DNA of 64,000 nt, from IMG/VR virus record IMGVR_UViG_3300035698_012707, positions 17,343 to 81,342 of that record. One strand, given 5' to 3'. Below, one piece after another: positions 1 to 64,000 of this stretch. The translations under genes were made by a program, and so were the position numbers. This stretch comes from a virus. The notes beneath the pieces were generated by a model. The model saw only the letters and a program-made list of their open reading frames with translations. It ran no database searches and had not been told where the DNA came from. Numbering within the stretch: the stretch's first letter is position 1; every line of letters starts with the position of its first letter.

Positions 1-253
1 TATGTCGTCAAATGAGATAAGTATTATGGTACAAAGATTCTATAAAAATAATCCAGATAAAAGATATTTACCAATAGTAGATGTTGTTTTTGACGGATGT
101 AAATAGAACAATTTAGGTATAAGTTCTTTTATTTGCAAAATAATAGAAGATTATATGAAAAATGGTGTAGAAAGTAATCGAGAGCTGGTTCTTGATTACG
201 CAACATACACCTTGTTAACAAGGTAAGACCCAAAAAACAAAAGGAGGTAGACA

Positions 254-667
254 ATGATTACAGTCAAAGTCGCTCGTTTGGGAAACACAGTGCAGGAAGT
301 TGCACTCAATGAAGGTTCATCCGTTCAGGATGCTCTAACAGCTGCTGATCTCGCAGTAGACGGTGAGGATATTCGTATCAACTCATCAAACTCTAACCTT
401 ACAGATGTAGTACGTAATGGAGACATTATTACTCTTGTACCAAAGGTAAAGGGTGGACAAAAGCTCGTTAAGGTCGCAAGACTAGGTTCAACAGTGGAAG
501 AAGTTGCTGTTCCTAACGACGCTACAATTGAGTATGCTCTTGAAGCAGCCGATGTTGTAGTAGACAACGAAGACATCCGTTTGGATGGCCGCTCTGCAAG
601 TTTATCAGATAGTATTGGCAACGCGTCAATGATCACTATCGTTCCAAAGGTAAAAGGTGGTAAGTAA
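254..667 (+). CDS. Tandem ubiquitin-like (beta-grasp, ThiS/MoaD/Ubl-type) protein; two units each ending PKVKGG, plus one terminal Lys
   Basis: Internal duplication VKVARLG...LxAAD...EDIR...ITxVPKVKGG occurs twice (~68 aa each); strong RBS AAGGAGG; followed by E2-like and JAB genes. Confidence 0.85.
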   Translation: MITVKVARLGNTVQEVALNEGSSVQDALTAADLAVDGEDIRINSSNSNLTDVVRNGDIITLVPKVKGGQKLVKVARLGSTVEEVAVPNDATIEYALEAADVVVDNEDIRLDGRSASLSDSIGNASMITIVPKVKGGK

Positions 668-690
668 TATCCCCCCACAGTAAAAAATCC

Positions 691-726
691 GAGGGCGGTA
701 TGTGCAATGCATATCGTCCTCATTTT
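691..726 (+). terminator. Stem-loop after the Ubl gene (terminator/attenuator candidate)
   Basis: GAGGGCGGTATGT pairs with GCATATCGTCCTC (some G-U), followed by ATTTT. Confidence 0.5.
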
Positions 727-793
727 AAAGGAGTGTGATGCAAACAAAAATACATGTTGTATTAATGTTTTCAATATTTTAAAAGGAGGAGTA

Positions 794-1948
794 ATGAGCG
801 AAAAGAAAAAGTATCAAATAAAATACAGTGGAGATGGTACACCGTCAACAAAGGTGAAATCATCATATGATAAGTTGTTGCAAGAGCTTGCTAATGACTT
901 TGAAATAGACATAGAAGTTGTTACATGTCATGGAAAATATGACTATATACCCGCAGAATTAGACTTTGAAAAGTTCTACATATTTGCACAGTTAGTACCA
1001 GACGTTATAGCTTATAAGGGTAAAAAGTTGTCTAAACTTATGTTGGGCGATAAGGAAGTAACTGTAACTGGTGGTCAAACAGATAGCATGAAAATAGTCG
1101 GAGCTATGCCAAAAGATGCTACAGTTATAAATGATTCAAAAGGTGAAGCCTTAGCAATTGTATACGACGCATCCTTGTACATATTAAATGATTTTATTCA
1201 TTGTCATTCAAAGGATGAATTAGACAATAGTTTAGAAATATTTAAGTATATCGTTAACGAAGCAACTAAAACACCAGAACTATTGAAAGCACTTAAGTAT
1301 GGCACGGAAGAAAAAGGACGTAAGTCTTTAGAAATAGCGTTAAAGAAACAATACAAAGAAAGACTTAAGAAAGAAAAAGTATTACTTGATAGTTCAGAGA
1401 AACTTATAGATAATTATACTCAGGAACTTACAAAAGCAAGTAGAAAAATAATATCTACACAAAATATTATTAAAGCAATTCACAGCAATCTAGAAGATAT
1501 TCCAGAATCTCTTGAAAAGAAATGGAATTCTGCAAAAAAGCTAGAGAGTACACCAATATTTGAATCTGTTAGTTTCCAGAGAAATTCTGTAAAAGCTGTT
1601 ACGACTGAAATATTTGTAACAGAAAAGAAAGTAACATATCAAATGGGAAAATTTGAGATTGTCCTAGAATTCAATGGTAATATAAGAATAATGTCAATGT
1701 GGCCACAAAGAGGACCTTCGCAACAGCATCCTCACGTAAGTGCTGAAGGTCGTCCATGCTGGGGAAACCTCAGTGGAGAGTTACCAAAAAGGATAGCAGA
1801 AAGTGAATTTGACGTTGCATTTGTAGAGATACATACATTTCTATGTCATTATTCACAAGAAGGCGGTCCATATGCTAATATTAATCACTGGCCACAAGCA
1901 ACAGCAAAACAAATAGCTATGCTTAAAGCTGACAAAGTTAGAACGTAA
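794..1948 (+). CDS. Coiled-coil protein with C-terminal prokaryotic E2 (ubiquitin-conjugating-like) domain
   Basis: C-terminal HPHVSAEGRPCWGN matches the E2 HPN/H...Cys catalytic pattern; central heptad-rich segment; RBS AGGAGG before ATG 794. Confidence 0.7.
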   Translation: MSEKKKYQIKYSGDGTPSTKVKSSYDKLLQELANDFEIDIEVVTCHGKYDYIPAELDFEKFYIFAQLVPDVIAYKGKKLSKLMLGDKEVTVTGGQTDSMKIVGAMPKDATVINDSKGEALAIVYDASLYILNDFIHCHSKDELDNSLEIFKYIVNEATKTPELLKALKYGTEEKGRKSLEIALKKQYKERLKKEKVLLDSSEKLIDNYTQELTKASRKIISTQNIIKAIHSNLEDIPESLEKKWNSAKKLESTPIFESVSFQRNSVKAVTTEIFVTEKKVTYQMGKFEIVLEFNGNIRIMSMWPQRGPSQQHPHVSAEGRPCWGNLSGELPKRIAESEFDVAFVEIHTFLCHYSQEGGPYANINHWPQATAKQIAMLKADKVRT

Positions 1949-1958
1949 GGGGGAAGTA

Positions 1959-2939
1959 ATGGGAGAAATAACTACAAAAACAAAGTTCCAAGCTCTATAT
2001 ATTGACCCAGAATGTAAGAAAAAATTACAATACTGGGCAGATGCAGCCGTTGGAGAAGTTAGTGGTCTTGGTCTTGTAGACAATGAAGACGGAAGAATGG
2101 TGGTAAGAGAGGTCTACATCTTAGAACAGGAATGTTCAGGAGCAGACACAGAGCTTGATCCAGAGGCTATATCTAAGCTTATGATGGAAATTTTGCAAGC
2201 TGATAAAGATCCAGCCAAGTTAAAGTTCTGGTGGCATAGTCATGTTAATATGGGTTGTTTTTGGAGTGGAACTGATGATGAATGTGCTGAAACGTTAAGC
2301 AAAGAATTTGCATTCAGTACCGTAGTCAACAAGAAAGGCGAATCTAAAACAAGGCTTGATTTATATGAGCCGTTTAGAATAACTGTAGACAATATTCGTC
2401 TTATCGAGATAACTGCAGAAGATGAAAATCTTAAAAAACAATGCGAACAAGACGTAAAAGAAAAAGTAAAAACAAAATCATGGACAAGAAATTATAATCA
2501 ACATAATAATGGAAAAGGATACTATGATCAGAAAAAGTGGGATAACTTTGGAAGGTGTGGAAGCCCATATGAGGATCCATATGATTATGCTGAAACATCC
2601 AAAGTAAAGTTAAAAGACGACATAGTTGAAGACATTAAACTTCTTAGTGATCTTATATTTGATAACGGATTTTCAGCCATTGCGTTGAATAGCTTTATTT
2701 ATGATATAACAAATCAGGCCATAGAGAAGATATATGGTGATAAAGCAGAATGTAAGGATGGAATAGGAACATATTCCGAAAATGAAAAACTTTGTAAAAA
2801 ATGCAAGATATCAAAACAGTGTGAATTGTTGACAGATAAACTAAAGGAGCCATTGGATGAAAATGATACTTGTAGCGAACATAATAAGGAAGACATTTCC
2901 GAAGATAGTGTTGAAGTTATCGTCGATCCTGATAATTGA
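1959..2939 (+). CDS. JAB/MPN+ (JAMM) metallo-isopeptidase
   Basis: N-terminal GEVSGLG glutamate plus WWHSHVNMGCFWSGTD (HxH-x7-S-x2-D JAMM motif); C-terminal CxxC...C. Confidence 0.85.
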   Translation: MGEITTKTKFQALYIDPECKKKLQYWADAAVGEVSGLGLVDNEDGRMVVREVYILEQECSGADTELDPEAISKLMMEILQADKDPAKLKFWWHSHVNMGCFWSGTDDECAETLSKEFAFSTVVNKKGESKTRLDLYEPFRITVDNIRLIEITAEDENLKKQCEQDVKEKVKTKSWTRNYNQHNNGKGYYDQKKWDNFGRCGSPYEDPYDYAETSKVKLKDDIVEDIKLLSDLIFDNGFSAIALNSFIYDITNQAIEKIYGDKAECKDGIGTYSENEKLCKKCKISKQCELLTDKLKEPLDENDTCSEHNKEDISEDSVEVIVDPDN

Positions 2940-3280
2940 GGGTCTTTTTTTAGCAATAGATAAATATTTATTTCAACGGTTACGTAAGGAGCCAGAAATG
3001 ACAAAGAAAACAGAAAAAAATGAAAACGTATATTGTCAAATATGTTACTTGCAAAGTGACAATAGTCCAGATGTAAAGTTTCATTTATATGAAGAGGGTA
3101 CATTTTCATATCCAACCGAAATGCATATATGTCAAAAATGCTTAGACTGGGTAAATTTTATGAGAAAAATGGCATCTGAACAAGCAAAGTTTCCAGAAAA
3201 GGATTCATTTGAGAATTCTAATTGGTGGTGGCAACCTAAAAAAGAGGGTCATTCTGCAGCCGAAATGTGTGTAAAATAGG

Positions 3281-3309
3281 TTGAAAAAAAAATCCGTTTA
3301 TGGTATAAT
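3281..3309 (+). promoter_or_regulatory. Sigma70-type promoter
   Basis: TTGAAA-17 nt-TATAAT with TG extended -10. Confidence 0.7.
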
Positions 3310-3335
3310 ATTAATATAACCGGAGGAGGAATTTC

Positions 3336-3527
3336 ATGGTTAAAAGACCAAAAGAAAAGGTAGTTGGATGCGGAACATGTTTGTTTCGTGGAGGAGAACC
3401 TTATACAGATGAAACGTTAGATAAGGTTGAGAGAGTTTATTGCAAAGCTAGGAAGGTTGCAGTTGATGTCGAAATAATGAACAAGTTTTGCGACCACTTT
3501 CAGGTCAAACCGCAGGAGACGGAATGA
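3336..3527 (+). CDS. Small Cys-rich hypothetical protein
   Basis: CxxC...C...C; RBS GGAGG. Confidence 0.55.
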   Translation: MVKRPKEKVVGCGTCLFRGGEPYTDETLDKVERVYCKARKVAVDVEIMNKFCDHFQVKPQETE

Positions 3528-4198
3528 TAAAAGAATGTAAAAAATGTGGAGAAAATAAATCTCTTGACAGTTTTTACGTAGATAATTCGAAAAAAAACAA
3601 TATTTCGTCTTATTGTAAACTATGTGTGTTAGAGAAGCAAAAAACATATTATCACTATAAAAAAGGTAATATTGTGTTAAAAGAAAAAAGATGTAGTACC
3701 TGTGGTATTACAAAAAATACAACAGAGTTTCCAAAGAAAGCTAACGGAAAGTATGGAGTAGCATCAATTTGTCTTGTATGTCAGAGAAACTGGATGTCAG
3801 AATATTACAAGACTCCGGGCGCTAAGATTAAACAAAGAACAAGAGATGCCAAGAAGTTCTTAAAAAACATAGAATCATTATCAGAAAAAGAAAAAAGACG
3901 TAGATATAATAAAAATTTAAGCCTTAAACATCTTTATGGAATAACTTTATCTGAGTATGAGGGTATGTTAATAGAACAAAAGTTTAAATGTGCTATTTGT
4001 GGCACCAAAGTATCAGAGATACCATATAATGATCACTCAACTAAGAGAAAAGACACCTTATACGTAGACCATAATCACAAAACTGGTGAAATACGAGGTC
4101 TATTATGTGGCTCATGTAACGGCGGAATTGGGCAGCTTGGAGATAGCATATCAATACTTAGAAAAGCTATAAAATATTTAAGGAGAAATACATGTTGA
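3524..4198 (+). CDS. Endonuclease VII-type HNH homing endonuclease
   Basis: Repeated CxxC zinc motifs; YGITLSEY; CAIC; LYVDHNHKTGEIRGLLCGSCNGGIG. Confidence 0.85.
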   Translation: MIKECKKCGENKSLDSFYVDNSKKNNISSYCKLCVLEKQKTYYHYKKGNIVLKEKRCSTCGITKNTTEFPKKANGKYGVASICLVCQRNWMSEYYKTPGAKIKQRTRDAKKFLKNIESLSEKEKRRRYNKNLSLKHLYGITLSEYEGMLIEQKFKCAICGTKVSEIPYNDHSTKRKDTLYVDHNHKTGEIRGLLCGSCNGGIGQLGDSISILRKAIKYLRRNTC

Positions 4199-4755
4199 AG
4201 GACACGAACACTGTAAATGTGTCAGGTAAGATATTCTGGTCAAAGCTAGACAAAAAAGAGAAGTTTTCTATGTTACGACTTGGAGTCGACATAGGGGAAG
4301 GACGCTATAATAGGGTTTTTGTTACTATTTCTAATCCACATGAAAAATCTTACAAATTTGTTAAGAATGATAACCAGGTTATTATCTTTGGCGGATGGTT
4401 AGATGTGTGGAAAAAGAATGATGGTGAGTTAGAGCTTCAATTGAAGGCTTATGATTCTAACGCTCAGTTTTATGTGCCGGAAAAGGTAATACCACACTTA
4501 AATGAGGTTACTATATACGGTAATGTCACTAATTTTAGCGATGGTGAAGCAATAATAGACTGTATAGGTGGTAAAAACCCAAAAACTGGTGAATATACAC
4601 ATAGAACAATACCCATTCAAGTCGGAGACGAACTAGGTGACATTAGTAATAAGAAAATTATGATTAGAGGAACTCTTGGAACAGAGGAAATCGACGAAAA
4701 GAAATCAAAACTAAAGGTTTTTGTTGATTACGATAGAATTAACATATTAGGATAA
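4192..4755 (+). CDS. Tandem OB-fold SSB-like protein
   Basis: Two SSB-like starts (NTVNVSGKI, NEVTIYGNV), beta-rich. Confidence 0.5.
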   Translation: MLKDTNTVNVSGKIFWSKLDKKEKFSMLRLGVDIGEGRYNRVFVTISNPHEKSYKFVKNDNQVIIFGGWLDVWKKNDGELELQLKAYDSNAQFYVPEKVIPHLNEVTIYGNVTNFSDGEAIIDCIGGKNPKTGEYTHRTIPIQVGDELGDISNKKIMIRGTLGTEEIDEKKSKLKVFVDYDRINILG

Positions 4756-5645
4756 TTATGAGACTTGAATCAAAAACAAAAATAGGCGATGGAACGGTAG
4801 ATAGAATAATCTATGATGATATTTATGGTGCTAGTGAATTTTTTGAGCCTAAGATATGGATAGACACTTGGTCTAAAGATAAATTTTGGCTAAAAACAGC
4901 AGCAGGAGAAAAAATATCAGTTTCTAAGTTAGAATTAAAGCAATTGAACTTTAAAATAATAACTAGAAACGTAGGAACGCGGTCTAATAGGCTCTACAAG
5001 CATTTTATGACAGTAAATAGTCCAAGAAAAGCTTCAGAGAGAATACCACTACTTAGTATCGCAAGAAAACTTAATAAAGTATGGAAAAGGAGTATTAATG
5101 TCGAAGAACAATACAGACGAAGGTATCAATATGGATTCAGATTCTGGAATCCCGAAAAGTGAGAACTTAACAACAGATCAAAAGTTAGAGAATTTAGCTA
5201 GGAATTTATTTATATTACTTAAGAAGCAAGATGATATTAGCTTGGCTTTAGACAATGTATATATACAAGTAGCAACTCTGATAGAAATTCTCGCAGAACA
5301 TGAAAACATACTTAACCCTGATTTATGGGAAAAGAAGTTAAAAGAAGTAACAAAAAATATAAAAGACACCATGGAGGCAATGGAGAATGAAGCAGCAAAT
5401 GCTGGACAAGATAATGTCACAAATCCCGACGGGGCAGATGCGTCACAGGGAAGTGGAAAAATTATTACTCAAGATCATACAATCATTATACCAGGTCAGT
5501 AAAGAAGAAGGATATGCTTGGAGTGGTAATTTAATTGATGTCGGAGGAAGAATTGGTCTTTTAACCGAAACAGGGGAAATTGTAGAACTTGACTCTGTAC
5601 TTCCAAAAGGAGAAACCGGAAGGTTTATGCTGATATGGACACAAG

Positions 5646-6248
5646 ATGATAGTGAAAAACTTAAAAGAGAAGTATAATACATGCAATACGTGTGATAAAT
5701 GTATAAATGATTGCAAAGTATTTGGTTATGGAAATACAAACGCAGATTTAATGATAATAGGAGAGAGCCCCGGAAAAGATGAAGCAGAAGCTGGTGTTCC
5801 ATTTATTGGTCAGGCAGGTCAGCTGCTTGATAAAATATTAGCAGCAATAAACATAAAACGTGAAGATGTTTATTTTTCGAATACCATTCTATGTAGAACA
5901 AACGAAAAGGATCGAACCCCATCTTGGGATGAGATACAAAATTGTGCTGAAAGGTTGGACGAGGAGATAAATATCGTAAAACCTAACGTTATACTAATGG
6001 TCGGCAGCCAAAGCTTAAAGCGCTTTTTTGGCAAAGATTCCAAGGTGACTGAATGTCATGGGCGATGGTTTCTTGACTTCAAGCCTCCTTACGCACGATA
6101 CTTTTCGATAATGCATCCTTCTTGGGCTCTCCATAGTTCTACCCCTGGAGAGTTAAAGGCAAAGAAAAGAACTCTATGGGAAGATATTAAGCGTTTTTCT
6201 AACGATTTAGAAGTAGTTAACTTTGAACTAAGGAGAGAAAATGTATAG
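5646..6248 (+). CDS. Uracil-DNA glycosylase, family 4
   Basis: CxxC N-terminus; IIGESPGKDEAEAGVPFIGQAGQLLDKIL; MHPS. Confidence 0.9.
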   Translation: MIVKNLKEKYNTCNTCDKCINDCKVFGYGNTNADLMIIGESPGKDEAEAGVPFIGQAGQLLDKILAAINIKREDVYFSNTILCRTNEKDRTPSWDEIQNCAERLDEEINIVKPNVILMVGSQSLKRFFGKDSKVTECHGRWFLDFKPPYARYFSIMHPSWALHSSTPGELKAKKRTLWEDIKRFSNDLEVVNFELRRENV

Positions 6249-6696
6249 AGCAGGAGAGATAGTAACTTTAAATGTTGATAAGACAGAAGGAGCAGGAGAG
6301 AACTCTCTCAATGTGTCAGCAGGAATAACTGGAATGGTATTGAGCTATAGCAGAGCAAGCGGTTCATCAGATTATTCATATATAGTTGATTTTGGCCCGG
6401 AGGGTCAATGGAACTGTTATCATAATGAATTAGATGGATTAACACCTCATCAAGAATATGAAGAAGTATATGATGAAGACGAAGAAGAAGAAGAAGAAGA
6501 AGAAGACAACGAAGAAGTTGACATGCCTTCTCCGCGTGCAGAAGCTGCTGAAATTGACTGGGAAGCACCACCACCAGCGCCAGGATGGGACAATCCGCAA
6601 CCAAAAGCAAAAAAGAAAGTATCCTTTGAAGAGGATCTTAAAAGAATGATGAAAGATGCAGAGAAAAAGGAGAAAGCAAACAATGCCCCGTTTTAA
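6241..6696 (+). CDS. Hypothetical protein with poly-Glu tract
   Basis: ORF with RBS; SH3-like N-terminus, acidic linker. Confidence 0.55.
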   Translation: MYRAGEIVTLNVDKTEGAGENSLNVSAGITGMVLSYSRASGSSDYSYIVDFGPEGQWNCYHNELDGLTPHQEYEEVYDEDEEEEEEEEDNEEVDMPSPRAEAAEIDWEAPPPAPGWDNPQPKAKKKVSFEEDLKRMMKDAEKKEKANNAPF

Positions 6697-6894
6697 CAAA
6701 TCAAAAATGAAACACACAGTAAATGATCTAAAAACTGACGTAGAATCAGGAGAATTAACCTCTCCATCATGGTTATGGATATTAGCAGGAGGATGTTTAG
6801 GATTACTTGTATCTTGTATAGATTTTACAAAAAAGAACACAAAACCAATATTGGCTAAATTTAATAGGTCAAATAAACATGTGGGAGGAAATAA

Positions 6895-7344
6895 ATGAGT
6901 ATAAGAATTACTGGCATTGGTACGCTTACTAGAGATGCTGAAATGAACAAAACTGCAAAAGGTGCATGGGTCAAGTTTGGCTTAGCAACAAAAAGAAAGA
7001 ATACACCAGAAGGAATGCAAGATGTTGATTTCTTTGAAGCAAACTATTTCTTGAAAAACCCAGAATCTACTTTAATGAACTATCTTAAAAAAGGTACTAG
7101 TATATACATAGATAATGGAGAAATGCGTGCAGACCAATACGAAAAAGATGGTCAAAAAAGAACTATGAATAAAGTAATGATATTCGCGTTTGACTTGCTA
7201 AGCACTAATGCAAGCAGAAAAGCAGATAGAGAAGCAAACAAAGAAGAAAAAGCTGCTCCACTAGGTGCTCCACAGAAAAAAGAGCCACCTTTAACAGTTC
7301 AAGAAGATGCAGATGAAAACTATCCAGATGAAGTACCATTCTAA
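6895..7344 (+). CDS. ssb: Single-stranded DNA-binding protein
   Basis: GTLTRDAE OB-fold start, YLKKG, acidic tail ending DEVPF. Confidence 0.88.
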   Translation: MSIRITGIGTLTRDAEMNKTAKGAWVKFGLATKRKNTPEGMQDVDFFEANYFLKNPESTLMNYLKKGTSIYIDNGEMRADQYEKDGQKRTMNKVMIFAFDLLSTNASRKADREANKEEKAAPLGAPQKKEPPLTVQEDADENYPDEVPF

Positions 7345-8576
7345 CAGTATCACAGTGTGTAAGGAGATTAAATGTTTCACGCATCAGAAGAAAACAGATT
7401 GTATAATTTTACAAAAGGAACTCAAACAGACATAGACTTAAAATCAGGGAAAGATGCTGTAGATTTAAACATATTCCTAGATGATGTTAGCGAATGGATG
7501 GAGAAACACAAAGATGTTATAGTTGATAAATATCTTCCATTCTCATGTCTGGCTGTTGGGTTAGTGCCCTCTTATGCAAGTGCCTTTGTTTATGGTTGTT
7601 TTGTCGGCCGAGCTATGGAAAAGAAAAACATAATTGTCGAAGCAAAAAATGGTCCAATAGACCAAAAAAACATGACTAAGCAAATAAAAAACGATATAGA
7701 AAATCAAATGGGATGGTTAGAGGACGTTCTTAAGCATATAGAGAAAAGAGAAAAAGAGGATGATGTAAAAGATGACTAGATTTAATAACACCGTAACGCA
7801 AAAAATAATACGAAAGATTCATGTTATGCTTGGTGATGTTAAGACTGGTGAAGAAATCATAGATCACTTAAGGTCAACCGAACCAATATTTATGGAAGAA
7901 GTCGGAAGATTTGTTACAATAGAGTTAGATAAACTTAAAGATGATTCAGATAACGATGAGGAATTTCTTATGTATATAGGTTCTATAATTGGAGCTGCAT
8001 ACATAATGGGATTTCTTATTGCAAAAGAAATGGACCATCAAGTATACGATGGTCTTATAGACTTTAAGAGTTTGTTTGATGAACCTTCGAAAGAACCAAA
8101 AAATATTGACAAAATAATTGACACAAATCTTTCAAAGGGTAAAAAGCATAAGGAAATAGGTAACTTGCTTAAGAAGTATATTTCTAAAGAAACAAGAAAA
8201 GAGAAAAAAGAAGCTAAAAAACCTAAGAAACATAAAAAAACCAAAAGAATAGATATAGACTTTAATGAAGGAGAGTTATAATGGTTGAAAAAAGAGATAC
8301 AATTAGCGAAGAACAAGCGATTGCAAAAGCAAACACGTGGTTAGATCAAAAGAGATTTAATGAAGTTAAAGAAGAGGTTTACCAACGTGGTACGTTTACG
8401 GTTTATATAATTCATGCTGCTGCTGACGGTAAAGAATATGAAGGTGTTGGATTTTCTAAAGCACGTCCAGATATAACAATTGCGCAATATAAATCAGAGG
8501 TAGGCATAGATGTCGCCAAAGGAAGATCTATATATGATTTGTTTCAAGAATATCATAAAGAAAAAGGAGCAAAGTA

Positions 8577-8873
8577 ATGGCAAGCTTTAAGAAAGGCGTA
8601 GAAGTTTATTTACGAGATCAATATAATTCTCCATTTATTCCTGTTAGAAGGAGAAGGTATAAAGTAAGATCGTGTGGTAAAAAACAAGCAGTAGTAGATT
8701 ATATACCAGAAGACGGTCATCCAGCATACGGACGAGGTCAAGCATACTTCATCACACCAGTAGAAGAAGCAAGATCTAGATATGGCGACAGTGTTCCTAG
8801 GTATATTAAAACAAATTGGAACGAACATTTTGTATTGGCTGGAATGGATGGCTGGGACGCAGAGGAAAACTAA
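8577..8873 (+). CDS. Hypothetical protein ending WDAEEN
   Basis: Coupled ORF (TAATG overlaps); WDxxxN C-terminus. Confidence 0.6.
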   Translation: MASFKKGVEVYLRDQYNSPFIPVRRRRYKVRSCGKKQAVVDYIPEDGHPAYGRGQAYFITPVEEARSRYGDSVPRYIKTNWNEHFVLAGMDGWDAEEN

Positions 8874-10101
8874 TGAATGAATTAATAAGTACATTTAATA
8901 TACACGATTACCATTTTATATGGTATATACTATGTTTTATTGTCTGTCCACGAGTAGCATTAGCAGTATTGCTTTCAATATACTGTCCAATAGCTTTATT
9001 GTGGAAAGTAATAGCCTGGACAATCGTAGTGCTATCAGGCGTTAAAATAAACATATTAAGAGACAAATCTTAAGGAGAAATAATGGAAAATAGCATACTA
9101 GCAAATAATATATATGAAAGTGCAGTTATAGCATATGATGAAAACTCTGGTGGTTTTAATATAGACACTGGTAGCATGAATAGTTTGGGAGACACAAATA
9201 AATGGGACAATAATCCAATGACTATAGATAATTATTATCATAATTACTGGTATCCATATGTATACCCAACAGTTACGCTAATACCAGAAAAGAGTAAAAT
9301 AGAGGTAGCTTTTCAAATTCTTAATAAACTAATGAAAAAAGGAGTAGTCACAGTAAATAAAGTTAAAACTTTTGTTGACTTAGTTACTGAGATTGCAGAC
9401 TGTATATGAGTAAATATAATAGGTCCTATTATTGCAAAAAGCTTACCTGTGCTGTAAATCATTCTAACAAGGGCAAGAAAATGCATGGTAATGAAATTAA
9501 CTTTCATGACGACCTAGACTGGGAAGTTGTGAAAGATCAGGGGGTGTGGACGGATGTCTATTTCCAGTGCGGAGGTAGCTCCGTCTTCGCTTTTACTATT
9601 AATAGTTCATTTGCTGCCCGGGGATACATGACGGGATCTGTGCCGGAAGCCATAAGAAACAACGAGACAGGCTTATGGGACTTATATATTCACAAGAAAT
9701 ACATATCGCATGACGACGTTTGTAGAGCATGTAAAAAATGGATAGAATTACAGGCCCCTATTAAAGGTATAGTATGTGGCTGCAATGTTAATTTTAATGG
9801 TAAGAGATGTGGACATGTGTGGGCTCATGAACAGTATCCAAGAGAAGAGTATCTCTTTGATTTATATGATGATTATAAGGTGGCAGCCTTCTGTAATCCA
9901 GTTAAATTACATGAGGGAGGTATCTGCGGATGAAGATTATGGTAGAGATAGATATTAAAGCTGGTGATAATAAAAGCATAGCATCTGCTATGATTAGTGA
10001 GATTATAGCGGAAGGGTTAGACCATTCTGAAATAGACCCACTTATTACTAGGAATATTTCATGGATTTTTCCACATCAACAGACACAAAAAGGGGACTGC
10101 G

Positions 10102-10302
10102 ATGGCAATATATGATTATGAATGCGAACGATGCGGCAAAGTATTTCAACAAAACAGACCTATGTCAGAATCAAGTTTTTCAAGTAAGTGCCCGGTATGT
10201 GAAGTAGAGTGTAAAAGGATATTCACAGCGGCACCAGGTTTTATATTAAAAGGGAAGGGTTGGCCCGGAAAAGCAATTAAGGAGAAGAATGGAAATAAGT
10301 AA
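10102..10302 (+). CDS. FmdB-family zinc-ribbon protein
   Basis: MAIYDYECERCG...CPVC...F.LKGKGW. Confidence 0.85.
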   Translation: MAIYDYECERCGKVFQQNRPMSESSFSSKCPVCEVECKRIFTAAPGFILKGKGWPGKAIKEKNGNK

Positions 10303-10597
10303 AGTTAAACCACTAAATGGTTACATTATTGTTAAGGATAACAAAAGAAAGGAACAAACTACTGGAGGTATTTATATCCCAAAAAAAGCCAAGGATGACC
10401 ACATTGTCCATGGTACCATAGTTGAGACTAGCTCTTGGCGACTCAAGGATGGTACAATAATGAAACAAGAAGACGTCGCACCAGACGATCAAGTACTTTA
10501 TACTTTCACTGCAGGTGCAGGAAACGCGTGGGATGAGGAAGGAATTACCTACAGAGTTATTAAAACTGTAGAAATTCTTGCAAAACTAGTTGAATAA
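10289..10597 (+). CDS. groES: GroES-like co-chaperonin
   Basis: VKPLNGYIIVK, TTGGIYIP mobile loop, EILAKL end. Confidence 0.8.
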   Translation: MEISKVKPLNGYIIVKDNKRKEQTTGGIYIPKKAKDDHIVHGTIVETSSWRLKDGTIMKQEDVAPDDQVLYTFTAGAGNAWDEEGITYRVIKTVEILAKLVE

Positions 10598-10618
10598 ACA
10601 CGTTACACGTGTTATAAT
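10590..10618 (+). promoter_or_regulatory. Sigma70-type promoter with inverted repeat in the spacer
   Basis: TTGAAT-17-TATAAT with TG; AACACGT-tac-ACGTGTT palindrome between the hexamers. Confidence 0.6.
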
Positions 10619-11358
10619 GTAAGAGACTAGTAAAGAAAATACTTGTCATAGGGAGGCCACATATGACAAATGCAATAATCGCACTACTACGCAACAGGGT
10701 AGTGAGAACATTTATTACGGAGCTCTTCGTAGGGCTTGCCGTAGGCGTGGTCACTACACTTAAATGCAAGGATAAGAATGAAAAGCGCAAACGAGTTTTA
10801 CTACATATGCAAGAAGGGTCATCTGACAGTAGGTCAGACAGATCGGAAACAGAAATGCGAACACAAAATACAAGAAGTACGACTTGTGAAAAAAGGGAAA
10901 GCTGGAGTAGAGAAAGAAGTAACGAAAGAGACTACCTGTAGTGAGGAGTTAATAGAATTCCACCCAATGCCAGAAGAACTAGATTATTTTAATATCTGGG
11001 AACCACAAGTAATTAAAGCATTTCTAACCGGGCAGGACCAGTACGCGCTAAGAGAAGGATTTCTTATCGATATGCAGCGGGTGTTTATCGCGCTAAGGAC
11101 TAAGATAGATGATCTTGAAAGACAGATCAAGGATGTTAAGGAGTTGAAGAAATGAACGATGAAATGGTAGGAAAGATACAAGCATCGCAACACAGAAGAC
11201 AAGCAACATGGTCACTAAATGAGCATACGCTACTTATGGAAGATGCCAAGAAAAACGCATTATCTAGATTCTTTATAGTAATAAAGAAGTATGAAATGAC
11301 TGAAGACGATGTAGCTGAATTGATAGAGATATCTCAGTTCTTAATATAAAGGAGAGTT

Positions 11359-11919
11359 ATGCGTAAATCAAATATTGGTATAGACTTAGACGGCGTAATA
11401 TGTAATCTCTATAAAGAAGCAAGACCATTATTTAAAGAAATGTATGATATAGAAGTAACTGAAAGTTGCTTAGACGTAGAAAAAGAATATGGTCTAACTA
11501 AGAAACAAGTATCAGATCTATTCATTGAAGCAGGAAAAAGGGGTATGTACAGAAACTCTAGCGTATACGATAAGACGAGGAGTCATCTAGTAAACATATC
11601 TAGACAGTATAACATATTCTATGTTACAGTAAGAGATTTCTATCATCAAATAAAGAAGGACACTTTTTATTGGCTGGACAAGAACAAGCTGCCATACTTC
11701 AGAGTTGTTTTCTCTCGGTCGAAGCATAAGATTGCAGAACGAGAAGATTTTCAATTCTTTGTGGACGATGATCCTTTTATTTGCAATAGAGTAGCAAAGA
11801 CTAACACACCAACATATCTATTCAAACAACCATGGAACACTAAGGCACCATTAGATCCTTTGGTAAAAGTAATAGATAGCTGGCAGGAAATAGAAGATAT
11901 ATTAATAGTTGAAAAGTAA
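11359..11919 (+). CDS. HAD-family 5'(3')-deoxyribonucleotidase-like protein
   Basis: IGIDLDGV; YVTVR; FFVDD; QPWN. Confidence 0.85.
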   Translation: MRKSNIGIDLDGVICNLYKEARPLFKEMYDIEVTESCLDVEKEYGLTKKQVSDLFIEAGKRGMYRNSSVYDKTRSHLVNISRQYNIFYVTVRDFYHQIKKDTFYWLDKNKLPYFRVVFSRSKHKIAEREDFQFFVDDDPFICNRVAKTNTPTYLFKQPWNTKAPLDPLVKVIDSWQEIEDILIVEK

Positions 11920-11937
11920 AGAGATCTATGCTATAAT
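11909..11937 (+). promoter_or_regulatory. Sigma70-type promoter
   Basis: TTGAAA-17-TATAAT with TG. Confidence 0.65.
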
Positions 11938-11949
11938 ATAAGTATAATA

Positions 11950-12123
11950 ATGATGACTAACATAATAAATTGTAATTGCGATATAGCTGAAAGATTAAAG
12001 ATCTTAGGGAATCAAATGCATTCCATAAGTTATCATATTGATGATATAATGGCTATATGCTATAAAAAGTATGACAACCCAAAAGAAAACCTTGAATGGG
12101 ATCCGAAGGAGAACATTAAATGA
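11950..12123 (+). CDS. 57-aa hypothetical protein ending EWDPKENIK (below ORF-track cutoff)
   Basis: Hand translation; ATGA overlap with the next gene. Confidence 0.5.
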   Translation: MMTNIINCNCDIAERLKILGNQMHSISYHIDDIMAICYKKYDNPKENLEWDPKENIK

Positions 12124-13229
12124 AATATCGGCAATGGACTGATGAAGATAGGGATGAATTGACGACTCTTCTTGACGAAGATTTAAATATTGATGAAATA
12201 GCAGAAAGATTAGACAGAACTTCTAGATCTGTAGAATATGAAATGGGAAGATCAAAGCTACAAGCAACCGTTCGAGCTAAGTCTATGTCAGCAAAAGCTG
12301 ATACTCCTACAAAGAAAACAAAAGAACGAAAAAATGCGATAACAGAAGCATCTGTTGAGTTTATTGATCAAAAATCATGTAAAAAGAATTATGACAATAT
12401 CTGGGATACTATAATTAAGTTTCAGACAGAATTACATTCGGTTGATATAGAACAAACAGATGCACATTTAGCTATAGATACACCTAAGTGGGTAGGTATT
12501 GCATTTCAAGGTGACCTTCATCTTGGTAACATAGCAACAGATTACATAACATTGTTACAACATAAAAAAATGATACTAGATACAAAAAACTTGTATTTAG
12601 TTATAAATGGAGATTATTGTGATAATTATATATCAGGGTCTCATGCTGGTGGATCATTTGAAGCATTATTTCCTCCTGCTACGCAGAAAACCCTTGCTAA
12701 GAACTACATTGAAGACCTTGAAGACAAGGTTCTCGCATTAGTAGCAGGATGTCATGATTTGTGGTCGTTAAAGATTGATGACTTTGATATTACTGAGTAT
12801 CTTGCTAAGCACGGTAACGCAGTTTATCTTGGTTCCGGCGGAAACTTATACTTAAAGGTAGGAAAAGTAACTTATAAAATAAGAATGCGTCATAAATATA
12901 GGTTTAACTCTCAAGACAATCCATGTCATACGGTTAAGAAGATGTTTGAGAAAGATGGCGGATTTGATGTTGGTGTGGTTAGCCATAATCATATCTCTGC
13001 AATGGAAGAAAGTCAAAAAACAGGCTTAGATGGTAACCTTAAGCGTATTTTCTTACGAGCAGGTTCTTACAAAGCTAAAGACAGATATTCCAAGCAATTA
13101 GGATTTTCAGATGGTGGATTAACTGTTCCTGTTGTGTTGTTTAATCCGGAAACAAGGGATATGAGAGGTTTTCAGGATTTAGGAGAAGGGATCGACTATC
13201 TGAATTTTCTCAATGGCGAAGTAGAATAA
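12120..13229 (+). CDS. Calcineurin-like metallophosphoesterase with N-terminal HTH
   Basis: GDLHLG, NGD, GCHD, SHNH; N-terminal IAERLDRT. Confidence 0.75.
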   Translation: MKYRQWTDEDRDELTTLLDEDLNIDEIAERLDRTSRSVEYEMGRSKLQATVRAKSMSAKADTPTKKTKERKNAITEASVEFIDQKSCKKNYDNIWDTIIKFQTELHSVDIEQTDAHLAIDTPKWVGIAFQGDLHLGNIATDYITLLQHKKMILDTKNLYLVINGDYCDNYISGSHAGGSFEALFPPATQKTLAKNYIEDLEDKVLALVAGCHDLWSLKIDDFDITEYLAKHGNAVYLGSGGNLYLKVGKVTYKIRMRHKYRFNSQDNPCHTVKKMFEKDGGFDVGVVSHNHISAMEESQKTGLDGNLKRIFLRAGSYKAKDRYSKQLGFSDGGLTVPVVLFNPETRDMRGFQDLGEGIDYLNFLNGEVE

Positions 13230-14039
13230 TAATGTCTTTAAGAAACCTATACTTTAATAAACGCATAAGTAAGAAGAAAAAAGACGTTTGGTATTATTTA
13301 GAGCTTCTTAATATAACAAAACAAAAAGTTTATATAGAGAAGATAAGATATAGGGATAAGAAGGAAAAAGTTACAACAGTACTAACTGAGAGAAATGTAA
13401 AGAAATCAATTAATAAAGCGATACTTGCTGATACTAGGAGTATATCTGATTTTATTGATCTTCTGCCTGCTGGAATGCCTGAAGGTGAGCTCATAAATAA
13501 GTATGTACATCAAACTTACGATGCTGATCTTAGAATTTCTTCAAGTATGGAAAGATCTGAAACAATAAGAATATTTAATAAATATAGAGTTTTAAATTCT
13601 GACAGAAAAAGATTAATAGCTTCTATACTTAACACTAGAATAGACCTAGGATAAACGAAAGAGGTGGTTATGAGCGATAAGTTTACTAAAGTTCCATACA
13701 ACAATCCATCTTTACTACCTTTAGGTAGTTATAATATAGATGTAAAAGAACCAATAGAGATAGAATTAAAGAACAATGGTTCCTACGGTAGCGAAGAAGA
13801 AGGTAAATGGTCTATTATTAATAGATTTGATCTGGCCGACGGCAAAGAGATCACAATAGTAGATCTAGTTACACTTAAGAAAGTTTTAGATAAAAAAGGA
13901 TTATACCCTGAATTGAAGGAAGACGAGACAGCTTCTTTATGTCAGTTATCATTGGTTGATAATGACCTTACAATAAAGGGTGACGTAGTCAAAGTTACAA
14001 AAAGTAAGTAGTTAACACGTTTGCTGCTCATTTACAAAT

Positions 14040-14092
14040 AAGGCTGTAATAAGTATTAGTCCATAATTGGCAATATTTCTTACGGCCTTTTT
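14040..14092 (+). terminator. Intrinsic terminator candidate
   Basis: AAGGCTGTAA...TTACGGCCTT stem followed by T-run. Confidence 0.55.
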
Positions 14093-14099
14093 GTGTCTT

Positions 14100-14460
14100 A
14101 AACCCAAGTAGGTAGGGGTTAGATGCCTCGCGGCGTTTAGCCCCGTCCGAAAATAAGCCAAAAGGGCGCGTCCATCAGCAAAGATGGACTTGAACGAGAA
14201 TTACTCCTAATTCGAGTTCAAAATGTCCCGCAGTGTAGAAATTTGTGTTATATTTACTTTTCGATATTTTTGAGATAGAGCGACTTCCCAAAAAAGTAGG
14301 TTGCGACGGGAGCTGGGTAACCCCGGTTCTCGTCCCTCCGAAAAGGTTAAGTGACAGTAGGTTAGTTAACCTAAATAACAAGTGAAGCGATCTAGATCCA
14401 GCAGTGTATCCTGCTATTAGCCTTAGAGCACAAAAAGTGCTCATGGGCTAATTTGCGCAA
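14100..14460. ncRNA. Unidentified multi-hairpin structured non-coding region
   Basis: GC-rich hairpins at 14115-14144, 14170-14189, 14305-14334 and 14416-14452 in a 500-nt gap. Confidence 0.45.
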
Positions 14461-14813
14461 CAAATAGATTACCGTTATTTTACCAAAAATTTCGCAGGCG
14501 ATTTCGAGAAAATGATATTTTCAAACATATTTTCGTTTTTTAAGTCGAAAAGGAGCACCATGGACAAGAAAGAAAAAAATGGTTCGACAGGAAATAAAAA
14601 TATACTTACAAGAGAGTACCTTCATTCTATAAGCAGAATAGGAGATAGATTGAAAATGCTAAGGCGTGATATGAATAAACAAAAGAAAGAAATAGAGTAT
14701 ATGGAAGAAGATGTGCAACTTTTAGCTGATGCTTTTGATTCTCTTTTTCAAGATTTAGTACAAGAGCTCGAAAAAAGATTTAATAAAAACGATGACCATA
14801 AGGTGGAAAAAGT

Positions 14814-15545
14814 ATGAGTAAAAAGAAAACATGTGCCACATGTGGCAAAGAAATATCAATTAATGCAAAAAAATGTAAATCTTGCTCAAGAAAAGGTAAA
14901 TACAATCCAGCATATAAACATGGTTTAAAAATAAAAGACAAAAAAGAACGAAGATATAAATTTTGTGTTGATTGCGGAGAAAAAATAGACCATACAGCCA
15001 TTAGATGTATAAGGTGTAGTAATATTTACAGAAGCGAAGAACGAAGTGCAACATGGAAAGGTGGTGTTGATGCAGAGGGATATATAAGATCTAAGTTTAA
15101 TAATAAACTTAAAGAATATATTAGAAAAAGAGATGAAAATACTTGTCAAGAGTGCGGCAAAGTATATGTACATAAAGGAAAAGCTCTAGACGTTCATCAT
15201 ATAGATTATGATAAAATCAATAATATTCCAAGTAATCTTATTACGCTCTGCAATAAATGTCACACAAGAACAAGCATTAAGGATAGAGAATACTGGTATG
15301 TTCATTTTATGGATAAAGTAAACACAAGCGATAAATGGCTTAAAGTTACTTGGGAAGACGCTTGTACTTATGCTAGCGAAAGTATAGAAGATATGAGCGA
15401 AAAGAAACCAGAATTAGTAGATACTTTTGGTAAAATTGTAATATATAATAAAGAATATTGCTTAATAATAACACATGATAGTAGAGGAATATCTAATGAT
15501 TATTTAAGAATTCCAATTTCTTTAGTAAGGAAAATTGAAATATAA
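14814..15545 (+). CDS. HNH endonuclease fused to a small C-terminal domain
   Basis: CxxC repeats, WKGG, IRKRDENTCQECG, DVHHIDYDKINN..NLITLCNKCH; C-terminal VTWEDA...IP domain. Confidence 0.8.
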   Translation: MSKKKTCATCGKEISINAKKCKSCSRKGKYNPAYKHGLKIKDKKERRYKFCVDCGEKIDHTAIRCIRCSNIYRSEERSATWKGGVDAEGYIRSKFNNKLKEYIRKRDENTCQECGKVYVHKGKALDVHHIDYDKINNIPSNLITLCNKCHTRTSIKDREYWYVHFMDKVNTSDKWLKVTWEDACTYASESIEDMSEKKPELVDTFGKIVIYNKEYCLIITHDSRGISNDYLRIPISLVRKIEI

Positions 15546-15561
15546 AAACTTAAAATAAAGC

Positions 15562-15590
15562 TTGACAAAATATTTTGAAAATGGTATAAT
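15562..15590 (+). promoter_or_regulatory. Consensus sigma70 promoter
   Basis: TTGACA-17-TATAAT with TG. Confidence 0.8.
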
Positions 15591-15612
15591 AAGAAATACA
15601 AAGGAGATTTAA

Positions 15613-15918
15613 ATGTCTTATACAGTTAGTCGTAATGACGGGTACATAAGGATGGAAGGGGAACCTGACTTACCATACCCAGTAATAGACACAGAGAAAT
15701 TAGCAAAGGTCAGCATATCTCATGAACTATTACATCAACTTCTTGATCTACCTGATGATGTTAGAATCACTTCTATGCATACGTCACGAGGTGAACAATA
15801 CACTGGTATGTATATGATATGTGATAGGTTTGATAGAGTACCAGACGGAGCTGTAGCTCCTGAAATATCTATTGAAAATGTAAAGTCTGTTGGTTTGTGG
15901 GATTCAGAAGGAAACTAA
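15613..15918 (+). CDS. Hypothetical protein ending WDSEGN
   Basis: RBS GGGAG; WDxxxN C-terminus. Confidence 0.6.
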   Translation: MSYTVSRNDGYIRMEGEPDLPYPVIDTEKLAKVSISHELLHQLLDLPDDVRITSMHTSRGEQYTGMYMICDRFDRVPDGAVAPEISIENVKSVGLWDSEGN

Positions 15919-16175
15919 TGGAATCAGAAATAGGAATTATATATTGTGATCATTGTAATTCTCCAGCACTAACATATGATCTTGATTTTATGAAAAACGC
16001 ACCAGCACAACAGCTAATAGAGGCTAAACATTTTCAATATATAGGAATGGATGGTCCATTTCCTTACGAAGAAGCGAGATGTCCAAGATGCGAAGAGAAT
16101 ATTATTGTATGCATAATGAAAGAGTGGGAAAAATTAAAAGAAACAAGGGAGTGGGACTTATCATACAATGAGTGA
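15918..16175 (+). CDS. Zn-finger hypothetical protein ending WDLSYNE
   Basis: CDHC, CPRC; TAATG coupling. Confidence 0.6.
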   Translation: MESEIGIIYCDHCNSPALTYDLDFMKNAPAQQLIEAKHFQYIGMDGPFPYEEARCPRCEENIIVCIMKEWEKLKETREWDLSYNE

Positions 16176-16521
16176 TTTTAAAAATAGTCTTGAACTATAT
16201 GTTGCAGACAAGATGACAGAAGTATATAAGTATTGCAGACCAACAATAGCGTCTGGTGCAACACCAGCAGAAAAGGGAGACATTAAAAATCCCTGGTTTA
16301 ATATAGAGTGCAAGCAAAAGCGCACAAGTAAAGCATTTACGATACCATATAAAGAATGGTATAAGAATTGCGGCGAGGCAGACTCACAGTACAAAGATCC
16401 GGTTTTTGTTGTTGAAAACGAACTGGGTGAGAAAATAGCTGCAATGAGATTGGATGAATGGTTCCAGTTAATTAACGAATTAATGGACCTTAGAAAAATA
16501 TTGGAGGAGAAAAATGACTGA
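16168..16521 (+). CDS. PD-(D/E)xK Holliday-junction resolvase-like nuclease
   Basis: SGA...KGDI...IECK. Confidence 0.7.
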   Translation: MSDFKNSLELYVADKMTEVYKYCRPTIASGATPAEKGDIKNPWFNIECKQKRTSKAFTIPYKEWYKNCGEADSQYKDPVFVVENELGEKIAAMRLDEWFQLINELMDLRKILEEKND

Positions 16522-17698
16522 AGAAAATAATTTACCAGAAATAGAAACTAGAGACGACATGGACCTAGAAGGAAAGCGCAAAGAGGTTGAAGATCTATTG
16601 CCAAAAGCTACGGGTGGAGTAGAAATACCGATGATACCACTAGAAGATTTTGAAATACCTGATTCAGAAATAAAGTCAGAGATTGGTGCAGTTAATTCAT
16701 ACGTAGGGTCAGTAGAGTATGGTGTTATTGGCTGTGGTCAAGCAGGTGGAAGAATAGCTAAGAGTTTCTTTGATCAAGGATATAAGAAATGTTTAGCTAT
16801 CAATACAGCTAAGGCTGACTTAAATCCATTAGACATACCTGAAGAACAGAAGCTTAAGATAGGTGACGCAGAAGGGTCCGGAAAAGATATGAATAAGGGA
16901 CACGAGGCTGCTAAAGATTCCTATCAAAGAATATTGGACAGAATTAAGAGTACCTTTGGTACTGTTGAAAAGATAGTAATAACTGTTGGTTTCGGCGGCG
17001 GCACAGGAGCGGGATCACTAAACGTATTAGTGAAGATAGCACAGAGCTATCTAGAGATGTTAGGAAACAAAAATTATCTTACCGATGTAATAGTTATAGC
17101 AGCACTTCCAACAAACGGTGAGAAAAAGAGTAAGACTATCTCTACGAATCTCCTCCTAGTTAAAGATCGTATAAAAGAGATGGTAGATCAAGGTCAAGTG
17201 GGTCCTCTATTTATAATTGACAACAGCAAGATAGAGACACTATACAGAGGAATTACGCCCGCTAAGTTCTGGAGTACAGTAAACGATACTATTACTGGAC
17301 TGTTCCAGACATATAATTACCTTTCTACTCAAGAAAGTAGTTATACATCATTCGATGCAGAAGACTATAAGACAGTACTTTCTGCTCCTGGTTACGCCGT
17401 GTTAGGTGTTACAAAGGTAGACACAAAAGGATCTGATATGAGCATAGCTCTTCAAGAGAACTTTAAGAAGACTATTCTTGCTGCGGGTCTAGACTTTAAG
17501 ACAGCGCGTCAAGCTGGTTGTATACTAGCTGTTAACAATGGTGATCTAGAGGTTATTACTATGGATGATCTTAGTTATGCTTTCGATGCGTTCAATACTC
17601 TAGTTGGCGGAGCAGATGTTCATCGCGGCCTGTACGGTACAGAAGCTGCTGGAACACGTGCATACACACTAGTAACAGGATTAAAATCAAATGGGTAG
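16514..17698 (+). CDS. FtsZ/tubulin-family GTPase (phage tubulin-like)
   Basis: IGCGQAGGRIA, AINT, GGGTGAG signature loop, IIDN, FDAEDY. Confidence 0.9.
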   Translation: MTEENNLPEIETRDDMDLEGKRKEVEDLLPKATGGVEIPMIPLEDFEIPDSEIKSEIGAVNSYVGSVEYGVIGCGQAGGRIAKSFFDQGYKKCLAINTAKADLNPLDIPEEQKLKIGDAEGSGKDMNKGHEAAKDSYQRILDRIKSTFGTVEKIVITVGFGGGTGAGSLNVLVKIAQSYLEMLGNKNYLTDVIVIAALPTNGEKKSKTISTNLLLVKDRIKEMVDQGQVGPLFIIDNSKIETLYRGITPAKFWSTVNDTITGLFQTYNYLSTQESSYTSFDAEDYKTVLSAPGYAVLGVTKVDTKGSDMSIALQENFKKTILAAGLDFKTARQAGCILAVNNGDLEVITMDDLSYAFDAFNTLVGGADVHRGLYGTEAAGTRAYTLVTGLKSNG

Positions 17699-18242
17699 AG
17701 GAATAATTGGTTTGCCAATAAATGAAACTACTACCAGTGTAATAATTGATTTAGAATATTGTGAAAACGTTACATTCAATGACTGTCAGCGCGAGATAAT
17801 AAGACTTATTGTTCAAGATTCAGATAAACATTCAATTATGGCTTGTCCAAGGAGGTCTGGTAAATCTTTTATAGTAAGAACTATAGTTGCAAGGTTTAGT
17901 AACGATGTTCATGTTGTTTTTCCAAGCAGAAATATAGCACGTTATTCTATTAACGATGGGCTATGTCCCGACAATGTACATTATATGGACAGTATTTATA
18001 CGTTGTCTCATGCTAGACCAGCACCAGAGATTATTATTTGTGAAGAATGTTCTGCAACTGATAATATTTTATCTATACCTGGTGTTCATAAGGTTTTATC
18101 TCTTTACACACCACCAGAGATGGCGATGAACGAATACGAAGAGAGTGGGGTTATAAGCGGACGTGTTACTGAGGATGACTTTTGGGATAATGTATATCCA
18201 TGTAATAAAAAAGAAAGGGAGTGGGATGACGAAACAAACTAA
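17691..18242 (+). CDS. Short P-loop protein resembling a terminase/helicase ATPase N-terminus; ends WDDETN
   Basis: NDCQREI...CPRRSGKS Walker A; IIICEE Walker-B-like. Confidence 0.45.
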   Translation: MGRGIIGLPINETTTSVIIDLEYCENVTFNDCQREIIRLIVQDSDKHSIMACPRRSGKSFIVRTIVARFSNDVHVVFPSRNIARYSINDGLCPDNVHYMDSIYTLSHARPAPEIIICEECSATDNILSIPGVHKVLSLYTPPEMAMNEYEESGVISGRVTEDDFWDNVYPCNKKEREWDDETN

Positions 18243-18472
18243 AGAGATGCCTATAATTCCAATAGAAACTGGAGAGGTGTTCTTACAAGACAAAGTAATA
18301 GATGAGTCTCACTGTTACATATGTAAGAAAGAGTTTGATAAATTTACCGACAGAGATATGTTGTTGCTTAGAATTAAGCCACATGAGATGGGTTTTTGTT
18401 GCCCGAGTCATAGAGGAATAGTTGCTGAGTTTATGAAGCAGTATAGAATATTACCGGGAGGTTGGGAAGAGC

Positions 18473-18913
18473 ATGTGGAAAAAGATGATAATGATTCTGT
18501 TGTTGATGACATTAATAGCAGCGCCAGCATCAGCTCAAAGCCGTAGCAAAAAGCTAGCTAGAGGTACTGTAAATTTTCTAACTGGATGGGTAGAAATACC
18601 TAAGAATATATATGACAAAACAATAGAAGAAGATGCATTATCCGGACTAACCCTAGGGTTAAGCGGAGGAATAGGAATGTTTTTAATCAGAACAGGTACT
18701 GGATTATACGAAATTGTTACGTTCCCAATACCTGTCCCAGAGAACTACCAGGCTATACTAGAGCCTGAGTTTGTTTTCAACAACGAAGATAAACGTGTAA
18801 CAAGGAGGAGTAATGACGGTAAACGAAGCAATAAGCCTACAGAAAGCAGTACGAGGAAGAGTTCAAGAGTTGAAAGCTTTGAGGTCGGAGGTATCAGCGT
18901 CGAAGGAGACTAA
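18473..18913 (+). CDS. Secreted/membrane protein similar to the exosortase-associated TIGR04073 family
   Basis: Signal peptide; KLARGTVNFLTGWVEIPKNI...RTGTGLYEIVTFPIP...EPEFV. Confidence 0.7.
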   Translation: MWKKMIMILLLMTLIAAPASAQSRSKKLARGTVNFLTGWVEIPKNIYDKTIEEDALSGLTLGLSGGIGMFLIRTGTGLYEIVTFPIPVPENYQAILEPEFVFNNEDKRVTRRSNDGKRSNKPTESSTRKSSRVESFEVGGISVEGD

Positions 18914-19100
18914 TTGGTATGGAGAGAGAGACAAGACCGAAAAGATTGAGCCTCAGTTCGATGTTAAGGTAGTAGATACCAAGATCGTAGAGATAGAACT
19001 GTTCCTGTATAAGATAGACGCTGCAATAAAGCAGTCTAACGCGGCAACAACGCTAGCTTTAGATGCAAATCTAGAGTCATTGTTAGCGCCACTGCAGTAA
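18813..19100 (+). CDS. DIP1984-like helical-hairpin protein
   Basis: MTVNEAI.L...L...IDAAIKQSNAAT pattern; RBS AGGAGG. Confidence 0.55.
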   Translation: MTVNEAISLQKAVRGRVQELKALRSEVSASKETNWYGERDKTEKIEPQFDVKVVDTKIVEIELFLYKIDAAIKQSNAATTLALDANLESLLAPLQ

Positions 19101-19108
19101 CATAGAAT

Positions 19109-19357
19109 TGTAGATGTAGGTCTATTTATTCTGTACAACGGAGTGAATAGTTTAAGAGAATAACTTGTAGCTTACAGTGGGCTTAGGTCCGTTGATTCGC
19201 TCCTAACATGGCTGAATTTAAACCTTGTTGATACGACAAAAATAAATAACTTATTTAATTAAGTGTTGTTGATTGTTGGTCGTGTCCGGGGCTTTGAGTT
19301 GTTGTTAATTGTAGTTAATTATTGTCAACTAGCAATTTATTTCCTACTACATCTGCA
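19109..19357 (+). ncRNA. Putative ncRNA closed by a long-range stem, containing TTGTTG-type repeats
   Basis: TGTAGATGTAG (19109-19119) pairs with CTACATCTGCA (19347-19357); no long ORF. Confidence 0.5.
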
Positions 19358-19377
19358 CAATACATAACGGAGGTATA

Positions 19378-19926
19378 ATGATAATACTATTAAGTATCTT
19401 GATAGTAATAGGTACGCTTGTTCTCAGTGGTAAGCTATGGAGAATGGGTGGAGATGGACAGGGTTGGGCTAGAGCCTTCGCCTTTCCTTCTCTTTGTGCG
19501 CTTGCAAAACTAGCGTTACTTGCACTAAACCTACCATGGTCATGGTGGTTTTTACTAACCTTTTTATATATACCCGCACTGTGGGGTCTTATGTCATTAA
19601 TTAGCTACGGAGTAACAGCACCACCACATAAATTTTGGATGTGGGTGGTAGGCCATTGGACTGGTAATTATAGTGATCCTGTTTGGCGTGCGCTTGCTAA
19701 CGACGGAAAGATAGCAGCAATAGAAATAGCAACACGCTGTACGTGTGGATTCTTTTGGTCACTAGCCGCAGCAATCTTTGCATACTTAACAGGTGCATGG
19801 ATATTGTTTGGAGTGTATGTACTATTTCTTACAATAGCTAACGGTTTGATCTGGAAATATATAAAAGACGTAGAAAAAAACGAGAGGTTGGTTGGAGCAT
19901 GTGTAGCTACAAGCACAATGATTTAG
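19378..19926 (+). CDS. Multi-pass membrane protein
   Basis: Several hydrophobic segments; RBS GGAGG. Confidence 0.65.
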   Translation: MIILLSILIVIGTLVLSGKLWRMGGDGQGWARAFAFPSLCALAKLALLALNLPWSWWFLLTFLYIPALWGLMSLISYGVTAPPHKFWMWVVGHWTGNYSDPVWRALANDGKIAAIEIATRCTCGFFWSLAAAIFAYLTGAWILFGVYVLFLTIANGLIWKYIKDVEKNERLVGACVATSTMI

Positions 19927-20228
19927 AACAGCAAGCAAAATACATAAGAAAACTTAGCAAGAAACTTGTTAAGCAAGGGCCTGAAGCTTGTAGAAAATTT
20001 TTAATATCAACAGGTGCTTACAATGAAGATGGAACCCTAAAGGATACATACAAATGAGTATAAATATAATAAAAGCATTAGAAAGAGCTGGATTTAAATC
20101 TGAATGTCATGAGATAATCCTGACTAAAGAGATGAGAAAAATGTCCAAAGATGTTCACAACTTTCTTAAAGAAAAGAGAAAACTAGAAATAAAATCAAGA
20201 GATATAAATATGATGTTTGATTAATTAT

Positions 20229-20304
20229 TGCGGGATGGAGCAGTGGTCAGCTCGAGTGTCTCATAAGCACTAGGTCGTGGATTCGAATTCCGCTCCCGCA
20301 ACCA
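20229..20304 (+). tRNA. tRNA-Met(CAT), initiator-like
   Basis: TGCGGGA/TCCCGCA acceptor, AGTGT-CTCATAA-GCACT, CCA. Confidence 0.9.
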
Positions 20305-20374
20305 TATAATAATAACTATTTATACTCTTAACCTAGTGACTATTTGAAAGTAAAAATTTCGCAGAGAGTTATTA

Positions 20375-20461
20375 GCGGGTGTGGTGAAATTGGCAAACAC
20401 GCTAGATTTAGAATCTAGTGTCAGAGATGACATGGGAGTTCAAGTCTCTCCACCCGCACCA
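20375..20461 (+). tRNA. tRNA-Leu(TAG)
   Basis: GCGGGTG/CACCCGC, CTAGA-TTTAGAA-TCTAG, long variable arm, CCA. Confidence 0.93.
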
Positions 20462-20475
20462 AGTTTAAATTATAT

Positions 20476-20553
20476 GGTGGTTGTAGCTTAATTAGATAAA
20501 GCACTTGACTGTGAATCAGGAAGATGGCAGTGCAACTCTGCTCGATCACCCCA
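20476..20553 (+). tRNA. tRNA-His(GTG)
   Basis: G-1, CTTGA-CTGTGAA-TCAGG, CCCA end. Confidence 0.88.
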
Positions 20554-20884
20554 AAAATTATAAGTAAGAAGAATTAAACGGAGGAATAAGATGAAATATG
20601 TTTATCTTGTAGAACTTGAAAAAGAAGACGAAGAAAGATTTAAAAAACTTATTCAAAAAGATTTTAAAAATTCTATAGTAAAATTAAAAAGCTTTGGAGA
20701 TATTGAATCAGTGGAAAACCAAGAAGAATATGACGCTTGGATGGCAGCTGGATAACAAAAGGAGGAATACAATGGGATTAATAGTATTAGCAGCTAATTT
20801 CTGGTATTTGTATGGTGTTGCTTGCGGCCAGGTAGTAGGCGCAGCAGCCATTCAAAAAATGATCTTAGGTGCATAGAGTGTGAT

Positions 20885-20976
20885 GGGGTGCGGCATGCTA
20901 ACATGTCCATGATACAGCGGGTGTGATAACATACCCGTGCTGTAGCAGGTGTAGGAATTAACCTACCGCCCCTCCA
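20885..20976 (+). ncRNA. tRNA-like RNA with extended stem instead of an anticodon arm
   Basis: GGGGTG/CGCCCC-T-CCA; GCATG/CATGT; TACAGC-GGGTGTG/CATACCC-GCTGTA; GTAGG/CCTAC. Confidence 0.45.
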
Positions 20977-20985
20977 ATTTTTTAT

Positions 20986-21013
20986 GGAGACGTGGTGTAA
21001 TTGGTAACACAGC
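20986..21013 (+). pseudogene. 5' half of a tRNA (acceptor strand and D arm only)
   Basis: GGAGACG-TG-GTGT-AATTGGTA-ACAC, then the structure is lost. Confidence 0.5.
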
Positions 21014-21022
21014 ATATTTTAG

Positions 21023-21099
21023 AGAGGAGTAGTTCAGTTGGTCAGAACATCAGGTTTTGATCCTGTCGGTCGCTGGTTCGAATCCGGCCTCCTCTTCCA
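21023..21099 (+). tRNA. tRNA-Gln(TTG)
   Basis: AGAGGAG/CTCCTCT, CAGG-TTTTGAT-CCTG, GGTTCGAATCC, CCA. Confidence 0.85.
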
Positions 21100-21100
21100 T

Positions 21101-21175
21101 CAGGGAGTAACTCAGTCTGGTCAGAGTCCTCGCTTTGGAAGCGAGTTGTCAGAAGTTCAAATCTTCTCTTCCTGA
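21101..21175 (+). tRNA. tRNA-Pro(TGG), CCA not encoded
   Basis: CAGGGAG/CTTCCTG, CTCGC-TTTGGAA-GCGAG. Confidence 0.88.
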
Positions 21176-21188
21176 CTCTTTTAAATTA

Positions 21189-21379
21189 TAACGAGTGGCG
21201 AAAAGAGACGCATGTCAAGCATGAGACTGTGGTTAGCAAATGCAATCAACTTAAGATGATTACCGCTCCACATATGTAGGGTGACTATACGAGTAGAATC
21301 AACCATTTCAACGGTCTACGAAACTGTTGTAAAATTGTTGGCTAACAACCAATGTCTCGTCAAAGCCTACCTCGTTACA
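21189..21379 (+). ncRNA. Expanded tRNA-like RNA with large structured insertions
   Basis: TAACGAG/CTCGTTA acceptor, TGGCG...AGACGC D arm, GTAGG/CCTAC T stem enclosing ~85 nt. Confidence 0.5.
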
Positions 21380-21385
21380 TAATAT

Positions 21386-21461
21386 TGCCTTGTAGCTCAG
21401 TTGGCAGAGCAGTGGCTCGATAAGCCATTGGTCAATGGTTCGAACCCATTCGAGGCAACCA
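21386..21461 (+). tRNA. tRNA-Ile(GAT)
   Basis: TGCCTTG/CGAGGCA, GTGGC-TCGATAA-GCCAT, CCA. Confidence 0.88.
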
Positions 21462-21535
21462 GTCCAAGTAACCGAATGGCTAGGTAGTGGATTGCAAACC
21501 CATTTATGCTGGTTCGAATCCAGTCTTGGACTCCA
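21462..21535 (+). tRNA. tRNA-Cys(GCA)
   Basis: GTCCAAG/CTTGGAC, loop TTGCAAA, U discriminator, CCA. Confidence 0.9.
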
Positions 21536-21537
21536 GT

Positions 21538-21611
21538 GGGGGTATGGTGTAGTGGTAACATGAGTGGCTCCAGACCACTTGACATGGGTCCGATTCCTAT
21601 TGCCCCTGCCA
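21538..21611 (+). tRNA. tRNA-Trp(CCA)
   Basis: GGGGGTA/TGCCCCT, AGTGG-CTCCAGA-CCACT, GCCA. Confidence 0.88.
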
Positions 21612-21839
21612 AAAAATCTGACAACAATTTAAGGGCTTGGAACATGAAGGTCTATAGACTGTACCGGATCGTTGAGAAACGTAAAGAGACTCGTTAAAAC
21701 CGCGAGCGGTCAAGCCCTAACTAAAAAGGATTAATATGGTTTATTTTAAAATCATAACTATGCTATTCATAATACTTTATGCGTTGATGAATAGTGGTTG
21801 TATGATTACTTTATACACACAAAAATTCTAGGAGAGAAC

Positions 21840-22616
21840 GTGAAGACTTACGTAATGAGTGACATACATGGTGGATACAAAGCAATGATACAGTGCTGGG
21901 AGAGGGCTAACTTTAACCCAGAAGAAGACGAACTCATTGTTCTTGGTGATACCTGTGATGGTTGGCCGGAGACAAAGGAATGCGTAGAAGCATTGATGAA
22001 GGTTAAGAACTTAGTATACATACTAGGCAACCATGACCTATGGGCCCTTGATTGGGCTAAGGATGACGAGAGGAACGAGATGTGGGTAACGCAGGGTGGT
22101 TGGAACACCTTGTTATCATATGACTTTAAAATGCCAAAGAAACACATTAAATTCTTCGAAGATGCTCACCTATGGATGGAAGATGAAGATAAAGGAATTC
22201 TCTTTGTTCACGGTGGTATTAATCCTTCCATGTCGGTAGAGGCACACAAGATACATACATTGTTGTGGGACAGAGATCTATTACAATACGTCAGGAAGAT
22301 ACACACAAGAGAAGAACTTAGAGCTAAGGATACTGGTAAAGAGTTTATTAGACCAAAGATAAGTCAATACAACGAGATATTTATAGGACACACTTCATCT
22401 TCGTTCTATGGTAAGTCTGAACCACTACACTATTGTAATGTGTGGCTTCTTGATACCGGCGGTGGATGGGAAGGCAAGCTAACCATAATGGACTTAGAGA
22501 CAAGAGAATATTGGCAGTCAGACTATGTAGATGATTTATATAAGGACAACAAAGGAAGACGAGAAGTAAGCAAAAACAACGAGGAAGTACATAGGTGGTT
22601 AGAAAATGAGGATTAG
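21840..22616 (+). CDS. Ser/Thr protein phosphatase-like metallophosphoesterase
   Basis: SDIHG, LGDTCD, LGNHD, VHGG, IGHT, LDTG. Confidence 0.88.
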   Translation: MKTYVMSDIHGGYKAMIQCWERANFNPEEDELIVLGDTCDGWPETKECVEALMKVKNLVYILGNHDLWALDWAKDDERNEMWVTQGGWNTLLSYDFKMPKKHIKFFEDAHLWMEDEDKGILFVHGGINPSMSVEAHKIHTLLWDRDLLQYVRKIHTREELRAKDTGKEFIRPKISQYNEIFIGHTSSSFYGKSEPLHYCNVWLLDTGGGWEGKLTIMDLETREYWQSDYVDDLYKDNKGRREVSKNNEEVHRWLENED

Positions 22617-22818
22617 AAATATAATAGCATATAAGATATGGCAAATTCGTCAAGAGATTGGGACAGCCGGAAGTAACACTCATGACTGGTATCTTGCGGA
22701 ACAATTTTTGCAAACAAATCCAGACCGATATGATGACGATGATATATACGTTTGGTTTGTGCAGCTAGAAGAAAATATGATTTCAGAAAAAAGACTTGAC
22801 AACTATCCGGAGATATGA
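22606..22818 (+). CDS. DUF2934-like small protein
   Basis: IAYKIWQ...G....DWYLAE. Confidence 0.55.
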   Translation: MRIRNIIAYKIWQIRQEIGTAGSNTHDWYLAEQFLQTNPDRYDDDDIYVWFVQLEENMISEKRLDNYPEI

Positions 22819-22824
22819 TATAAT
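22796..22824 (+). promoter_or_regulatory. Consensus sigma70 promoter upstream of the recA-like gene
   Basis: TTGACA-17-TATAAT with TG. Confidence 0.65.
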
Positions 22825-23009
22825 GGAAAGTAGTTACAAGAGTTTTATTGAAGTAGAAAAGATGCTCAATAATATAAGAAACACAGAAGCCTGGATAGGT
22901 GACTGCTGTGTTGATTTTCTAGTTAACCTAGAAGGTGGTACAGAATTTTACGAACACGTGAAGTGTGGTATATGTGGTAGAGAACTATACTTTGCAGACA
23001 GGAGGAAGA

Positions 23010-23936
23010 ATGGTAAAGAAGACAGTCGAAGACAAACCCTTGACTCCCGAAGAGAAGAGGAAACGTCTGAAGCAAAAGATAACCATGATAAACAAAAAAG
23101 CAGGAAAAACAGTAATACAGATGGCTACGGAGAGTTCGCCCCGGGAGAGGGTCCCGTTTTCGTCTGATGAACTAAATGAAATTAGCGGAGGAGGTCCTCC
23201 AAGAGGAGCTTTTTCTGTTATGTGGGGTGGTAAGGCTGCAGGTAAAACATCTTCATGTTATAGCCTTATAGCTAACGCACAAAAAGAAGGTATACTATGT
23301 ATGCTCTATGATTTTGAGCGATCTTTTGACCCTGTATGGGCTAAGACGTTTGGAGTAGATCCAGAGTTATTGTTAATTGCTAAGTTCAAAGATGCTGAAG
23401 CAGGCCTAGATAATATAATAGATATATGTAAAGAAGATCTAGTAGGCCTCATAGTCGTAGACTCTATTCAGGGCTTGTGTCCACGCGGGGAATACGAAAC
23501 AAAGAAAGGTAAAGAAAAATCAATAGCTGATGATACCATGGCATTGATACCAAGAAAGCTTAGTAAATTCTTTCCTAAAGCTGCACCTTTTGTTGACGAT
23601 TCAAACTGTGCTGTTGTTCTAATAGGACAGACTCGTAAGGGTCTTGGTAGTTTTATTGTACTTGATGAGTTGACTGGCGGTAATGCTCTGCTACATTGGA
23701 GTGCTTTAACAATGCATTGTAGACGCGGCAAGAAAGACAACGCACCATCTATCAAGGTAGACAACGGTAAGAAGGATAAGAGTGGTAAAACAAAACTAGA
23801 CACAGTACTCATAGGATATGAGATGGTTGTTAAGGTAAACAAGTCTAAAGTTGGCCCTGATGAGGGTAAAGAGGCTCGTTTGCCTTTTTATTTCGGCAGT
23901 GGCTTTTTAAAACTGGAGGAAGAGAAAGATGATTAA
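23010..23936 (+). CDS. recA: RecA/UvsX-like recombinase
   Basis: GGGPPRG, GGKAAGKTS Walker A, DFERSFDP, VVDS, IGQTR, TGGNAL. Confidence 0.88.
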   Translation: MVKKTVEDKPLTPEEKRKRLKQKITMINKKAGKTVIQMATESSPRERVPFSSDELNEISGGGPPRGAFSVMWGGKAAGKTSSCYSLIANAQKEGILCMLYDFERSFDPVWAKTFGVDPELLLIAKFKDAEAGLDNIIDICKEDLVGLIVVDSIQGLCPRGEYETKKGKEKSIADDTMALIPRKLSKFFPKAAPFVDDSNCAVVLIGQTRKGLGSFIVLDELTGGNALLHWSALTMHCRRGKKDNAPSIKVDNGKKDKSGKTKLDTVLIGYEMVVKVNKSKVGPDEGKEARLPFYFGSGFLKLEEEKDD

Positions 23937-24129
23937 AGATAATATACTATATGAATTCTGTAAGGATCATTACTATTGTGATCCAAAAGGCAATGGAAGA
24001 GAGCCATGGGAACCATTTGAGAACTATGAAACAGATCACATAGAAAGTATGATACAAAACGATGTGATTGCTTTAAAGGAGTTTTTAAAACATAACCTAA
24101 ATAAGGGGTGGGACGATGAAAGCAATTAA
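23929..24129 (+). CDS. Hypothetical protein ending WDDESN
   Basis: Coupled ORF; WDxxxN C-terminus. Confidence 0.55.
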   Translation: MIKDNILYEFCKDHYYCDPKGNGREPWEPFENYETDHIESMIQNDVIALKEFLKHNLNKGWDDESN

Positions 24130-24321
24130 GATTACGGTAGAATATGAAGATGGATCAAAGCACATAATAGGAGGAAAAGCAGCAGCGCTTATGCAGGGTA
24201 GAATTAATTCAGCAGGCATCATGGCTGGAATAGAAGTAAAAGAAGAAGAACCAATAGATCAACCACCAGATATCAAGGGTGAAATAAAAATAATAAAATC
24301 ATCACCAGAAAAGGAATAAAA

Positions 24322-24654
24322 ATGTCAGAAGAATTTATAAAACTAGATGGCAGAGATGGTGAAGATCCTAAGTTAATGTACGATCTTGTAGATGTATTTG
24401 CTTTGGAAGACTTAGTTAAAGTACTTACAATGGGAGCAAAAAAATACAGTCCCAACAATTGGCATAAATGTAAAGGTAGATTGAGGTACTATGCTGCTGC
24501 AATGAGACACATGGAAGCCTGGAGAAAAGGAGAAGATCTAGATCCAGAATCTGGTCTTCCTCATATTAGTCATGCAATGTGTTGTCTAAAGTTTATTCAT
24601 GGTATATCAAGGCTCCATCCAATGCACGACGATAGGAGTGTTAAGGATGAATAG
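24322..24654 (+). CDS. dATP/dGTP diphosphohydrolase domain protein (DUF5664-like)
   Basis: VLTMGAKKYSPNNW...AAMRH..AW..GEDLDPESGLPHISHA. Confidence 0.85.
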   Translation: MSEEFIKLDGRDGEDPKLMYDLVDVFALEDLVKVLTMGAKKYSPNNWHKCKGRLRYYAAAMRHMEAWRKGEDLDPESGLPHISHAMCCLKFIHGISRLHPMHDDRSVKDE

Positions 24655-25151
24655 ATTTATGTCATCAGTAACTAACTTTTTAGAAAGGCATGGAGTAATA
24701 GAAACGCAACGTCCATTCTACACGTCAGTAGTTAATACACCACCTATTGCAGAAGAATGGGATTCTGTAAGCAATGAAGAACGTCAAGAACATACACTAT
24801 ATAGTCTTGAAAACGGTACGACTATAAGAATGGCAGAAAGCGTGAACAATGCAGTCGCTGGTAGCTCCATAGGTGCTAGTCCTATGAGCTGGGCTGTAGA
24901 TGCTACTACTTTTCAAGGATTAACTTCTAGCATAGAGGCTGTCCCCATGAACACACACCCAACGATAAGTCTTTCTTCTGCGCATTCTGATTACACTAAT
25001 GTTTGGTTTGAATTGGGAAACAATCATACTGCAGAAATTAAAATTCTAGATAACAACGAAGGACTAGAGATAGCAATAGATACAAATATATTTGAACCAA
25101 TTATTGAAGACGGAAAGATTAGGTTTATAAGAATGTATGACGAGGAGAATA

Positions 25152-25838
25152 ATGCAAGTCAAGATACTAGAACACACGAAACATCCATTGAAAACAGTGT
25201 ACACGGCAGCCCGAACATGTTACTCGGCAGACACACCGTCATCAATACACAGACGTAGAGAAGTAAATGACAAGCTTGTTAAATCTGTAATAAAGATGGG
25301 CCATCACTCAGTACTAGAACATATAAATATAACGTTTGCTATAGATAATATTTCTAGGGCCTGCTCACATCAATTAGTTAGGCATAGAATAGCTAGTTAT
25401 TCACAACAATCTCAAAGGTATGTTAATTTTAAGAAGGGATTTGGCTATGTTATCCCGCCGACAATAGGAGTCAACAAAGAACTAGAACAAGAGTACATAG
25501 ACATGATGGATAATTTATCTGGTTTCTATAAATATATGGTTGATGTGTATGATATGCCAGCAGAAGATGCAAGATATCTTATTCCTAATGCATGCTGTAC
25601 TAACATAACGATGACAGTTAACGCTAGAGAGCTTATAGAAATGTGTAAGCTTAGGCTATGCGATACAGCACAGTGGGAGATAAGAACGATGTTTGAATCA
25701 ATAAAAGCATGTGTTTCCAGTAACAGGCATCTAAGGTTCCTTTCTGAATATTTGTCTCCAAAGTGTGAATGGATTAAGTATTGTCCAGAAGGAAAAAAAT
25801 CATGCGGCAAAATTGCAACATTAAAAGATGGAGAATAG
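25152..25838 (+). CDS. thyX: FAD-dependent thymidylate synthase
   Basis: GHHSVLEH, SRACSHQLVRHRIASYSQQSQRY, EDARY, AQWEIR. Confidence 0.95.
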   Translation: MQVKILEHTKHPLKTVYTAARTCYSADTPSSIHRRREVNDKLVKSVIKMGHHSVLEHINITFAIDNISRACSHQLVRHRIASYSQQSQRYVNFKKGFGYVIPPTIGVNKELEQEYIDMMDNLSGFYKYMVDVYDMPAEDARYLIPNACCTNITMTVNARELIEMCKLRLCDTAQWEIRTMFESIKACVSSNRHLRFLSEYLSPKCEWIKYCPEGKKSCGKIATLKDGE

Positions 25839-25846
25839 CATATAAT

Positions 25847-26149
25847 ATGGATGACATAGCAACGTATAAACAAGACAACGTAAACATGGTGTCAACTGAA
25901 TCTACTAGATCTGGGTGGGGATTTTTCTCAGAAGAAATTAGTTGGTTCTTGTGTGATTTTTTTACAAAAAGACTTAACTATGAATTAAAGCTTATATTTT
26001 ATAGCTATTATGTAACAGGTATGTCGTTAAAAGACATAGGGGAAAGGTTTGATTGCAGCCATCAAGCAATACACAAAAAACTGTTGAGTATAAACAAAAT
26101 GCTTAGCCACGCTTGGCAATACTCTGATAGGTGGAGGGAAGAAGAATGA
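25847..26149 (+). CDS. Sigma-70 region 4-like HTH protein
   Basis: YYVTGMSLKDIGERFDCSHQAIHKKL. Confidence 0.6.
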   Translation: MDDIATYKQDNVNMVSTESTRSGWGFFSEEISWFLCDFFTKRLNYELKLIFYSYYVTGMSLKDIGERFDCSHQAIHKKLLSINKMLSHAWQYSDRWREEE

Positions 26150-26687
26150 CAGCACTAGAAAGAGAACTAGAAGTTATCACGAATGAAATAGCTGTAGAGA
26201 TGTTGGTTGAACCAGAGAGTTTAGCTATGGGGTCTCACGATACAGCATCACAAGCTGTTCCTGTTCTTATGGAGAGAATGGATAAGGTTTGTGGGCTTAT
26301 GGATTGGCAGGCAACATTAATAGAGAAAGCAAAAGTAGAACTAGAAGAGAAAAAATACATTCATAAGAAAGCAGAGAAAGACTACAAGCACGAACACAAC
26401 AAAGCCTATCTTGGATACAAGCAAGCAGACAGAGAGAAATACGGAGCAGACTTCAAGAAGAACGCGAGGACTGACCCGGAGTATAAAGCTATGTCTGACA
26501 TGGAGGTAGATGAAGATCTTAACTTTGCTCTACAGAAGGAACGAGATTATTTGGCCGCGCAGCATGCTCTTGAAGACGCCAAACATAAATATGAAACATT
26601 AAACAATCACTTTCTAAGTTATAGAAAGAGCTGTGATCTACTTAAGATAGAATTTGAGAAGCTAGGGAAGTATGGGAGCGGTGTATA

Positions 26688-26855
26688 ATGGCTAACAATA
26701 ATGGTTATGAACGTTACACTACTACAGCTACAGATTCAACTTGGATGCCAGGAACTACTGGAACTGGATACTATACTTCTGAATGGATTACTACTTCTTT
26801 CGAAGTAAAAGAAGCTTACGATGGATGGGATTCACCAGACAATGAGGGGCAATAA
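26688..26855 (+). CDS. 55-aa Thr-rich hypothetical protein ending GWDSPDNEGQ (below ORF-track cutoff)
   Basis: Hand translation; TAATG coupling at both ends. Confidence 0.5.
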   Translation: MANNNGYERYTTTATDSTWMPGTTGTGYYTSEWITTSFEVKEAYDGWDSPDNEGQ

Positions 26856-27389
26856 TGATTTCTTTTCATGGAGACAGAAGTTATAAATGTAAGGTATGTG
26901 GAAAAATAGAAGAAGATTCTTTTGTTGATGGCGTATGTTCTGCCTGTCTATACAAAGAGAAAGTTAGTAAAACAAACAGCCTGTGTGAAGAGTGTAAAAA
27001 GAAATGTAAGCAGAGTTCCTTAGTATCAATACAATACTGTCCAGAATATGTATACAGTAGGCCTAAAATCACACAGAAACAAGGCATAGCGACACGATCT
27101 CGTGACTTAGGTGAAAAGACCAGCAAGAAGCCTAAAGAGGCTTTAAAACGCAAGAAAAGGAAGAAATAATGGAGTGGAAAGAAGATAAGATAAAACATAT
27201 GATAATATCTTTATTGCTTGTAGTTATCTCGTGGTTATTTACTCAGAATATACTATATGCAATGATTATATCGTTATCTATTGGTATTTTAAAAGAAGTA
27301 TATGATGAGTTCTTTTCTGGTCCGAAAAGTCATTGGGATCCAGAAGATATCTTTGCAGATCTAGTTGGTATATTAATAGGTGCTGGAAT

Positions 27390-27917
27390 ATGCAATTTAA
27401 TCTAGCTAATAGTTCTCTTAACCATATACCAGGTATCTTTAGAAAAATCCACTGGGAGACCGGGCAGCTAAACTTTGATGTAGGTGGAGGACGTTTCGAT
27501 AAGGCAACAGAATTTTTATTCGACAAAGGTATAATGAATGTTATCTTTGATCAATACGCTAGGACTGCTGAACATAACTTTAGATCCATAGAATATATGG
27601 AAGAACATGAAGCTGATACTGTTACGTTATCTAATGTACTCTGCGTGATAAGAGAAAAGAGCGAGAGATTAAACTTACTATCACTTGCTAAAGATTATCT
27701 TAAGCTAGGAGGTAATGTATATATTAGTATCTATGCTGGAGATGGAACAAGACGAGGTAGATCAACAAAGAGTAAGACATGGCAAAACAACAGACCACTC
27801 AAGACATACTTAAGGGAGATACAATCTATTTTCCCCGGCGCACATCTTGAGAAAGGATATATTGCTGCAACGAAGGGAGAAAAAGATGAAAAAAGAACTG
27901 GAAAAGAAACTCTTTGA
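27390..27917 (+). CDS. Class I SAM-dependent methyltransferase
   Basis: NFDVGGG motif I; DTVTLSNVLCVI. Confidence 0.7.
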   Translation: MQFNLANSSLNHIPGIFRKIHWETGQLNFDVGGGRFDKATEFLFDKGIMNVIFDQYARTAEHNFRSIEYMEEHEADTVTLSNVLCVIREKSERLNLLSLAKDYLKLGGNVYISIYAGDGTRRGRSTKSKTWQNNRPLKTYLREIQSIFPGAHLEKGYIAATKGEKDEKRTGKETL

Positions 27918-28281
27918 AGCATACCCTAAGATTTTCGCACAAAAAGATATGAGACCACAAGAAACATGTCTTTGTTGGGGCATATCTACGGGAAATGGAT
28001 GGTATAAAATAATAGATAAACTGTGTAGTAAGATACAAAAATACGTAGACAGCAACGAAGTAAAACAAGTACAAACAGTACAAGTTAAAGAGAAATTTGG
28101 TGGGCTTAGGTTCTATGTTGACGGAGCACCAGAGGAAGTATATAAATATATATATGAAGCAGAAGGAGAGAGCCTAGTTACTTGTGAGGAATGTGGATCT
28201 AAGGATAGAGTAAAACAAAGTGTAGCTGGATGGACATCAACTCTTTGTCATAAGTGTATGGAGGGAAGAAATGCGAAGTAA
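27886..28281 (+). CDS. Conserved phage hypothetical protein
   Basis: GWY...QVKEKFGGLRFY...TCEECG...TLC. Confidence 0.7.
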   Translation: MKKELEKKLFEAYPKIFAQKDMRPQETCLCWGISTGNGWYKIIDKLCSKIQKYVDSNEVKQVQTVQVKEKFGGLRFYVDGAPEEVYKYIYEAEGESLVTCEECGSKDRVKQSVAGWTSTLCHKCMEGRNAK

Positions 28282-28567
28282 TGAATATTTGTGGGACAAA
28301 GTTGTAATGGATATGTATAGAGAAATGTATACTAAGTCAGATCCGTCTGCAGACATAGATAGATTGGTTGAAAATGGAACTACAAAAAAACCTAATTGGT
28401 TTAGTGATTATTATCTTCCAAAGGAAGAGTTCGTAAAAATATTTAATAAAGTATCCAAAAAACATAGACTAACAAGAAAAGAAAAAGAAAAAGTTTCTTT
28501 CGAAGTTTATCTTGGAGCTGGACCAACAAGCGTTAGACCACCCGACTGGGACAAAGAGGAGAACTAA
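28271..28567 (+). CDS. Hypothetical protein ending WDKEEN
   Basis: Coupled ORF; WDxxxN C-terminus. Confidence 0.55.
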   Translation: MRSNEYLWDKVVMDMYREMYTKSDPSADIDRLVENGTTKKPNWFSDYYLPKEEFVKIFNKVSKKHRLTRKEKEKVSFEVYLGAGPTSVRPPDWDKEEN

Positions 28568-28755
28568 TGGATATAGCTATACAAATTGATGGCAGCAACT
28601 TAAAGACCGTTAAGGTCGACGAAAATATAAAGGATCAAAAATTATGGTTGTTCACTATACTTTACACGGATGTGGATGTGATGGCAAGAGTGGGAAAGAA
28701 GCTGAAGGAAGTAATACATGTGCCGAACAAGCTTGTGAACCTAGTAACGAAATAG
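28567..28755 (+). CDS. Stand-alone protein resembling the C-terminal domain of bacterial LeuRS
   Basis: IAIQIDG...V.V and KKLKEVIHVPNKLVNLV match the LeuRS CTD pattern VVQVNGK...RKVIYVPGKLLNLV. Confidence 0.6.
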   Translation: MDIAIQIDGSNLKTVKVDENIKDQKLWLFTILYTDVDVMARVGKKLKEVIHVPNKLVNLVTK

Positions 28756-29231
28756 ATAACAACTGGTGGGCAGCTCAAGTAGCAAGCAACAAAGAATATG
28801 ACACCAAGAGAGAGATAGTAAACATGTGTTCTCTTAAGGAAGATGATGTTCTTATCCCGCGGCGAATGGTTTATGATGTGAAGGACGATAAGGTAGACAA
28901 GAAGACAGAGGTAGTATTGCCTGGATATATATTATTACGATTAGGTAATCAAAAGATGCTGCGCGGTCTTGAGTCGATGATAAACTATATAAATATACTA
29001 GGAAAAATAAGCATGGAAGAAATGGAAATAGTAAAAGAGTTTGAGAACATACCAAAAGAAACTAACGCCAATGAAGGCGACAAAGTTATAATAACTAAGG
29101 GTCCATTTGCAGGAGTCAAAGGAGTCATCGTTGAAAAACTTGATAATACTTACTGTAAGTGTAGGTTACTTTTTCAAGGCAATGAGATAGTAACATCCAT
29201 GGACCCAAGAATTGTAGAGAGGATAACATGA
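28644..29231 (+). CDS. NusG/RfaH-family transcription elongation factor (start uncertain)
   Basis: NGN WWAAQVASNKE...LIP...VLPGYILL; KOW EGDKVIITKGPFAGVKGVI. Confidence 0.82.
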   Translation: MVVHYTLHGCGCDGKSGKEAEGSNTCAEQACEPSNEIDNNWWAAQVASNKEYDTKREIVNMCSLKEDDVLIPRRMVYDVKDDKVDKKTEVVLPGYILLRLGNQKMLRGLESMINYINILGKISMEEMEIVKEFENIPKETNANEGDKVIITKGPFAGVKGVIVEKLDNTYCKCRLLFQGNEIVTSMDPRIVERIT

Positions 29232-29479
29232 GCAATGGATGGGATAGAGAAGATAATGAACTGATTGTTGCAGAAAGAAACAACAATCCAGCAGGCGAAA
29301 TACAATCAAGACCCGACATTTTAATACCAGGTGCTTTCTATAGTTGTCCTACACACGGAGAAATACGAGAAGTTATTGTATTCTCACTCGATGGAACATC
29401 ATACTCATATTGTACTAGATGTTTACATGAACTACTAGGCCAACACTTTACGCCACTGGAGATGGTTACTAATGCATGA
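29228..29479 (+). CDS. Zn-binding hypothetical protein starting MSNGWDREDN
   Basis: CPTHG...CTRC; paralog-like to the next ORF. Confidence 0.55.
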   Translation: MSNGWDREDNELIVAERNNNPAGEIQSRPDILIPGAFYSCPTHGEIREVIVFSLDGTSYSYCTRCLHELLGQHFTPLEMVTNA

Positions 29480-29849
29480 ATGGGATAGCATAGACAACGA
29501 ACAAGAAGCAGTAGAGTATGGAGTAAGTCCTGCGTTTGAATTTATGAATGCTAGCCTTAATTACCATGTTGATACATCGTTTAATGCGGGCGGCTTGTCT
29601 TTAGCGATGAATAATGATGTCAGTCATGGCTGCGACAGACATGGACCAGTTAATAGCATAACAATAAAAACAGACGTAGAACAAGACGCACATCCAAGAG
29701 AGGTAACGGTATGTACTCATTGCCTTATGGACATGCTTGTACGCGAGTGTGGTGCTCATGACTCAGATACGCAAAGAAGAATAAATACAGAAAGACAACA
29801 GTTACGATACTACGAAGGTGCAGTTATGGCACGGGAGGAACGAATATGA
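29472..29849 (+). CDS. Zn-binding hypothetical protein starting MHEWDSIDN
   Basis: CDRHG...CTHCL. Confidence 0.55.
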   Translation: MHEWDSIDNEQEAVEYGVSPAFEFMNASLNYHVDTSFNAGGLSLAMNNDVSHGCDRHGPVNSITIKTDVEQDAHPREVTVCTHCLMDMLVRECGAHDSDTQRRINTERQQLRYYEGAVMAREERI

Positions 29850-30911
29850 TAATAACTAAGATGTGTTATGATTGTGAAGACAGCTTTGATATGCCAGAGT
29901 CAGAATTATACGATGGGCTAGTTGCTAGACCTATAGACGGAAACAAAAAGAAGTGTGTAAAGATATGGTTATGCGAAGAGTGCAGACAAGACGCTGAAGA
30001 TGGTGGAGAAGTAGACGAAGAAGATGTCGACATAGTAGAAGACTTTGATGATAATTCTACGGAGATAGATCCGTGATCAATATGTCTTTAGAATATAAAA
30101 AAAAATGTCTTTGGCACTTGGAAGGTTTCTGTTGTAAGTATGCACCAGATATAAAAGCAGCGCATAAGATATGGCAATGCTTTGAAGTCGATGATTATTG
30201 CAAAGAATATGAGGAGAGACGTCTTGGAGTATTCAAAAAAGAAAGCAAAGAGAAGACATAAAACTATAACAATAATGAAGAAGAGGTTGAATGATGTTAA
30301 AAAAATTGATAAAGGGTATTACGAAGATATTATCAAACGCCAACGTAAGGGCCATTTTCGCAAGTCTAGCAGTTTTGATTGTGGAAATCCTAGTTGTTGG
30401 ATGTGTCACTTTGATAAGCTAATAGGTAAAAGACCAATTAAAGAACAACCACACGAAGAAGAGGTAGAATATGAACAGAGCTGAAGAAATGGAACAGGTA
30501 TGCTTAGACGTACTAAGTAAGAACGGAGTAAACGAAGACGATAGAGTAACGTGTTCAGAAAACATAACCACAGAACTATTAAAGAAGGGTTACGTTAGGT
30601 ATGATAGCATAGGATTAGACCCACAGAAATGTGTACAACTACTTGCTACTATCCTCAATGGTTTTAAGGCCGAGCACCCGTTTGTTGTAATAGAAACAAG
30701 CGAAGAAGAAAAAGAAGAGGTCGTTGATGAAGACAAGTAAGTCTGTTATAAGAAGGAAGTCTATACAAATGGAACTAACTGACGTACAGAAAGAACTGTC
30801 TATGTTCTTCAATGAATGCTTCTTAAAAAGTAATAGCAACCCTATTACAATGGCTAAACAATTGACTAAAAAATTTGACGTTGCATTAAAAGCAAAGAAA
30901 AGGAGTAAAAG

Positions 30912-31376
30912 TTGAAAGAAATAACAGACAATGAAACAAGAAAGCACATATTAAAAGTAAACGCATTAATAAGTCTTATGATATGTAGCCTAATAGAACG
31001 TAGCCTAAAACATGACAGCAGTAAATTGGGAGATGTAGAGGGACCTATCTTTGATGAGTTTACTCCTAAGCTATCTGGTTCTACTTATGGTTCGGATGAG
31101 TACAAGAGCTTTCTAAAAGAAATGAGCGTAGCATTAGACCATCACTATAAGGAAAACAGACATCATCCAGAGCATTTCGATAACGGAATAAAGGGTATGT
31201 CTTTAATCGACTTAGTGGAAATGCTATGTGATTGGAAAGCCGCAACCCTAAGACATGATAATGGTGACATAATCAAGAGCATCAATGTGAATCAGGAAAG
31301 ATTTGGATACTCAGACGAACTAAAGGGAATACTTTTAAACACAATAAAAGATTTAGGATGGGAAGAAAGAGAATGA
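30912..31376 (+). CDS. DUF5662-like HD-type protein
   Basis: HDSSK...HHY..NRHHPEH...EMLCDW. Confidence 0.7.
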   Translation: MKEITDNETRKHILKVNALISLMICSLIERSLKHDSSKLGDVEGPIFDEFTPKLSGSTYGSDEYKSFLKEMSVALDHHYKENRHHPEHFDNGIKGMSLIDLVEMLCDWKAATLRHDNGDIIKSINVNQERFGYSDELKGILLNTIKDLGWEERE

Positions 31377-31600
31377 ACAACAAACTATATGTAGATGGTA
31401 AATTAAATCCAGAGTTTGATGTACCTATTATTTATTGGTGTCAATGTGAAACAAGAGACAAAGGATACACTGCTGGAACATTGGTTTCTAGAGATGAATC
31501 CATGAAATCAGACGTTGTTGTATGTAATATATGCAAAGGCCTGGTAAGCCAGGAGCCGTGGATTGACCAACCTAAAGAGTGGGACGACGAGGAGAATTAG
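31373..31600 (+). CDS. Hypothetical protein ending WDDEEN
   Basis: CQC, CNIC; WDxxxN C-terminus. Confidence 0.5.
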   Translation: MNNKLYVDGKLNPEFDVPIIYWCQCETRDKGYTAGTLVSRDESMKSDVVVCNICKGLVSQEPWIDQPKEWDDEEN

Positions 31601-31886
31601 TTAACACAACTTATAATATAACATAGGAGGAAAATGACTAAAGAATCTACGCATCTTAGAGCTCTCGAAGTGAATAAGATAATTGATATATTACGCAAGG
31701 TAGATAAGTCTTATGCTTTTTTTTATGTTAGACCATACATACTGGCTGAACTTCTAGTAGACGGGGGAGTTAGAACGTCTAAAGGTTTTACTATGGACGC
31801 CAGCAGTGAGTATGGAGATAGCTTTATGCATCCAGATATAGTTAACCCTACGGTACTATCTATATCACCAACAAATTACGGGAGTA

Positions 31887-32456
31887 ATGATGACTACGAA
31901 AGATAGAGTACAAGAAGCATTAAAAATATCAAAAGAAGAACCAAACTATCCAGACAGAAGTAAGATGATATCTACTGGACAGAGCTTTACTGCATTCTTA
32001 TACAACTTAACTAAGTTAATGAAGCCTCAGACTATATTTGAGTGGGGTCCAGGACAATCTACTCATGCTTTTCTTCTCGGCGACAAAGATGCATGCGTAG
32101 TATCTTATGAACATGATAGTAAGTGGGCTGTGAAGTATGAGAAAGACTTGCTGCAGTATAAAGAACTTAGATCTAACGTACGTCTTGTGTCAAACACTTT
32201 TCCAGGGTCTACCTTAGACTACCTCAACGTACAGAAATATCCGAATGAATCTATGAACATTGTACTAGTTGACGGAGATAAGAGAAGGCTATGCTTTACT
32301 ACAGCAGAGAGACTAGTCAAAAATGGTGGAGTTGTTCTTGTACATGACTCTAATTCCTCTGTGCTTTGGAGCAAGCCAGAAACTAACCTTACCTACATAG
32401 GAGAGCACGAAGATCCTATCCAAGGTGAAACAACATCAATATACATTAAGGAATAG
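31887..32456 (+). CDS. Class I SAM-dependent methyltransferase (Methyltransf_24-like)
   Basis: FEWGPGQST, YEHD..W, IVLVDG, GGVVLVHD. Confidence 0.8.
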   Translation: MMTTKDRVQEALKISKEEPNYPDRSKMISTGQSFTAFLYNLTKLMKPQTIFEWGPGQSTHAFLLGDKDACVVSYEHDSKWAVKYEKDLLQYKELRSNVRLVSNTFPGSTLDYLNVQKYPNESMNIVLVDGDKRRLCFTTAERLVKNGGVVLVHDSNSSVLWSKPETNLTYIGEHEDPIQGETTSIYIKE

Positions 32457-32457
32457 A

Positions 32458-32868
32458 ATGAAAGATACAATGTGGTTTGAGTTTGTGGCGCCGCTTAAGG
32501 TGACAAAGACAAAGACTAAAGACTTTATATTAAACCTAAACAACTACAGGAACGCTCACTATCAGGTGTTAAATAAAACCAAGGTAGAGTTCTGTAAGGT
32601 TATGGATGAGAGATACCCTGAAGAGTTTGAACCAGCCCCAGGTGAGGTAATGACAACCTATACAGTATACAGTGGTTCTAAGAGAAAGTTTGACCTACCT
32701 AATGTGTGCTCTATAGTACAGAAGTATTTCGAAGACTGGATGACACACAAGGGTATCATACCTACAGATGACATCACTGTAATAACAGAGTGTGAGTACA
32801 AGTACGGCGGAATAGATAAAGATAATCCAAGAGTAGAAATAACAATAGCATGGGAGGATAACAAGTGA
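32458..32868 (+). CDS. RusA-like Holliday junction resolvase
   Basis: LNLNNYRNAHY, RKFDLPN, EDW...DD, DKDNPRVEI. Confidence 0.7.
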   Translation: MKDTMWFEFVAPLKVTKTKTKDFILNLNNYRNAHYQVLNKTKVEFCKVMDERYPEEFEPAPGEVMTTYTVYSGSKRKFDLPNVCSIVQKYFEDWMTHKGIIPTDDITVITECEYKYGGIDKDNPRVEITIAWEDNK

Positions 32869-33204
32869 AGAGAAAAATAAAAGATTTTGTTCTTGTAGCT
32901 GACGCATTTGGACCATTACCAATGTGGTCTTTGCAACATCCGACAAAAGAAATTAAAGATTGCTTTATGATATATCAGGTATTAGACACGCCAAAGAAAA
33001 AGTGGCCTAAGTGGATGAAAAAACTAGCAGAAATAGAAAAGTATTGCAATAAGTTGACTAAAGATTTGATGGACGTAGAAGCATATGTTTCTGGGGAAGT
33101 TGTGTACAGCAACAAATACGACGGAAAAAAGAGTAGACACATACTAGATCTAAAAATAGGTTTTGTAGACATAAGAGGATGGTATCCTACGGGGGGCGAT
33201 AGCA

Positions 33205-33732
33205 GTGAATGATATAATGGTAGACATAGAAACGCTTGGGACAAAAGTTGACTCAGTTATAACACAGATAGGTGCATGTTATTTCGATAGATACTCAGGT
33301 AAGATAGGTAAAAGGTTTTTAGCTAACGTGGAGATAAATAGTTGTTTAGAGAGAGGGTTCTCTGTTACTGGTGGATCAATTAAGTTTTGGCTCGAGCGAA
33401 AAGAAAACGCTACGTTCCTTAAGAAGCCCATACCTATATCAAAAGCTTTAGCAGAGTTTGGTAACTTCATAAATAAGAAGGCTATGCTATGGTCTCACGT
33501 TACCTTTGATATGGTCTTGTTGAAATCAGCATACCAACTAGTAGGACAAGGCGCACCCTTCTCTTATAGGAACACCTTAGACATAAGAACACTAGTCAAT
33601 ATCTCAGGGGTAAAGCCGGAGAAAAAAGAAGGCGAGGATCCTAAGAGTCATGATGCCCTAGAGGATTGTTTATATCAAGTAGAGTATTGTACTAAGTGCT
33701 TTAATGCACTCAAGGAGAATGATGGCAAGTAA
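33205..33732 (+). CDS. DEDDh 3'-5' exonuclease
   Basis: MVDIETLGT, FD..LL, DIRT, HDALEDC. Confidence 0.85.
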   Translation: MNDIMVDIETLGTKVDSVITQIGACYFDRYSGKIGKRFLANVEINSCLERGFSVTGGSIKFWLERKENATFLKKPIPISKALAEFGNFINKKAMLWSHVTFDMVLLKSAYQLVGQGAPFSYRNTLDIRTLVNISGVKPEKKEGEDPKSHDALEDCLYQVEYCTKCFNALKENDGK

Positions 33733-34054
33733 ATGGTGGTATATAAAACAATGGTGGAAAGAAGATATGTTGTTATGCAGTATTTGGGAATGGATTAAAG
33801 ACACGTTTGCTTTCCTATTATGGTTAATTTTATTCTTCCCAACTAAATTATTAATTTATATTTTAAATTGGTGTAACGAGACTCTATCAGGACAATCAGT
33901 AGAACTTAAATATTACTGGAAACACGGAGGGAAACGATGAAACTTATATTAATAACTTTAGCAAGCTATCTATTCTGTGACGACCCAACACCTAACCCAG
34001 AGTTTGATAACCTCACCTTCATAGGTAGGTTTAATTACTTTAAAAATCAACTAG

Positions 34055-34243
34055 ATGAGTAGGAGAAAACCAATGAACAAAGAAAGAATATACAGTATAG
34101 GTGAAGGCGTAGTAGGTTGGATAGATAGACCTCATGTGGATATATCCTATGAACCTGCTTTAGTGACGCCAGAATACAAGAACTATATAGACACAGAAAA
34201 TTTCACATGTTCAGACGGATGGGATCCGGCAAAGAATAAATAA
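34055..34243 (+). CDS. Hypothetical protein ending WDPAKNK
   Basis: Last + arm ORF; WDxxxN motif. Confidence 0.45.
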   Translation: MSRRKPMNKERIYSIGEGVVGWIDRPHVDISYEPALVTPEYKNYIDTENFTCSDGWDPAKNK

Positions 34244-34249
34244 TAAATT

Positions 34250-34463
34250 TGTACAACATATCAGTTAAGCCTCTGATTACGCGCAACACGCCTCTCTTTA
34301 GAAGCGCTTCTCGCCTATGTTCATGCTAAAACGAACTGTTCTATGTTGGTACAGTTACAGGTCTTGGAAGATGAGCAGTATGCAACGCGGAGTATACTAC
34401 GATCACCCTTTAAATCCTGTGACACAACCCCGGAAAGATGTATTCGCGAAAGCATCTTAGGGG
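34250..34463. ncRNA. Putative three-domain structured RNA at the convergence point
   Basis: Closing stems 34250/34353, 34354/34423 and 34428/34463. Confidence 0.4.
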
Positions 34464-34464
34464 C

Positions 34465-34521
34465 AAAAAAGTAGGGTAGTTTATCGGAGGCGTTTAGTCC
34501 CCGACGAGCTACCCTATTTTT
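34465..34521. terminator. Bidirectional intrinsic terminator
   Basis: A-run, GTAGGGTAGT...GCTACCCTAT stem, T-run; between convergent arms. Confidence 0.75.
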
Positions 34522-34540
34522 ATTAGACTTTACAATCTAC

Positions 34541-34744
34541 TTACAGTTTAACTACATTCTGTGCTTGTGGACCCTTTTCGCCTTCCTCTATATCGAATGT
34601 CACTTCTTGGCCTTCGTCTAGTGTCTTGTATCCCTCGTCCTGTATCGCTGAGAAGTGTACAAATACATCTGTTTCGCCGTCTTCTGGGGTAATAAATCCA
34701 AACGCTTTCTGATTGCTAAACCATTTTACTTTTCCTTTTGCCAT
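34541..34744 (-). CDS. cspA: Cold-shock protein
   Basis: [32 protein letters not shown]. Confidence 0.95.
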
Positions 34745-34774
34745 GTTTCTACGTTCTCCTTTTGTTAAGCTATG

Positions 34775-35377
34775 TTATATATTAAGCACTAGCTCGTTGT
34801 TGTTGTGTATAAGTTTGTATCTCTTTGACGCGCAGAAAAGCTCGTCTCCAACATAAAACCTACACCTATGAGTCGGTTCTCCCGACCATGCTTCTTCGTA
34901 AGGTACAACTGCATAAATAGATTTGAATGCAGCGTCCTTCATTCTAGGTATTACTTTTCCTAGTAGTTCTTCTCTAGTGAAATGCTCTAGCATATGAGAC
35001 GAGAATACATATTCATACTCTCTTGGTAGAGAATTTACTAGTATATCTAACTTATAGAAGTCTATATCATAATCTTTAAGTCCTATAGATGCTTCTTCTA
35101 TCCTGTCTACACAACCAATTCTTCCGAGGTTCTTACACTTCTCTCTTATCATCTTAGCTAGATCAGGGTGTCCACTACCTATTATAAGCAATGAAGAACC
35201 CTTTCTAAGACCATTAAATATTTCATCAGCGTATCTCTGGATCTTTAGGTCATCTATTTCTGGCAAAGGATTAGAGTATCTATCTATATAAATCTTATCC
35301 AGTGTGCTCTCACTCTTTGAGTCAGGCACTTCATATGTCTTTCTCTGTGTTATGTTTGGGGTCTTTATCCAGTCCAT
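34775..35377 (-). CDS. Class I SAM methyltransferase
   Basis: LIIGSG, VFSSHMLEH. Confidence 0.7.
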   Translation of the reverse strand: MDWIKTPNITQRKTYEVPDSKSESTLDKIYIDRYSNPLPEIDDLKIQRYADEIFNGLRKGSSLLIIGSGHPDLAKMIREKCKNLGRIGCVDRIEEASIGLKDYDIDFYKLDILVNSLPREYEYVFSSHMLEHFTREELLGKVIPRMKDAAFKSIYAVVPYEEAWSGEPTHRCRFYVGDELFCASKRYKLIHNNNELVLNI

Positions 35378-35483
35378 TACTCTCCTAAATTAAACATTTG
35401 CAAACTCCTCACCACAAGTCTGACACTTCCATATCTCAGTTGAATCTTTAACCTTAAAGTAAACTATATCTCCGCTACCGCAT

Positions 35484-36320
35484 TCAGGACAAATCATGTG
35501 ACCTCCCAAGCTTTGCTTTAATCTTCTTTAGTTTGTATATTATACTTCTCTCATGATACCCTGTAGTTAAGGCCATCTCTCTGGTAGATATCTTCTTACC
35601 ATTAGGATCACACTCGTACCGTAACCACAATAGATATCTCTCCATCTCTGATAGTTCTGAGAAGGGAGCAGTTGCTGTGTCTCCCCACACCCAGTCCTTT
35701 AAGTCAATCCCTATTCCCACACCTAGTGGATCGTTGTCATAATTAGGTTCATCCGCACAAATCTCGTCCTTGAACTCGAGGCAAACCTGTCCAGTAACAA
35801 CGTCTTGGCTCTTCTTAATCACCCACTTACATAGCTTATACCTGATGTTAACCTGAACATAATGAGCGAATGAGATTCTATGGTTTTCTTCATTCCTATT
35901 GTATGTTACTGTCTCATACTTCTCTAGTAGCTCAAGAAAAGATACTATGAGATCATGATGTATGTCCTCTGGTTCAAATCTAAGGAGAGCTCTTCTTATC
36001 ATGTGTATATATGATCCAACCTTACCTAAATAGACCTTGTTGTTCATGCGGTCTTCTTTCTTCATGAAGAGCCTGAGGAAACTTTTAGTGTCGCTGTTAT
36101 TCACATCAACACCGTTCCCTCGACCCGTCATGATTGAAACATACTTTCTAAAGTAAGCATGAAATGAATCAAGAAGCGCATCTCTATACACTATGTCCCC
36201 GGTCTGTTTGAAAGCATCCACTAAATAGTTTATATATTCAACAGAAGCATTAAGACCTGGATCATCCTTTCTTATGTATTTCTCCACTGTTATCTCTTTC
36301 TCTTGCATAGCATTCCTCAC
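35484..36320 (-). CDS. Sigma-70-like phage sigma factor
   Basis: Region-2-like SFAHYVQVNIRYKL; region 4 LSEMERYLLWLRY...STREMA.....ERSI. Confidence 0.6.
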   Translation of the reverse strand: MRNAMQEKEITVEKYIRKDDPGLNASVEYINYLVDAFKQTGDIVYRDALLDSFHAYFRKYVSIMTGRGNGVDVNNSDTKSFLRLFMKKEDRMNNKVYLGKVGSYIHMIRRALLRFEPEDIHHDLIVSFLELLEKYETVTYNRNEENHRISFAHYVQVNIRYKLCKWVIKKSQDVVTGQVCLEFKDEICADEPNYDNDPLGVGIGIDLKDWVWGDTATAPFSELSEMERYLLWLRYECDPNGKKISTREMALTTGYHERSIIYKLKKIKAKLGRSHDLS

Positions 36321-37274
36321 ATATACATCTTGAAGAAACCTGGGAATCAGTATCCTTTATGAGAGAGGCGCATCGCTTCCCACACTCAGGACATTGAAAT
36401 TGATCAGGCTTATTTTTTTCCACTGGTTCTCCGTGTTTTTCGAGTTGGTCGTTTAACTCCACGTTTCCTCCGAGTTGGTTTTTTGGTAGCTTTCTTCTTG
36501 CTTGCTACCTTTTTCTTTGGCTTCTTCAATGGGAAAGCTAGATGTTTATAGTCTTTAACAAACTGTTGTAAAGCTACTATCAAACCTTTACTTATGTATC
36601 TTCTCCACTGAAGTTGCGTTAGGATATAGTGCTCACTTTTATAGACAAGCACAGTCCTCTCAGGAGCATACGTTATGTGATGTTCCTGGATAACAGGTTT
36701 TAAAGGCGTACCCTTTACCTTATTAGTTACTATCTTTGGTTTCTTTTTAGGCATTTCCTCTTCCTTTTCCGCGACCTTTTCCTTTGCCTTTTCCTGGTTT
36801 TGCATCGCCCTTCTTGCCTACTCGTGGTGTTCCACCACAAGAACCTTTTTTAGCTGTAGCCATGTGTCCTCCTTAAACTAGTGTGTTTACGTTTTCTCCA
36901 GCCTTATCGTCCGTAGGTGCTTCAGGCTGAGTTGGAATAGCATCTAAATCTACTGGAACTTTTACTTTTGGTGCTGCAGGGGCTGCGGGTTGTCCTGGTT
37001 GCTGAGGTCTGTCAACCTGGTTGATTGCTCCATCCTTATCCACATAGTAGTCTTTCCCGCCGTCAAGTTTATATTCTGCAGCAATTCCATTCCACCATGT
37101 CTTAAGATTAACGTCTATCTCTTCTCTCTGTTTCTTTAGTTTGTATACCCTGTAGTCAGAAGATCCTATAGATTGTTCTATCTGCTGCGCTGTTAATACA
37201 AGATCAGTGTACAATTTCTTTTGTTCGTCTTTGATTTGAATCTGTTCCATTTTTCTTATTACTCCTTTGTTAAA

Positions 37275-37856
37275 TTAATTATCTTTCCTTACCCAGATTG
37301 ACGTATCACATCTGTTTCTCGTATGTGTTCCAACGAAATCTACGATGTCTGGGTTCAATGCTCCGTTTAAACTGTCAAAATAATTGGGGTACTGCGTATC
37401 GTGCGCAAATATAACCCCTCCTTTCTTGACTATTCTTTCTGCCTGGGGCATACAGTTTGCCCTTCCGCCTCCGTCTACTAAAACTATATCATATGTTTCA
37501 TCAGGATCAGTAGGATTCATATACTCTTTTGCTAGTGCTGGGTTATGAGGCCACACGCGAGCGTCTAGTCTGTTCAACCACTGTGGATCCTTTTCTTTTA
37601 TTAATTTTAAGAATTTGTCAGCCCACATCTGATGTTCCTCGTGCACTGTTACTAGTACATTTGGGTCAGAGAAGAGCCACACCGAAGTTGACTGTCCCAT
37701 ACCCCACTCAAATACTTTCTCAGGTTTCATCATCTGGACTATAGTATAAAAGAATGGAGTAAAACTCTGCTCTGAAGATATCAGTTTTTCATAGCTTGGT
37801 ATGCTATTATTTTCTAGAGCTTTGCTTATCATGTTTTTTGTGTCAGTATATTTCAT
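37275..37856 (-). CDS. SAM methyltransferase (paralog of 31887..32456)
   Basis: QSFTxFxY, FEWGMGQST, IVLVDG, GGVIFAHD. Confidence 0.8.
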   Translation of the reverse strand: MKYTDTKNMISKALENNSIPSYEKLISSEQSFTPFFYTIVQMMKPEKVFEWGMGQSTSVWLFSDPNVLVTVHEEHQMWADKFLKLIKEKDPQWLNRLDARVWPHNPALAKEYMNPTDPDETYDIVLVDGGGRANCMPQAERIVKKGGVIFAHDTQYPNYFDSLNGALNPDIVDFVGTHTRNRCDTSIWVRKDN

Positions 37857-37864
37857 TCTTCTCC

Positions 37865-38560
37865 TTAATTTAAAAACTTACCCTCTACTATATCATTGAA
37901 GTGATTATTGTGATCACCAGCTCCTACCTTTTCTCCATATATAACCATCATATCATCTCTCTTGACGGTTGTTATGTTTTCAAATCCACTCATAGCTAAC
38001 TGAGCTTTTGCTTGCCAGTCCTCAATTACGTTCACGTGGTGGGGACTTGACTGCACTGGCATATGTTTCTCTCCTATAGGAACCTCTAGCAGTATTTTAC
38101 CGCCGTTCTTAAGCACTCTATTCATCTCTAGACCTAATAGTATCGGTGCCGGAGAGTGTTCATAGGTTTGGAACCCTATGACTGCATCAAAAGTACGTGT
38201 TGGAAAATCCATAAAGTGCATGTCCATATAATATAAGTCTACCTTATGCAATTCTTTGCCTCTGCTTAGATTCATCTGTCCAACAGTAACGCCAGTCACA
38301 TCTTTCCATCCAGCATCCATAAGTAGCCTCGTCTCTGATCCATCCCCTGCCCCAAGCTCTAAGATCCTTATGTTCTTGTCTGGCAAGTATGTTTCTAGAT
38401 GTTCTACGTATTTATGCTTATGCTGTGGTTGTACCGGACTTAATTCATCCCAGTTGTCTCCGTCTTGACTTCGCATATAAGAAGCCCATGTGTTTCCTAT
38501 TCTCTTCCGGAGTGCGTCCGTGTAGTACCTATTCATATTCCCATGACCGCTTTCACTCAT
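37865..38560 (-). CDS. Class I SAM methyltransferase
   Basis: ILELGAGDG, DMH, RVLKNGG. Confidence 0.85.
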   Translation of the reverse strand: MSESGHGNMNRYYTDALRKRIGNTWASYMRSQDGDNWDELSPVQPQHKHKYVEHLETYLPDKNIRILELGAGDGSETRLLMDAGWKDVTGVTVGQMNLSRGKELHKVDLYYMDMHFMDFPTRTFDAVIGFQTYEHSPAPILLGLEMNRVLKNGGKILLEVPIGEKHMPVQSSPHHVNVIEDWQAKAQLAMSGFENITTVKRDDMMVIYGEKVGAGDHNNHFNDIVEGKFLN

Positions 38561-39159
38561 TACTTCTCCTTTGCGAATAGGTAGTGGTCTTCAAGTCCTA
38601 TGCTATTCTTGTGCCAAAACTTAATAAGTTTAAATCCATGTCTTTGACATAGGTCTACCCATCCCTGCTGTGTTCTACCAGTAGCAACATTCTCTTTATT
38701 AGTGCTCTCAGTTATGAACATTACTCCGCCTGGCTTTAATGCATCGTACATCTTAGGCATTATCTTTTCCTGCTCGGCATGAAGGTTATGTTGCAACACA
38801 GCTACAGTAAATACCATGTCGTATTCTTCTTTGTAATCCATATCCCAAAGAGCAGAATGAACCCACTCGTTGTCTGGTTTATTTTTTCTACACTGCACCA
38901 AAGCTTTCTCGCATTGGTCTACTCCGGTATACTTAAACCCATAATTTTTTAATACATCTGCCCATCTACCTACGTGGCATCCACAGTCAAGTGCTTTCCA
39001 TTTTGAAGGTTCTGTATCTGTTTTAATAGATTCCTTAGAATCTTCAAACATAGAGCTGCCATCGCTTCCATAGTAAATCTCATGATCACCCTCCATTACC
39101 TGGTCAACATGTACTCCCCAACTTATATTGTCTCCAAACATTCCATCAATATCACTCAT
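38560..39159 (-). CDS. Class I SAM methyltransferase
   Basis: LDCGCHVG, GVD, VLQH, ALKPGG. Confidence 0.85.
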   Translation of the reverse strand: MSDIDGMFGDNISWGVHVDQVMEGDHEIYYGSDGSSMFEDSKESIKTDTEPSKWKALDCGCHVGRWADVLKNYGFKYTGVDQCEKALVQCRKNKPDNEWVHSALWDMDYKEEYDMVFTVAVLQHNLHAEQEKIMPKMYDALKPGGVMFITESTNKENVATGRTQQGWVDLCQRHGFKLIKFWHKNSIGLEDHYLFAKEK

Positions 39160-39674
39160 TTCTTCCTCCACCCTTGTAAGTTTGTTTTCTTTTCGTCGCA
39201 CAGCTCTTTCTCTACAGACTCAAATTCATCTGTTCCAACTGCTTCTTTAATATCGTCCCATCCAAATTGGTCATTCCAATCATGACAGAATACATAATCT
39301 CCTGACTTTAAGTGAGGTGCATATAACTTAACCTCTTCAGCCTTTGACTCACCGTCGCACATAAGAAAAACTTTTCCTGAGTGCTCTATTAAGTACATTA
39401 TTTCATTAACAGTTGATGGATCAAAACAATCTTTAAGCCTAAGGTCTATGTTTGGCATACCCATAAGCTTTCTAGAAGTCCTATCTAATATGTCGTATGT
39501 AATAATGGGGGCAAACTCTGAAAAGAATACAGTGCACCCACCCATACCGGTACCTATCTCAATTATCTTGTCTGGCTTATGATCTTTTAGTATCTTGTCC
39601 AGCACAGCAAATGCTGGTTCAGTCTGTTGATGCTCAACTTCTTTATAAAAATGTGACCCTTCTCTGTATAGCAT
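39156..39674 (-). CDS. CmcI/Methyltransf_24-like methyltransferase
   Basis: IIEIGTGMGG, LMCDG, LKSGDYVFCHD. Confidence 0.75.
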   Translation of the reverse strand: MLYREGSHFYKEVEHQQTEPAFAVLDKILKDHKPDKIIEIGTGMGGCTVFFSEFAPIITYDILDRTSRKLMGMPNIDLRLKDCFDPSTVNEIMYLIEHSGKVFLMCDGESKAEEVKLYAPHLKSGDYVFCHDWNDQFGWDDIKEAVGTDEFESVEKELCDEKKTNLQGWRKK

Positions 39675-39932
39675 TAATCTCCTCCCTTAAACCAAAACAT
39701 TTACGTCGCCAGAAGAAAGATCATCTTCTAATAGACTATTTGTAATTTTACCCTCTGGGTTTCCCTCACCAGTCTTATAATATATTGTGGAGGGAAAAGA
39801 AGTATTCCTCTCCTCCTACAGCCTTTATCTCAACATATCTGTCTTTTACGGACACTTGGTCTTTGTTTTTTATACCTATGTTAACAACGTCTCCATCGCC
39901 CCTAGACTCTTTTAGTACTATTCTTATATACA

Positions 39933-40730
39933 TTATACATCCCACTCCTCGTCTGATATTTCTGTTACTCTATTGTCTTGATAGTGAACTACTACGGTAT
40001 CATCTGATAACTTTTTATCGTGCAGTGTATAGAAGTAATGGTACTTCTCAGGGATAAGATCGTAGCTCAAATTGCCAGCATGAACTGCCATGCCAAGGCC
40101 TGTCTGTGTAAAGTTCTCTTTAAAAGGGCCACCCAAACCAATAATAGCAGAAGCACACCCCTGGTACAGCTGAGGGAAGCCAATCCCTGTCTTGAACATA
40201 AATATTCCAGAACAAAAGTAAAAGTTTCCTAGCCCACCATCTATGTGACATGGTATTTTAATCTCGGGCTTAACGAGATGCAAGGTTTCGTATATCTGTT
40301 CCCAAAGTGCATCTTCATCTGGTCTTGACCACTTGTGTATTGCTTTCTGGTCGGGGGAAACAACTACGTCCTTATTAGTCTCAAGTATCTCACTCAAGTC
40401 ACCCCTTACGTATAGATCTGAGTCCATCCACATAGCATACTCGGTATCAAACTGCATTCCACATGCTGTTACTTTATTATATACTGGGTGTTGGGTGAAT
40501 AGGCAATGGCCTGCCTGTAGATCACACCCCATGTCAGTAAGTCTTAACATTGACTCTTTGCTAGGAGGCGCATCTTCTCCATACCACATCTTTATCTTGA
40601 CATCTTTATATTTCCCACCGTTTTTTCTTATGGATCTAGCAAGTCTAATCGCATATGATTCATAGTTCTTCGGATGAGGATAAACATTTCTTTCTGATTC
40701 GCATATTGAAAATATTGTATATTTATTCAT
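39933..40730 (-). CDS. GT-A glycosyltransferase (GT8-like)
   Basis: YNK, WMDSD (DxD), FCSG, Q..L, VVHY. Confidence 0.65.
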   Translation of the reverse strand: MNKYTIFSICESERNVYPHPKNYESYAIRLARSIRKNGGKYKDVKIKMWYGEDAPPSKESMLRLTDMGCDLQAGHCLFTQHPVYNKVTACGMQFDTEYAMWMDSDLYVRGDLSEILETNKDVVVSPDQKAIHKWSRPDEDALWEQIYETLHLVKPEIKIPCHIDGGLGNFYFCSGIFMFKTGIGFPQLYQGCASAIIGLGGPFKENFTQTGLGMAVHAGNLSYDLIPEKYHYFYTLHDKKLSDDTVVVHYQDNRVTEISDEEWDV

Positions 40731-40739
40731 TTGTCTCCA

Positions 40740-41393
40740 TTAGTAATCTAGATACGAGGTCTTATATCCTAGTCTTTGTTTCCAAAATTCAGTACAAGCA
40801 TCATTATTTTTGTTTATTTCGTACCTTTCTATTGTTCTTTTGCTAGCACCCATCTGATAGTTGTGATAGTCTATGCCTTCCATGGGTACCTTCCAATCCT
40901 CTTTCCCATAGTACATTTCTAGATATCTTTCTGTCTGAGCCGGAGCAAAGAATTTTCTATCAGATAGCTTCTCTAATTTTATTTCTACAAACTCGTCAAG
41001 CATGCCAGAAGGCACACAAAATGGTAATCTTACTCCCCAACAAGTCCTAATGCCTCCGCTAGGAGCTGGAGCACTATGCCATTGTATAACGTCACAATGT
41101 AATTTTGATCCCGGAAGATCATCAATGCTAATGGTGTGGTATAATTTGGTATGACTAATTCTCCATTGAATCCCATGTCTTAGTTCCTCAGATAGCGACA
41201 CTATCTTGTCATAGTCCTCGCCGTATACGCCTATATCTATGTCGTGTTCATTCGAAAGATCCCCGTCCCTATAGGCACATAAAAGAGTTCCAGCGTCTAA
41301 CCAGTACTGTACGTTATGTTTTCTAAACACTTCGTCTATTCTTTCTAGAGCTCTTATATAGTGTTCTTGTTCTTTTTGAATCATGGGAGACAT
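40740..41393 (-). CDS. LicD-family nucleotidyl/phosphotransferase
   Basis: YWLDAGTLLCAYRDG...HDIDIG; YLEMYYG..W..P. Confidence 0.85.
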   Translation of the reverse strand: MSPMIQKEQEHYIRALERIDEVFRKHNVQYWLDAGTLLCAYRDGDLSNEHDIDIGVYGEDYDKIVSLSEELRHGIQWRISHTKLYHTISIDDLPGSKLHCDVIQWHSAPAPSGGIRTCWGVRLPFCVPSGMLDEFVEIKLEKLSDRKFFAPAQTERYLEMYYGKEDWKVPMEGIDYHNYQMGASKRTIERYEINKNNDACTEFWKQRLGYKTSYLDY

Positions 41394-42410
41394 TTATTTT
41401 TTCCTCCTAGCTGTAAAGCTATAATTAGAGTTCTTAGTTAAAAATATATCATTGTCATAGCATTCAAAGCCAAAGTCTTCAAAGAATTTTCTACTAAAAT
41501 ATATATGTTCAGGGAAAGGATTCATACCCAGCTTTCTTCGGTTGGCTTCGCGCTCTTGCTTCTTGCTCAGGTCTGGTATTTCCATTATTAATATGTTGTC
41601 AGACAGCTTAAGCATGTCTTCCACAACCACCCTGGCATGATCTATGCTCGGGAGGTAATGAAGAACGCCCCAGCATATTGCTATATCAATGTTGCTGCAC
41701 CTTATGTTTGGTCTATTGCTTACAAAGAATGTATGGTTAGGATTGTTTTTATAGGCTCTGTCTATCATCTCTCTGGAGACATCTATGCCTATCGATCCAT
41801 CTTTAACATTAAGATTTTTTAGTATAACACCACTGCCGCATCCATAGTCAAGCACCTTGGAACTATGACATAGCCCAATCTGCCTGGCCATGTAGTCCGC
41901 CATAAGTTTAACGTCGTCCATGCTAGAGTAACCACAGATTTCATAGTCATTCTTTTCACTATTACCAGCCACCCCATCCCAGATATTGTCCCATGATGCG
42001 TTCTTTATTGTGTCTTTTATGCTAGTAGATGACACCTCTTTGTCGTAGGGCACAAAGCGTATTGCAGCGTCCCCATAAGTATGTCTAACATAGTCATAGA
42101 GTTCTTTGAATCTTTCCCCATTCCTATGGTCCTCACACATAGCCAGAATACTAGCACCCGAACTTTTAAACTTCTCTAGATAATTAAACTGGTATAGTTC
42201 TGCTCTATCTACACACTTGAGGCTGGCAACTACATCTCTTCTTTGTTCCCCGCCTACAGAAGCTCCTATGTCTTTGCATTTTAATATAGACTCATCATCT
42301 TGCACTCCCACTACAAGAAGATCTCCAAAAGATCTGGCTTTCTCTAGGTAGTTTATGTGGCCCATATGTAATATATCCCAAGCTCCAAATGTATAAACTG
42401 TTTTAACCAT
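41394..42410 (-). CDS. Cytidylyltransferase fused to a SAM methyltransferase
   Basis: GAWDILHMGH (HxGH), LVVGV, VSSTSIK; then LDYGCGSG, GVLHY. Confidence 0.85.
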   Translation of the reverse strand: MVKTVYTFGAWDILHMGHINYLEKARSFGDLLVVGVQDDESILKCKDIGASVGGEQRRDVVASLKCVDRAELYQFNYLEKFKSSGASILAMCEDHRNGERFKELYDYVRHTYGDAAIRFVPYDKEVSSTSIKDTIKNASWDNIWDGVAGNSEKNDYEICGYSSMDDVKLMADYMARQIGLCHSSKVLDYGCGSGVILKNLNVKDGSIGIDVSREMIDRAYKNNPNHTFFVSNRPNIRCSNIDIAICWGVLHYLPSIDHARVVVEDMLKLSDNILIMEIPDLSKKQEREANRRKLGMNPFPEHIYFSRKFFEDFGFECYDNDIFLTKNSNYSFTARRKK

Positions 42411-42951
42411 TATACCCCACAATCAGTCCAGTAGGAGTTTTATACGTTTTGTACTCCTTGAACGTGTCTTTTATTATTTGACTTATGCCCTGCCACTTGA
42501 CGCTGTTAGGGCAGTCGTAGTCGTCTACGCATATGACATGCTTATCGCTCAGCATCGGTTTGATTGCTTCGTACTCAGCCATAGCATGATCTGCATCTTC
42601 AGAGCTATCTAACCACACGAAATTAACTTTAACCTTGTTAAGGATATATTTTTTGTGTGCACTAGCTAGCTTTTTTATGCTCTCTACACTGTCTCCCTCC
42701 ATGCCAGTAAAGCGCCTGTCTAGGTCTCTTTCGTGCAGCTCTTCGAAGCACACTGTTAGATTGTCTCCATCGTTATCTAAACTATAGAGCTCCCCATCAG
42801 TAGGTTGCACAAGATGTTTCATAATGTTGAGGCTTGATATGTAAGGATCAAAACCTTCACCCCACATAAACGAACACCCGGTTTCAATGGCTACAATAGG
42901 GTGATCTATCCTATCTTTCCACTCTGCAAATACTTCTTTAAGTTCTATCAT
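42403..42951 (-). CDS. Methyltransferase-like protein
   Basis: IETG, GDSV, VWLDS, ICVDD. Confidence 0.65.
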   Translation of the reverse strand: MIELKEVFAEWKDRIDHPIVAIETGCSFMWGEGFDPYISSLNIMKHLVQPTDGELYSLDNDGDNLTVCFEELHERDLDRRFTGMEGDSVESIKKLASAHKKYILNKVKVNFVWLDSSEDADHAMAEYEAIKPMLSDKHVICVDDYDCPNSVKWQGISQIIKDTFKEYKTYKTPTGLIVGYNG

Positions 42952-43799
42952 TCTATGTGTGTTCCTTTGAATTCTTCTGGTTCTTCTTCCGGATGGAAGA
43001 TTCTAAAGTAAGTTTTGTATGCTTCCCTTACTTCGCTAGCGCCATCAAATCCTGTTATATCTTTAGCTTTATACATCCAATTCTTTATCTGTTGGCCTAT
43101 CTCTCCGTCAAGTAGGATAGGTTCAAACTTGTGCCATGAAGGAAACTCTCCATATATGCCTGTAAGTATTGCCTTGTACTCGTTCCAATGTTCGTTCTTG
43201 TCTGCAAGATTTGGACCACCACCACCTATGTGAAAGTTTCTATAACCTCTATGCCAGCACATGTTGTCTTGTTTTATATGATAGTAACGATAAGGGAGAT
43301 TCTTGACTCTGTTCCCGCCATCTATTACAAGTGTCTCATGAGGGTTGCCAATGTAGTGTATGCCTTCGTTCCATTTGAAAAGAAGAGGCTTCCAGTATTT
43401 ATCGTGAGCATGGTTAACGATCTTTTCTCCGCGCATGCTAATACTATTAGACTCAAAGGCCAACATGTTATAGGGTCCTGCATTATCTACTTCCTCTCTA
43501 ATGTGTTCCAATGCTTCAGTAGAGAAGAGTTCGTCCGGATCTGACACAAGAACCCAATCTGTACCCCCGTTATCTTCTCCAGCATGCTTAAGATAGTTGG
43601 TTCTTTGTGCTGAGAAATTATCTTTCCAAGGGTGTAGGTATAGCTCCACTCCTTCGTAATTTCTTAATGTAAGAACAGTGTCATCTGTACTACCACCGTC
43701 TACCACGACAACCCTATCAACATAGGGCTTAACTCTTTCTATGGCCCTCATAGTATCGTATAGCCTATTCCACGTCATCATACAGTACGTTATTTTCAT
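42948..43799 (-). CDS. GT2 glycosyltransferase
   Basis: VVDGGSTDDT, NFSAQR, DPDE, HE. Confidence 0.88.
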   Translation of the reverse strand: MKITYCMMTWNRLYDTMRAIERVKPYVDRVVVVDGGSTDDTVLTLRNYEGVELYLHPWKDNFSAQRTNYLKHAGEDNGGTDWVLVSDPDELFSTEALEHIREEVDNAGPYNMLAFESNSISMRGEKIVNHAHDKYWKPLLFKWNEGIHYIGNPHETLVIDGGNRVKNLPYRYYHIKQDNMCWHRGYRNFHIGGGGPNLADKNEHWNEYKAILTGIYGEFPSWHKFEPILLDGEIGQQIKNWMYKAKDITGFDGASEVREAYKTYFRIFHPEEEPEEFKGTHIE

Positions 43800-44167
43800 A
43801 TCAAACTTTCCTTCTTAGTTATTGAATCAATAAATTTCTGAAAACGTATTGGATGTTCAGCGTTTTCAATGTCAGCATAATCCATAGTGAGATATCCACA
43901 CCCTTTCCATACGCACTGATAGAATCCACTGCATGCGTACTCTATCCCAAACCTGTGACACTTAGGGCATCTATCCATCGCTGGCTTCCTGTTTCTCTTC
44001 TAATTTACCTATGGCTTTTATTATTTCTTTACGATCATTAGCTTTTGTAGCTCTTGCATTCTCCATTTCTTCAACGTGTTTTTTATAAGTAACTATTTGG
44101 GTATCATAGTATTTTATATTTTCGTCAATATTCACTATCATTTCATCTAAATAATTAGTTGCAATAC

Positions 44168-45154
44168 TCATTTCTTCTCCTCAAGGCTCTTAAAAAAATC
44201 AACATACCAATCAACAGTCTTCTTAAGTCCAGAAGATAGGTCATATTTTGGCTCCCACCCTGTGCTCTCTTTCATGAGGGTGCTGTCTAGATACTGCTCT
44301 GGTATTTCTTTAAACGTAGATTCTCTTTCGTTTATTTCTATGTCGGGCTCCTTGCCCATGCAAGCAAAAATGTTCTTAACAAAATCCTCAACACTTATAT
44401 GCTCACGAGTTCCAACATTGTAGGCTCTTCCTTTTGTTATATCTATGTTCTCTGCAAGTTTTATATAGGCGTCTACAACATCATCTATATATATAAATTC
44501 TCTTACCATAGCTGCACTGTCATCCCATAACATAGCAGGCTTCCCATCTACTACTCTCCGTATAGTATTTGGTATAATTCTGCTGAGGTTAAGGTCTCCT
44601 GGTCCATATATATTACAACACCGAGTGACAGTAACAGGCATATCGTAGTTATAAGCAAAAGACCTAGCAACAATGTCTGCGCACGCTTTTGTAGCGTCAT
44701 ATGTTGCCAATCCATTTAATCTATCTCCTTCTTTATAGGGGAGCTTCTCTGGCACCCCATAACATTTATCTGTACTAGCTACTACTACCGCTTTGACCGT
44801 CTTAGCATTTCTACAAGCCTCAAGTACATTCCACGTACCTTCGACGTTAGTTCGAAATGCGACGATAGGATCGCGGCTACATATCCTAACTGTAGACATA
44901 GCAGCCAGATGAAAGCAAACATCCACTTCATATTTATTTACCGTCCTTCTTACGGCATGGGCATCAGTTATATCTCCAAAGGTAACAGTCACCTTGTCTT
45001 CTATCGCCAGCTCTTTGATAGCATTAAAGGTACTTATATCCTTAAGCATTCCTATAACATTTGCTCCCATGCTCACTAGTTGTTTTGCTATATTGGAAGC
45101 TACAAATCCATTTATTCCTGTTATCAATACATTCTTGTCTTTCCAAAAACTCAT
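44168..45154 (-). CDS. NAD-dependent sugar epimerase/dehydratase
   Basis: ITGINGFVA, FHLAA, ASTDKCYG, YDATK, NIYGPGD. Confidence 0.92.
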   Translation of the reverse strand: MSFWKDKNVLITGINGFVASNIAKQLVSMGANVIGMLKDISTFNAIKELAIEDKVTVTFGDITDAHAVRRTVNKYEVDVCFHLAAMSTVRICSRDPIVAFRTNVEGTWNVLEACRNAKTVKAVVVASTDKCYGVPEKLPYKEGDRLNGLATYDATKACADIVARSFAYNYDMPVTVTRCCNIYGPGDLNLSRIIPNTIRRVVDGKPAMLWDDSAAMVREFIYIDDVVDAYIKLAENIDITKGRAYNVGTREHISVEDFVKNIFACMGKEPDIEINERESTFKEIPEQYLDSTLMKESTGWEPKYDLSSGLKKTVDWYVDFFKSLEEKK

Positions 45155-45741
45155 ATCTTCTCCCTTATTTCGTGTCGGCTAGAACCAACCCATTTTAATA
45201 TGTACTTTGTGTCTTTCTCTGTCAGTAAATCCTTGTCCCACACAGTTGTAAAAATATGATCTACATCTGAAGATTTTAAGTACTCAACACTCTTCTTAAC
45301 GCTATCCAAGTCTATATCGTCACCCGCTATTTTCTTATATTTATTAGGGGGTGCCTTAACGTCCATGTCAACATAGTCGACTAGATTATTATCTATAAGA
45401 TACTTTAGCCTGTAGAAGTAGCTTCCATTAGTGTTCAGCTTTACAAGAAGCCCCCTGTTCTTTATCTTTTTCATAAATACAGCGAGGTCATTCCATGTTA
45501 GCGGTTCCCCTCCTGAAATAGTTACGCCAGTAATTTTATCCTTTAGCTTTGAAATCTTATCCAACACATCCTCTTCTTGCAGTAGCTCTCTGTATTCTTT
45601 GTCTGTGTTCGTGAGGAATTTTTGTAGCTCTGGATTGTGACAATATGGACACCTAAAGTTACATCCCTGCGTAAAAACAATAGCTGATATCTGTCCAGGG
45701 TATTCATTTAATGAAATAGATTGGAAGCCAGCTATATGCAT
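45151..45741 (-). CDS. nrdG: Anaerobic RNR activating enzyme (radical SAM)
   Basis: GCNFRCPYCHN, ISGGEP, NTNG, MDVK. Confidence 0.92.
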   Translation of the reverse strand: MHIAGFQSISLNEYPGQISAIVFTQGCNFRCPYCHNPELQKFLTNTDKEYRELLQEEDVLDKISKLKDKITGVTISGGEPLTWNDLAVFMKKIKNRGLLVKLNTNGSYFYRLKYLIDNNLVDYVDMDVKAPPNKYKKIAGDDIDLDSVKKSVEYLKSSDVDHIFTTVWDKDLLTEKDTKYILKWVGSSRHEIREKI

Positions 45742-45742
45742 A

Positions 45743-45913
45743 TTACTTTTCCTTTTCTGAGTTAAATTTAAACGTTTTTCTGTTGTTAAACTCTTCAGTC
45801 TTGCCTTTGTTCCAGCTCTTAACAGCCCTGAGGTATCCACATACTCTTGAAAATACTTCACAGCTTTGTCTCTTTATACCGCCCCATGTTTCTGCGTTTT
45901 GATCTCTTGTCAT
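45743..45913 (-). CDS. nrdD: Separate 56-aa NrdD glycyl-radical peptide (not in ORF track)
   Basis: Hand translation MTRDQNAETWGGIKRQSCEVFSRVCGYLRAVKSWNKGKTEEFNNRKTF...; ATGA overlap with the nrdD stop. Confidence 0.85.
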   Translation of the reverse strand: MTRDQNAETWGGIKRQSCEVFSRVCGYLRAVKSWNKGKTEEFNNRKTFKFNSEKEK

Positions 45914-48900
45914 TTTGCCTCCTTAGTTGTCTCCAGTTCTTTGATTATTCCTTCATCACACTTAGGACAAAACTTATGTTCACCAAACAAGTATCCATGC
46001 TTAGGACATATGCTAAACGTTGGAGTTATTGTAAAGTACGGCAAGTGATATTTTTCACATATGAGTCTTACAAGTTTCTTAAGTGCCGTAGTATCCTCTA
46101 TCTTTTCACCTATAAATAGATGTATTACCGTACCACCTGTGTATTTAACCTGCAAACTATCCTGTGAGTCCAGCACTTCGAATAGATCATCCGTGTGCCC
46201 CACTGGGAGCTGCGTAGAGTTAGTATAGAAGGGTTCTGCACCCTCCTTGTAAGCCTCTTCGTTCGCACAGATTATACTTTTGTCTGTCTTCTTATCTTTA
46301 ATTGCTAATCTATATGCAGTTCCTTCTGCAGGAGTAGCTTCAAGATTATAGTTATTACCTGTTTCTTTCTGGTATTTTACAAGCCTATCTCTCATATAGT
46401 CTAGTACCTTTGATGCAAACTTGTGTCCCCTCTTTGTAGAGATATCTTCTCCTAAGAGATTAATACAAGCCTCATTCATACCTACGAGACCTATGGTTGA
46501 GAAGTGGTTAAACCAATATTTATGAAATCTTTTCTTTACGCTCCTTAGATAGAACTTAGCGTACGGATATAGGTCATTGTCAGCAAACTCTTCTAGCACT
46601 TTTCTTTTTATCTCCAGGCTTTCTTTTGCCTGGTCCATGAGCTTACCAAGGTTCTTCATAAAATCAACGCCTGTCTCTGACGTATGGGCTAGCCTTGGCA
46701 TGTTAATAGTTACTACTCCTATGCTGCCTGTCAGAGGGTTGGCACCGAAGAGCCCTCCACCTCTTAAGGCTAGTTCCTTAGTGTTAAGCCTAAGCCTGCA
46801 ACACATAGAACGAGCATCTTCTGGATTCATGTCCGAGTTAATAAAATTCGAAAAGTATGGGATACCGTACCTAGCAGTAATATGCCAGAGAAGATCAAGA
46901 TTAGGATTATCCCAATCAAAATCGCTGGTAATATTATAAGTAGGAATAGGAAAAGTAAACACGCGACCTTTAGCATCTCCCTCCAACATGACTTCAAAAA
47001 ATGCTTTATTGAACCAGTCCATCTCTTTCTGAAAGTCTCCATACTTCTCCTTCTGTGGCTTACCACCAATGATTACATTTTGATCCTTAAAGTTTGGTGA
47101 TGGGGTAAGGTCAAGCGTTACGTTAGTAAAAGGAGTGTTACCAGTGATGAATACCTTGCCATTTCTCCTAGCCACAACGGTTTCATTGTCAGTATTTGGG
47201 CACCAAATTATGCCATCATAGTTTACTTCATTAACACAATTTATATACGTATCTCGATGTCTTATTATTCTAATTATATATCTATCTTTTTTAGATATTC
47301 CATCAGGCTTTCTAACGCTCACAGTAGAACCATATCCTGCTATAACTGCAACTTCCTGCAAGCCATCAAGTATCTCCTTGGACGTTGTTGTTATCTTACT
47401 TCCTTCATGCCCGTCTCCTTTGATGTAAGTTTCAAGGAATACCCTAGCACCCTCTGTGTCTAAGTGATGCTTAATACACTCAGGTATAGATTTTATGTTT
47501 CCATTACCAAAATATCTTAAAATTTCACGAGTAGATTCTGCATCAAATCTTAAAACATTGCAAGGTCTTCCAAACCCTCGTTGAGTTCTTTCTGTGTATT
47601 TAAGCCCGAGGTTACTACATATACTTTTTATTTCGCTATAATTTTCAGGATTAGCTATTTTTGATTGATATATAGATATCCTTCCAGCACCTCTTAAACC
47701 TTTGTCGTACGTTCCTTCAGACACTACCCAAGCAAGAAGCCTAATTGAATCATCTGACTGTTCTGTGGTTTCACCCGCACTCGAAAGTGTGCCTCTACTA
47801 CCTATGGGTACAATGAACGGTGATTTGAGCTCCATTACAGATTCAACCTCTTCCATAACATACCCTGATCCATTGAACTTCTTTCTGACTACTCTATGCT
47901 TCGGAGAAAGAAGCTGATCTGAAATCCTATTTTTAAGATTATACATCTTCCCTTTGTATTCTCTTGAAAACATCTTTTTTACTGGTAAATATTCTATAGC
48001 TTCCTTGTCTAAATTAAATGTTGCTATAGTGTCTCCAGCATTAACTCCATCATGATACTTCCATCCGTCTGCAGTCAATATCTCAGTGTCCTCTGACATA
48101 CATTGAAACCCTACTCTGGTTGGCACGTTTACGTTGAAGATAAACTCCTGCATTGTTTGCTTTACTTCTTTGTAGGTGAGCTTATCTACTCTTATAAAGG
48201 GTGCTAGTAGGGTATCAAGGTTAGAGAACGCTTGTGCACCAGCTGCTTCTCCCTGCAACGTGTAGAAGAAGTTTACTACCTGGCCTAGCGCTGTCCTGAG
48301 GTGTTTGGCTGGTTTACTCTCTGTCTTTTCCGGAACACCGGTGAATCCTTCTACCAAGAGATCCCACAGATCCCATCCCACACAGTAAACTGATAGGGCT
48401 GATAGATCGTGTATATGGAAGTCTCCTTTAATGTGTGCGTCTCCTATTTCTTTAGGATATATTTCATTTAACCAATATACTTTACTTAGCTCTGAAGACA
48501 TGTAATTGTTTAGTCCTTGTAAAGAAAATCCCATGTTACTATTTTCGTTTACTTGCCAATCAGATTTCTTAAGGTATTGATTGATTAGATCTCTGTTAAA
48601 ACTAGCTGATATTTCCTTTACTCTGTCTTTCTTCTCTCTGAATATAATATATTCTTTTGCAGTCTTATTATAAGGAGAGCCTAATAATATTTCCTCTACT
48701 ATATCCTGCATCTCTTCAACCGTAGGTATGACCCGCTCTTCCTCGTCGCTAGAGAGTTGATGTGCTAACCTAAGAACTTTTACAGTAAGCTTCTTAGCTA
48801 TCTTGTCATCAAATTCCCCCGTTACTTGTCCAGCAGATCTTATTGCTCTTTCAATTTTAGCAGGGTTGAATTTATGAAGTCTTCCGCTTCTCTTTTTTAT

Positions 48901-48924
48901 TTTTTTAAATACCTGCTCTGGCAT
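45910..48924 (-). CDS. nrdD: Class III ribonucleotide reductase large part (ATP cone) with intein
   Basis: ATP cone; HIHD, YC, GAQA, FTFPIPT, SMCCRL, EATPAE, CPKHG...CPKC; lacks RxxGY. Confidence 0.95.
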   Translation of the reverse strand: MPEQVFKKIKKRSGRLHKFNPAKIERAIRSAGQVTGEFDDKIAKKLTVKVLRLAHQLSSDEEERVIPTVEEMQDIVEEILLGSPYNKTAKEYIIFREKKDRVKEISASFNRDLINQYLKKSDWQVNENSNMGFSLQGLNNYMSSELSKVYWLNEIYPKEIGDAHIKGDFHIHDLSALSVYCVGWDLWDLLVEGFTGVPEKTESKPAKHLRTALGQVVNFFYTLQGEAAGAQAFSNLDTLLAPFIRVDKLTYKEVKQTMQEFIFNVNVPTRVGFQCMSEDTEILTADGWKYHDGVNAGDTIATFNLDKEAIEYLPVKKMFSREYKGKMYNLKNRISDQLLSPKHRVVRKKFNGSGYVMEEVESVMELKSPFIVPIGSRGTLSSAGETTEQSDDSIRLLAWVVSEGTYDKGLRGAGRISIYQSKIANPENYSEIKSICSNLGLKYTERTQRGFGRPCNVLRFDAESTREILRYFGNGNIKSIPECIKHHLDTEGARVFLETYIKGDGHEGSKITTTSKEILDGLQEVAVIAGYGSTVSVRKPDGISKKDRYIIRIIRHRDTYINCVNEVNYDGIIWCPNTDNETVVARRNGKVFITGNTPFTNVTLDLTPSPNFKDQNVIIGGKPQKEKYGDFQKEMDWFNKAFFEVMLEGDAKGRVFTFPIPTYNITSDFDWDNPNLDLLWHITARYGIPYFSNFINSDMNPEDARSMCCRLRLNTKELALRGGGLFGANPLTGSIGVVTINMPRLAHTSETGVDFMKNLGKLMDQAKESLEIKRKVLEEFADNDLYPYAKFYLRSVKKRFHKYWFNHFSTIGLVGMNEACINLLGEDISTKRGHKFASKVLDYMRDRLVKYQKETGNNYNLEATPAEGTAYRLAIKDKKTDKSIICANEEAYKEGAEPFYTNSTQLPVGHTDDLFEVLDSQDSLQVKYTGGTVIHLFIGEKIEDTTALKKLVRLICEKYHLPYFTITPTFSICPKHGYLFGEHKFCPKCDEGIIKELETTKEAK
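47137..48102 (-). mobile_element. Intein with LAGLIDADG-type endonuclease in nrdD
   Basis: GFQ|CMSEDTEILT...SPKHR...WVVSEG...YIKGDG...VFITGN|TPF; 322 aa. Confidence 0.92.
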
Positions 48925-49732
48925 CGATATCTCCTTCATCATAATCGTACAGTTTCATTATTCTTTCATGATCTAATCCAGTAGCGATTCTATCGTCCAT
49001 AACTTTAGGATGCGTACCTTTATATTTTGTAAGCTTTTGCTCCTCAAGCATTTCAAGTTCTTGAGGTCCTATATCTTTATATTCTTTTCCGTGAAACGCT
49101 CTTTCTATTCTATTATACTTATCTACATAGACTTCTTTTGTTCTTACGTGTCCGTAGTGAAACACCTTAACATTGACAAATACAGTGTCCTCTTCTGGGA
49201 TAGGTTGTCCATGATTGTCTACGTGCATATCTGGATCGTATCCGACTGCACCATGATGTATTCCCCAATCATTTTTTACCATATATATCTTCTCAGTGTA
49301 TAGATCTTTCCAGTCTGGACACCCATTTAAAATGTGGTCGAAGTCCTTGTAGAAATGAAGAGTATTAAACTTAATAGCAACAACGTTGCTAGCAACCACA
49401 TCGGGCAGTCGTCTAATAGCTTCAGCATCTTTTTCATGATACACCTCGTCGGCATCCATCAGAACGCACCAGTCCCCCGTACAATAGCCAAGCGCTAATG
49501 ATTTTTGAATAGCATACATAGCTTTGCCTAGTGAGTGGAGCCATTTGTTTTGATAGATCTTTATTCTTGTATCCCCGATCTCTCTTACCTTATCTAATGT
49601 GTTATCAGAACTTCCTCCATCTAGCACTACAACTTCGTCAGCAAACAATAGAGCTGATTTGATTCCTTCTATAGTAGTAAACTCATTAGATATTGAATTT
49701 GTAGTCATAGTATATACAGATATTTTTGCCAT
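48905..49732 (-). CDS. GT2 glycosyltransferase
   Basis: VLDGGSSDNT, MDADE, FHYG. Confidence 0.88.
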   Translation of the reverse strand: MAKISVYTMTTNSISNEFTTIEGIKSALLFADEVVVLDGGSSDNTLDKVREIGDTRIKIYQNKWLHSLGKAMYAIQKSLALGYCTGDWCVLMDADEVYHEKDAEAIRRLPDVVASNVVAIKFNTLHFYKDFDHILNGCPDWKDLYTEKIYMVKNDWGIHHGAVGYDPDMHVDNHGQPIPEEDTVFVNVKVFHYGHVRTKEVYVDKYNRIERAFHGKEYKDIGPQELEMLEEQKLTKYKGTHPKVMDDRIATGLDHERIMKLYDYDEGDIDARAGI

Positions 49733-50466
49733 TATTTTTTACGCTCCTCTGCAAGATCAAGAGGTCTTTTTACTGTATCTTTCGTTTGTTCTCCTGGCTT
49801 ACCCATCTCATGTATATAATGCATACCAAAGACTGGATAGATACTGTTCCTTAACTTATGTCTATCCCTTTTCTTGTTGTGTAAAATATCAAAGGCAGAA
49901 TCTACATCTAACTCCTTGCACTCATGGTAACCAACTACTTCCTCATGTATAGGTCTTATAAATCTACAGTAAGACCTGAACAACCTTGATTGGTAGTCTG
50001 GGTATGTTTCTCCGTCTTCTTCCCCGTCTATAATCTCTCTTCGTGGAAACTTGTAACAGTCTATTTCATTTTGTTCTATCATATCAGGAATCTTCTTAAA
50101 AGCATCCTTAGAAAATCTTTCATCCGGATCTGGAAAAAGAGTCCAATCTGTATAGACATATTTCATAGCAATATTTTTTTGTTCTGCAAAATGCCCCTGG
50201 AATGACGATATTTTAAGAGTATCCACGTATGGCTCAGCAAGCGCTACTGTGTTATCAGTACTGCCACCGTCTATCATCACTATTCTTGTTACAAGAGGTC
50301 TAATGTGTTCTAAGAACTCTACTATATTGTCTTCTTCGTTAAGGGTTATAAACGCTGCAGTTATACCATGATACTCTTCCCAGTCTCTATCCACAAGAGT
50401 AAAATCTATATTATCTGAACTAACTTTTATCTTTTTCAATGTTAGCCTCCATAAATCCCATGTCAT
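49732..50466 (-). CDS. GT2 glycosyltransferase
   Basis: TLNEE, IDGGSTDNT, DPDE, YPDYQ.R, IHE. Confidence 0.88.
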   Translation of the reverse strand: MTWDLWRLTLKKIKVSSDNIDFTLVDRDWEEYHGITAAFITLNEEDNIVEFLEHIRPLVTRIVMIDGGSTDNTVALAEPYVDTLKISSFQGHFAEQKNIAMKYVYTDWTLFPDPDERFSKDAFKKIPDMIEQNEIDCYKFPRREIIDGEEDGETYPDYQSRLFRSYCRFIRPIHEEVVGYHECKELDVDSAFDILHNKKRDRHKLRNSIYPVFGMHYIHEMGKPGEQTKDTVKRPLDLAEERKK

Positions 50467-51631
50467 TTTTAATGGTTTTTTCTTTGTTTACTTTGTCGTG
50501 AGCAGCTTGGATAGCTTTATGAAGCTTCTCTGAAGTATGATCCCATGTCCATGATTCAGATATATCTTTAGCAGCCTTGTCTCCAATCTTCTTGGCCTCA
50601 TCTTGATGATCGTATATCCATCTCATAGTATCACTTAGCTTGGCCTCGTCCATATCAAACCAATTCTGTCCACCATATTGAGGTTGTACTCTAAGAAATT
50701 CAGCGTTGTTAATGGGGACAAGACGCCCTTCTATCAAAAAACTATTATCTTTATTCATAAAATCTGTGTTGCCTCCCCATGATGGTCCTACGGAGGGAAC
50801 GCCACAAGCCATAGCTTCAACGAAAGGAAGACCAAAACCCTCCCCTCTAGACGGAAGAACAAAGCAATCAAATGATTTATAGAGATTTGGTAGAGCATCG
50901 TCTGGTAAAATCTCTGTCCATAATACTATTTTAGGAAAATCTTTTCTACCGTTTTCTTTCTCAAACTCTTGTTTTATCAGACGTATCTCATTTCTTACGT
51001 GGTTTAAGGTATCCTCTACAGGGAACTTCCAGAAAACCCTAAGAGTAAGGCTAACGTCTTCGTCTCCCTTGAAAGCGTTATAGTAAGCTCTTACTAAAGC
51101 TTTTGGATTCTTTCTTTCCGTCCAGTCAAATACTGATCCAAAGTTAAATTTTCCGTGGTCATAAGTAAGGGGCTTAACACTTGGGTTATATTTACTTGTG
51201 TCTGCTCCGTGAGGTATAACCTTTATCTTTTTGCCGTCCAACCCCATCTTTATGTAAGATTTTTTATTTTCTTTAGAAGGAACCCATATTTCGTCCATAG
51301 CCTTGAGACCTAGCAACCAGGTTATTGGTGCCCCATCTGTCTCAAAGGGTGTATAGCATACATGGTAGGATGCTCTGGGATCTATAAAAAAGTTCTCAGG
51401 AGTAAGATGTTGTATAAACAAAAAATCCTTATTGCTTATTGGGTTTGTTTCTAACGCCTTAAGCTTCTCGCTTACTTCCCCTAAATTTGGTGAAGGTCCT
51501 CTCCAAAATCTACGAGGCCTAAGCCTCATCTTCATATCAGTATACTTCATTAGTCCCATAAGATGGTTTCTTGATACAGCTCCGTAACCAGAAAGATCAT
51601 ATGGGCAACTATAATACAGTACATCCATCAT
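50420..51631 (-). CDS. GT4 (GT-B) glycosyltransferase
   Basis: SGYG, RKN, PSRGEGFGLPFVEAMACG. Confidence 0.92.
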   Translation of the reverse strand: MMDVLYYSCPYDLSGYGAVSRNHLMGLMKYTDMKMRLRPRRFWRGPSPNLGEVSEKLKALETNPISNKDFLFIQHLTPENFFIDPRASYHVCYTPFETDGAPITWLLGLKAMDEIWVPSKENKKSYIKMGLDGKKIKVIPHGADTSKYNPSVKPLTYDHGKFNFGSVFDWTERKNPKALVRAYYNAFKGDEDVSLTLRVFWKFPVEDTLNHVRNEIRLIKQEFEKENGRKDFPKIVLWTEILPDDALPNLYKSFDCFVLPSRGEGFGLPFVEAMACGVPSVGPSWGGNTDFMNKDNSFLIEGRLVPINNAEFLRVQPQYGGQNWFDMDEAKLSDTMRWIYDHQDEAKKIGDKAAKDISESWTWDHTSEKLHKAIQAAHDKVNKEKTIKNDMGFMEANIEKDKS

Positions 51632-52992
51632 TATATTGCCTCCGGTGTAAATTTCATGTCGGTTATTTTTACATCTTTTGGAGCTCCCTCTGGAAACAAT
51701 GCAGAATCGATTATCTTTTCCCATTCTTTACAGATAATACTCCAATCCATCTTTAGGGCTTGCTCTCTACCCTTTTTTCCATACTCCTCACAAAGTTTCT
51801 CATCGTCTAGGAGAGTAACAATACTTTCGACATATTCATCCATGTCTATTATAGCTCTTCTTATGTTCGTGAGTGGCTCTGCCTCTAACACTTTAGGCGG
51901 TATTAGAAAACCACAACCTCTAGCCCATTCTGGATGAGCGCTATAATCAGTGGCAACAATAGGTCTTCCACTCGACATAGCTTCCAAAATTGGCAATCCA
52001 AATCCCTCACCCCTTGTTGGCAATGTAAATATATCTATAGCATTATATAGAGCAGCCAGAGTTGATTCTTCCACCCCTCGTCCTATTTGTAGGTCAGGAT
52101 TAAATATAATTTTGCCCTTAAGACAAAAGTCCTCTTGAAGGTCTATCAAATCCCATCCACAATCTTTAGGTGCAGCATGGAGATACAATATGACATCATC
52201 TCTTGGGTTTCCTTTCTTTATGTCTCTAGAAAGACACTTCCTGCACTTGTCTGGCTTAGATGACTCTCTCTTAACATTGTCAAATATGGATGTTGTTATG
52301 CTCTTGCACTCTTCACACCTATACCATTCTCCGTTTACAACATGATAGAACATTTTAAATAAACTATCAAATGCTTTTCTTGGCTGATTTCTGGCTACTA
52401 TACCTATTACTTTCTTCCCATCAACACCTAGCATTCTTTTCTTAAAATCTTCTCTTTTTTCTTTTGACACTGGCCTAAACAATTTAGTGTTAACGCCATG
52501 ATATATGTAACTTAAGTTTGCATTTGGAGCTCTCTGCTTTATTACTTCCATACCATACTTACCGTAAGCCACAGCAAAATCCATACTATCTACAATAGGC
52601 CCCCATTTTGACGGCACTGGCTGACCATCTATCGGGAAATAACCCACCCACTTGAAGTCACCGCTATCCTTTGAATCTTTAGTATGTTCTGTCATCCACA
52701 TATCCCCTAAGGTCCAGACTAGGTCTGGCTTAATCTTCTCTATATACTCGGGAAGAGATTGTATAGCATACTTATCTTCCTGCGTTATCATACCCTTAGG
52801 GCTTTTCTTAGTAGTAAATACGGGGTAAGGTACTTCTCGGTTGTTCTCTTTATGAAACCATCCTATAGCACTTACTTCATATTTACCAGTAGAACTTAAA
52901 TAAGACCATACTTCCCTCCCTACCCTACCGAAACCAGTATCTATCTTTGGAGAGTCAGTCATAACTAGTATTTTCTTTCTTTGAAAAGACAT
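51631..52992 (-). CDS. GT4 glycosyltransferase with inserted Zn finger
   Basis: DSP..DTGFG, RNQPRK, CEEC...CRKC insert, GEGFGLPILEAM. Confidence 0.9.
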   Translation of the reverse strand: MSFQRKKILVMTDSPKIDTGFGRVGREVWSYLSSTGKYEVSAIGWFHKENNREVPYPVFTTKKSPKGMITQEDKYAIQSLPEYIEKIKPDLVWTLGDMWMTEHTKDSKDSGDFKWVGYFPIDGQPVPSKWGPIVDSMDFAVAYGKYGMEVIKQRAPNANLSYIYHGVNTKLFRPVSKEKREDFKKRMLGVDGKKVIGIVARNQPRKAFDSLFKMFYHVVNGEWYRCEECKSITTSIFDNVKRESSKPDKCRKCLSRDIKKGNPRDDVILYLHAAPKDCGWDLIDLQEDFCLKGKIIFNPDLQIGRGVEESTLAALYNAIDIFTLPTRGEGFGLPILEAMSSGRPIVATDYSAHPEWARGCGFLIPPKVLEAEPLTNIRRAIIDMDEYVESIVTLLDDEKLCEEYGKKGREQALKMDWSIICKEWEKIIDSALFPEGAPKDVKITDMKFTPEAI

Positions 52993-53173
52993 ATTGCTTC
53001 TTCCTTTTGTTCTATTTTTCCATTTGTGCTCTTATTAGAGCATCTATATTATCCTCGGTCGCGCTTCTTTTTATAACGGTTCCATCATCCATTATAACGG
53101 CAACAACGTCGCCATTTTTATCAACTATATCTAACATTTGGCCTCCTTGTTTTGTAGGAGACAGCATTAAAGT

Positions 53174-53629
53174 TTATCCTATTTCAATTCTTTTGATATT
53201 CTCATTATGTGCAGTCTCCTTGTAGGGGATCCTAACCTTCAGCATCCCATCGTTAAGATTAGCAGTAATCTTATCTTCTTCTAAGTTTTCGGGAAGCCTA
53301 AGGCTTCTGCTAAAAGATCTTTTGGAAACTTCCCTACAATAGTATTTGTCACTACTTATTTCCTTATCCTGATTTGAGTCACCCTTTATAGTTAGGATGT
53401 TGTCCTTTACTTCCAGGTTAACTTTTTCCTTTGGAAGCTCAGGCACGTAAGCATCTACACATAAGCAACCATCTTCATCATAAACATTCATCTTAGGATA
53501 GGTTCCTTTGGCTAGCGCCCCAGGAAAAAAATCTTTTGAAAACATTTCGTTTAACAACCTGTCCATCTGGTCTCCCAGTGAACGTGTTAACGCAGATCTG
53601 TCATTGAAAAATGGAATCATCTCTCTCAT
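53174..53629 (-). CDS. Hsp20/alpha-crystallin small heat-shock protein
   Basis: PKMNVYD, LTIKG, FSRSLRLP, ANLNDGMLKVRIP. Confidence 0.92.
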   Translation of the reverse strand: MREMIPFFNDRSALTRSLGDQMDRLLNEMFSKDFFPGALAKGTYPKMNVYDEDGCLCVDAYVPELPKEKVNLEVKDNILTIKGDSNQDKEISSDKYYCREVSKRSFSRSLRLPENLEEDKITANLNDGMLKVRIPYKETAHNENIKRIEIG

Positions 53630-53755
53630 TTTTCCTCCTTTACATGCTTCTTGGCGCTGTCTCCCAGCCTTATCTTATTAGGGTCTATCTTTACTTTTAT
53701 GCCGTTCTTTAAAACAAAAACCACATGTTTACCCTCATTCTTAGTCTCTAGAACA

Positions 53756-54553
53756 TTATGTTCTGTTATTAAATCCTTTGCTGACAACATCTCTATCCTC
53801 CATTGCTTTTTCGTTCATACAAAATATCTTGAACCGGCATCTTCCACAGCTCAACCTGTTATCTGATGGATAGAAAATTCTATTCTCTATTCCATTAGCT
53901 ATGTTATACAATATCTTCCTTGCTCTCACAAAGTCGCTTCCGCTTCTCTGGACCACAACCTCTTGCTTCTTTCCTATGTTACATATTATAATATTAGACT
54001 CTTTAGTTTCAAAGCTCTTCCTAAAAGCATACGATGCAACTGTTTTGCTTAAGTCTATCTTGCTTACAAAATCATCTGGCATCTGTGGAGAGTATGAAAA
54101 GAATACAAGGTCTGTTTCTCTTTTTCGTGTACGATCATTTAATAACTTTATTAGAGGTATAGTTCCTCTAACGTGAATATTAGTCTCTCCTTCGAAAACT
54201 GCCTCGTACCTAAAATCAACAGCTATAGGAGTAACCTTATCGTTGCTAGCGTATCTATAGAAATTCTTTAGGAGATTTATGGCCATGTTAGACCTCTCCC
54301 TAATGTCCTCTTCCTTGAAATTGCTTTCTATTTCACTAGTAAACCACAGCTGTTCCCACTTAGTGAATAGATTATTTAATGATTTTTCATTCTTATCTAT
54401 CATGCAAAAGTAATAGTACGATATCGTTTGCCTAAGTGTGTCTTTAAAAAAATCCTTAATACTCTTTTTTTCTGGGACAAAGTCTACGTGTTTAAACTTA
54501 TATTTTTGAGGACAATCTTTATAGTCCAATATTTCTTGCATACTAAGACGCAC
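53756..54553 (-). CDS. Cas4/AddB-like PD-(D/E)xK protein, apparently catalytically degenerate
   Basis: DCPQKYKF start and CGRCRFKIFC end; core reads GTIP and FSYS. Confidence 0.6.
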   Translation of the reverse strand: MRLSMQEILDYKDCPQKYKFKHVDFVPEKKSIKDFFKDTLRQTISYYYFCMIDKNEKSLNNLFTKWEQLWFTSEIESNFKEEDIRERSNMAINLLKNFYRYASNDKVTPIAVDFRYEAVFEGETNIHVRGTIPLIKLLNDRTRKRETDLVFFSYSPQMPDDFVSKIDLSKTVASYAFRKSFETKESNIIICNIGKKQEVVVQRSGSDFVRARKILYNIANGIENRIFYPSDNRLSCGRCRFKIFCMNEKAMEDRDVVSKGFNNRT

Positions 54554-54694
54554 TCTTTCCCCCTCCCGCTGCTTTGCTTAATGCAGTAACAGGACAATCA
54601 CATTTCTTCTTGGCTGGATATCCTGTCCAACTTTCTGGTGGAGTTATATTAGTCTTATTAGCCTTAGGTCTTGGGGATGCTTTCTTTGATTTTT

Positions 54695-57154
54695 TTACCA
54701 TGGGTCTACCTCCGATGAAGACATAAATCCAGTCTTAGGGTTAGAAGGGTTTCTCTTGTCAGACATGCTTTTTAGAGCAGCCTTATATGTAGCCTTTAGT
54801 TCTCCAGCCTCCGAAGAGTTGCACTCATAAAAGAGTGAATGTTCTGGAGAAAACTTATAATAAAGAGTACCCTTAAAGTCAGTTATCTTGTTCTTTTGTA
54901 TGTCTATCTCTACTATTGGTTTTTTAACTACTACTCCGTTCTTTTCTTCTATCCACAGAGCCTCTGCTGAGTCTCTTCTGGCATGTATATCGTTGTAAAG
55001 CATGCCTATCATATTATTGTCGTACTCCATCTGCTTAGACTCTGCTATGTCGCTCAGTGCCGGCCTTTTGGATCCATTTACTCCAAGAAACTTTCTCAGC
55101 TCCATTGTGCAGATGGCTGTTATGTGAAGTCTATTTTTCATAGCATGTATTCTTCCACTAGCATGCTTGAATCTTATTCTCTCGTCCTTTGCGGACTCAT
55201 CAGATAGCTTATGGAAGTTATCTAAAAAGAATATTACCTGCTTCTCTGGGTATTTGTCTTGCATGTATCTAATCCAGTTCTCAGCAAAATTAAGATCAAC
55301 TCCATGACTAACATCTTTGATTGCAAATCGTCCCTCAGCCATCATCGACGTCATGTCTCTCCACCCATCGTCCAGCTTCTTCTTATCTTCATCACTGTGG
55401 ACATGTTCTGTGGGGTGAGTAACCTGTCTTATCTCTAGCCCAGATGAAATAGATACTAGCCTTGGTATTGCCTGCTGTCTAGAGTCATCAATGGACATGA
55501 ATAAAACACAAGCATCGTCATTGTATTTTGCTATCCTATACGCTAGATTAAACATAAATCCAGTCTTTCCTAGATTACTGTCTCCAGCGAAGGTTATCAT
55601 ATTGTCTTCTCTTGGTATTCCAGAAAAAGCGTCATCAAATATATCCCAGCCTGTCTTGAAACCAAGCAGTCCAGCCTGTCTGTCTTCAAATTTCTCTCTG
55701 ACATCAGTCATATAGGTCATAAGTTCATCACTAGAGTGCACCTCGTCGCTGTTTGTGCTTCTTAGCTTTCTTATGTCTTCTAGTGCTTCTTCAAATATTG
55801 CTACTGGGTCGCCTTCTCTCTCGTTGATCTCACTCATAACCTGGCGCACCTTGGCGTTCTCTTTCTCTTTAATGCGCGCTTCTTCGTAGTTTAGAATGGA
55901 ATCAAGTTGCCGTTGAATGGCCTTGAGTCTTACTCCAGCGAACTCAGAGAGATGTTTGCACATACCCTCTCGCCTGATGTTGTTAGGCTCGTTAACTATC
56001 AACGGTATCATGCGATCACAGACATCTTCTTTATCAAAATCGTAAGGGAACCTGCTTAGTCTCCACTCAAAAGCATCCATGAGAGGTAGTTTTCTAAATG
56101 CATCTAGGCCATGCTTATCCAGATAATCATCCGGATCACATTCCTCTGTCTCTGATGGCATCTTTACTATCTTTATCCTAAGAGCCTCTTCCCCGCTAAA
56201 GTGTTCATCTAATAGCTTTTCTGTCTTATCTTGGCCGGAATTGTCTCCATCCAGACATAAAATTATATCCCTTATGTTGAGTGCTTTGATTAAATTTATG
56301 TGTTCATACGTAAGGGCAGTACCTCCGATAGCACAGCTATTTAGAAGACCATGCTTCTGAGCTGTAATCCAATCCGGATAGCCTTCAAATATATATAACG
56401 GTGGTACGCTCTTCTTCGCAGCGTATAACCCATACAGTATACTACTCTTGTGATATATAGGACACTTACTGCTCGTGTTTCTGAACTTGAAAGACTTAGA
56501 GCCCTTCTTGAATGTCATGTCCCTGCCAGCAAACCCTACTATTTTACCCTTCTCATTTCTAATTTCAAAGAGTAACATGTTTGGTGTGTATAACTGGCTA
56601 TTAAAATCTATGTCCCTTAGAAAATCTTTAGTAAAGCCACGGTTAGATAGTCTCGTCATGAAGTCTTCGTAACTCTTCACTGTACCAACTCCATACTCTC
56701 TACACAGCGATACAGGCCACTTTCTCTTCTTAAGGTACTCTATTGGTTGGTTCTCACTTATTATATCAGAGGCTTCAGCGTAAGCCTTGTATACTTCTGA
56801 CCTATATATCTCTTCCTCTGTGACCTCAAACTTATCGTTGTACGGGATGTTATACTTGTCAGCTAGATAGAACAAGTTCTCGTATATAAATTCTCTTCCT
56901 GTTGTAGGTTTGTCTTCTAAGAAATGAGCTGCATCTACTATAGTCCCCTTAGCGCCACAGGAAAAGCAATTAAATACCTGATTCTTAGACTCTGGGTGGA
57001 AACTAGCTGATGGATTGTCATCCTTATGCTCTGGGTTTATGCATCTAAACTTACCCTGAGCTGTTACTTTTATGTTATGTTCCTCAAGATAGTCTTTGAG
57101 ATATGGCATTAACTTTTGCTTTAGGCCGTCCAAATAGGTATTACTCGTCTCCAT
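54695..57154 (-). CDS. DnaG primase-DnaB helicase fusion
   Basis: CINPEH...CFSC zinc finger, EGYPD and LDGD TOPRIM, DPD, GDSNLGKT Walker A. Confidence 0.92.
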   Translation of the reverse strand: METSNTYLDGLKQKLMPYLKDYLEEHNIKVTAQGKFRCINPEHKDDNPSASFHPESKNQVFNCFSCGAKGTIVDAAHFLEDKPTTGREFIYENLFYLADKYNIPYNDKFEVTEEEIYRSEVYKAYAEASDIISENQPIEYLKKRKWPVSLCREYGVGTVKSYEDFMTRLSNRGFTKDFLRDIDFNSQLYTPNMLLFEIRNEKGKIVGFAGRDMTFKKGSKSFKFRNTSSKCPIYHKSSILYGLYAAKKSVPPLYIFEGYPDWITAQKHGLLNSCAIGGTALTYEHINLIKALNIRDIILCLDGDNSGQDKTEKLLDEHFSGEEALRIKIVKMPSETEECDPDDYLDKHGLDAFRKLPLMDAFEWRLSRFPYDFDKEDVCDRMIPLIVNEPNNIRREGMCKHLSEFAGVRLKAIQRQLDSILNYEEARIKEKENAKVRQVMSEINEREGDPVAIFEEALEDIRKLRSTNSDEVHSSDELMTYMTDVREKFEDRQAGLLGFKTGWDIFDDAFSGIPREDNMITFAGDSNLGKTGFMFNLAYRIAKYNDDACVLFMSIDDSRQQAIPRLVSISSGLEIRQVTHPTEHVHSDEDKKKLDDGWRDMTSMMAEGRFAIKDVSHGVDLNFAENWIRYMQDKYPEKQVIFFLDNFHKLSDESAKDERIRFKHASGRIHAMKNRLHITAICTMELRKFLGVNGSKRPALSDIAESKQMEYDNNMIGMLYNDIHARRDSAEALWIEEKNGVVVKKPIVEIDIQKNKITDFKGTLYYKFSPEHSLFYECNSSEAGELKATYKAALKSMSDKRNPSNPKTGFMSSSEVDPW

Positions 57155-57357
57155 CAGGCTCTGCCTCCTGTGATTTGATTATAGATTCTTTTAAATTCTT
57201 TCCTACGTATACGCTTTCTCCGAATAGAGCCTTTACCATATGTCCGTTATACTTTTCAAGTAATAACTTAGCAAACTTACGCATATTGTCTGTCATGGGT
57301 GGCTTTGAAATATAGTTCGCAAGGAACATTTCCCTCTCGCACTTCATCCAGGTGTCT

Positions 57358-58017
57358 TCAGCGATAGTGTCCTCCTTTTTTAAGGTTTTCTGACTGCCAT
57401 AAGGGCTGCAAATTCGTATAATGACAAGCTTCCAATAATTGTTTTCTATCGGTTAAATCGAAGCTACATAAAGGCTTAATATGGTCTATGTGCCACTTAT
57501 CATTTCCTAAGCCATGATTGTTCCAAGACATTTCTGGATAAAACATGTTTTCAAGATGTACTTTAAATTCTTCTATAGAGCACCCGAGATCCCTCACTGC
57601 TGATCCAGACTTTGAATTATTTTTTATTGCTTTTGCAATCCTGTCTCTCAAAAGTGCTTTTAGTCTAAATTGCAAGTCAGTCTTCTTTTTTAGACTGCTA
57701 TATTTTACATTTCTAGATACAACGCATTCCTTACACTCACTCGCAATACCTATACGCCTATCTTTTCTTTTGTGAAATTCATCTGTAGATTTTATCTCGG
57801 AACACGCTGTGCACTGTTTAACATTGCCCTCTAATATTTTTGATGGAACAGGATGCGGTTTGTAGCTTAATCTATCATGTTTGCTTTTGCATTCTTTGCA
57901 TGAAGATGTATATCCGCTCTTTCTATTGTTCCTTACATAAAACTCTGTAAGATTTTTTTCTTTCTTACATTTAGAGCATACTTTTTTATCTATCAATGCG
58001 CAACTATCCTCTGCCAT
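57358..58017 (-). CDS. HNH homing endonuclease
   Basis: CxxC repeats; WHIDHIKPL...HYTNLQPLW..ENLKKG. Confidence 0.85.
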   Translation of the reverse strand: MAEDSCALIDKKVCSKCKKEKNLTEFYVRNNRKSGYTSSCKECKSKHDRLSYKPHPVPSKILEGNVKQCTACSEIKSTDEFHKRKDRRIGIASECKECVVSRNVKYSSLKKKTDLQFRLKALLRDRIAKAIKNNSKSGSAVRDLGCSIEEFKVHLENMFYPEMSWNNHGLGNDKWHIDHIKPLCSFDLTDRKQLLEACHYTNLQPLWQSENLKKGGHYR

Positions 58018-58265
58018 CCTTCACCTCCAAATTCCATTCTTCGGTTTCCATTACTAAACCACAGTTTTTGCAAGTCTTTACACTCGGTCCATAGTGCCCT
58101 GTGGCCCACATAGACTTTGTCCAATCAGATACTTTCTTGTGTTTACAGTTTATTCGTAGCTCATCTATCTCGTGTTCGTGACGTGCTGTCATTTCTTCTA
58201 TTTCTGACGCGTGTCTCTTCATTGCTTTTTCAGTTGTCTCTTTCATTGCTTCCTCCATTGTCTAC

Positions 58266-58294
58266 ATTATAACACAATATTTTCGACATTTCAA
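58266..58294 (-). promoter_or_regulatory. Sigma70-type promoter for the primase-helicase unit
   Basis: Minus strand TTGAAA-17-TATAAT with TG. Confidence 0.65.
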
Positions 58295-58303
58295 CTAAAA
58301 ATT

Positions 58304-58657
58304 TGGTGGACCTGCCGGTAATCGAAACCGGGTCCTATATGTCCTTCAGCTAGATCGATGTACAGTCATTCTTACTTGGGGGTGACCACCAGTTACTTTT
58401 ATCTTATATTACGAGCAAGTAACGAGCTCTCTACCAACGTGAGAATATTCTGTTGCAACGTTATCCTCAGACGCCCGGTCCCTAGAGACCAAAATAGGTT
58501 CAACAACTTTGTCATCCAGCATATCGGACACCATGTTGAGAACCCGCTTAAACGGTTTAGGTTTAGCATTTATTTTTTGTGCATCTTTTTAACGAGGCCA
58601 GATGCTCCTCGGACTGCGCTCTAGAATTCAAACGAATAGTCGAATCCTTTCAGGCCC
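58304..58657 (-). ncRNA. ssrA: tmRNA
   Basis: 5' GGGCCTGAAAGGATTCGAC; 3' CCGGTTTCGATTACCGGCAGGTCCACCA; G3-U70; PK1-like GAGG.GCATCT..CCTC...AGATGC; 354 nt. Confidence 0.92.
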
Positions 58658-58679
58658 ATTTATCTTCTTCTACTCTCTT

Positions 58680-58749
58680 ATTATATCACATTTATATGTC
58701 CTTTTCAACCTATTTTTTAGTTGAAATACAACTATATTTATGCTATAAT
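58680..58749. promoter_or_regulatory. Back-to-back sigma70 promoters (tmRNA on -, nuclease on +)
   Basis: TTGAAA-17-TATAAT on minus (58708-58680) and on plus (58721-58749). Confidence 0.7.
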
Positions 58750-58795
58750 AGGGGTATAAGATAGAAAAAATTCTATTAAACAAAAGGAGAATTAT

Positions 58796-59656
58796 ATGGA
58801 ACTTATTAAGAATGTGGACTCGTACCTTGAGACACCCAAACCGGTGAACCCACCCAGATACCACAGGGGATATCACCCATCGGCTGCTTCATGTGTAATC
58901 AAGAACGAGTACGATGAAGATGAGGTAGTTGGAAAGTGTATGAGAGATAGCTACTGGTCACACAAGTCTGTAGACAAATCAAACCCCATGAACTCCAGAG
59001 GTGTACGGATATGCTCTGTTGGATCCATGGTTGAGCGTTGGGAGACAGACAAGTACAAAGAAATGGGCATATGGAGAGGCAACAACGTCAAGTTCTTTGA
59101 TACTGATAACCATATTTCAGGTGAAGTCGATGCTTTTGTGGAAGATTTACAGACAAAGCAGATAGTAGGTGTTGAGATTAAGACTGGGTATGGATATATG
59201 TTCCAGTCAAAGGTTATAGGTAGACCAGATCGTAAAGGAACCCCTAAGTTAGATCACTTAATGCAGGTTATGTTATACATGAATTACTTTAAAGAAATTC
59301 CATTGTTTAAAATGGTATACATTGACAGAGGAAACGCTGCTAGAGCAGAGTTTAATATAACTATAGACAAGAATAGTGGCGGAGTAAAGGTAGATGGTAA
59401 GAGACACTGTGAGAGGCTTACTATACCCTCTATACTCCATAGGTATAAAGAGCTTGGAAAATGTCTGGAGGATGGTGTTTTGCCCGAGAGAGATTACCAA
59501 CTACAGTACTCTAAGGAGTATCTTCAGTTTTTACATGACTCTAATCGCATGACAAAGACAGATACTAAGGTATTTGAAAAAACTGGAAACGTTGAAAGAG
59601 GAGATTGGAGATGTAGTTACTGTGATTACAAAGATTATTGCTGGAAGGAGGCTTAA
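58796..59656 (+). CDS. Cas4-like PD-(D/E)xK exonuclease
   Basis: HPS...C, SGEVD, VEIKT, Q..LY, CSYCDYKDYC. Confidence 0.8.
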   Translation: MELIKNVDSYLETPKPVNPPRYHRGYHPSAASCVIKNEYDEDEVVGKCMRDSYWSHKSVDKSNPMNSRGVRICSVGSMVERWETDKYKEMGIWRGNNVKFFDTDNHISGEVDAFVEDLQTKQIVGVEIKTGYGYMFQSKVIGRPDRKGTPKLDHLMQVMLYMNYFKEIPLFKMVYIDRGNAARAEFNITIDKNSGGVKVDGKRHCERLTIPSILHRYKELGKCLEDGVLPERDYQLQYSKEYLQFLHDSNRMTKTDTKVFEKTGNVERGDWRCSYCDYKDYCWKEA

Positions 59657-59846
59657 TATGGTAGATACTATATTGGAATTTGTTAGAACCTTTCTAGAGT
59701 TCTGTGTGTATGTTGTTAAATTTGCCATTCTATTAGGTATTTGCTGGGGCATCTCTGTTTTAACGCCCCTAACATGCTTTGAGGTTTCAGCGCTCATGAT
59801 GGTGTTCTGGTTTTTAAATCTGTACCACGTTAAATAATATATACAT

Positions 59847-59897
59847 AAAAAAGGGGCTAAGATCTGGTTGAATTCCAGGTCCTAGCCCTATTTTTTT
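59847..59897. terminator. Bidirectional intrinsic terminator
   Basis: A-run, GGGGCTAAGATCTGG/CCAGGTCCTAGCCCT stem, T-run. Confidence 0.75.
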
Positions 59898-59910
59898 GTC
59901 TATATGTTAC

Positions 59911-60249
59911 TTATTCTCCTACATTCTCTCCAATATCGCCCGTGTTCTTAAGAGCATTGAGTATCATTTCTATAGCCATATATATAACACTTTCTTTAAC
60001 TGTCTCAAGCCCTGCTGCCTTAGCAGCTTCTAAGATCCTATCAAAAGCAGCTTTTCTTCTATCACCATCTACTACAATAGAAGGGTCGTCCTGTACTTCT
60101 TTAAGGATTATCTCTATCGTTGGACCCATCTTATTCATAAAATCTTTAACAGCGTCTGTCATTATATCAAGAACTATTTTCTTAATATATTTTCCAAGGC
60201 CATAGAGCCAATCTGCAGCTCTCTGGAACCAGCTTTTTCTCACACTCAT
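59911..60249 (-). CDS. Holin-associated/helical hypothetical protein
   Basis: GDRRKAAF...ESVIYMAIE pattern; next to a holin-like gene. Confidence 0.4.
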   Translation of the reverse strand: MSVRKSWFQRAADWLYGLGKYIKKIVLDIMTDAVKDFMNKMGPTIEIILKEVQDDPSIVVDGDRRKAAFDRILEAAKAAGLETVKESVIYMAIEMILNALKNTGDIGENVGE

Positions 60250-60384
60250 AATTTCCTCCTACGTTACCAATCTATTTTGAATTTTAATCCAAAGTAAAAA
60301 TCTTTAGTAGGCTTCCTATTTATCGTGTCCCAATAGTTCCCCATCTCAAAAGACCAGTACTTTCCCAGCTTTATATCCGGCGCC

Positions 60385-60828
60385 TTAACTACTGACTTTC
60401 CTTTTCTTCTTTTTAACAAGTTTTTTAGGTCCATTTGCGCCTCCAACTATTCTTTCTACCTCTTTCATTTCACCTATCTCAGCTTCAACAGCAAGTGTAA
60501 TGTCTTCTTTAGACACCTTCACTCCCAACTCTCCCAATATTATTTTTCCACTTTCTTCAATAGCTTTGCCAAGAGCTTCTTGTTTAGCCTCGTCATTGAA
60601 CTCTCCGCTCTTTTTGAGACCCTTAACATATGTTTGAGTTATGGCCATTACAACCTTCCTGATGATAAGCTGAATTCTTACTTCCATTTTATCGTCTATA
60701 TCAATGTTAAGCTTAGCTTCTATAGCATCCATTATTACTCCTGATTTCTTGGCAAGAAAAGTTGCTATGAAACCACCTAGAACAGATAGAGCGACAGATA
60801 TTGCATGTTCAGCAAACCAAGTACCCAT
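60385..60828 (-). CDS. LL-H-type holin-like protein
   Basis: N-terminal TM; QTYVKGLKKSG.F..EAKQEA...VEAEI. Confidence 0.55.
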   Translation of the reverse strand: MGTWFAEHAISVALSVLGGFIATFLAKKSGVIMDAIEAKLNIDIDDKMEVRIQLIIRKVVMAITQTYVKGLKKSGEFNDEAKQEALGKAIEESGKIILGELGVKVSKEDITLAVEAEIGEMKEVERIVGGANGPKKLVKKKKRKVSS

Positions 60829-61343
60829 AAATTACCTCCTGTATTAGTGTCTGTGAAATAACAGACCATTATTTATTATTCTTAATTGTCCACTTGCTTC
60901 AACTATTCCTTCGTCAAGATCAGTTATGCGATCATCAAAATCCCTCATAGTTACAGCCCACACTTCTTCATAGTCTACCATGGTCTGAGATCCAGTATAA
61001 GCTAAAATTCCTGAGGCAGAATACTGCAAATCATACACGCCTGACGCTATGCAAGCCATTTGTTCCTGTATTGTTCCTGATGGGCATGGACTCATGTCTT
61101 CTCCTTAATGTGTGTGTGTTCTTAATTCTTCTCTCGCGCTAACAAGATCGCTTAAAAGTTCTCTTAAACAACCTTCTAGAGCATCTAACTTAGTCTCAAG
61201 CGCTACCTGGTCTGCAGATACATCTACATTCACAGAGTTAACGTCCGTTCTTTTTGCTCTACTGGATATGTCATCTTGAACATTTGCAAGCTGTTGCCTA
61301 AGAACATCTATTTGCTCTTGAAGTGTTGCCATATCAAACTCCT

Positions 61344-62552
61344 TTATACTGTTGTGTATGTAAGCGTAACTGAATCTAGCACCGGTGTTGTCGAAGAATT
61401 AGTTCCCTGAATAAGCTCTACCAGTAAATACATGGTCTCAGTAGCATATGCAGATACATCTAAAGTACTGCTAGGTATTATTGGATTAGATGTGCTAGAC
61501 CACAACGGAACTCCTGCGTCAAAATCTCCTTCAGTTGGATACAAAGACACCTTACATTGTATATTATCATACATTGGATAAGTAGTCAAAGAAGTAATCC
61601 TATTGAATACACCTGTATCCCAATCTGGAAGAGATACCTTCACTCCTACTTTACCGTTTGTCTTGTATTCTACTTTTTCTATTCCTATTTCCTGAGCTCC
61701 ATACACAAAGGTTTTATAATCATCTTCTATTGCATGATTGTCTTGTTTAAACTTAAAAGTAAACCCTACAGGTTGTATGTCGTTAAACAAATACTTCTTC
61801 CTTGTTGCATTGTCTTCTCCCGCTGTTGGAAACGTTGGGAGAACTAAGTCTTGTGCTGTAAGAGTGTTATATGTTACCGAAGTTATGTCAGACGTCCCTT
61901 CTGGGTAAGGGAATATGTATATAGAATTTACATTAGGATTGCTCATCGACGGCAAAAGAATATCCATCTTACATGTTACTTCTCCCTTTGCGTAGTCCCT
62001 GCTAAATCTAGTTTTTCTTTCCCAGAATGACTGATTGTTTCCGTTAAAAGCTCTAAGGGGGCTTGTCTCCTCTACCTTAAGGCTACCTCCCTCATCCAAA
62101 GGAGTAACAGAAACTGATAAATTTGGTGATTGATATATTTCACCAGTATTTATGTTTACTGTATATACTTTTGAAAAACTATTACTTACAGGGAGAGTAG
62201 CTATACCAAAGTCAGTATCAACATAGCACCTGTCTGATGGCGACAGACTATCTGGAAATAATACATTCTTAGTTCTATAAAATTCTTCATGAAACATTTT
62301 ATACCCTGAAGCGCTCTGCTGGTAAGCATGCATTACCCCACTTACGGCATAGAGTCTCTCATTAAGAGCGTCTGTCTCATGCTTTAAAGTAGACTTAAGC
62401 TCATCTAAATCAATAGCCTGTGAAGAAGCCTCCTCAAATATGGTATTAAGGTCGTATAGTATCTCCTCAAAATTGCTGTTCATGTCAGCCGAAGAACTAT
62501 TCCCTCGCCATGTGGGTTCTATCGGTGAAAAAGTTGGTATTAAAGCACACAT
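61344..62552 (-). CDS. Probable virion structural protein
   Basis: SS..MN..F..I..DL N-terminus, beta-rich body, TPVL..V.L end. Confidence 0.5.
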   Translation of the reverse strand: MCALIPTFSPIEPTWRGNSSSADMNSNFEEILYDLNTIFEEASSQAIDLDELKSTLKHETDALNERLYAVSGVMHAYQQSASGYKMFHEEFYRTKNVLFPDSLSPSDRCYVDTDFGIATLPVSNSFSKVYTVNINTGEIYQSPNLSVSVTPLDEGGSLKVEETSPLRAFNGNNQSFWERKTRFSRDYAKGEVTCKMDILLPSMSNPNVNSIYIFPYPEGTSDITSVTYNTLTAQDLVLPTFPTAGEDNATRKKYLFNDIQPVGFTFKFKQDNHAIEDDYKTFVYGAQEIGIEKVEYKTNGKVGVKVSLPDWDTGVFNRITSLTTYPMYDNIQCKVSLYPTEGDFDAGVPLWSSTSNPIIPSSTLDVSAYATETMYLLVELIQGTNSSTTPVLDSVTLTYTTV

Positions 62553-62828
62553 ATCTATCCTCCTTAAAATATTGGATCTTGTGTAGCGTGTATATATGTC
62601 ATCATGTTAAATTCATCTTCTAGCTCTGAAATTTCTGAACTCAAGTCCTTAAGTCTTCCGCTGGGGTCAAGGTATCCGGATGCCAGGGCATCAAAGTCTC
62701 CTTGGTGCATATTAAATTGATCATATATATTAAAGATGTCAACATAAGCTTCTTCTAGGGTTACCGCTATCTTGTTAGATTCAGTAGCCCCAAAGTATAT
62801 GTGATTTCTCTTGGTCATTGATACTCTT

Positions 62829-63068
62829 TTATCGAATGTCATTTTTACCCTTCCTTAGCGTCCAAGCTTCTTTAAATTTGTCTAATGCCTCATCCCCTAT
62901 GTACCAATCTTCGCCCCATTTTATGGCTGGCTTAGCCAACTTAACTACCACATCTTTTTTAAATTTATATGGCACCTTGTTCTGTACGCAGAATATAAAA
63001 AAATCTTTAAACATGTCTGCACATATTGGGCATCCACCTATTGGATAGTAGTAAACTTTATCTCCCAT
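62829..63068 (-). CDS. Glutaredoxin-like protein
   Basis: GCPIC and PAI......IG. Confidence 0.45.
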   Translation of the reverse strand: MGDKVYYYPIGGCPICADMFKDFFIFCVQNKVPYKFKKDVVVKLAKPAIKWGEDWYIGDEALDKFKEAWTLRKGKNDIR

Positions 63069-63079
63069 ATTGTCCCCTT

Positions 63080-64000
63080 TTATACTGCTATTTCAGTTAT
63101 TGTTATACCAGAAGCCATTGTTCCACCCATTTTTCTTGCAGAGCCCGATCCATTGAATGTAAAGGTTCCAGAAGTACCTCCTACTCTTACCCTGAATGTA
63201 GTAGAACTTGTTGTACCGGCCGACATGTAGTGTGTGAAATTATATATACCCCCTCTACCATTTACTTCATAATCAGAAATACAAGCCAAAGCATTAAGTG
63301 TAGCATCTTGGAACAAAGCTACAGTGTTGAATACTGCGCCACCATTATCACCCTGAACAGTTACATCTATTTTTAGCTTGTTAGTAGCGCTAGTCGGGGT
63401 AATAGCAAGTGTCATATATTCGTCCCCCTCAGTACTCTGCGGAACGGTATCGTCAAAAGGCATAATTGTAGCACCCGTATTTACCTCACCATCCTGCACA
63501 TTAACTACCTGGACTGTCTGCCCTGATCTCATAGAACCTACGCCAGACCCAAGTTCAGTTATAACTATACTGGAAGCCAAGGTTCCACCCCAATTTCTAA
63601 CTCCAACTTCTCCGTTAAAAGTTATTGTTCCTGCAGTAGCAGAGCCCGCTCTAACTCTAAAGGTAATAGGAGAAGTAGATCCTGCAGTCATTATATATGA
63701 AAAACTTAACGCTTGGATAGCTTCTGTTTGATTGTCAAAAGTAGAAGCAGTTGCTAAAGCATCTACATCCGAATCTTTAAATAAACAACCTATAATTTTA
63801 GACTGTGTGCTCATAGAACACATAAGATCCACATCTATCTTTAAGATGCTGTTAGAGCTTGTTGGTGTTATAGCAAGAGTCATAAACTCGTTACCTTCTG
63901 TAATTTGAGGAATAGTATCATCATCAGGTATTGTAGTTGAGCCAGTCAACATTTCACCGTCTTGTGTTTGTACTTGTTGAATGGTTATTCCGCCCCCACC
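63080..64000 (-). CDS. C-terminal part of a tail-fibre/virion protein with a duplicated beta domain (5' end outside window)
   Basis: Two copies of QDGE..TG.T..P.DDT.PQ.TEG.E.MTLAITPTS....LKIDV...TFRVR.G...TFNG...GGT.AS.I.ITE; frame open to the window end. Confidence 0.65.
   Translation of the reverse strand, partial: GGGGITIQQVQTQDGEMLTGSTTIPDDDTIPQITEGNEFMTLAITPTSSNSILKIDVDLMCSMSTQSKIIGCLFKDSDVDALATASTFDNQTEAIQALSFSYIMTAGSTSPITFRVRAGSATAGTITFNGEVGVRNWGGTLASSIVITELGSGVGSMRSGQTVQVVNVQDGEVNTGATIMPFDDTVPQSTEGDEYMTLAITPTSATNKLKIDVTVQGDNGGAVFNTVALFQDATLNALACISDYEVNGRGGIYNFTHYMSAGTTSSTTFRVRVGGTSGTFTFNGSGSARKMGGTMASGITITEIAV

What the first reader, a model, noticed from the sequence alone, without database searches (positions are those of the whole stretch)
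254..2939. Phage-encoded ubiquitin-like conjugation system with a polyubiquitin-style precursor
Seen in sequence: an operon of (i) two head-to-tail beta-grasp units, each ending PKVKGG with a single Lys capping the last, (ii) a coiled-coil protein with an E2-like HPH...C site and (iii) a JAMM peptidase. Established: eukaryotic polyubiquitin genes use this design (GG after every unit plus a blocking residue, matured by a DUB), and bacterial Bil/Bub-type operons use Ubl, E1, E2 and JAB for protein conjugation, Bil in anti-phage defence. Inference: the phage JAB cuts after each GG to release two distinct Ubls that the E2 transfers to host or phage targets, possibly countering defence or tagging proteins. 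A hairpin after the Ubl gene would favour Ubl excess. No ThiF-type E1 is visible in the window, so it is encoded elsewhere, borrowed from the host, or not needed.
Basis: partly seen in the sequence, partly recalled or inferred. Interest (0 to 1): 0.9.

Follow-up and report, generated by a model that had tools for sequence, protein, structure and literature searches.

The report
Phage ubiquitin-like tagging kit, double-tag precursor
An uncultured phage carries a full ubiquitin-like protein-tagging kit (activating enzyme, a new kind of E2 carrier, a trimming protease) whose tag gene encodes two tags joined head to tail, each ending in Gly-Gly as in eukaryotic polyubiquitin genes.

Summary
Window 254-667 encodes two beta-grasp units, each ending PKVKGG, with one capping Lys. 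Window 794-1948 encodes a 384-aa protein whose C-terminal third has a UBC (E2) fold. Its invariant HPH...C aligns with the HPN/catalytic Cys of UBE2L3. Window 1959-2939 encodes an Rpn11-like JAMM peptidase.

Related contigs show the order UblX-E1-diUbl-E2L-JAB; here a three-ORF insertion split E1 from the di-Ubl and left an E1 3' remnant at 113-226.

The E2-like protein belongs to a large family with no Pfam model (2531 representative proteins). In 43 of 49 genome contigs and 2 of 2 other viral contigs it lies beside the same E1, JAB and/or a GG-ended Ubl.

Both GG tails are kept in 119 of 120 di-Ubl homologues. Cleavage at the inner GG is inferred, not shown; an uncleaved ISG15-like double tag is the main rival. 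Targets and biological role are unknown.

It is not Bil, Bub or CBASS by their defining features. I found no paper describing it. Unchecked notes of this scan report similar phage kits on other DNA; the double-GG precursor is this lineage's own feature.

The parts
113..226 (+). Orphan remnant of the original 3' end of the E1 gene (37 codons plus stop), left when a roughly 1.3-kb three-ORF insertion separated E1 from the di-Ubl gene
   Evidence: Translation resembles the E1 C-termini of related contigs. It ends 27 nt before the di-Ubl start, much as E1 abuts the di-Ubl gene in L002 and L003.
254..667 (+). di-Ubl gene: 137 aa, two beta-grasp units plus a capping Lys
   Evidence: Pfam ThiS E 1.3e-4, above its cut-off. 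SAMP2 (5lda_B) E 0.0018. AF2 pLDDT 86.3. Foldseek to linear di-ubiquitin E 3.4e-7.
254..457 (+). Ubl unit 1 (residues 1-68), ends PKVKGG, followed by Gln69
   Evidence: The GG-Q junction is kept in 119 of 120 listed homologues.
458..664 (+). Ubl unit 2 (residues 69-136), ends PKVKGG, plus cap Lys137 (codon 662-664)
   Evidence: The cap is K in 117 of the 119 homologues that carry both motifs, E in 1 and N in 1.
691..721 (+). Conserved stem-loop (13 bp, 5-nt loop) between the Ubl and E2L genes, followed by AUUUU
   Evidence: z -3.4. An equivalent stem is present in 14 of 14 loci, with different stem sequences in different lineages.
794..1948 (+). E2L: 384 aa. N-terminal alpha/beta domain (about 1-170), long helix (171-252), UBC-like C-terminal domain (about 236-368)
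   Evidence: 27 close homologues. Alignment A1. AF2 pLDDT 84.9. VIA Z 7.8 to E2 enzymes; the N-domain matches class I glutamine-amidotransferase-like folds at Z about 6-6.5.
1499..1897 (+). UBC (E2)-like core of E2L, residues 236-368
   Evidence: The top 16 rows of the Foldseek-independent search are all E2 enzymes: Z 7.8-6.7, 114-130 residues aligned, rmsd 3.2-6.2. The family profile hits UBE2L3 at E 8.6e-4.
1727..1759 (+). Codons for H312-P313-H314...C322, the predicted E2 active site
   Evidence: Invariant in 25 of 25 aligned sequences. HPx...CxG is present in 169 of 176 family proteins, 167 of them HPH. It aligns to the HPN...Cys of UBE2L3.
1959..2939 (+). JAB/JAMM metallopeptidase, 326 aa: catalytic domain about 1-170 plus a conserved C-terminal region of unknown role
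   Evidence: Pfam Prok-JAB is weak, E 0.009. PSMD14/Rpn11 E 1.3e-5. It lies directly after E2L in 15 of 15 related contigs with room.
2235..2276 (+). JAMM motif H93-x-H95-x7-S103-x2-D106
   Evidence: Aligned with the same motif of PSMD14.
2925..2954 (+). Terminator-like hairpin plus T-run that overlaps the JAB stop codon; likely end of the operon
   Evidence: The scan found 2 such sites in the region against 1.7 expected by chance, so this is weak on its own.

Best explanation
This is a virus-owned ubiquitin-like conjugation cascade. The ancestral operon is UblX-E1-diUbl-E2L-JAB.

Proposed steps:
1. The JAMM peptidase matures the 137-aa precursor. It removes Lys137 and most likely also cuts between Gly68 and Gln69, giving two different 68-residue Ubls with free Gly-Gly ends.
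2. The minimal 226-aa ThiF-type E1 adenylates the terminal Gly.
3. The Ubl passes to Cys322 of E2L as a thioester.
4. E2L attaches it to lysines of still unknown phage or host proteins. No E3 is encoded in the operon. E2L's own N-terminal alpha/beta domain and long helix are the candidates for choosing targets, as is proposed for Bil E2 proteins.
5. The JAB can also reverse conjugates.
6. The conserved stem-loop after the Ubl gene would give more Ubl than enzyme transcript.

Shown here: the gene content, the folds, the motifs and their conservation. Inferred: every chemical step, the inner cleavage, the targets and the role.
For: Folds and motifs:
- The di-Ubl model has two beta-grasp units like linear di-ubiquitin.
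- E2L residues 236-368 match E2 enzymes: the top 16 rows are all E2s, Z 7.8-6.7; a second look gives Z 7.8 at rmsd 3.0-3.2 over 114-116 residues.
- A profile of 24 diverse family members hits UBE2L3 at E 8.6e-4. The nine best rows are eight UBE2L3 sequences and one chain named L3A2-1. HPH and Cys fall on HPN and the catalytic Cys.
- HPx...CxG is present in 169 of 176 family proteins; 6 of the 7 without it matched only the N-terminal half of the profile, up to about position 207.
- The JAB aligns to Rpn11/PSMD14 with the full JAMM motif.
- The E1 is ThiF-type, with the glycine-rich loop and Cys180 invariant in 8 of 8 aligned sequences.

Gene linkage in the window's lineage:
- JAB directly after E2L in 15 of 15 contigs with room.
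- di-Ubl directly before E2L in 13 of 13.
- E1 before the di-Ubl in 9 of 9.

Gene linkage elsewhere:
- 2 of 2 other viral contigs found by motif scan carry Ubl(GG)-E2L-JAB-E1.
- All 49 genome contigs found by motif scan hold an E2L. 34 have this E1, 24 this JAB and 24 a Ubl ending VPK[IV][RK]GG. The 6 with E2L alone have at most 379 nt of room downstream.

Inner cleavage:
- PKVKGG is the longest block invariant across all 20 units of 10 proteins, while the two units are only 52% identical to each other.
- The two tails use different synonymous codons, so selection on the protein, not recent gene conversion, keeps them alike.
- 119 of 120 listed homologues keep both motifs; the exception is a truncated 109-aa record.
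- Single-Ubl relatives end at the same motif, with 0-5 extra residues in most.
- Pre-processing of a capped Ubl by the operon's JAB is shown for Bil (Chambers et al. preprint, passages read).
Against: - No biochemistry, no expression data and no cultured host.
- The Z scores of 7-8 lie in the range the tool calls 'middling'. No Pfam, NCBIfam, PADLOC or PHROG model recognises E2L as an E2.
- Unlike polyubiquitin, the copy number never varies. No longer form was found (which the tool calls weak evidence), and all 119 listed homologues with both motifs have exactly two, non-identical units.
- The residues after each GG are themselves conserved: Q in 119 of 119, K in 117 of 119. A disposable cap should vary. 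This could mean a P1' preference of the protease, or that these bonds are not cut.
- The E1 has no separate catalytic-Cys domain. Whether Cys180 forms a thioester is unknown.
- The hairpin lacks a strong U-tract.
Confidence: 0.55

Rival explanations
1. Same cascade, but the di-Ubl is a single tandem modifier like ISG15, FAT10 or type I BilA. Only Lys137 is trimmed, only Gly136 is activated, and the inner PKVKGG serves as a linker or a docking element.
For: There are always exactly two units, which are distinct paralogues (52% identical) kept since the base of the lineage. No 3- or 4-unit form was found. Foldseek matches ISG15 and FAT10 as well as linear di-ubiquitin. Type I Bil Ubls have two fused domains and one C-terminal Gly (Hor et al. 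preprint, passages read). Gln69 after the inner GG is invariant.
Against: A linker has no evident need to keep all six residues of the activation and recognition tail identical to the true C-terminus across 119 of 120 homologues, down to 58% overall identity, with synonymous codon differences between the two tails. The same tail is the C-terminus of the single-unit Ubls in other lineages. The model's confidence dips at the junction (residues 61-70, mean pLDDT 74), as expected of a flexible, accessible tail.
Confidence: 0.3
2. The E1, Ubl and JAB work without an E2, as in archaeal SAMP/UbaA/JAMM or Thermus TtuB/TtuC. E2L is a non-catalytic UBC-fold scaffold or Ubl-binding protein.
For: The Ubl's nearest solved relatives by sequence are SAMP2-type proteins. 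The E1 is a minimal ThiF-type enzyme like UbaA. Inactive E2-fold proteins (UEV, RWD) are common; Iyer et al. 2006 note RWD-like inactive versions in bacterial operons (passage read).
Against: The Cys at the catalytic position and the HPH triad before it are kept across the E2L family: in 25 of 25 sequences of A1 and in 167 of 176 family proteins. Inactive E2-fold proteins have typically lost the Cys (my recollection). E2L is the most constant neighbour of E1, JAB and Ubl.
Confidence: 0.07
3. The Ubl is a ThiS/MoaD-type sulfur carrier that the E1 thiocarboxylates for cofactor or tRNA thiolation. The genes would be an auxiliary metabolic module.
For: Pfam ThiS and NCBIfam ThiS/ThiF are the best named hits. 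Sources name homologues 'molybdopterin converting factor small subunit' or 'sulfur carrier protein ThiS'. Related E1 genes in deposited phages are annotated 'thiamine biosynthesis protein ThiF'.
Against: No rhodanese, MoaE or ThiG is found in the 81-kb record (the record is 58% complete). There is constant linkage to a Cys-bearing UBC-fold protein and a JAMM peptidase. A capped, two-unit precursor has no precedent that I know of among sulfur carriers. All ThiS/ThiF NCBIfam scores lie far below the curated cut-offs (for example 64.8 against 159 bits).
Confidence: 0.05

Closest known systems
Bil (BilABCD) bacterial ISG15-like anti-phage conjugation systems
   Same: Four components: Ubl, E2, JAB/JAMM and E1, with no E3. 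The two distant viral contigs even share the Bil gene order Ubl-E2-DUB-E1 (Chambers preprint passage). The JAB pre-processes capped Ubls in Bil. Type I Bil Ubls have two beta-grasp domains.
   Different: The E1 here is a 226-aa single ThiF domain, not IAD-AAD-CYS. The E2 keeps a eukaryote-type HP[H/N] triad ten residues before the Cys; no His stands about 13 residues after Cys322 in the window's E2L, where the Bil Cys/His pair would put one. Both beta-grasp units end in GG, whereas Bil has one terminal Gly. It is carried by phages, in their replication-gene region, not by a bacterial defence island. No detectable sequence match: PADLOC gives only Rossmann-region hits for E1.
Eukaryotic polyubiquitin genes
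   Same: Head-to-tail units that each end in Gly-Gly, with one extra residue after the last unit and a dedicated peptidase to release them. Foldseek's best matches are linear di-ubiquitin and a Naegleria polyubiquitin.
   Different: The units are 52% identical paralogues, not identical repeats. There are always two. The cap residue is conserved (K in 117 of 119) rather than variable. The beta-grasp is of the 68-residue ThiS/SAMP type.
Archaeal SAMP / UbaA / JAMM sampylation
   Same: Small ThiS/MoaD-like Ubl with a GG end, a minimal E1 and a JAMM peptidase. The nearest solved sequence relative of unit 1 is SAMP2 in entry 5lda.
   Different: Sampylation has no E2. Here a Cys-bearing UBC-fold protein is the most constant partner. 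The SAMP description is my recollection plus the abstracts listed.
Eukaryote-like Ub/E1/E2/RING/Rpn11 operon of Caldiarchaeum subterraneum
   Same: An E2 with an HPN-type motif and an Rpn11-like JAMM. This JAB also hits the Caldiarchaeum-type 'Rpn11-like' chains 6fjv and 6fju at E 9.4e-4 and 2.9e-3.
   Different: No RING E3 was found here. The Ubl is ThiS/SAMP-like rather than ubiquitin-like in sequence. The E1 is minimal. I saw these papers (PMC5654768, PMC3082918) only as search listings and abstract openings.
Lambda/T1 tail assembly proteins TAPI (Ubl) and TAPK (JAB + NlpC/P60)
   Same: The previously described phage pairing of a Gly-ended beta-grasp domain with a JAB peptidase predicted to release it (Iyer et al. 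2006, passages read).
   Different: Those have no E1 and no E2, sit in the tail module, and are processing-only systems.

Membership tests
UBC / E2 superfamily | UBC fold: N-terminal helix, four-stranded meander, active-site loop, C-terminal helices | tested here: met
   Model residues 236-368 match E2 enzymes: top 16 rows all E2s, Z 7.8-6.7, 114-130 residues aligned; Z 7.8, rmsd 3.0-3.2. Z is in the tool's 'middling' range, but the E2 rows cover the whole domain.
UBC / E2 superfamily | HPN-type triad about 10 residues before the catalytic Cys | tested here: met
   H312-P313-H314...C322, with the same spacing as the HPN...Cys of UBE2L3 in the HMMER alignment. Invariant in A1. HPH in 167 of 176 family proteins. 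The third residue is His, not Asn.
UBC / E2 superfamily | Recognition by curated E2 models (Pfam UQ_con, Prok-E2 families) | tested here: not met
   No E2 model is listed for E2L at E <= 1. No Pfam family at E <= 0.01 for 10 of 10 other members.
UBC / E2 superfamily | Forms a Ubl~Cys thioester | not testable with these tools
   Needs biochemistry.
Bil (BilABCD) | Operon of Ubl, E2, JAB and E1 | tested here: met
   Bil gene order in L021 and L025.
Bil (BilABCD) | [quoted passage not shown] | tested here: not met
   The E1 is 226 aa with one ThiF domain at residues 18-192; its relatives are 223-237 aa.
Bil (BilABCD) | BilB-type E2 active site: Cys with a conserved His about 13 residues downstream | tested here: not met
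   In the window's E2L no His lies within 13 residues after C322. No His column is invariant or nearly invariant downstream of C322 in A1. The conserved His residues lie upstream (HPH).
Bub (6E / DUF6527) | DUF6527 serine protease; E1 and E2 without catalytic Cys; Ubl-E2 and JAB-E1 (type I) or E2-E1 (type II) fusions | tested here: not met
   No PF20137 in the 81-kb record. The E2L Cys is invariant. All four proteins are separate genes.
Type II CBASS Cap2/Cap3 | E2-E1 fusion acting on a CD-NTase | tested here: not met
   PADLOC E1-E2 models match mostly a short stretch of the E1 (about residues 12-106; one of the 25 listed rows reaches 167). E2L and JAB have no hit to these models. A true Ubl is present.
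JAMM/MPN+ metallopeptidases | E...HxHx7Sx2D zinc site | tested here: met
   E33, H93, H95, S103 and D106 align with PSMD14/Rpn11 at E 1.3e-5.
ThiS/MoaD/SAMP-type beta-grasp modifiers | Beta-grasp fold with C-terminal Gly-Gly | tested here: met
ThiS/MoaD sulfur-carrier pathways | Partner sulfur enzymes (rhodanese, MoaE, ThiG) in the genome | tested here: not met
   0 matches for PF00581, PF02391 and PF05690 in the record. The record is 58% complete and the host could supply them.
Polyubiquitin-type precursor | Head-to-tail units each ending GG, with extra residue(s) after the last | tested here: met
Polyubiquitin-type precursor | Near-identical repeats with variable copy number | tested here: not met
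   The units are 46-58% identical within a protein. There are always two. No longer form was found (weak evidence).
Polyubiquitin-type precursor | Cleaved after each GG by a dedicated peptidase | not testable with these tools
   Needs a cleavage assay.

The most novel reading that the evidence does not exclude
Phages and other mobile elements carry a third large clade of prokaryotic ubiquitin-type conjugation systems, beside Bil and Bub. It is built on a so far unnamed E2 family (HPH...C, thousands of members), a minimal E1 and an Rpn11-like JAMM. In the E2 active-site triad and in the JAMM's closest solved relatives it resembles the archaeal/eukaryotic machinery more than Bil or Bub do. In this lineage the tag gene has become a true polyubiquitin-style precursor, cut at two Gly-Gly sites into two different tags that the virus attaches to host or viral proteins during infection.
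Probability: 0.35. Interest if true: 0.85.

Novelty: new variant of a known kind. Interest (0 to 1): 0.72.

Why it matters
Ubiquitin-like conjugation in bacteria is so far known as an anti-phage weapon (Bil, CBASS Cap2; probably Bub). Here the virus owns the whole cascade, in its replication-gene region, in a lineage with at least 145 distinct di-Ubl sequences.

The E2 belongs to a family of 2531 representative proteins that no curated protein-family library names. If the cascade is active, phages would rewrite host or their own proteins by ubiquitin-type tagging. The purpose could be counter-defence, host take-over, exclusion of rival phages or virion assembly.

The double-GG precursor gives a clean, cheap test of whether polyubiquitin-style processing exists outside eukaryotes. 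The Ubl tail ends K-G-G, so trypsin should leave the same di-Gly remnant as ubiquitin. By my recollection, not by any search, standard K-epsilon-GG enrichment could then find the targets directly.

The HPN-like triad and the Rpn11-like JAMM also bear on where the eukaryotic E2 and DUB types came from.

Tried and rejected
I could not inspect the long contigs (108, 62, 175, 173 kb) that hold close homologues. I used the search for related loci on metagenome contigs instead.
- The search for related loci on viral contigs with A1 found no relative.
- tblastn of four E2L-family queries against 50,697 GenBank phage records found nothing at E <= 1e-3.
- Complex prediction on E1 + E2L + UblX (partner UblX) gave no answer, score 0.00. 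This is neither for nor against binding. UblX's role stays open. My guess, untested, is an E1- or E2-docking beta-grasp subunit that cannot be conjugated, since it lacks GG in 6 of 6 sequences.
- The look-up of sequencing runs listed no RNA holder, so the 'Ubl excess through the hairpin' idea could not be tested, and read laying was not used.
- The search for homologous proteins with 'longer' found no 3- or 4-unit or fused Ubl (the tool calls this weak evidence).
- By eye, the roughly 425-aa genes upstream of JAB-E1 in crAss-like phage cr111_1 and Flavobacterium phage FpV4 looked E2L-like, and the genes before them Ubl-like. hhalign gave probabilities of 0.3%, 0.1%, 0.13% and 0.11%, so I do not claim it.
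- The Cys-His pairs of the E2L N-domain (C45-H46, H136-C137) are not kept in the distant member P0027, nor, read by eye and without an alignment, in P0035 and the L021 E2L. I therefore dropped the idea of a second, amidotransferase-like catalytic site.
- The reading 'HNH cassette' for the insertion is not confirmed: its 53-, 155- and 117-aa ORFs hit nothing in Pfam or PHROGs.
- A link between the Ubl kit and the WDxxxN terminal tags found no support in the two distant phages.
- Literature: no paper describing a phage-encoded Ubl/E1/E2/JAB system turned up. The only mention was one passing sentence about a phage UBA5-like protein family in a 2026 virome preprint. Supplementary tables of the Bil and Bub papers, which list operons, were closed and might include phage-borne cases.

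Full report
**What is there.**
The window is the last 64 kb of an 81,342-bp IMG/VR virus record, linear, 58% complete by CheckV. PHROG hits show it is a phage: a virion structural protein, primase-helicase, NrdD, glycosyltransferases and a repair exonuclease. It also has eight tRNA genes.

On the + strand near the window's start lie three tightly spaced genes:
- 254..667, 137 aa.
- 794..1948, 384 aa counted from the ATG behind a strong AGGAGG; homologues start there too.
- 1959..2939, 326 aa.

**The tag gene.**
The 137-aa product is 68 + 68 + 1 residues. Both units end PKVKGG, the second unit starts at Gln69 and the protein ends with Lys137.
- Pfam ThiS matches unit 1 just above its cut-off, E 1.3e-4.
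- The nearest solved sequence relatives are SAMP2-type proteins, 5lda_B at E 0.0018.
- An AF2 model built on 10 sequences (pLDDT 86.3) shows two beta-grasp units joined by a less confident tail.
- Foldseek matches linear di-ubiquitin, a Naegleria polyubiquitin, FAT10 and ISG15 over both units. The best E is 3.4e-7, with 96 matches at E <= 0.001.

**The middle gene is an E2 of a new family.**
It has 27 homologues at E <= 0.001, of which 23 are near full-length and at least 50% identical. None carries a Pfam domain or a name other than 'hypothetical protein'.

The AF2 model (pLDDT 84.9) has three parts:
- an alpha/beta domain (about 1-170);
- an 80-residue helix (171-252);
- a C-terminal domain of a beta-meander, a loop bearing H312-P313-H314...C322, and helices.

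The evidence that the C-terminal domain is a UBC fold:
- A search of 48,161 PDB representatives that does not depend on Foldseek puts E2 enzymes in the top 16 rows: Z 7.8-6.7, 114-130 residues aligned over model 236-368.
- Re-alignment of Foldseek's list gives the same: Z 7.8, rmsd 3.0-3.2.
- These Z values are in the range the tool calls middling, so I looked for independent sequence evidence. A profile of 24 diverse family members finds UBE2L3 in the PDB at E 8.6e-4. The nine best rows are eight UBE2L3 sequences and one chain named L3A2-1. The alignment sets HPH on HPN and the family's Cys on the catalytic Cys.

The N-domain resembles class I glutamine-amidotransferase-like folds (also IFT52-N and ThuA) at Z 6-6.5 over about 145 residues. 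Its Cys/His pairs are not kept in more distant members, so I treat it as a non-catalytic, possibly target-binding, domain.

**The family is large and unnamed.**
- An exhaustive profile search finds 2531 representative proteins at E <= 0.001 and 726 at E <= 1e-10. Many match only the helix plus E2 domain, behind varied N-termini.
- 10 of 10 tested have no Pfam family.
- The ESM Atlas places the domain among 'hypothetical protein' clusters that are 50-82% viral.
- HPx...CxG is present in 169 of the 176 proteins I held, 167 of them HPH. Six of the seven exceptions matched only the N-terminal half of the profile.

**The peptidase.**
The third gene has E33...H93-x-H95-x7-S103-x2-D106. phmmer aligns residues 21-141 to human PSMD14 and yeast Rpn11 (E 1.3e-5 to 4.5e-4), then to archaeal Rpn11-like chains and, more weakly, to CSN5. 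The motif is in register. Pfam's Prok-JAB model is only weak, E 0.009.

**The E1 and the true operon.**
A ThiF search of the whole record finds one hit just upstream of the window.
- It is a 226-aa single-domain E1, PF00899 E 2.4e-17.
- Before it, with 1 nt between the two ORFs, lies a 122-aa ORF that I call UblX. Its first 65 or so residues are a paralogue of the Ubl units. It has no GG and ends in an acidic-aromatic stretch and a helix.
- Between E1 and the di-Ubl gene lie three ORFs of 53, 155 and 117 aa with no family hit.

Nineteen related metagenome contigs show the ancestral layout UblX-E1-diUbl-E2L-JAB:
- JAB follows E2L in 15 of 15 contigs with room.
- The di-Ubl precedes E2L in 13 of 13.
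- E1 precedes the di-Ubl in 9 of 9, within 120 nt in 8 of them.
- UblX precedes E1 in 5 of 6.

Window 113..226 is the orphaned original 3' end of E1. The insertion therefore brought a replacement end.

**Wider linkage.**
A DNA pattern for the motif DHPH[VI]xxGxPCxGN finds 2 other viral contigs and 49 genome contigs.
- Both viral contigs carry Ubl-E2L-JAB-E1. Their Ubls are single units ending ...NGG and ...EGGC.
- All 49 genome-contig hits are E2L family by HMM.
- Within the loci of at most 8 kb, 34 hold this type of E1, 24 this type of JAB and 24 a Ubl. Most Ubl tails read VPK[IV][RK]GG and end at GG or carry 1-5 extra residues; two lack the motif.
- The six loci with E2L alone have at most 379 nt of room downstream.
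- By their titles these are mostly MAG contigs. 24 name Methylomirabilota/NC10. Others name Chloroflexota, Saccharibacteria, Minisyncoccales, Bacteroidota, Nitrospinae, Rubrobacter and one Pacearchaeota.
- Some may be phage contigs binned with cells. One lies in a 4.5-Mb chromosome beside a large serine recombinase-like gene, a DNA methyltransferase-like gene and an ATPase-like gene. I named these three by eye; no family search was run on them.

**Is the inner GG a cleavage site?**
For:
- Across 10 full-length proteins, orthologous units are 70% and 69% identical, and the two units of one protein 52%. PKVKGG is nonetheless the longest block invariant in all 20 units.
- The two tails use different synonymous codons.
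- 119 of 120 listed homologues, out of 145 at E <= 0.001 and down to 58% identity, keep both motifs. The exception is a truncated record.
- The same tail is the real C-terminus of single-unit Ubls elsewhere.

Against:
- There are never more than two units.
- The units are not identical.
- The residues after each GG are themselves fixed: Q in 119, K in 117, E in 1 and N in 1, of 119.

I put cleavage at both sites at about one half, and an uncleaved ISG15-like double tag at about one third.

**The hairpin.**
A 13-bp stem at 691..721 recurs after the Ubl gene in 14 of 14 loci, with lineage-specific stem sequences. This points to a conserved RNA element. It could be an attenuator or a 3'-end stabiliser that favours the Ubl message. 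No RNA data could be found.

**Comparison with known systems.**
The kind is known: prokaryotic Ubl-E1-E2-JAB operons were predicted in 2006, and Bil was shown to conjugate. Membership fails:
- Bil E1s are IAD-AAD-CYS proteins, and Bil E2s have a Cys/downstream-His site.
- Bub uses Ser and Tyr oxyesters, gene fusions and a DUF6527 protease.
- CBASS has a Cap2 fusion and no Ubl.

The E2 triad and the JAMM's best relatives are of the archaeal/eukaryotic type.

**Novelty.**
None of nine literature searches returned a description of a phage-encoded cascade. One 2026 preprint mentions a phage UBA5-like family in passing.

Unchecked notes of this scan report similar phage Ubl-E2-JAB-E1 kits on other genomes. 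My own loci confirm that such kits recur. The double-GG precursor and UblX are particular to this lineage.

Deposited phages (Flavobacterium FpV4-like, Bacteroides crAss-like, Xanthomonas) carry a related E1, 81 records in all, annotated as ThiF. In the two records I opened, FpV4 and cr111_1, a JAB gene lies next to it. I could not show an E2L or a Ubl there.

**Limits.**
Everything chemical is inferred. The context tool and the paper supplements were closed. The one complex prediction gave no answer.

Noticed in passing
G000:C1:15260-15628 (L001 1080-1448), upstream of the window: UblX: a 122-aa ORF that ends 1 nt before the E1 start. Its N-terminal part is a paralogue of the Ubl units; there is no GG, and an acidic-aromatic tail plus a helix follow. 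It is kept in 5 of 6 related contigs with room, and absent directly upstream of E1 in L013.
   Followed up: partly
window 1-226 and L001 2199-3268: Three ORFs (53, 155 and 117 aa, the last with a signal-peptide-like start) are inserted between E1 and the di-Ubl gene. The old E1 3' end is left as a remnant at 113-226. L009 and L011 have other insertions of about 700 nt between UblX and E1, and L011 one of about 740 nt between E1 and the di-Ubl. No Pfam or PHROG hit, so the endonuclease label is unconfirmed.
   Followed up: partly
L076 (Flavobacterium phage FpV4) and L077 (crAss-like phage cr111_1): 81 deposited phage records carry a related minimal E1, annotated 'thiamine biosynthesis protein ThiF'. 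In the two records opened, a JAMM peptidase gene lies just upstream, in the replication module beside primase and UDG. The two genes further upstream look E2L-like and Ubl-like by eye, but hhalign gives 0.1-0.3% probability.
   Followed up: partly
window 2998-3279 and 3336-3527: Two small Cys-rich ORFs (93 aa with CxxC...CxxC; 63 aa) follow the JAB gene in most related contigs that reach that far (orf93 in 7 contigs, orf63 in 6). The 93-aa ORF could be a zinc-ribbon partner of the system. It lies after the terminator-like site, and its homology hits are only weak.
   Followed up: no
whole record G000; L011, L013, L019, L025, L026: Terminal WDxxxN peptides: 26 C-terminal and 6 N-terminal among 365 ORFs of at least 50 aa in the record, and a few in close relatives. 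There are none in the pieces of the two distant E2L-bearing phages (0 of 80 and 0 of 37 ORFs). No general tie to the Ubl kit.
   Followed up: partly
   Followed up: partly
L002 about 2000-2140 and L005 about 200-330: Two relatives carry an extra small Cys-rich (zinc-ribbon-like) ORF in the spacer between the di-Ubl and E2L genes, downstream of the conserved hairpin.
   Followed up: no
L052 (Gammaproteobacteria MAG contig) and L061: One locus has two E2L genes in tandem before JAB-E1. Another has two JAB HMM hits between E2L and E1.
   Followed up: no

What the first reader, a model, noticed from the sequence alone, without database searches (positions are those of the whole stretch)
58304..58657. 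Phage tmRNA with a predicted 52-residue tag
The resume context after PK1 (AAAAAATAAAT-GCT, at 58567) parallels E. coli (AAAAAATAGTC-GCA). The frame stays open to TAA at 58409, giving AKPKPFKRVLNMVSDMLDDKVVEPILVSRDRASEDNVATEYSHVGRELVTCS. Typical tags are about 10 aa and end in ..LAA. This one takes up nearly half the RNA, runs through the region normally used by PK2-PK4, and ends VTCS. Inference: it rescues ribosomes while changing the fate of tagged proteins (avoiding or redirecting proteolysis, or appending a functional peptide). No smpB is seen in the window.
Basis: partly seen in the sequence, partly recalled or inferred. Interest (0 to 1): 0.7.

Follow-up and report, generated by a model that had tools for sequence, protein, structure and literature searches.

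The report
Phage tmRNA with conserved 52-codon tag
A salt-lake phage carries a ribosome-rescue RNA (tmRNA) whose built-in tag is 52 codons long instead of about ten, and related phages keep that frame under protein-level selection, so it is probably translated and useful.

Summary
Rfam finds a full-length tmRNA at exactly 58657..58304 on the minus strand (105.3 bits, cut-off 47). The canonical resume codon GCU (58567-58565) opens a 52-codon frame that ends at TAA 58411-58409.

Nine relatives from metagenome contigs keep the same resume context, 52 codons and TAA (10 of 10 sequences, 9 distinct DNAs). The other two sense frames and all three antisense frames are broken in most or all of them. 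Pooled pN/pS is 0.38 in the tag frame against 1.06 and 1.20 in the shifted sense frames. No column shuffle reached 0.38 (0 of 300). A codon model gives omega about 0.3, with LRT p = 7e-6.

The same stretch also folds into hairpins with compensatory changes, and the stop codon lies in a helix-5-like loop. Protein databases hold 16 further clusters of the tag. Most end in VTCS, some in LLKV or VLVA. ARAGORN at default settings misses all 8 full-length genes. No SmpB is found in the 81-kb record.

What the peptide does is not tested. I rate this a new variant of a known kind.

The parts
58680..58708 (-). Sigma-70-type promoter of the tmRNA gene: TTGAAA, 17 nt, TATAAT, with TG before the -10 hexamer. 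It ends 22 nt upstream of the mature 5' end.
   Evidence: 11 of 12 matches. The hexamers are conserved in 8 of 8 full-length genes, with TTGCAA in L009.
58304..58657 (-). tmRNA gene, one-piece form, 354 nt, with an encoded CCA end.
   Evidence: Rfam RF00023, 105.3 bits, model 1-374 of 374. ARAGORN finds the same coordinates only at lowered thresholds.
58632..58657 (-). 5' half of the tRNA-like domain. The acceptor strand GGGCCUG includes G3 of the G3:U pair.
   Evidence: the G:U pair is kept in 8 of 8, and the acceptor stem has 2 compensatory pairs.
58581..58612 (-). Pseudoknot 1: CCGAGG/CCUCG interleaved with GCAUC/GAUGC.
   Evidence: Aligned to PK1 of the family model at high posterior. Coordinates.
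58565..58574 (-). Resume context AAUAAAU followed by the resume codon GCU (58567-58565).
   Evidence: The 13 nt AATAAATGCTAAA are invariant in 10 of 10 sequences.
58412..58567 (-). Tag reading frame of 52 sense codons, AKPKPFKRVLNMVSDMLDDKVVEPILVSRDRASEDNVATEYSHVGRELVTCS. It also folds into hairpins.
   Evidence: Open with 52 codons in 10 of 10. pN/pS 0.38. Omega about 0.3, LRT p 7e-6. Hairpins with compensatory pairs.
58409..58411 (-). Stop codon UAA of the tag.
   Evidence: TAA at the same place in 10 of 10.
58392..58423 (-). Helix-5-like hairpin GUUACUU...AAGUAAC, with the last tag codons and the stop codon in its loop.
   Evidence: Alifold helix at columns 237-243/262-268, 98.2% of cells paired, 1 compensatory pair. 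Coordinates.
58304..58342 (-). 3' half of the tRNA-like domain: T arm (58331-58327 with 58319-58315), acceptor strand and CCA.
   Evidence: T arm has 4 compensatory pairs.

Best explanation
This is a working phage tmRNA whose mRNA-like domain has grown to 52 sense codons.

Shown: the gene has every sequence and structure hallmark of a one-piece tmRNA. These are a 7-bp acceptor stem with G3:U and CCA, a T arm, the long helix 2, PK1, the canonical resume context, and a stop codon in a helix-5-like loop. It also has its own conserved sigma-70-type promoter. In a clade of related phages, the frame that starts at the canonical resume codon is the only one of six that stays open. It keeps its length and evolves under purifying selection on the encoded amino acids, while the same nucleotides also keep RNA hairpins.

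Inferred: the RNA is charged with alanine and delivered to stalled ribosomes with the host's SmpB, since none is in the record. The ribosome then resumes on GCU, so the nascent chain receives the charged Ala plus 52 encoded residues before release at UAA.

Inferred, about 45% likely: the peptide is a composite handling or proteolysis signal tuned to the unknown host or to a phage factor, in the way the long Mesoplasma tag is tuned to Lon. It has a predicted N-terminal amphipathic helix, an acidic and probably disordered middle, and a conserved C-terminus. A tag that avoids degradation, or one that acts as an effector, is about 30% likely.
For: - Family membership: Rfam full-length match at 105.3 bits. 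Seven of 9 relatives give full-length matches of 90.6-96.4 bits; the other two are cut by contig ends.
- Frame conservation: 52 codons plus TAA in 10 of 10 sequences, 9 distinct DNAs. There is no indel inside the 156 nt, although the flanking tmRNA parts have indels.
- Other frames: stops within the tag region in 7 of 9 and 9 of 9 distinct sequences for the two shifted sense frames, and in 5, 9 and 9 of 9 for the three antisense frames.
- Selection: pooled pN/pS is 0.38, against 1.06 and 1.20 in the shifted sense frames. Column shuffles average 0.81 with a minimum of 0.396, and 0 of 300 reach 0.38.
- Codon model: IQ-TREE GY gives omega 0.30-0.35, 2dlnL 20.1 against omega = 1, p 7.4e-6.
- Whole-frame signal: pN/pS is below 1 in every block, including codons 1-11 (0.52).
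- RNA structure: 97.4% of cells are paired. Thirteen pairs changed on both sides, against 4.7 +/- 1.7 in shuffles (0 of 500). Four helices inside the frame carry compensatory pairs.
- Promoter conserved in 8 of 8.
- Wider family: 16 protein clusters. The six that read through from upstream each have 52 residues after the resume Ala position (my count).
- Sequence identity: the tag is 75-92% identical in relatives, similar to the flanking primase-helicase at 79-91% and the Cas4-like exonuclease at 77-86%.
Against: - No RNA or protein data exist; no RNA run holding the stretch was listed.
- Openness alone is not significant, with P = 0.35 after 71 random substitutions.
- The count of variable columns by codon position (17, 15, 26) is only a modest bias on its own.
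- The most conserved peptide blocks (EPILVS, VATEY, VTCS) coincide with RNA hairpins and are invariant even at synonymous sites. Their conservation cannot be credited to the peptide.
- Only 9 distinct DNA sequences support the selection tests.
- The peptide has no Pfam match, a low-confidence fold (pLDDT 58.6) and no informative Atlas neighbour. Its function is therefore unsupported by homology.
- No SmpB and no protease gene were found in the 58%-complete record.
- The host is unknown.
Confidence: 0.75

Rival explanations
1. The frame is not translated. It is a by-product of RNA-level conservation in a tmRNA that acts only through its tRNA-like domain, for example as an SmpB decoy like the TLD-only RNA of mycobacteriophage DS6A, or that has lost tagging.
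For: Large blocks of the frame are invariant at all three codon positions and lie in hairpins with compensatory changes. Openness alone is not significant. A TLD-only phage tmRNA that inhibits host tmRNA is on record (passages of PMC4131195; PMC11915505).
Against: The substitutions that do occur are periodic, with pN/pS 0.38 only in this frame and an LRT p of 7e-6. The length stays at 52 codons even in protein clusters only about 50% identical. The 13-nt resume context and the UAA are invariant in 10 of 10. A decoy would not need either of these.
Confidence: 0.1
2. The RNA doubles as an ordinary mRNA. A 41-residue protein is started conventionally at the internal AUG (codon 12, 58534), and the upstream codons are not translated.
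For: the ORF listing and public gene callers call exactly this 41-residue ORF. Nine of the 16 protein clusters are 41-residue forms that start at that Met.
Against: The Met is not conserved: L008 has Thr and P0002 has Leu at that position. I read no Shine-Dalgarno motif upstream of it in the sequence. Codons 1-11 also show pN/pS below 1 (0.52, against 2.5 and 2.9 in the shifted frames). The frame begins exactly at the invariant canonical resume context.
Confidence: 0.05
3. The tag is translated, but its role is to avoid or redirect proteolysis, or to act as a peptide effector made when ribosomes stall.
For: The main clade ends in polar VTCS: 10 of 10 DNA sequences and 10 of 16 protein clusters. 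Surveyed tags end in a hydrophobic residue, with Carsonella the noted exception (passage of PMC4131195). The two named phage tags checked here end in ...AALV and ...LQVA. A 52-residue selected peptide is far more than ribosome release needs. The record also carries 8 tRNA genes, an RtcB fragment, Hsp20 and Cpn10.
Against: Five of the 16 clusters end in hydrophobic LLKV or VLVA, like degrons. The VT codons of VTCS form one strand of the helix-5-like stem, so their conservation may be RNA-driven. No partner or protease was identified.
Confidence: 0.3

Closest known systems
Standard one-piece bacterial tmRNA (Rfam RF00023; E. coli SsrA as the type)
   Same: tRNA-like domain with G3:U and CCA, helix 2, PK1, an A-rich resume context with a GCN resume codon, a UAA stop in a hairpin loop, and a length of about 350 nt (helix-5 rule from passages of PMC1168896).
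   Different: The tag has 52 codons, against a most frequent length of 10 (passage of PMC11915505). The frame is 156 nt, whereas the mRNA-like domain spanned 48-126 nt in a 2005 comparative set. PK2-PK4 align only at low posterior. The tag ends in polar VTCS. The gene is on a phage, with no SmpB in the record.
Known phage tmRNAs: mycobacteriophage Bxz1 group and Bacillus phage G
   Same: A full tmRNA encoded by a large phage. In Bxz1 and phage G it lies beside the tRNA genes; here the tRNA cluster is about 37 kb away. Phage tmRNAs are listed in PMC4131195 and were found in 402 of 18,146 phage genomes (PMC9004378).
   Different: ARAGORN reads a 25-residue tag ending AALV in Bxz1 and a 13-residue tag ending LQVA in phage G. 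Here the tag is 52 residues, and ARAGORN at default misses the gene in 8 of 8 full-length family members. No DNA similarity to any of 50,697 phage records.
Mesoplasma florum / Mycoplasma ssrA tag recognised by Lon
   Same: [quoted passage not shown] This is the best precedent for a long, multi-determinant tag.
   Different: It is cellular, not phage-borne. Its length of 27 residues is my recollection and comes from no call. There is no sequence similarity, and no protease link has been tested here.
TLD-only tmRNA of mycobacteriophage DS6A
   Same: A phage-borne tmRNA derivative that relies on host SmpB (passages).
   Different: DS6A lacks a tag frame and inhibits host tmRNA. This RNA has the longest tag frame I could document.

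Membership tests
tmRNA (RF00023, one-piece form) | Covariance-model score above the curated cut-off over the whole model | tested here: met
   105.3 bits against 47, model 1-374 of 374. Relatives score 90.6-96.4 bits.
tmRNA (RF00023, one-piece form) | Seven-bp acceptor stem with the G3:U alanine identity pair and a 3' CCA | tested here: met
   G:U in 8 of 8, 2 compensatory pairs in the stem, and all sequences end in CCA.
tmRNA (RF00023, one-piece form) | T arm and T loop of the tRNA-like domain | tested here: met
   Five-bp stem, 100% paired, 4 of 5 pairs with compensatory change.
tmRNA (RF00023, one-piece form) | PK1 followed by an A-rich resume context and a resume codon | tested here: met
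   Aligned at top posterior to the consensus. AATAAATGCTAAA is invariant in 10 of 10. PK1 pair counts on alignment A2 are blurred by a 1-nt misalignment.
tmRNA (RF00023, one-piece form) | Tag frame ending at a stop codon in the loop of helix 5 | tested here: met
   UAA lies in the loop of the hairpin at 58423-58417 with 58398-58392, which has 1 compensatory pair. The rule comes from passages of PMC1168896.
tmRNA (RF00023, one-piece form) | Short tag (most often 10 residues) with a hydrophobic, LAA-like C-terminus | tested here: not met
   52 residues ending VTCS. This is a typical rather than a defining feature, since tags of 2 residues and tag-less forms are accepted members.
tmRNA (RF00023, one-piece form) | Pseudoknots PK2-PK4 between helix 5 and helix 2 | tested here: inconclusive
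   The Rfam alignment there has low posterior and many non-canonical pairs. Alifold finds hairpins with covariation inside the frame, and only about 24 nt lie between the helix-5-like hairpin and helix 2. My covariation scan singled out no pseudoknot pairings from its many chance helices, and I pursued them no further.
tmRNA (RF00023, one-piece form) | Works with SmpB; alanylated; supports trans-translation | not testable with these tools
   No SmpB in the 81-kb record, which is 58% complete. The host is unknown.
TLD-only phage tmRNA decoys (DS6A type) | [quoted passage not shown] | tested here: not met
   Full-length model match and a conserved 52-codon frame.
Protease-switched long tags (Mesoplasma Lon type) | The tag is the recognition signal of a protease other than ClpXP | not testable with these tools
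   There is no host genome, and no protease gene in the record. This is an analogy only.

The most novel reading that the evidence does not exclude
A clade of phages has turned trans-translation into a delivery route for a selected 53-residue peptide, counting the Ala the tmRNA carries. Whenever ribosomes stall, for instance after host nucleases cut mRNAs or tRNAs as a defence, the phage tmRNA rescues them. It then marks the released chains with a peptide that is not a ClpXP degron. The peptide would instead bind a phage or host factor, so that it re-routes, stabilises or signals. The tmRNA would then be a stall-triggered, start-codon-free expression system for a functional peptide.
Probability: 0.3. 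Interest if true: 0.85.

Novelty: new variant of a known kind. Interest (0 to 1): 0.68.

Why it matters
tmRNA tags are textbook short degrons. This tag is about five times the usual length, keeps its length across a phage clade, and evolves under amino-acid-level selection while the same nucleotides keep RNA hairpins. That makes it a natural case of a doubly constrained coding and structural RNA. It also suggests that tagging can carry more information than 'degrade me'.

It offers a concrete handle on an open question: why do phages carry tmRNAs at all?

It also exposes a blind spot. ARAGORN, the program used in the phage tmRNA surveys I read, misses all 8 full-length members at default settings. 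Long-tag tmRNAs may therefore be under-counted.

The tag could also be of practical use as an orthogonal tag, if it has a dedicated reader.

Tried and rejected
**Searches for relatives that found nothing**
- Phage records by DNA.
- Viral contigs with the primase-helicase, an exact TLD pattern, the tag peptide and the tag alignment.
- GTDB genome contigs with the tag alignment.
- tblastn of P0012 against phage records.
- Viral contigs with P0017.
- Viral contigs with P0011 gave two weak loci, L032 and L033. Neither holds a tmRNA by Rfam, so I rejected them as chance.

**Host search**
- A degenerate TLD pattern in genome contigs gave 13 archaeal loci, which I presume are tRNA genes and did not check, and one Fermentibacteria contig end. 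This was uninformative.
- The metagenome loci are not held as searchable records.

**Expression**
- No RNA holder was listed among the 11 runs.

**Peptide function**
- Pfam: 0 of 7 peptides matched.
- AlphaFold2 gave only pLDDT 58.6, with helices at 5-20 and 34-43. I did not run a fold search on so weak a model.
- The best ESM Atlas neighbour scored 0.75, below the useful range.
- No longer protein contains the segment (0 of 784 candidates).
- There is no paralogue in the phage record (best other hit E 0.49).
- The profile search also hit three long repeat proteins, P0014-P0016. Two carry cadherin domains, and hhalign gives P0014 a probability of 12.9%. I rejected them as chance.

**Statistics that were weak**
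- Simulated retention of the open frame was P = 0.35.
- Counts of variable columns by codon position were 17, 15 and 26.
- My hand reading of the 15 substitutions listed by read laying inside the frame put 10 at codon position 3. This was only a lead, as 381 further differences were not shown. The alignments replaced it.

**ARAGORN's alternative tag**
- ARNIR* at RNA position 242 was reported at a lowered threshold with 'Tag not identified'. I rejected it because it lies about 150 nt from PK1.

**Literature**
- Searches turned up no description of a tag of this length or of a long-tag phage tmRNA.
- The supplement archive of PMC11915505 had 0 occurrences of VTCS, EPILVS, 'tag' or 'Phage'. It evidently holds no tag list, so this says nothing about novelty.
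- The tmRNA database itself could not be consulted, so its maximum tag length is unknown to me.

**Not used**
- Complex prediction, because no partner candidate went beyond mere adjacency.

Full report
**1. The observation**

Rfam's tmRNA model (RF00023) matches window 58657..58304 on the minus strand at 105.3 bits (gathering score 47), E 4e-40. The match covers model positions 1-374 of 374 and is not truncated.

The alignment places AAAAAAUAAAU-GCU on the consensus AAAAAAUAAuU-GCa at top posterior probability. Reading from that GCU (58567-58565) gives AKPKPFKRVLNMVSDMLDDKVVEPILVSRDRASEDNVATEYSHVGRELVTCS and then TAA at 58411-58409. That is 156 of 354 nt.

ARAGORN at default settings reports the window's 8 tRNA genes but no tmRNA. 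Run with thresholds lowered to 90% or below, it finds the same coordinates. It then prints 'Tag not identified' and offers a five-residue frame about 150 nt from PK1, which I reject.

**2. Where it sits**

The window is bases 17343-81342 of an 81,342-base virus record that CheckV rates 58% complete. PHROGs and Pfam identify the following genes:

| Function | Window coordinates |
|---|---|
| Primase-helicase | 54695-57154, minus strand |
| Endonuclease VII/HNH-like protein | 57358-58017, minus strand |
| Cas4-like exonuclease | 58796-59656, plus strand |
| RecA/UvsX | 22965-23933 |
| NrdD and its radical-SAM activase | 45154-48942 |
| ThyX | 25137-25835 |
| SSB | 6895-7341 |
| Tubulin-like protein | 16514-17695 |
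| NusG-like protein | 28644-29228 |
| Cpn10 | 10289-10594 |
| Hsp20 | 53177-53629 |
| Glycosyl- and methyl-transferase cluster | 37868-52992 |

No SmpB (PF01668) is found anywhere in the record, and no protease family was seen in the 103 ORFs scanned.

The tmRNA has its own promoter, TTGAAA-17 nt-TATAAT with an upstream TG, at 58708..58680 (11 of 12 matches). The hexamers are kept in 8 of 8 full-length genes.

**3. Relatives**

Nothing similar is in 50,697 GenBank phage records. IMG/VR contigs gave nothing with four different queries.

The public-run index listed 11 runs from 11 studies: 8 salt-lake, 2 marine-sediment and 1 sediment metagenome. Laying the contigs of four of them at 80% likeness showed diverged copies of the tmRNA.

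I back-translated the tag and scanned JGI metagenome contigs. This returned 9 loci, all matching residues 1-52 at 75-92% identity. Seven of the 9 hold a full-length RF00023 match of 90.6-96.4 bits. The other two start inside the gene at a contig end.

The loci are syntenic with the window: Cas4-like exonuclease, tmRNA, a 68-residue ORF, then primase-helicase. The window has an extra 84-residue ORF and the endonuclease gene inserted after the tmRNA.

**4. Is the frame real?**

- In all 10 sequences (9 distinct DNAs), the frame from the canonical GCU has 52 sense codons and ends at TAA.
- The 13 nt AATAAATGCTAAA are invariant.
- There is no indel inside the 156 nt, although the flanking parts of the RNA have several.
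- The AUG-CUA frame, which is open for 56 codons in the window, is cut short in 8 of 10 sequences (12-37 codons). The third frame stops at once.
- The 88-residue antisense ORF of the window has stops in 5 of 9 distinct sequences. The other two antisense frames have stops in 9 of 9.

| Test | Result |
|---|---|
| Variable columns by codon position | 17, 15, 26 |
| Minimum changes by codon position | 19, 18, 34 |
| Pooled Nei-Gojobori pN/pS, tag frame | 0.38 |
| Pooled pN/pS, two shifted sense frames | 1.06 and 1.20 |
| Column shuffles | mean 0.81, minimum 0.396; 0 of 300 reach 0.38 |
| Codon model on the ML tree | omega 0.30-0.35; 2dlnL 20.1 against omega = 1; p 7.4e-6 |
| pN/pS by block (codons 1-11, 12-22, 23-32, 33-46, 47-52) | 0.52, 0.34, 0.31, 0.44, 0.14 |

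Two results cut the other way. Openness alone is not significant, because 35% of simulations keep the frame open after 71 random substitutions. The codon-position counts alone are modest.

**5. RNA structure**

On the 8 full-length sequences, the RNAalifold structure has 97.4% of cells paired. Thirteen pairs changed on both sides, against 4.7 +/- 1.7 in shuffles (0 of 500). The structure was derived from these same sequences, which favours it.

- The acceptor stem has G3:U in 8 of 8 and 2 compensatory pairs.
- The T arm has 4 compensatory pairs.
- Inside the frame, four helices carry compensatory pairs: columns 115-125/153-164, 129-135/142-149, 192-198/213-219 and 237-243/262-268.
- The last of these holds the final tag codons and the UAA in its loop (58423-58392). 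This is the arrangement described for helix 5 of standard tmRNAs (passages of PMC1168896).
- Only about 24 nt separate that hairpin from the 3' strand of helix 2. Rfam's alignment of PK2-PK4 has low posterior.

I therefore read the architecture as an expanded mRNA-like domain that has taken over the pseudoknot domain, not as a frame overrunning intact pseudoknots.

The peptide blocks EPILVS, VATEY and VTCS coincide with these hairpins and are invariant even at synonymous sites. Their conservation may be RNA-driven. Nucleotide identity of the frame (86.2%) equals that of the tRNA-like domain and helix 2 (about 85-86%).

**6. The wider family**

Profile searches of the protein collections found gene-caller ORFs that overlap such tmRNAs: 7 clusters, then 16 with a wider profile (16 of 3,947 candidates at E <= 0.001). 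The exhaustive representative search gave 11 hits, of which I reject three long repeat proteins as chance.

- Six clusters read through from upstream. They show the translated PK1 ('KRC') and '(I/T)(N/T)-A-K' context. By my count, each has 52 residues after the resume position.
- Nine clusters are 41-residue forms starting at the internal Met. One is 43 residues, which implies 54 codons.
- C-termini: VTCS in 10 of 16, VACS in 1, LLKV in 4, VLVA in 1.

The length is thus held at about 52 down to about 50% identity. The polar end is the majority form but is not universal. I could not fetch the DNA of these distant members.

**7. The peptide**

- It has no Pfam match (0 of 7).
- AlphaFold2 on 7 sequences gives pLDDT 58.6, with a helix at residues 5-20 (block means 74) and a weak, probably disordered remainder.
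- No Atlas neighbour exceeds 0.75.
- No longer protein contains it, and there is no paralogue in the record.
- Residues 1-22 carry net charge +2, and residues 23-52 carry -3.

**8. Mechanism**

Shown: a complete, promoter-equipped tmRNA gene, and a 52-codon frame at the canonical resume point under purifying selection.

Inferred from established tmRNA biology: alanylation through G3:U, delivery with host SmpB and EF-Tu, resumption on GCU, and release at UAA. This would add 53 residues, counting the charged Ala.

The function of the peptide is open. I favour a composite recognition signal for proteolysis or handling, by analogy with the Mesoplasma tag read by Lon (passages of PMC8138137). The hydrophobic ends of some family members point the same way.

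**9. Comparison and novelty**

Phage tmRNAs are known. They include the Bxz1 group, phage G and the TLD-only DS6A (passages of PMC4131195). ARAGORN found tmRNAs in 402 of 18,146 phage genomes (passages of PMC9004378). Huge phages carry tmRNA and SmpB (passages of PMC7162821).

ARAGORN reads a 25-residue tag in Bxz1 and a 13-residue tag in phage G. Both end in a hydrophobic residue.

The most frequent tag length is 10 residues, and 2-residue tags exist (passage of PMC11915505). In a 2005 comparative set the mRNA-like domain spanned 48-126 nt.

My literature searches found no report of a tag near 50 residues. I could not consult the tmRNA database itself, and the one supplement I could search holds no tag list. 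'Longest known' is therefore not established.

ARAGORN at default misses 8 of 8 full-length members. Surveys built on it would not have seen this family.

Verdict: a real feature and a new variant of a known kind. Interest 0.68.

Noticed in passing
window 57358-58258 (minus strand): An endonuclease VII/HNH-like gene (57358-58017) and an 84-residue ORF with its own TTGAAA-17-TATAAT promoter (58294..58266) lie between the tmRNA and the 68-residue ORF. No endonuclease-VII/HNH gene match was found in any of the 9 related loci, where the tmRNA is followed within about 80 nt by the 68-residue ORF. Only L010 has a homologue of the 84-residue protein. This looks like a mobile insertion beside the tmRNA gene.
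   Followed up: partly
window 58358-58624 (plus strand): An 88-residue ATG ORF runs antisense to the tmRNA and could be annotated as a gene. It carries stops within the tag region in 5 of 9 distinct relatives, and its pN/pS is 0.86, so it is not a gene.
   Followed up: yes
G000:C1:5895-6320 (outside the window; locus L031): Only the C-terminal third of an RtcB RNA ligase is present (Pfam positions 269-426 of 426, 166 bits), as a 141-143-residue ORF. No N-terminal part was found in the record. It may be a truncated or split RNA-repair gene in a phage that also carries tRNAs and a tmRNA.
   Followed up: partly
window 20229-21611 (plus strand): A cluster of 8 tRNA genes: Met, Leu(tag), His, Gln, Pro, Ile, Cys and Trp. 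It lies about 37 kb from the tmRNA.
   Followed up: no
window 10289-10594, 53177-53629, 16514-17695, 28644-29228: The phage encodes a Cpn10/GroES homologue, an Hsp20, a tubulin/FtsZ-family GTPase (weak PhuZ-like PHROG hit) and a NusG/KOW-like protein.
   Followed up: no
window 37868-52992 (minus strand): A roughly 15-kb block holds methyltransferases, family 2 and family 4 glycosyltransferases (one matching the 'GT4-conflict' family), a nucleotide-sugar epimerase/dehydratase, a cytidylyltransferase fusion and a LicD-like protein. It is interrupted by the anaerobic ribonucleotide reductase NrdD and its activase. This suggests extensive glycan or DNA modification and an anaerobic host.
   Followed up: no
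window 58680-58749 and 58266-58294: Three near-consensus promoters of the same type (TTGAAA, 17 nt, TATAAT, TG) lie within 500 nt. Two are back to back, driving the tmRNA and the Cas4-like exonuclease gene divergently. The divergent TTGAAA boxes are conserved in relatives.
   Followed up: partly
window 63083-63952 (minus strand): A 290-residue protein has a weak match to the Pgp3 C-terminal domain (E 2.8e-7, 30.8 bits). It lies next to a virion structural protein (61344-62552) and may be a receptor-binding protein.
   Followed up: no
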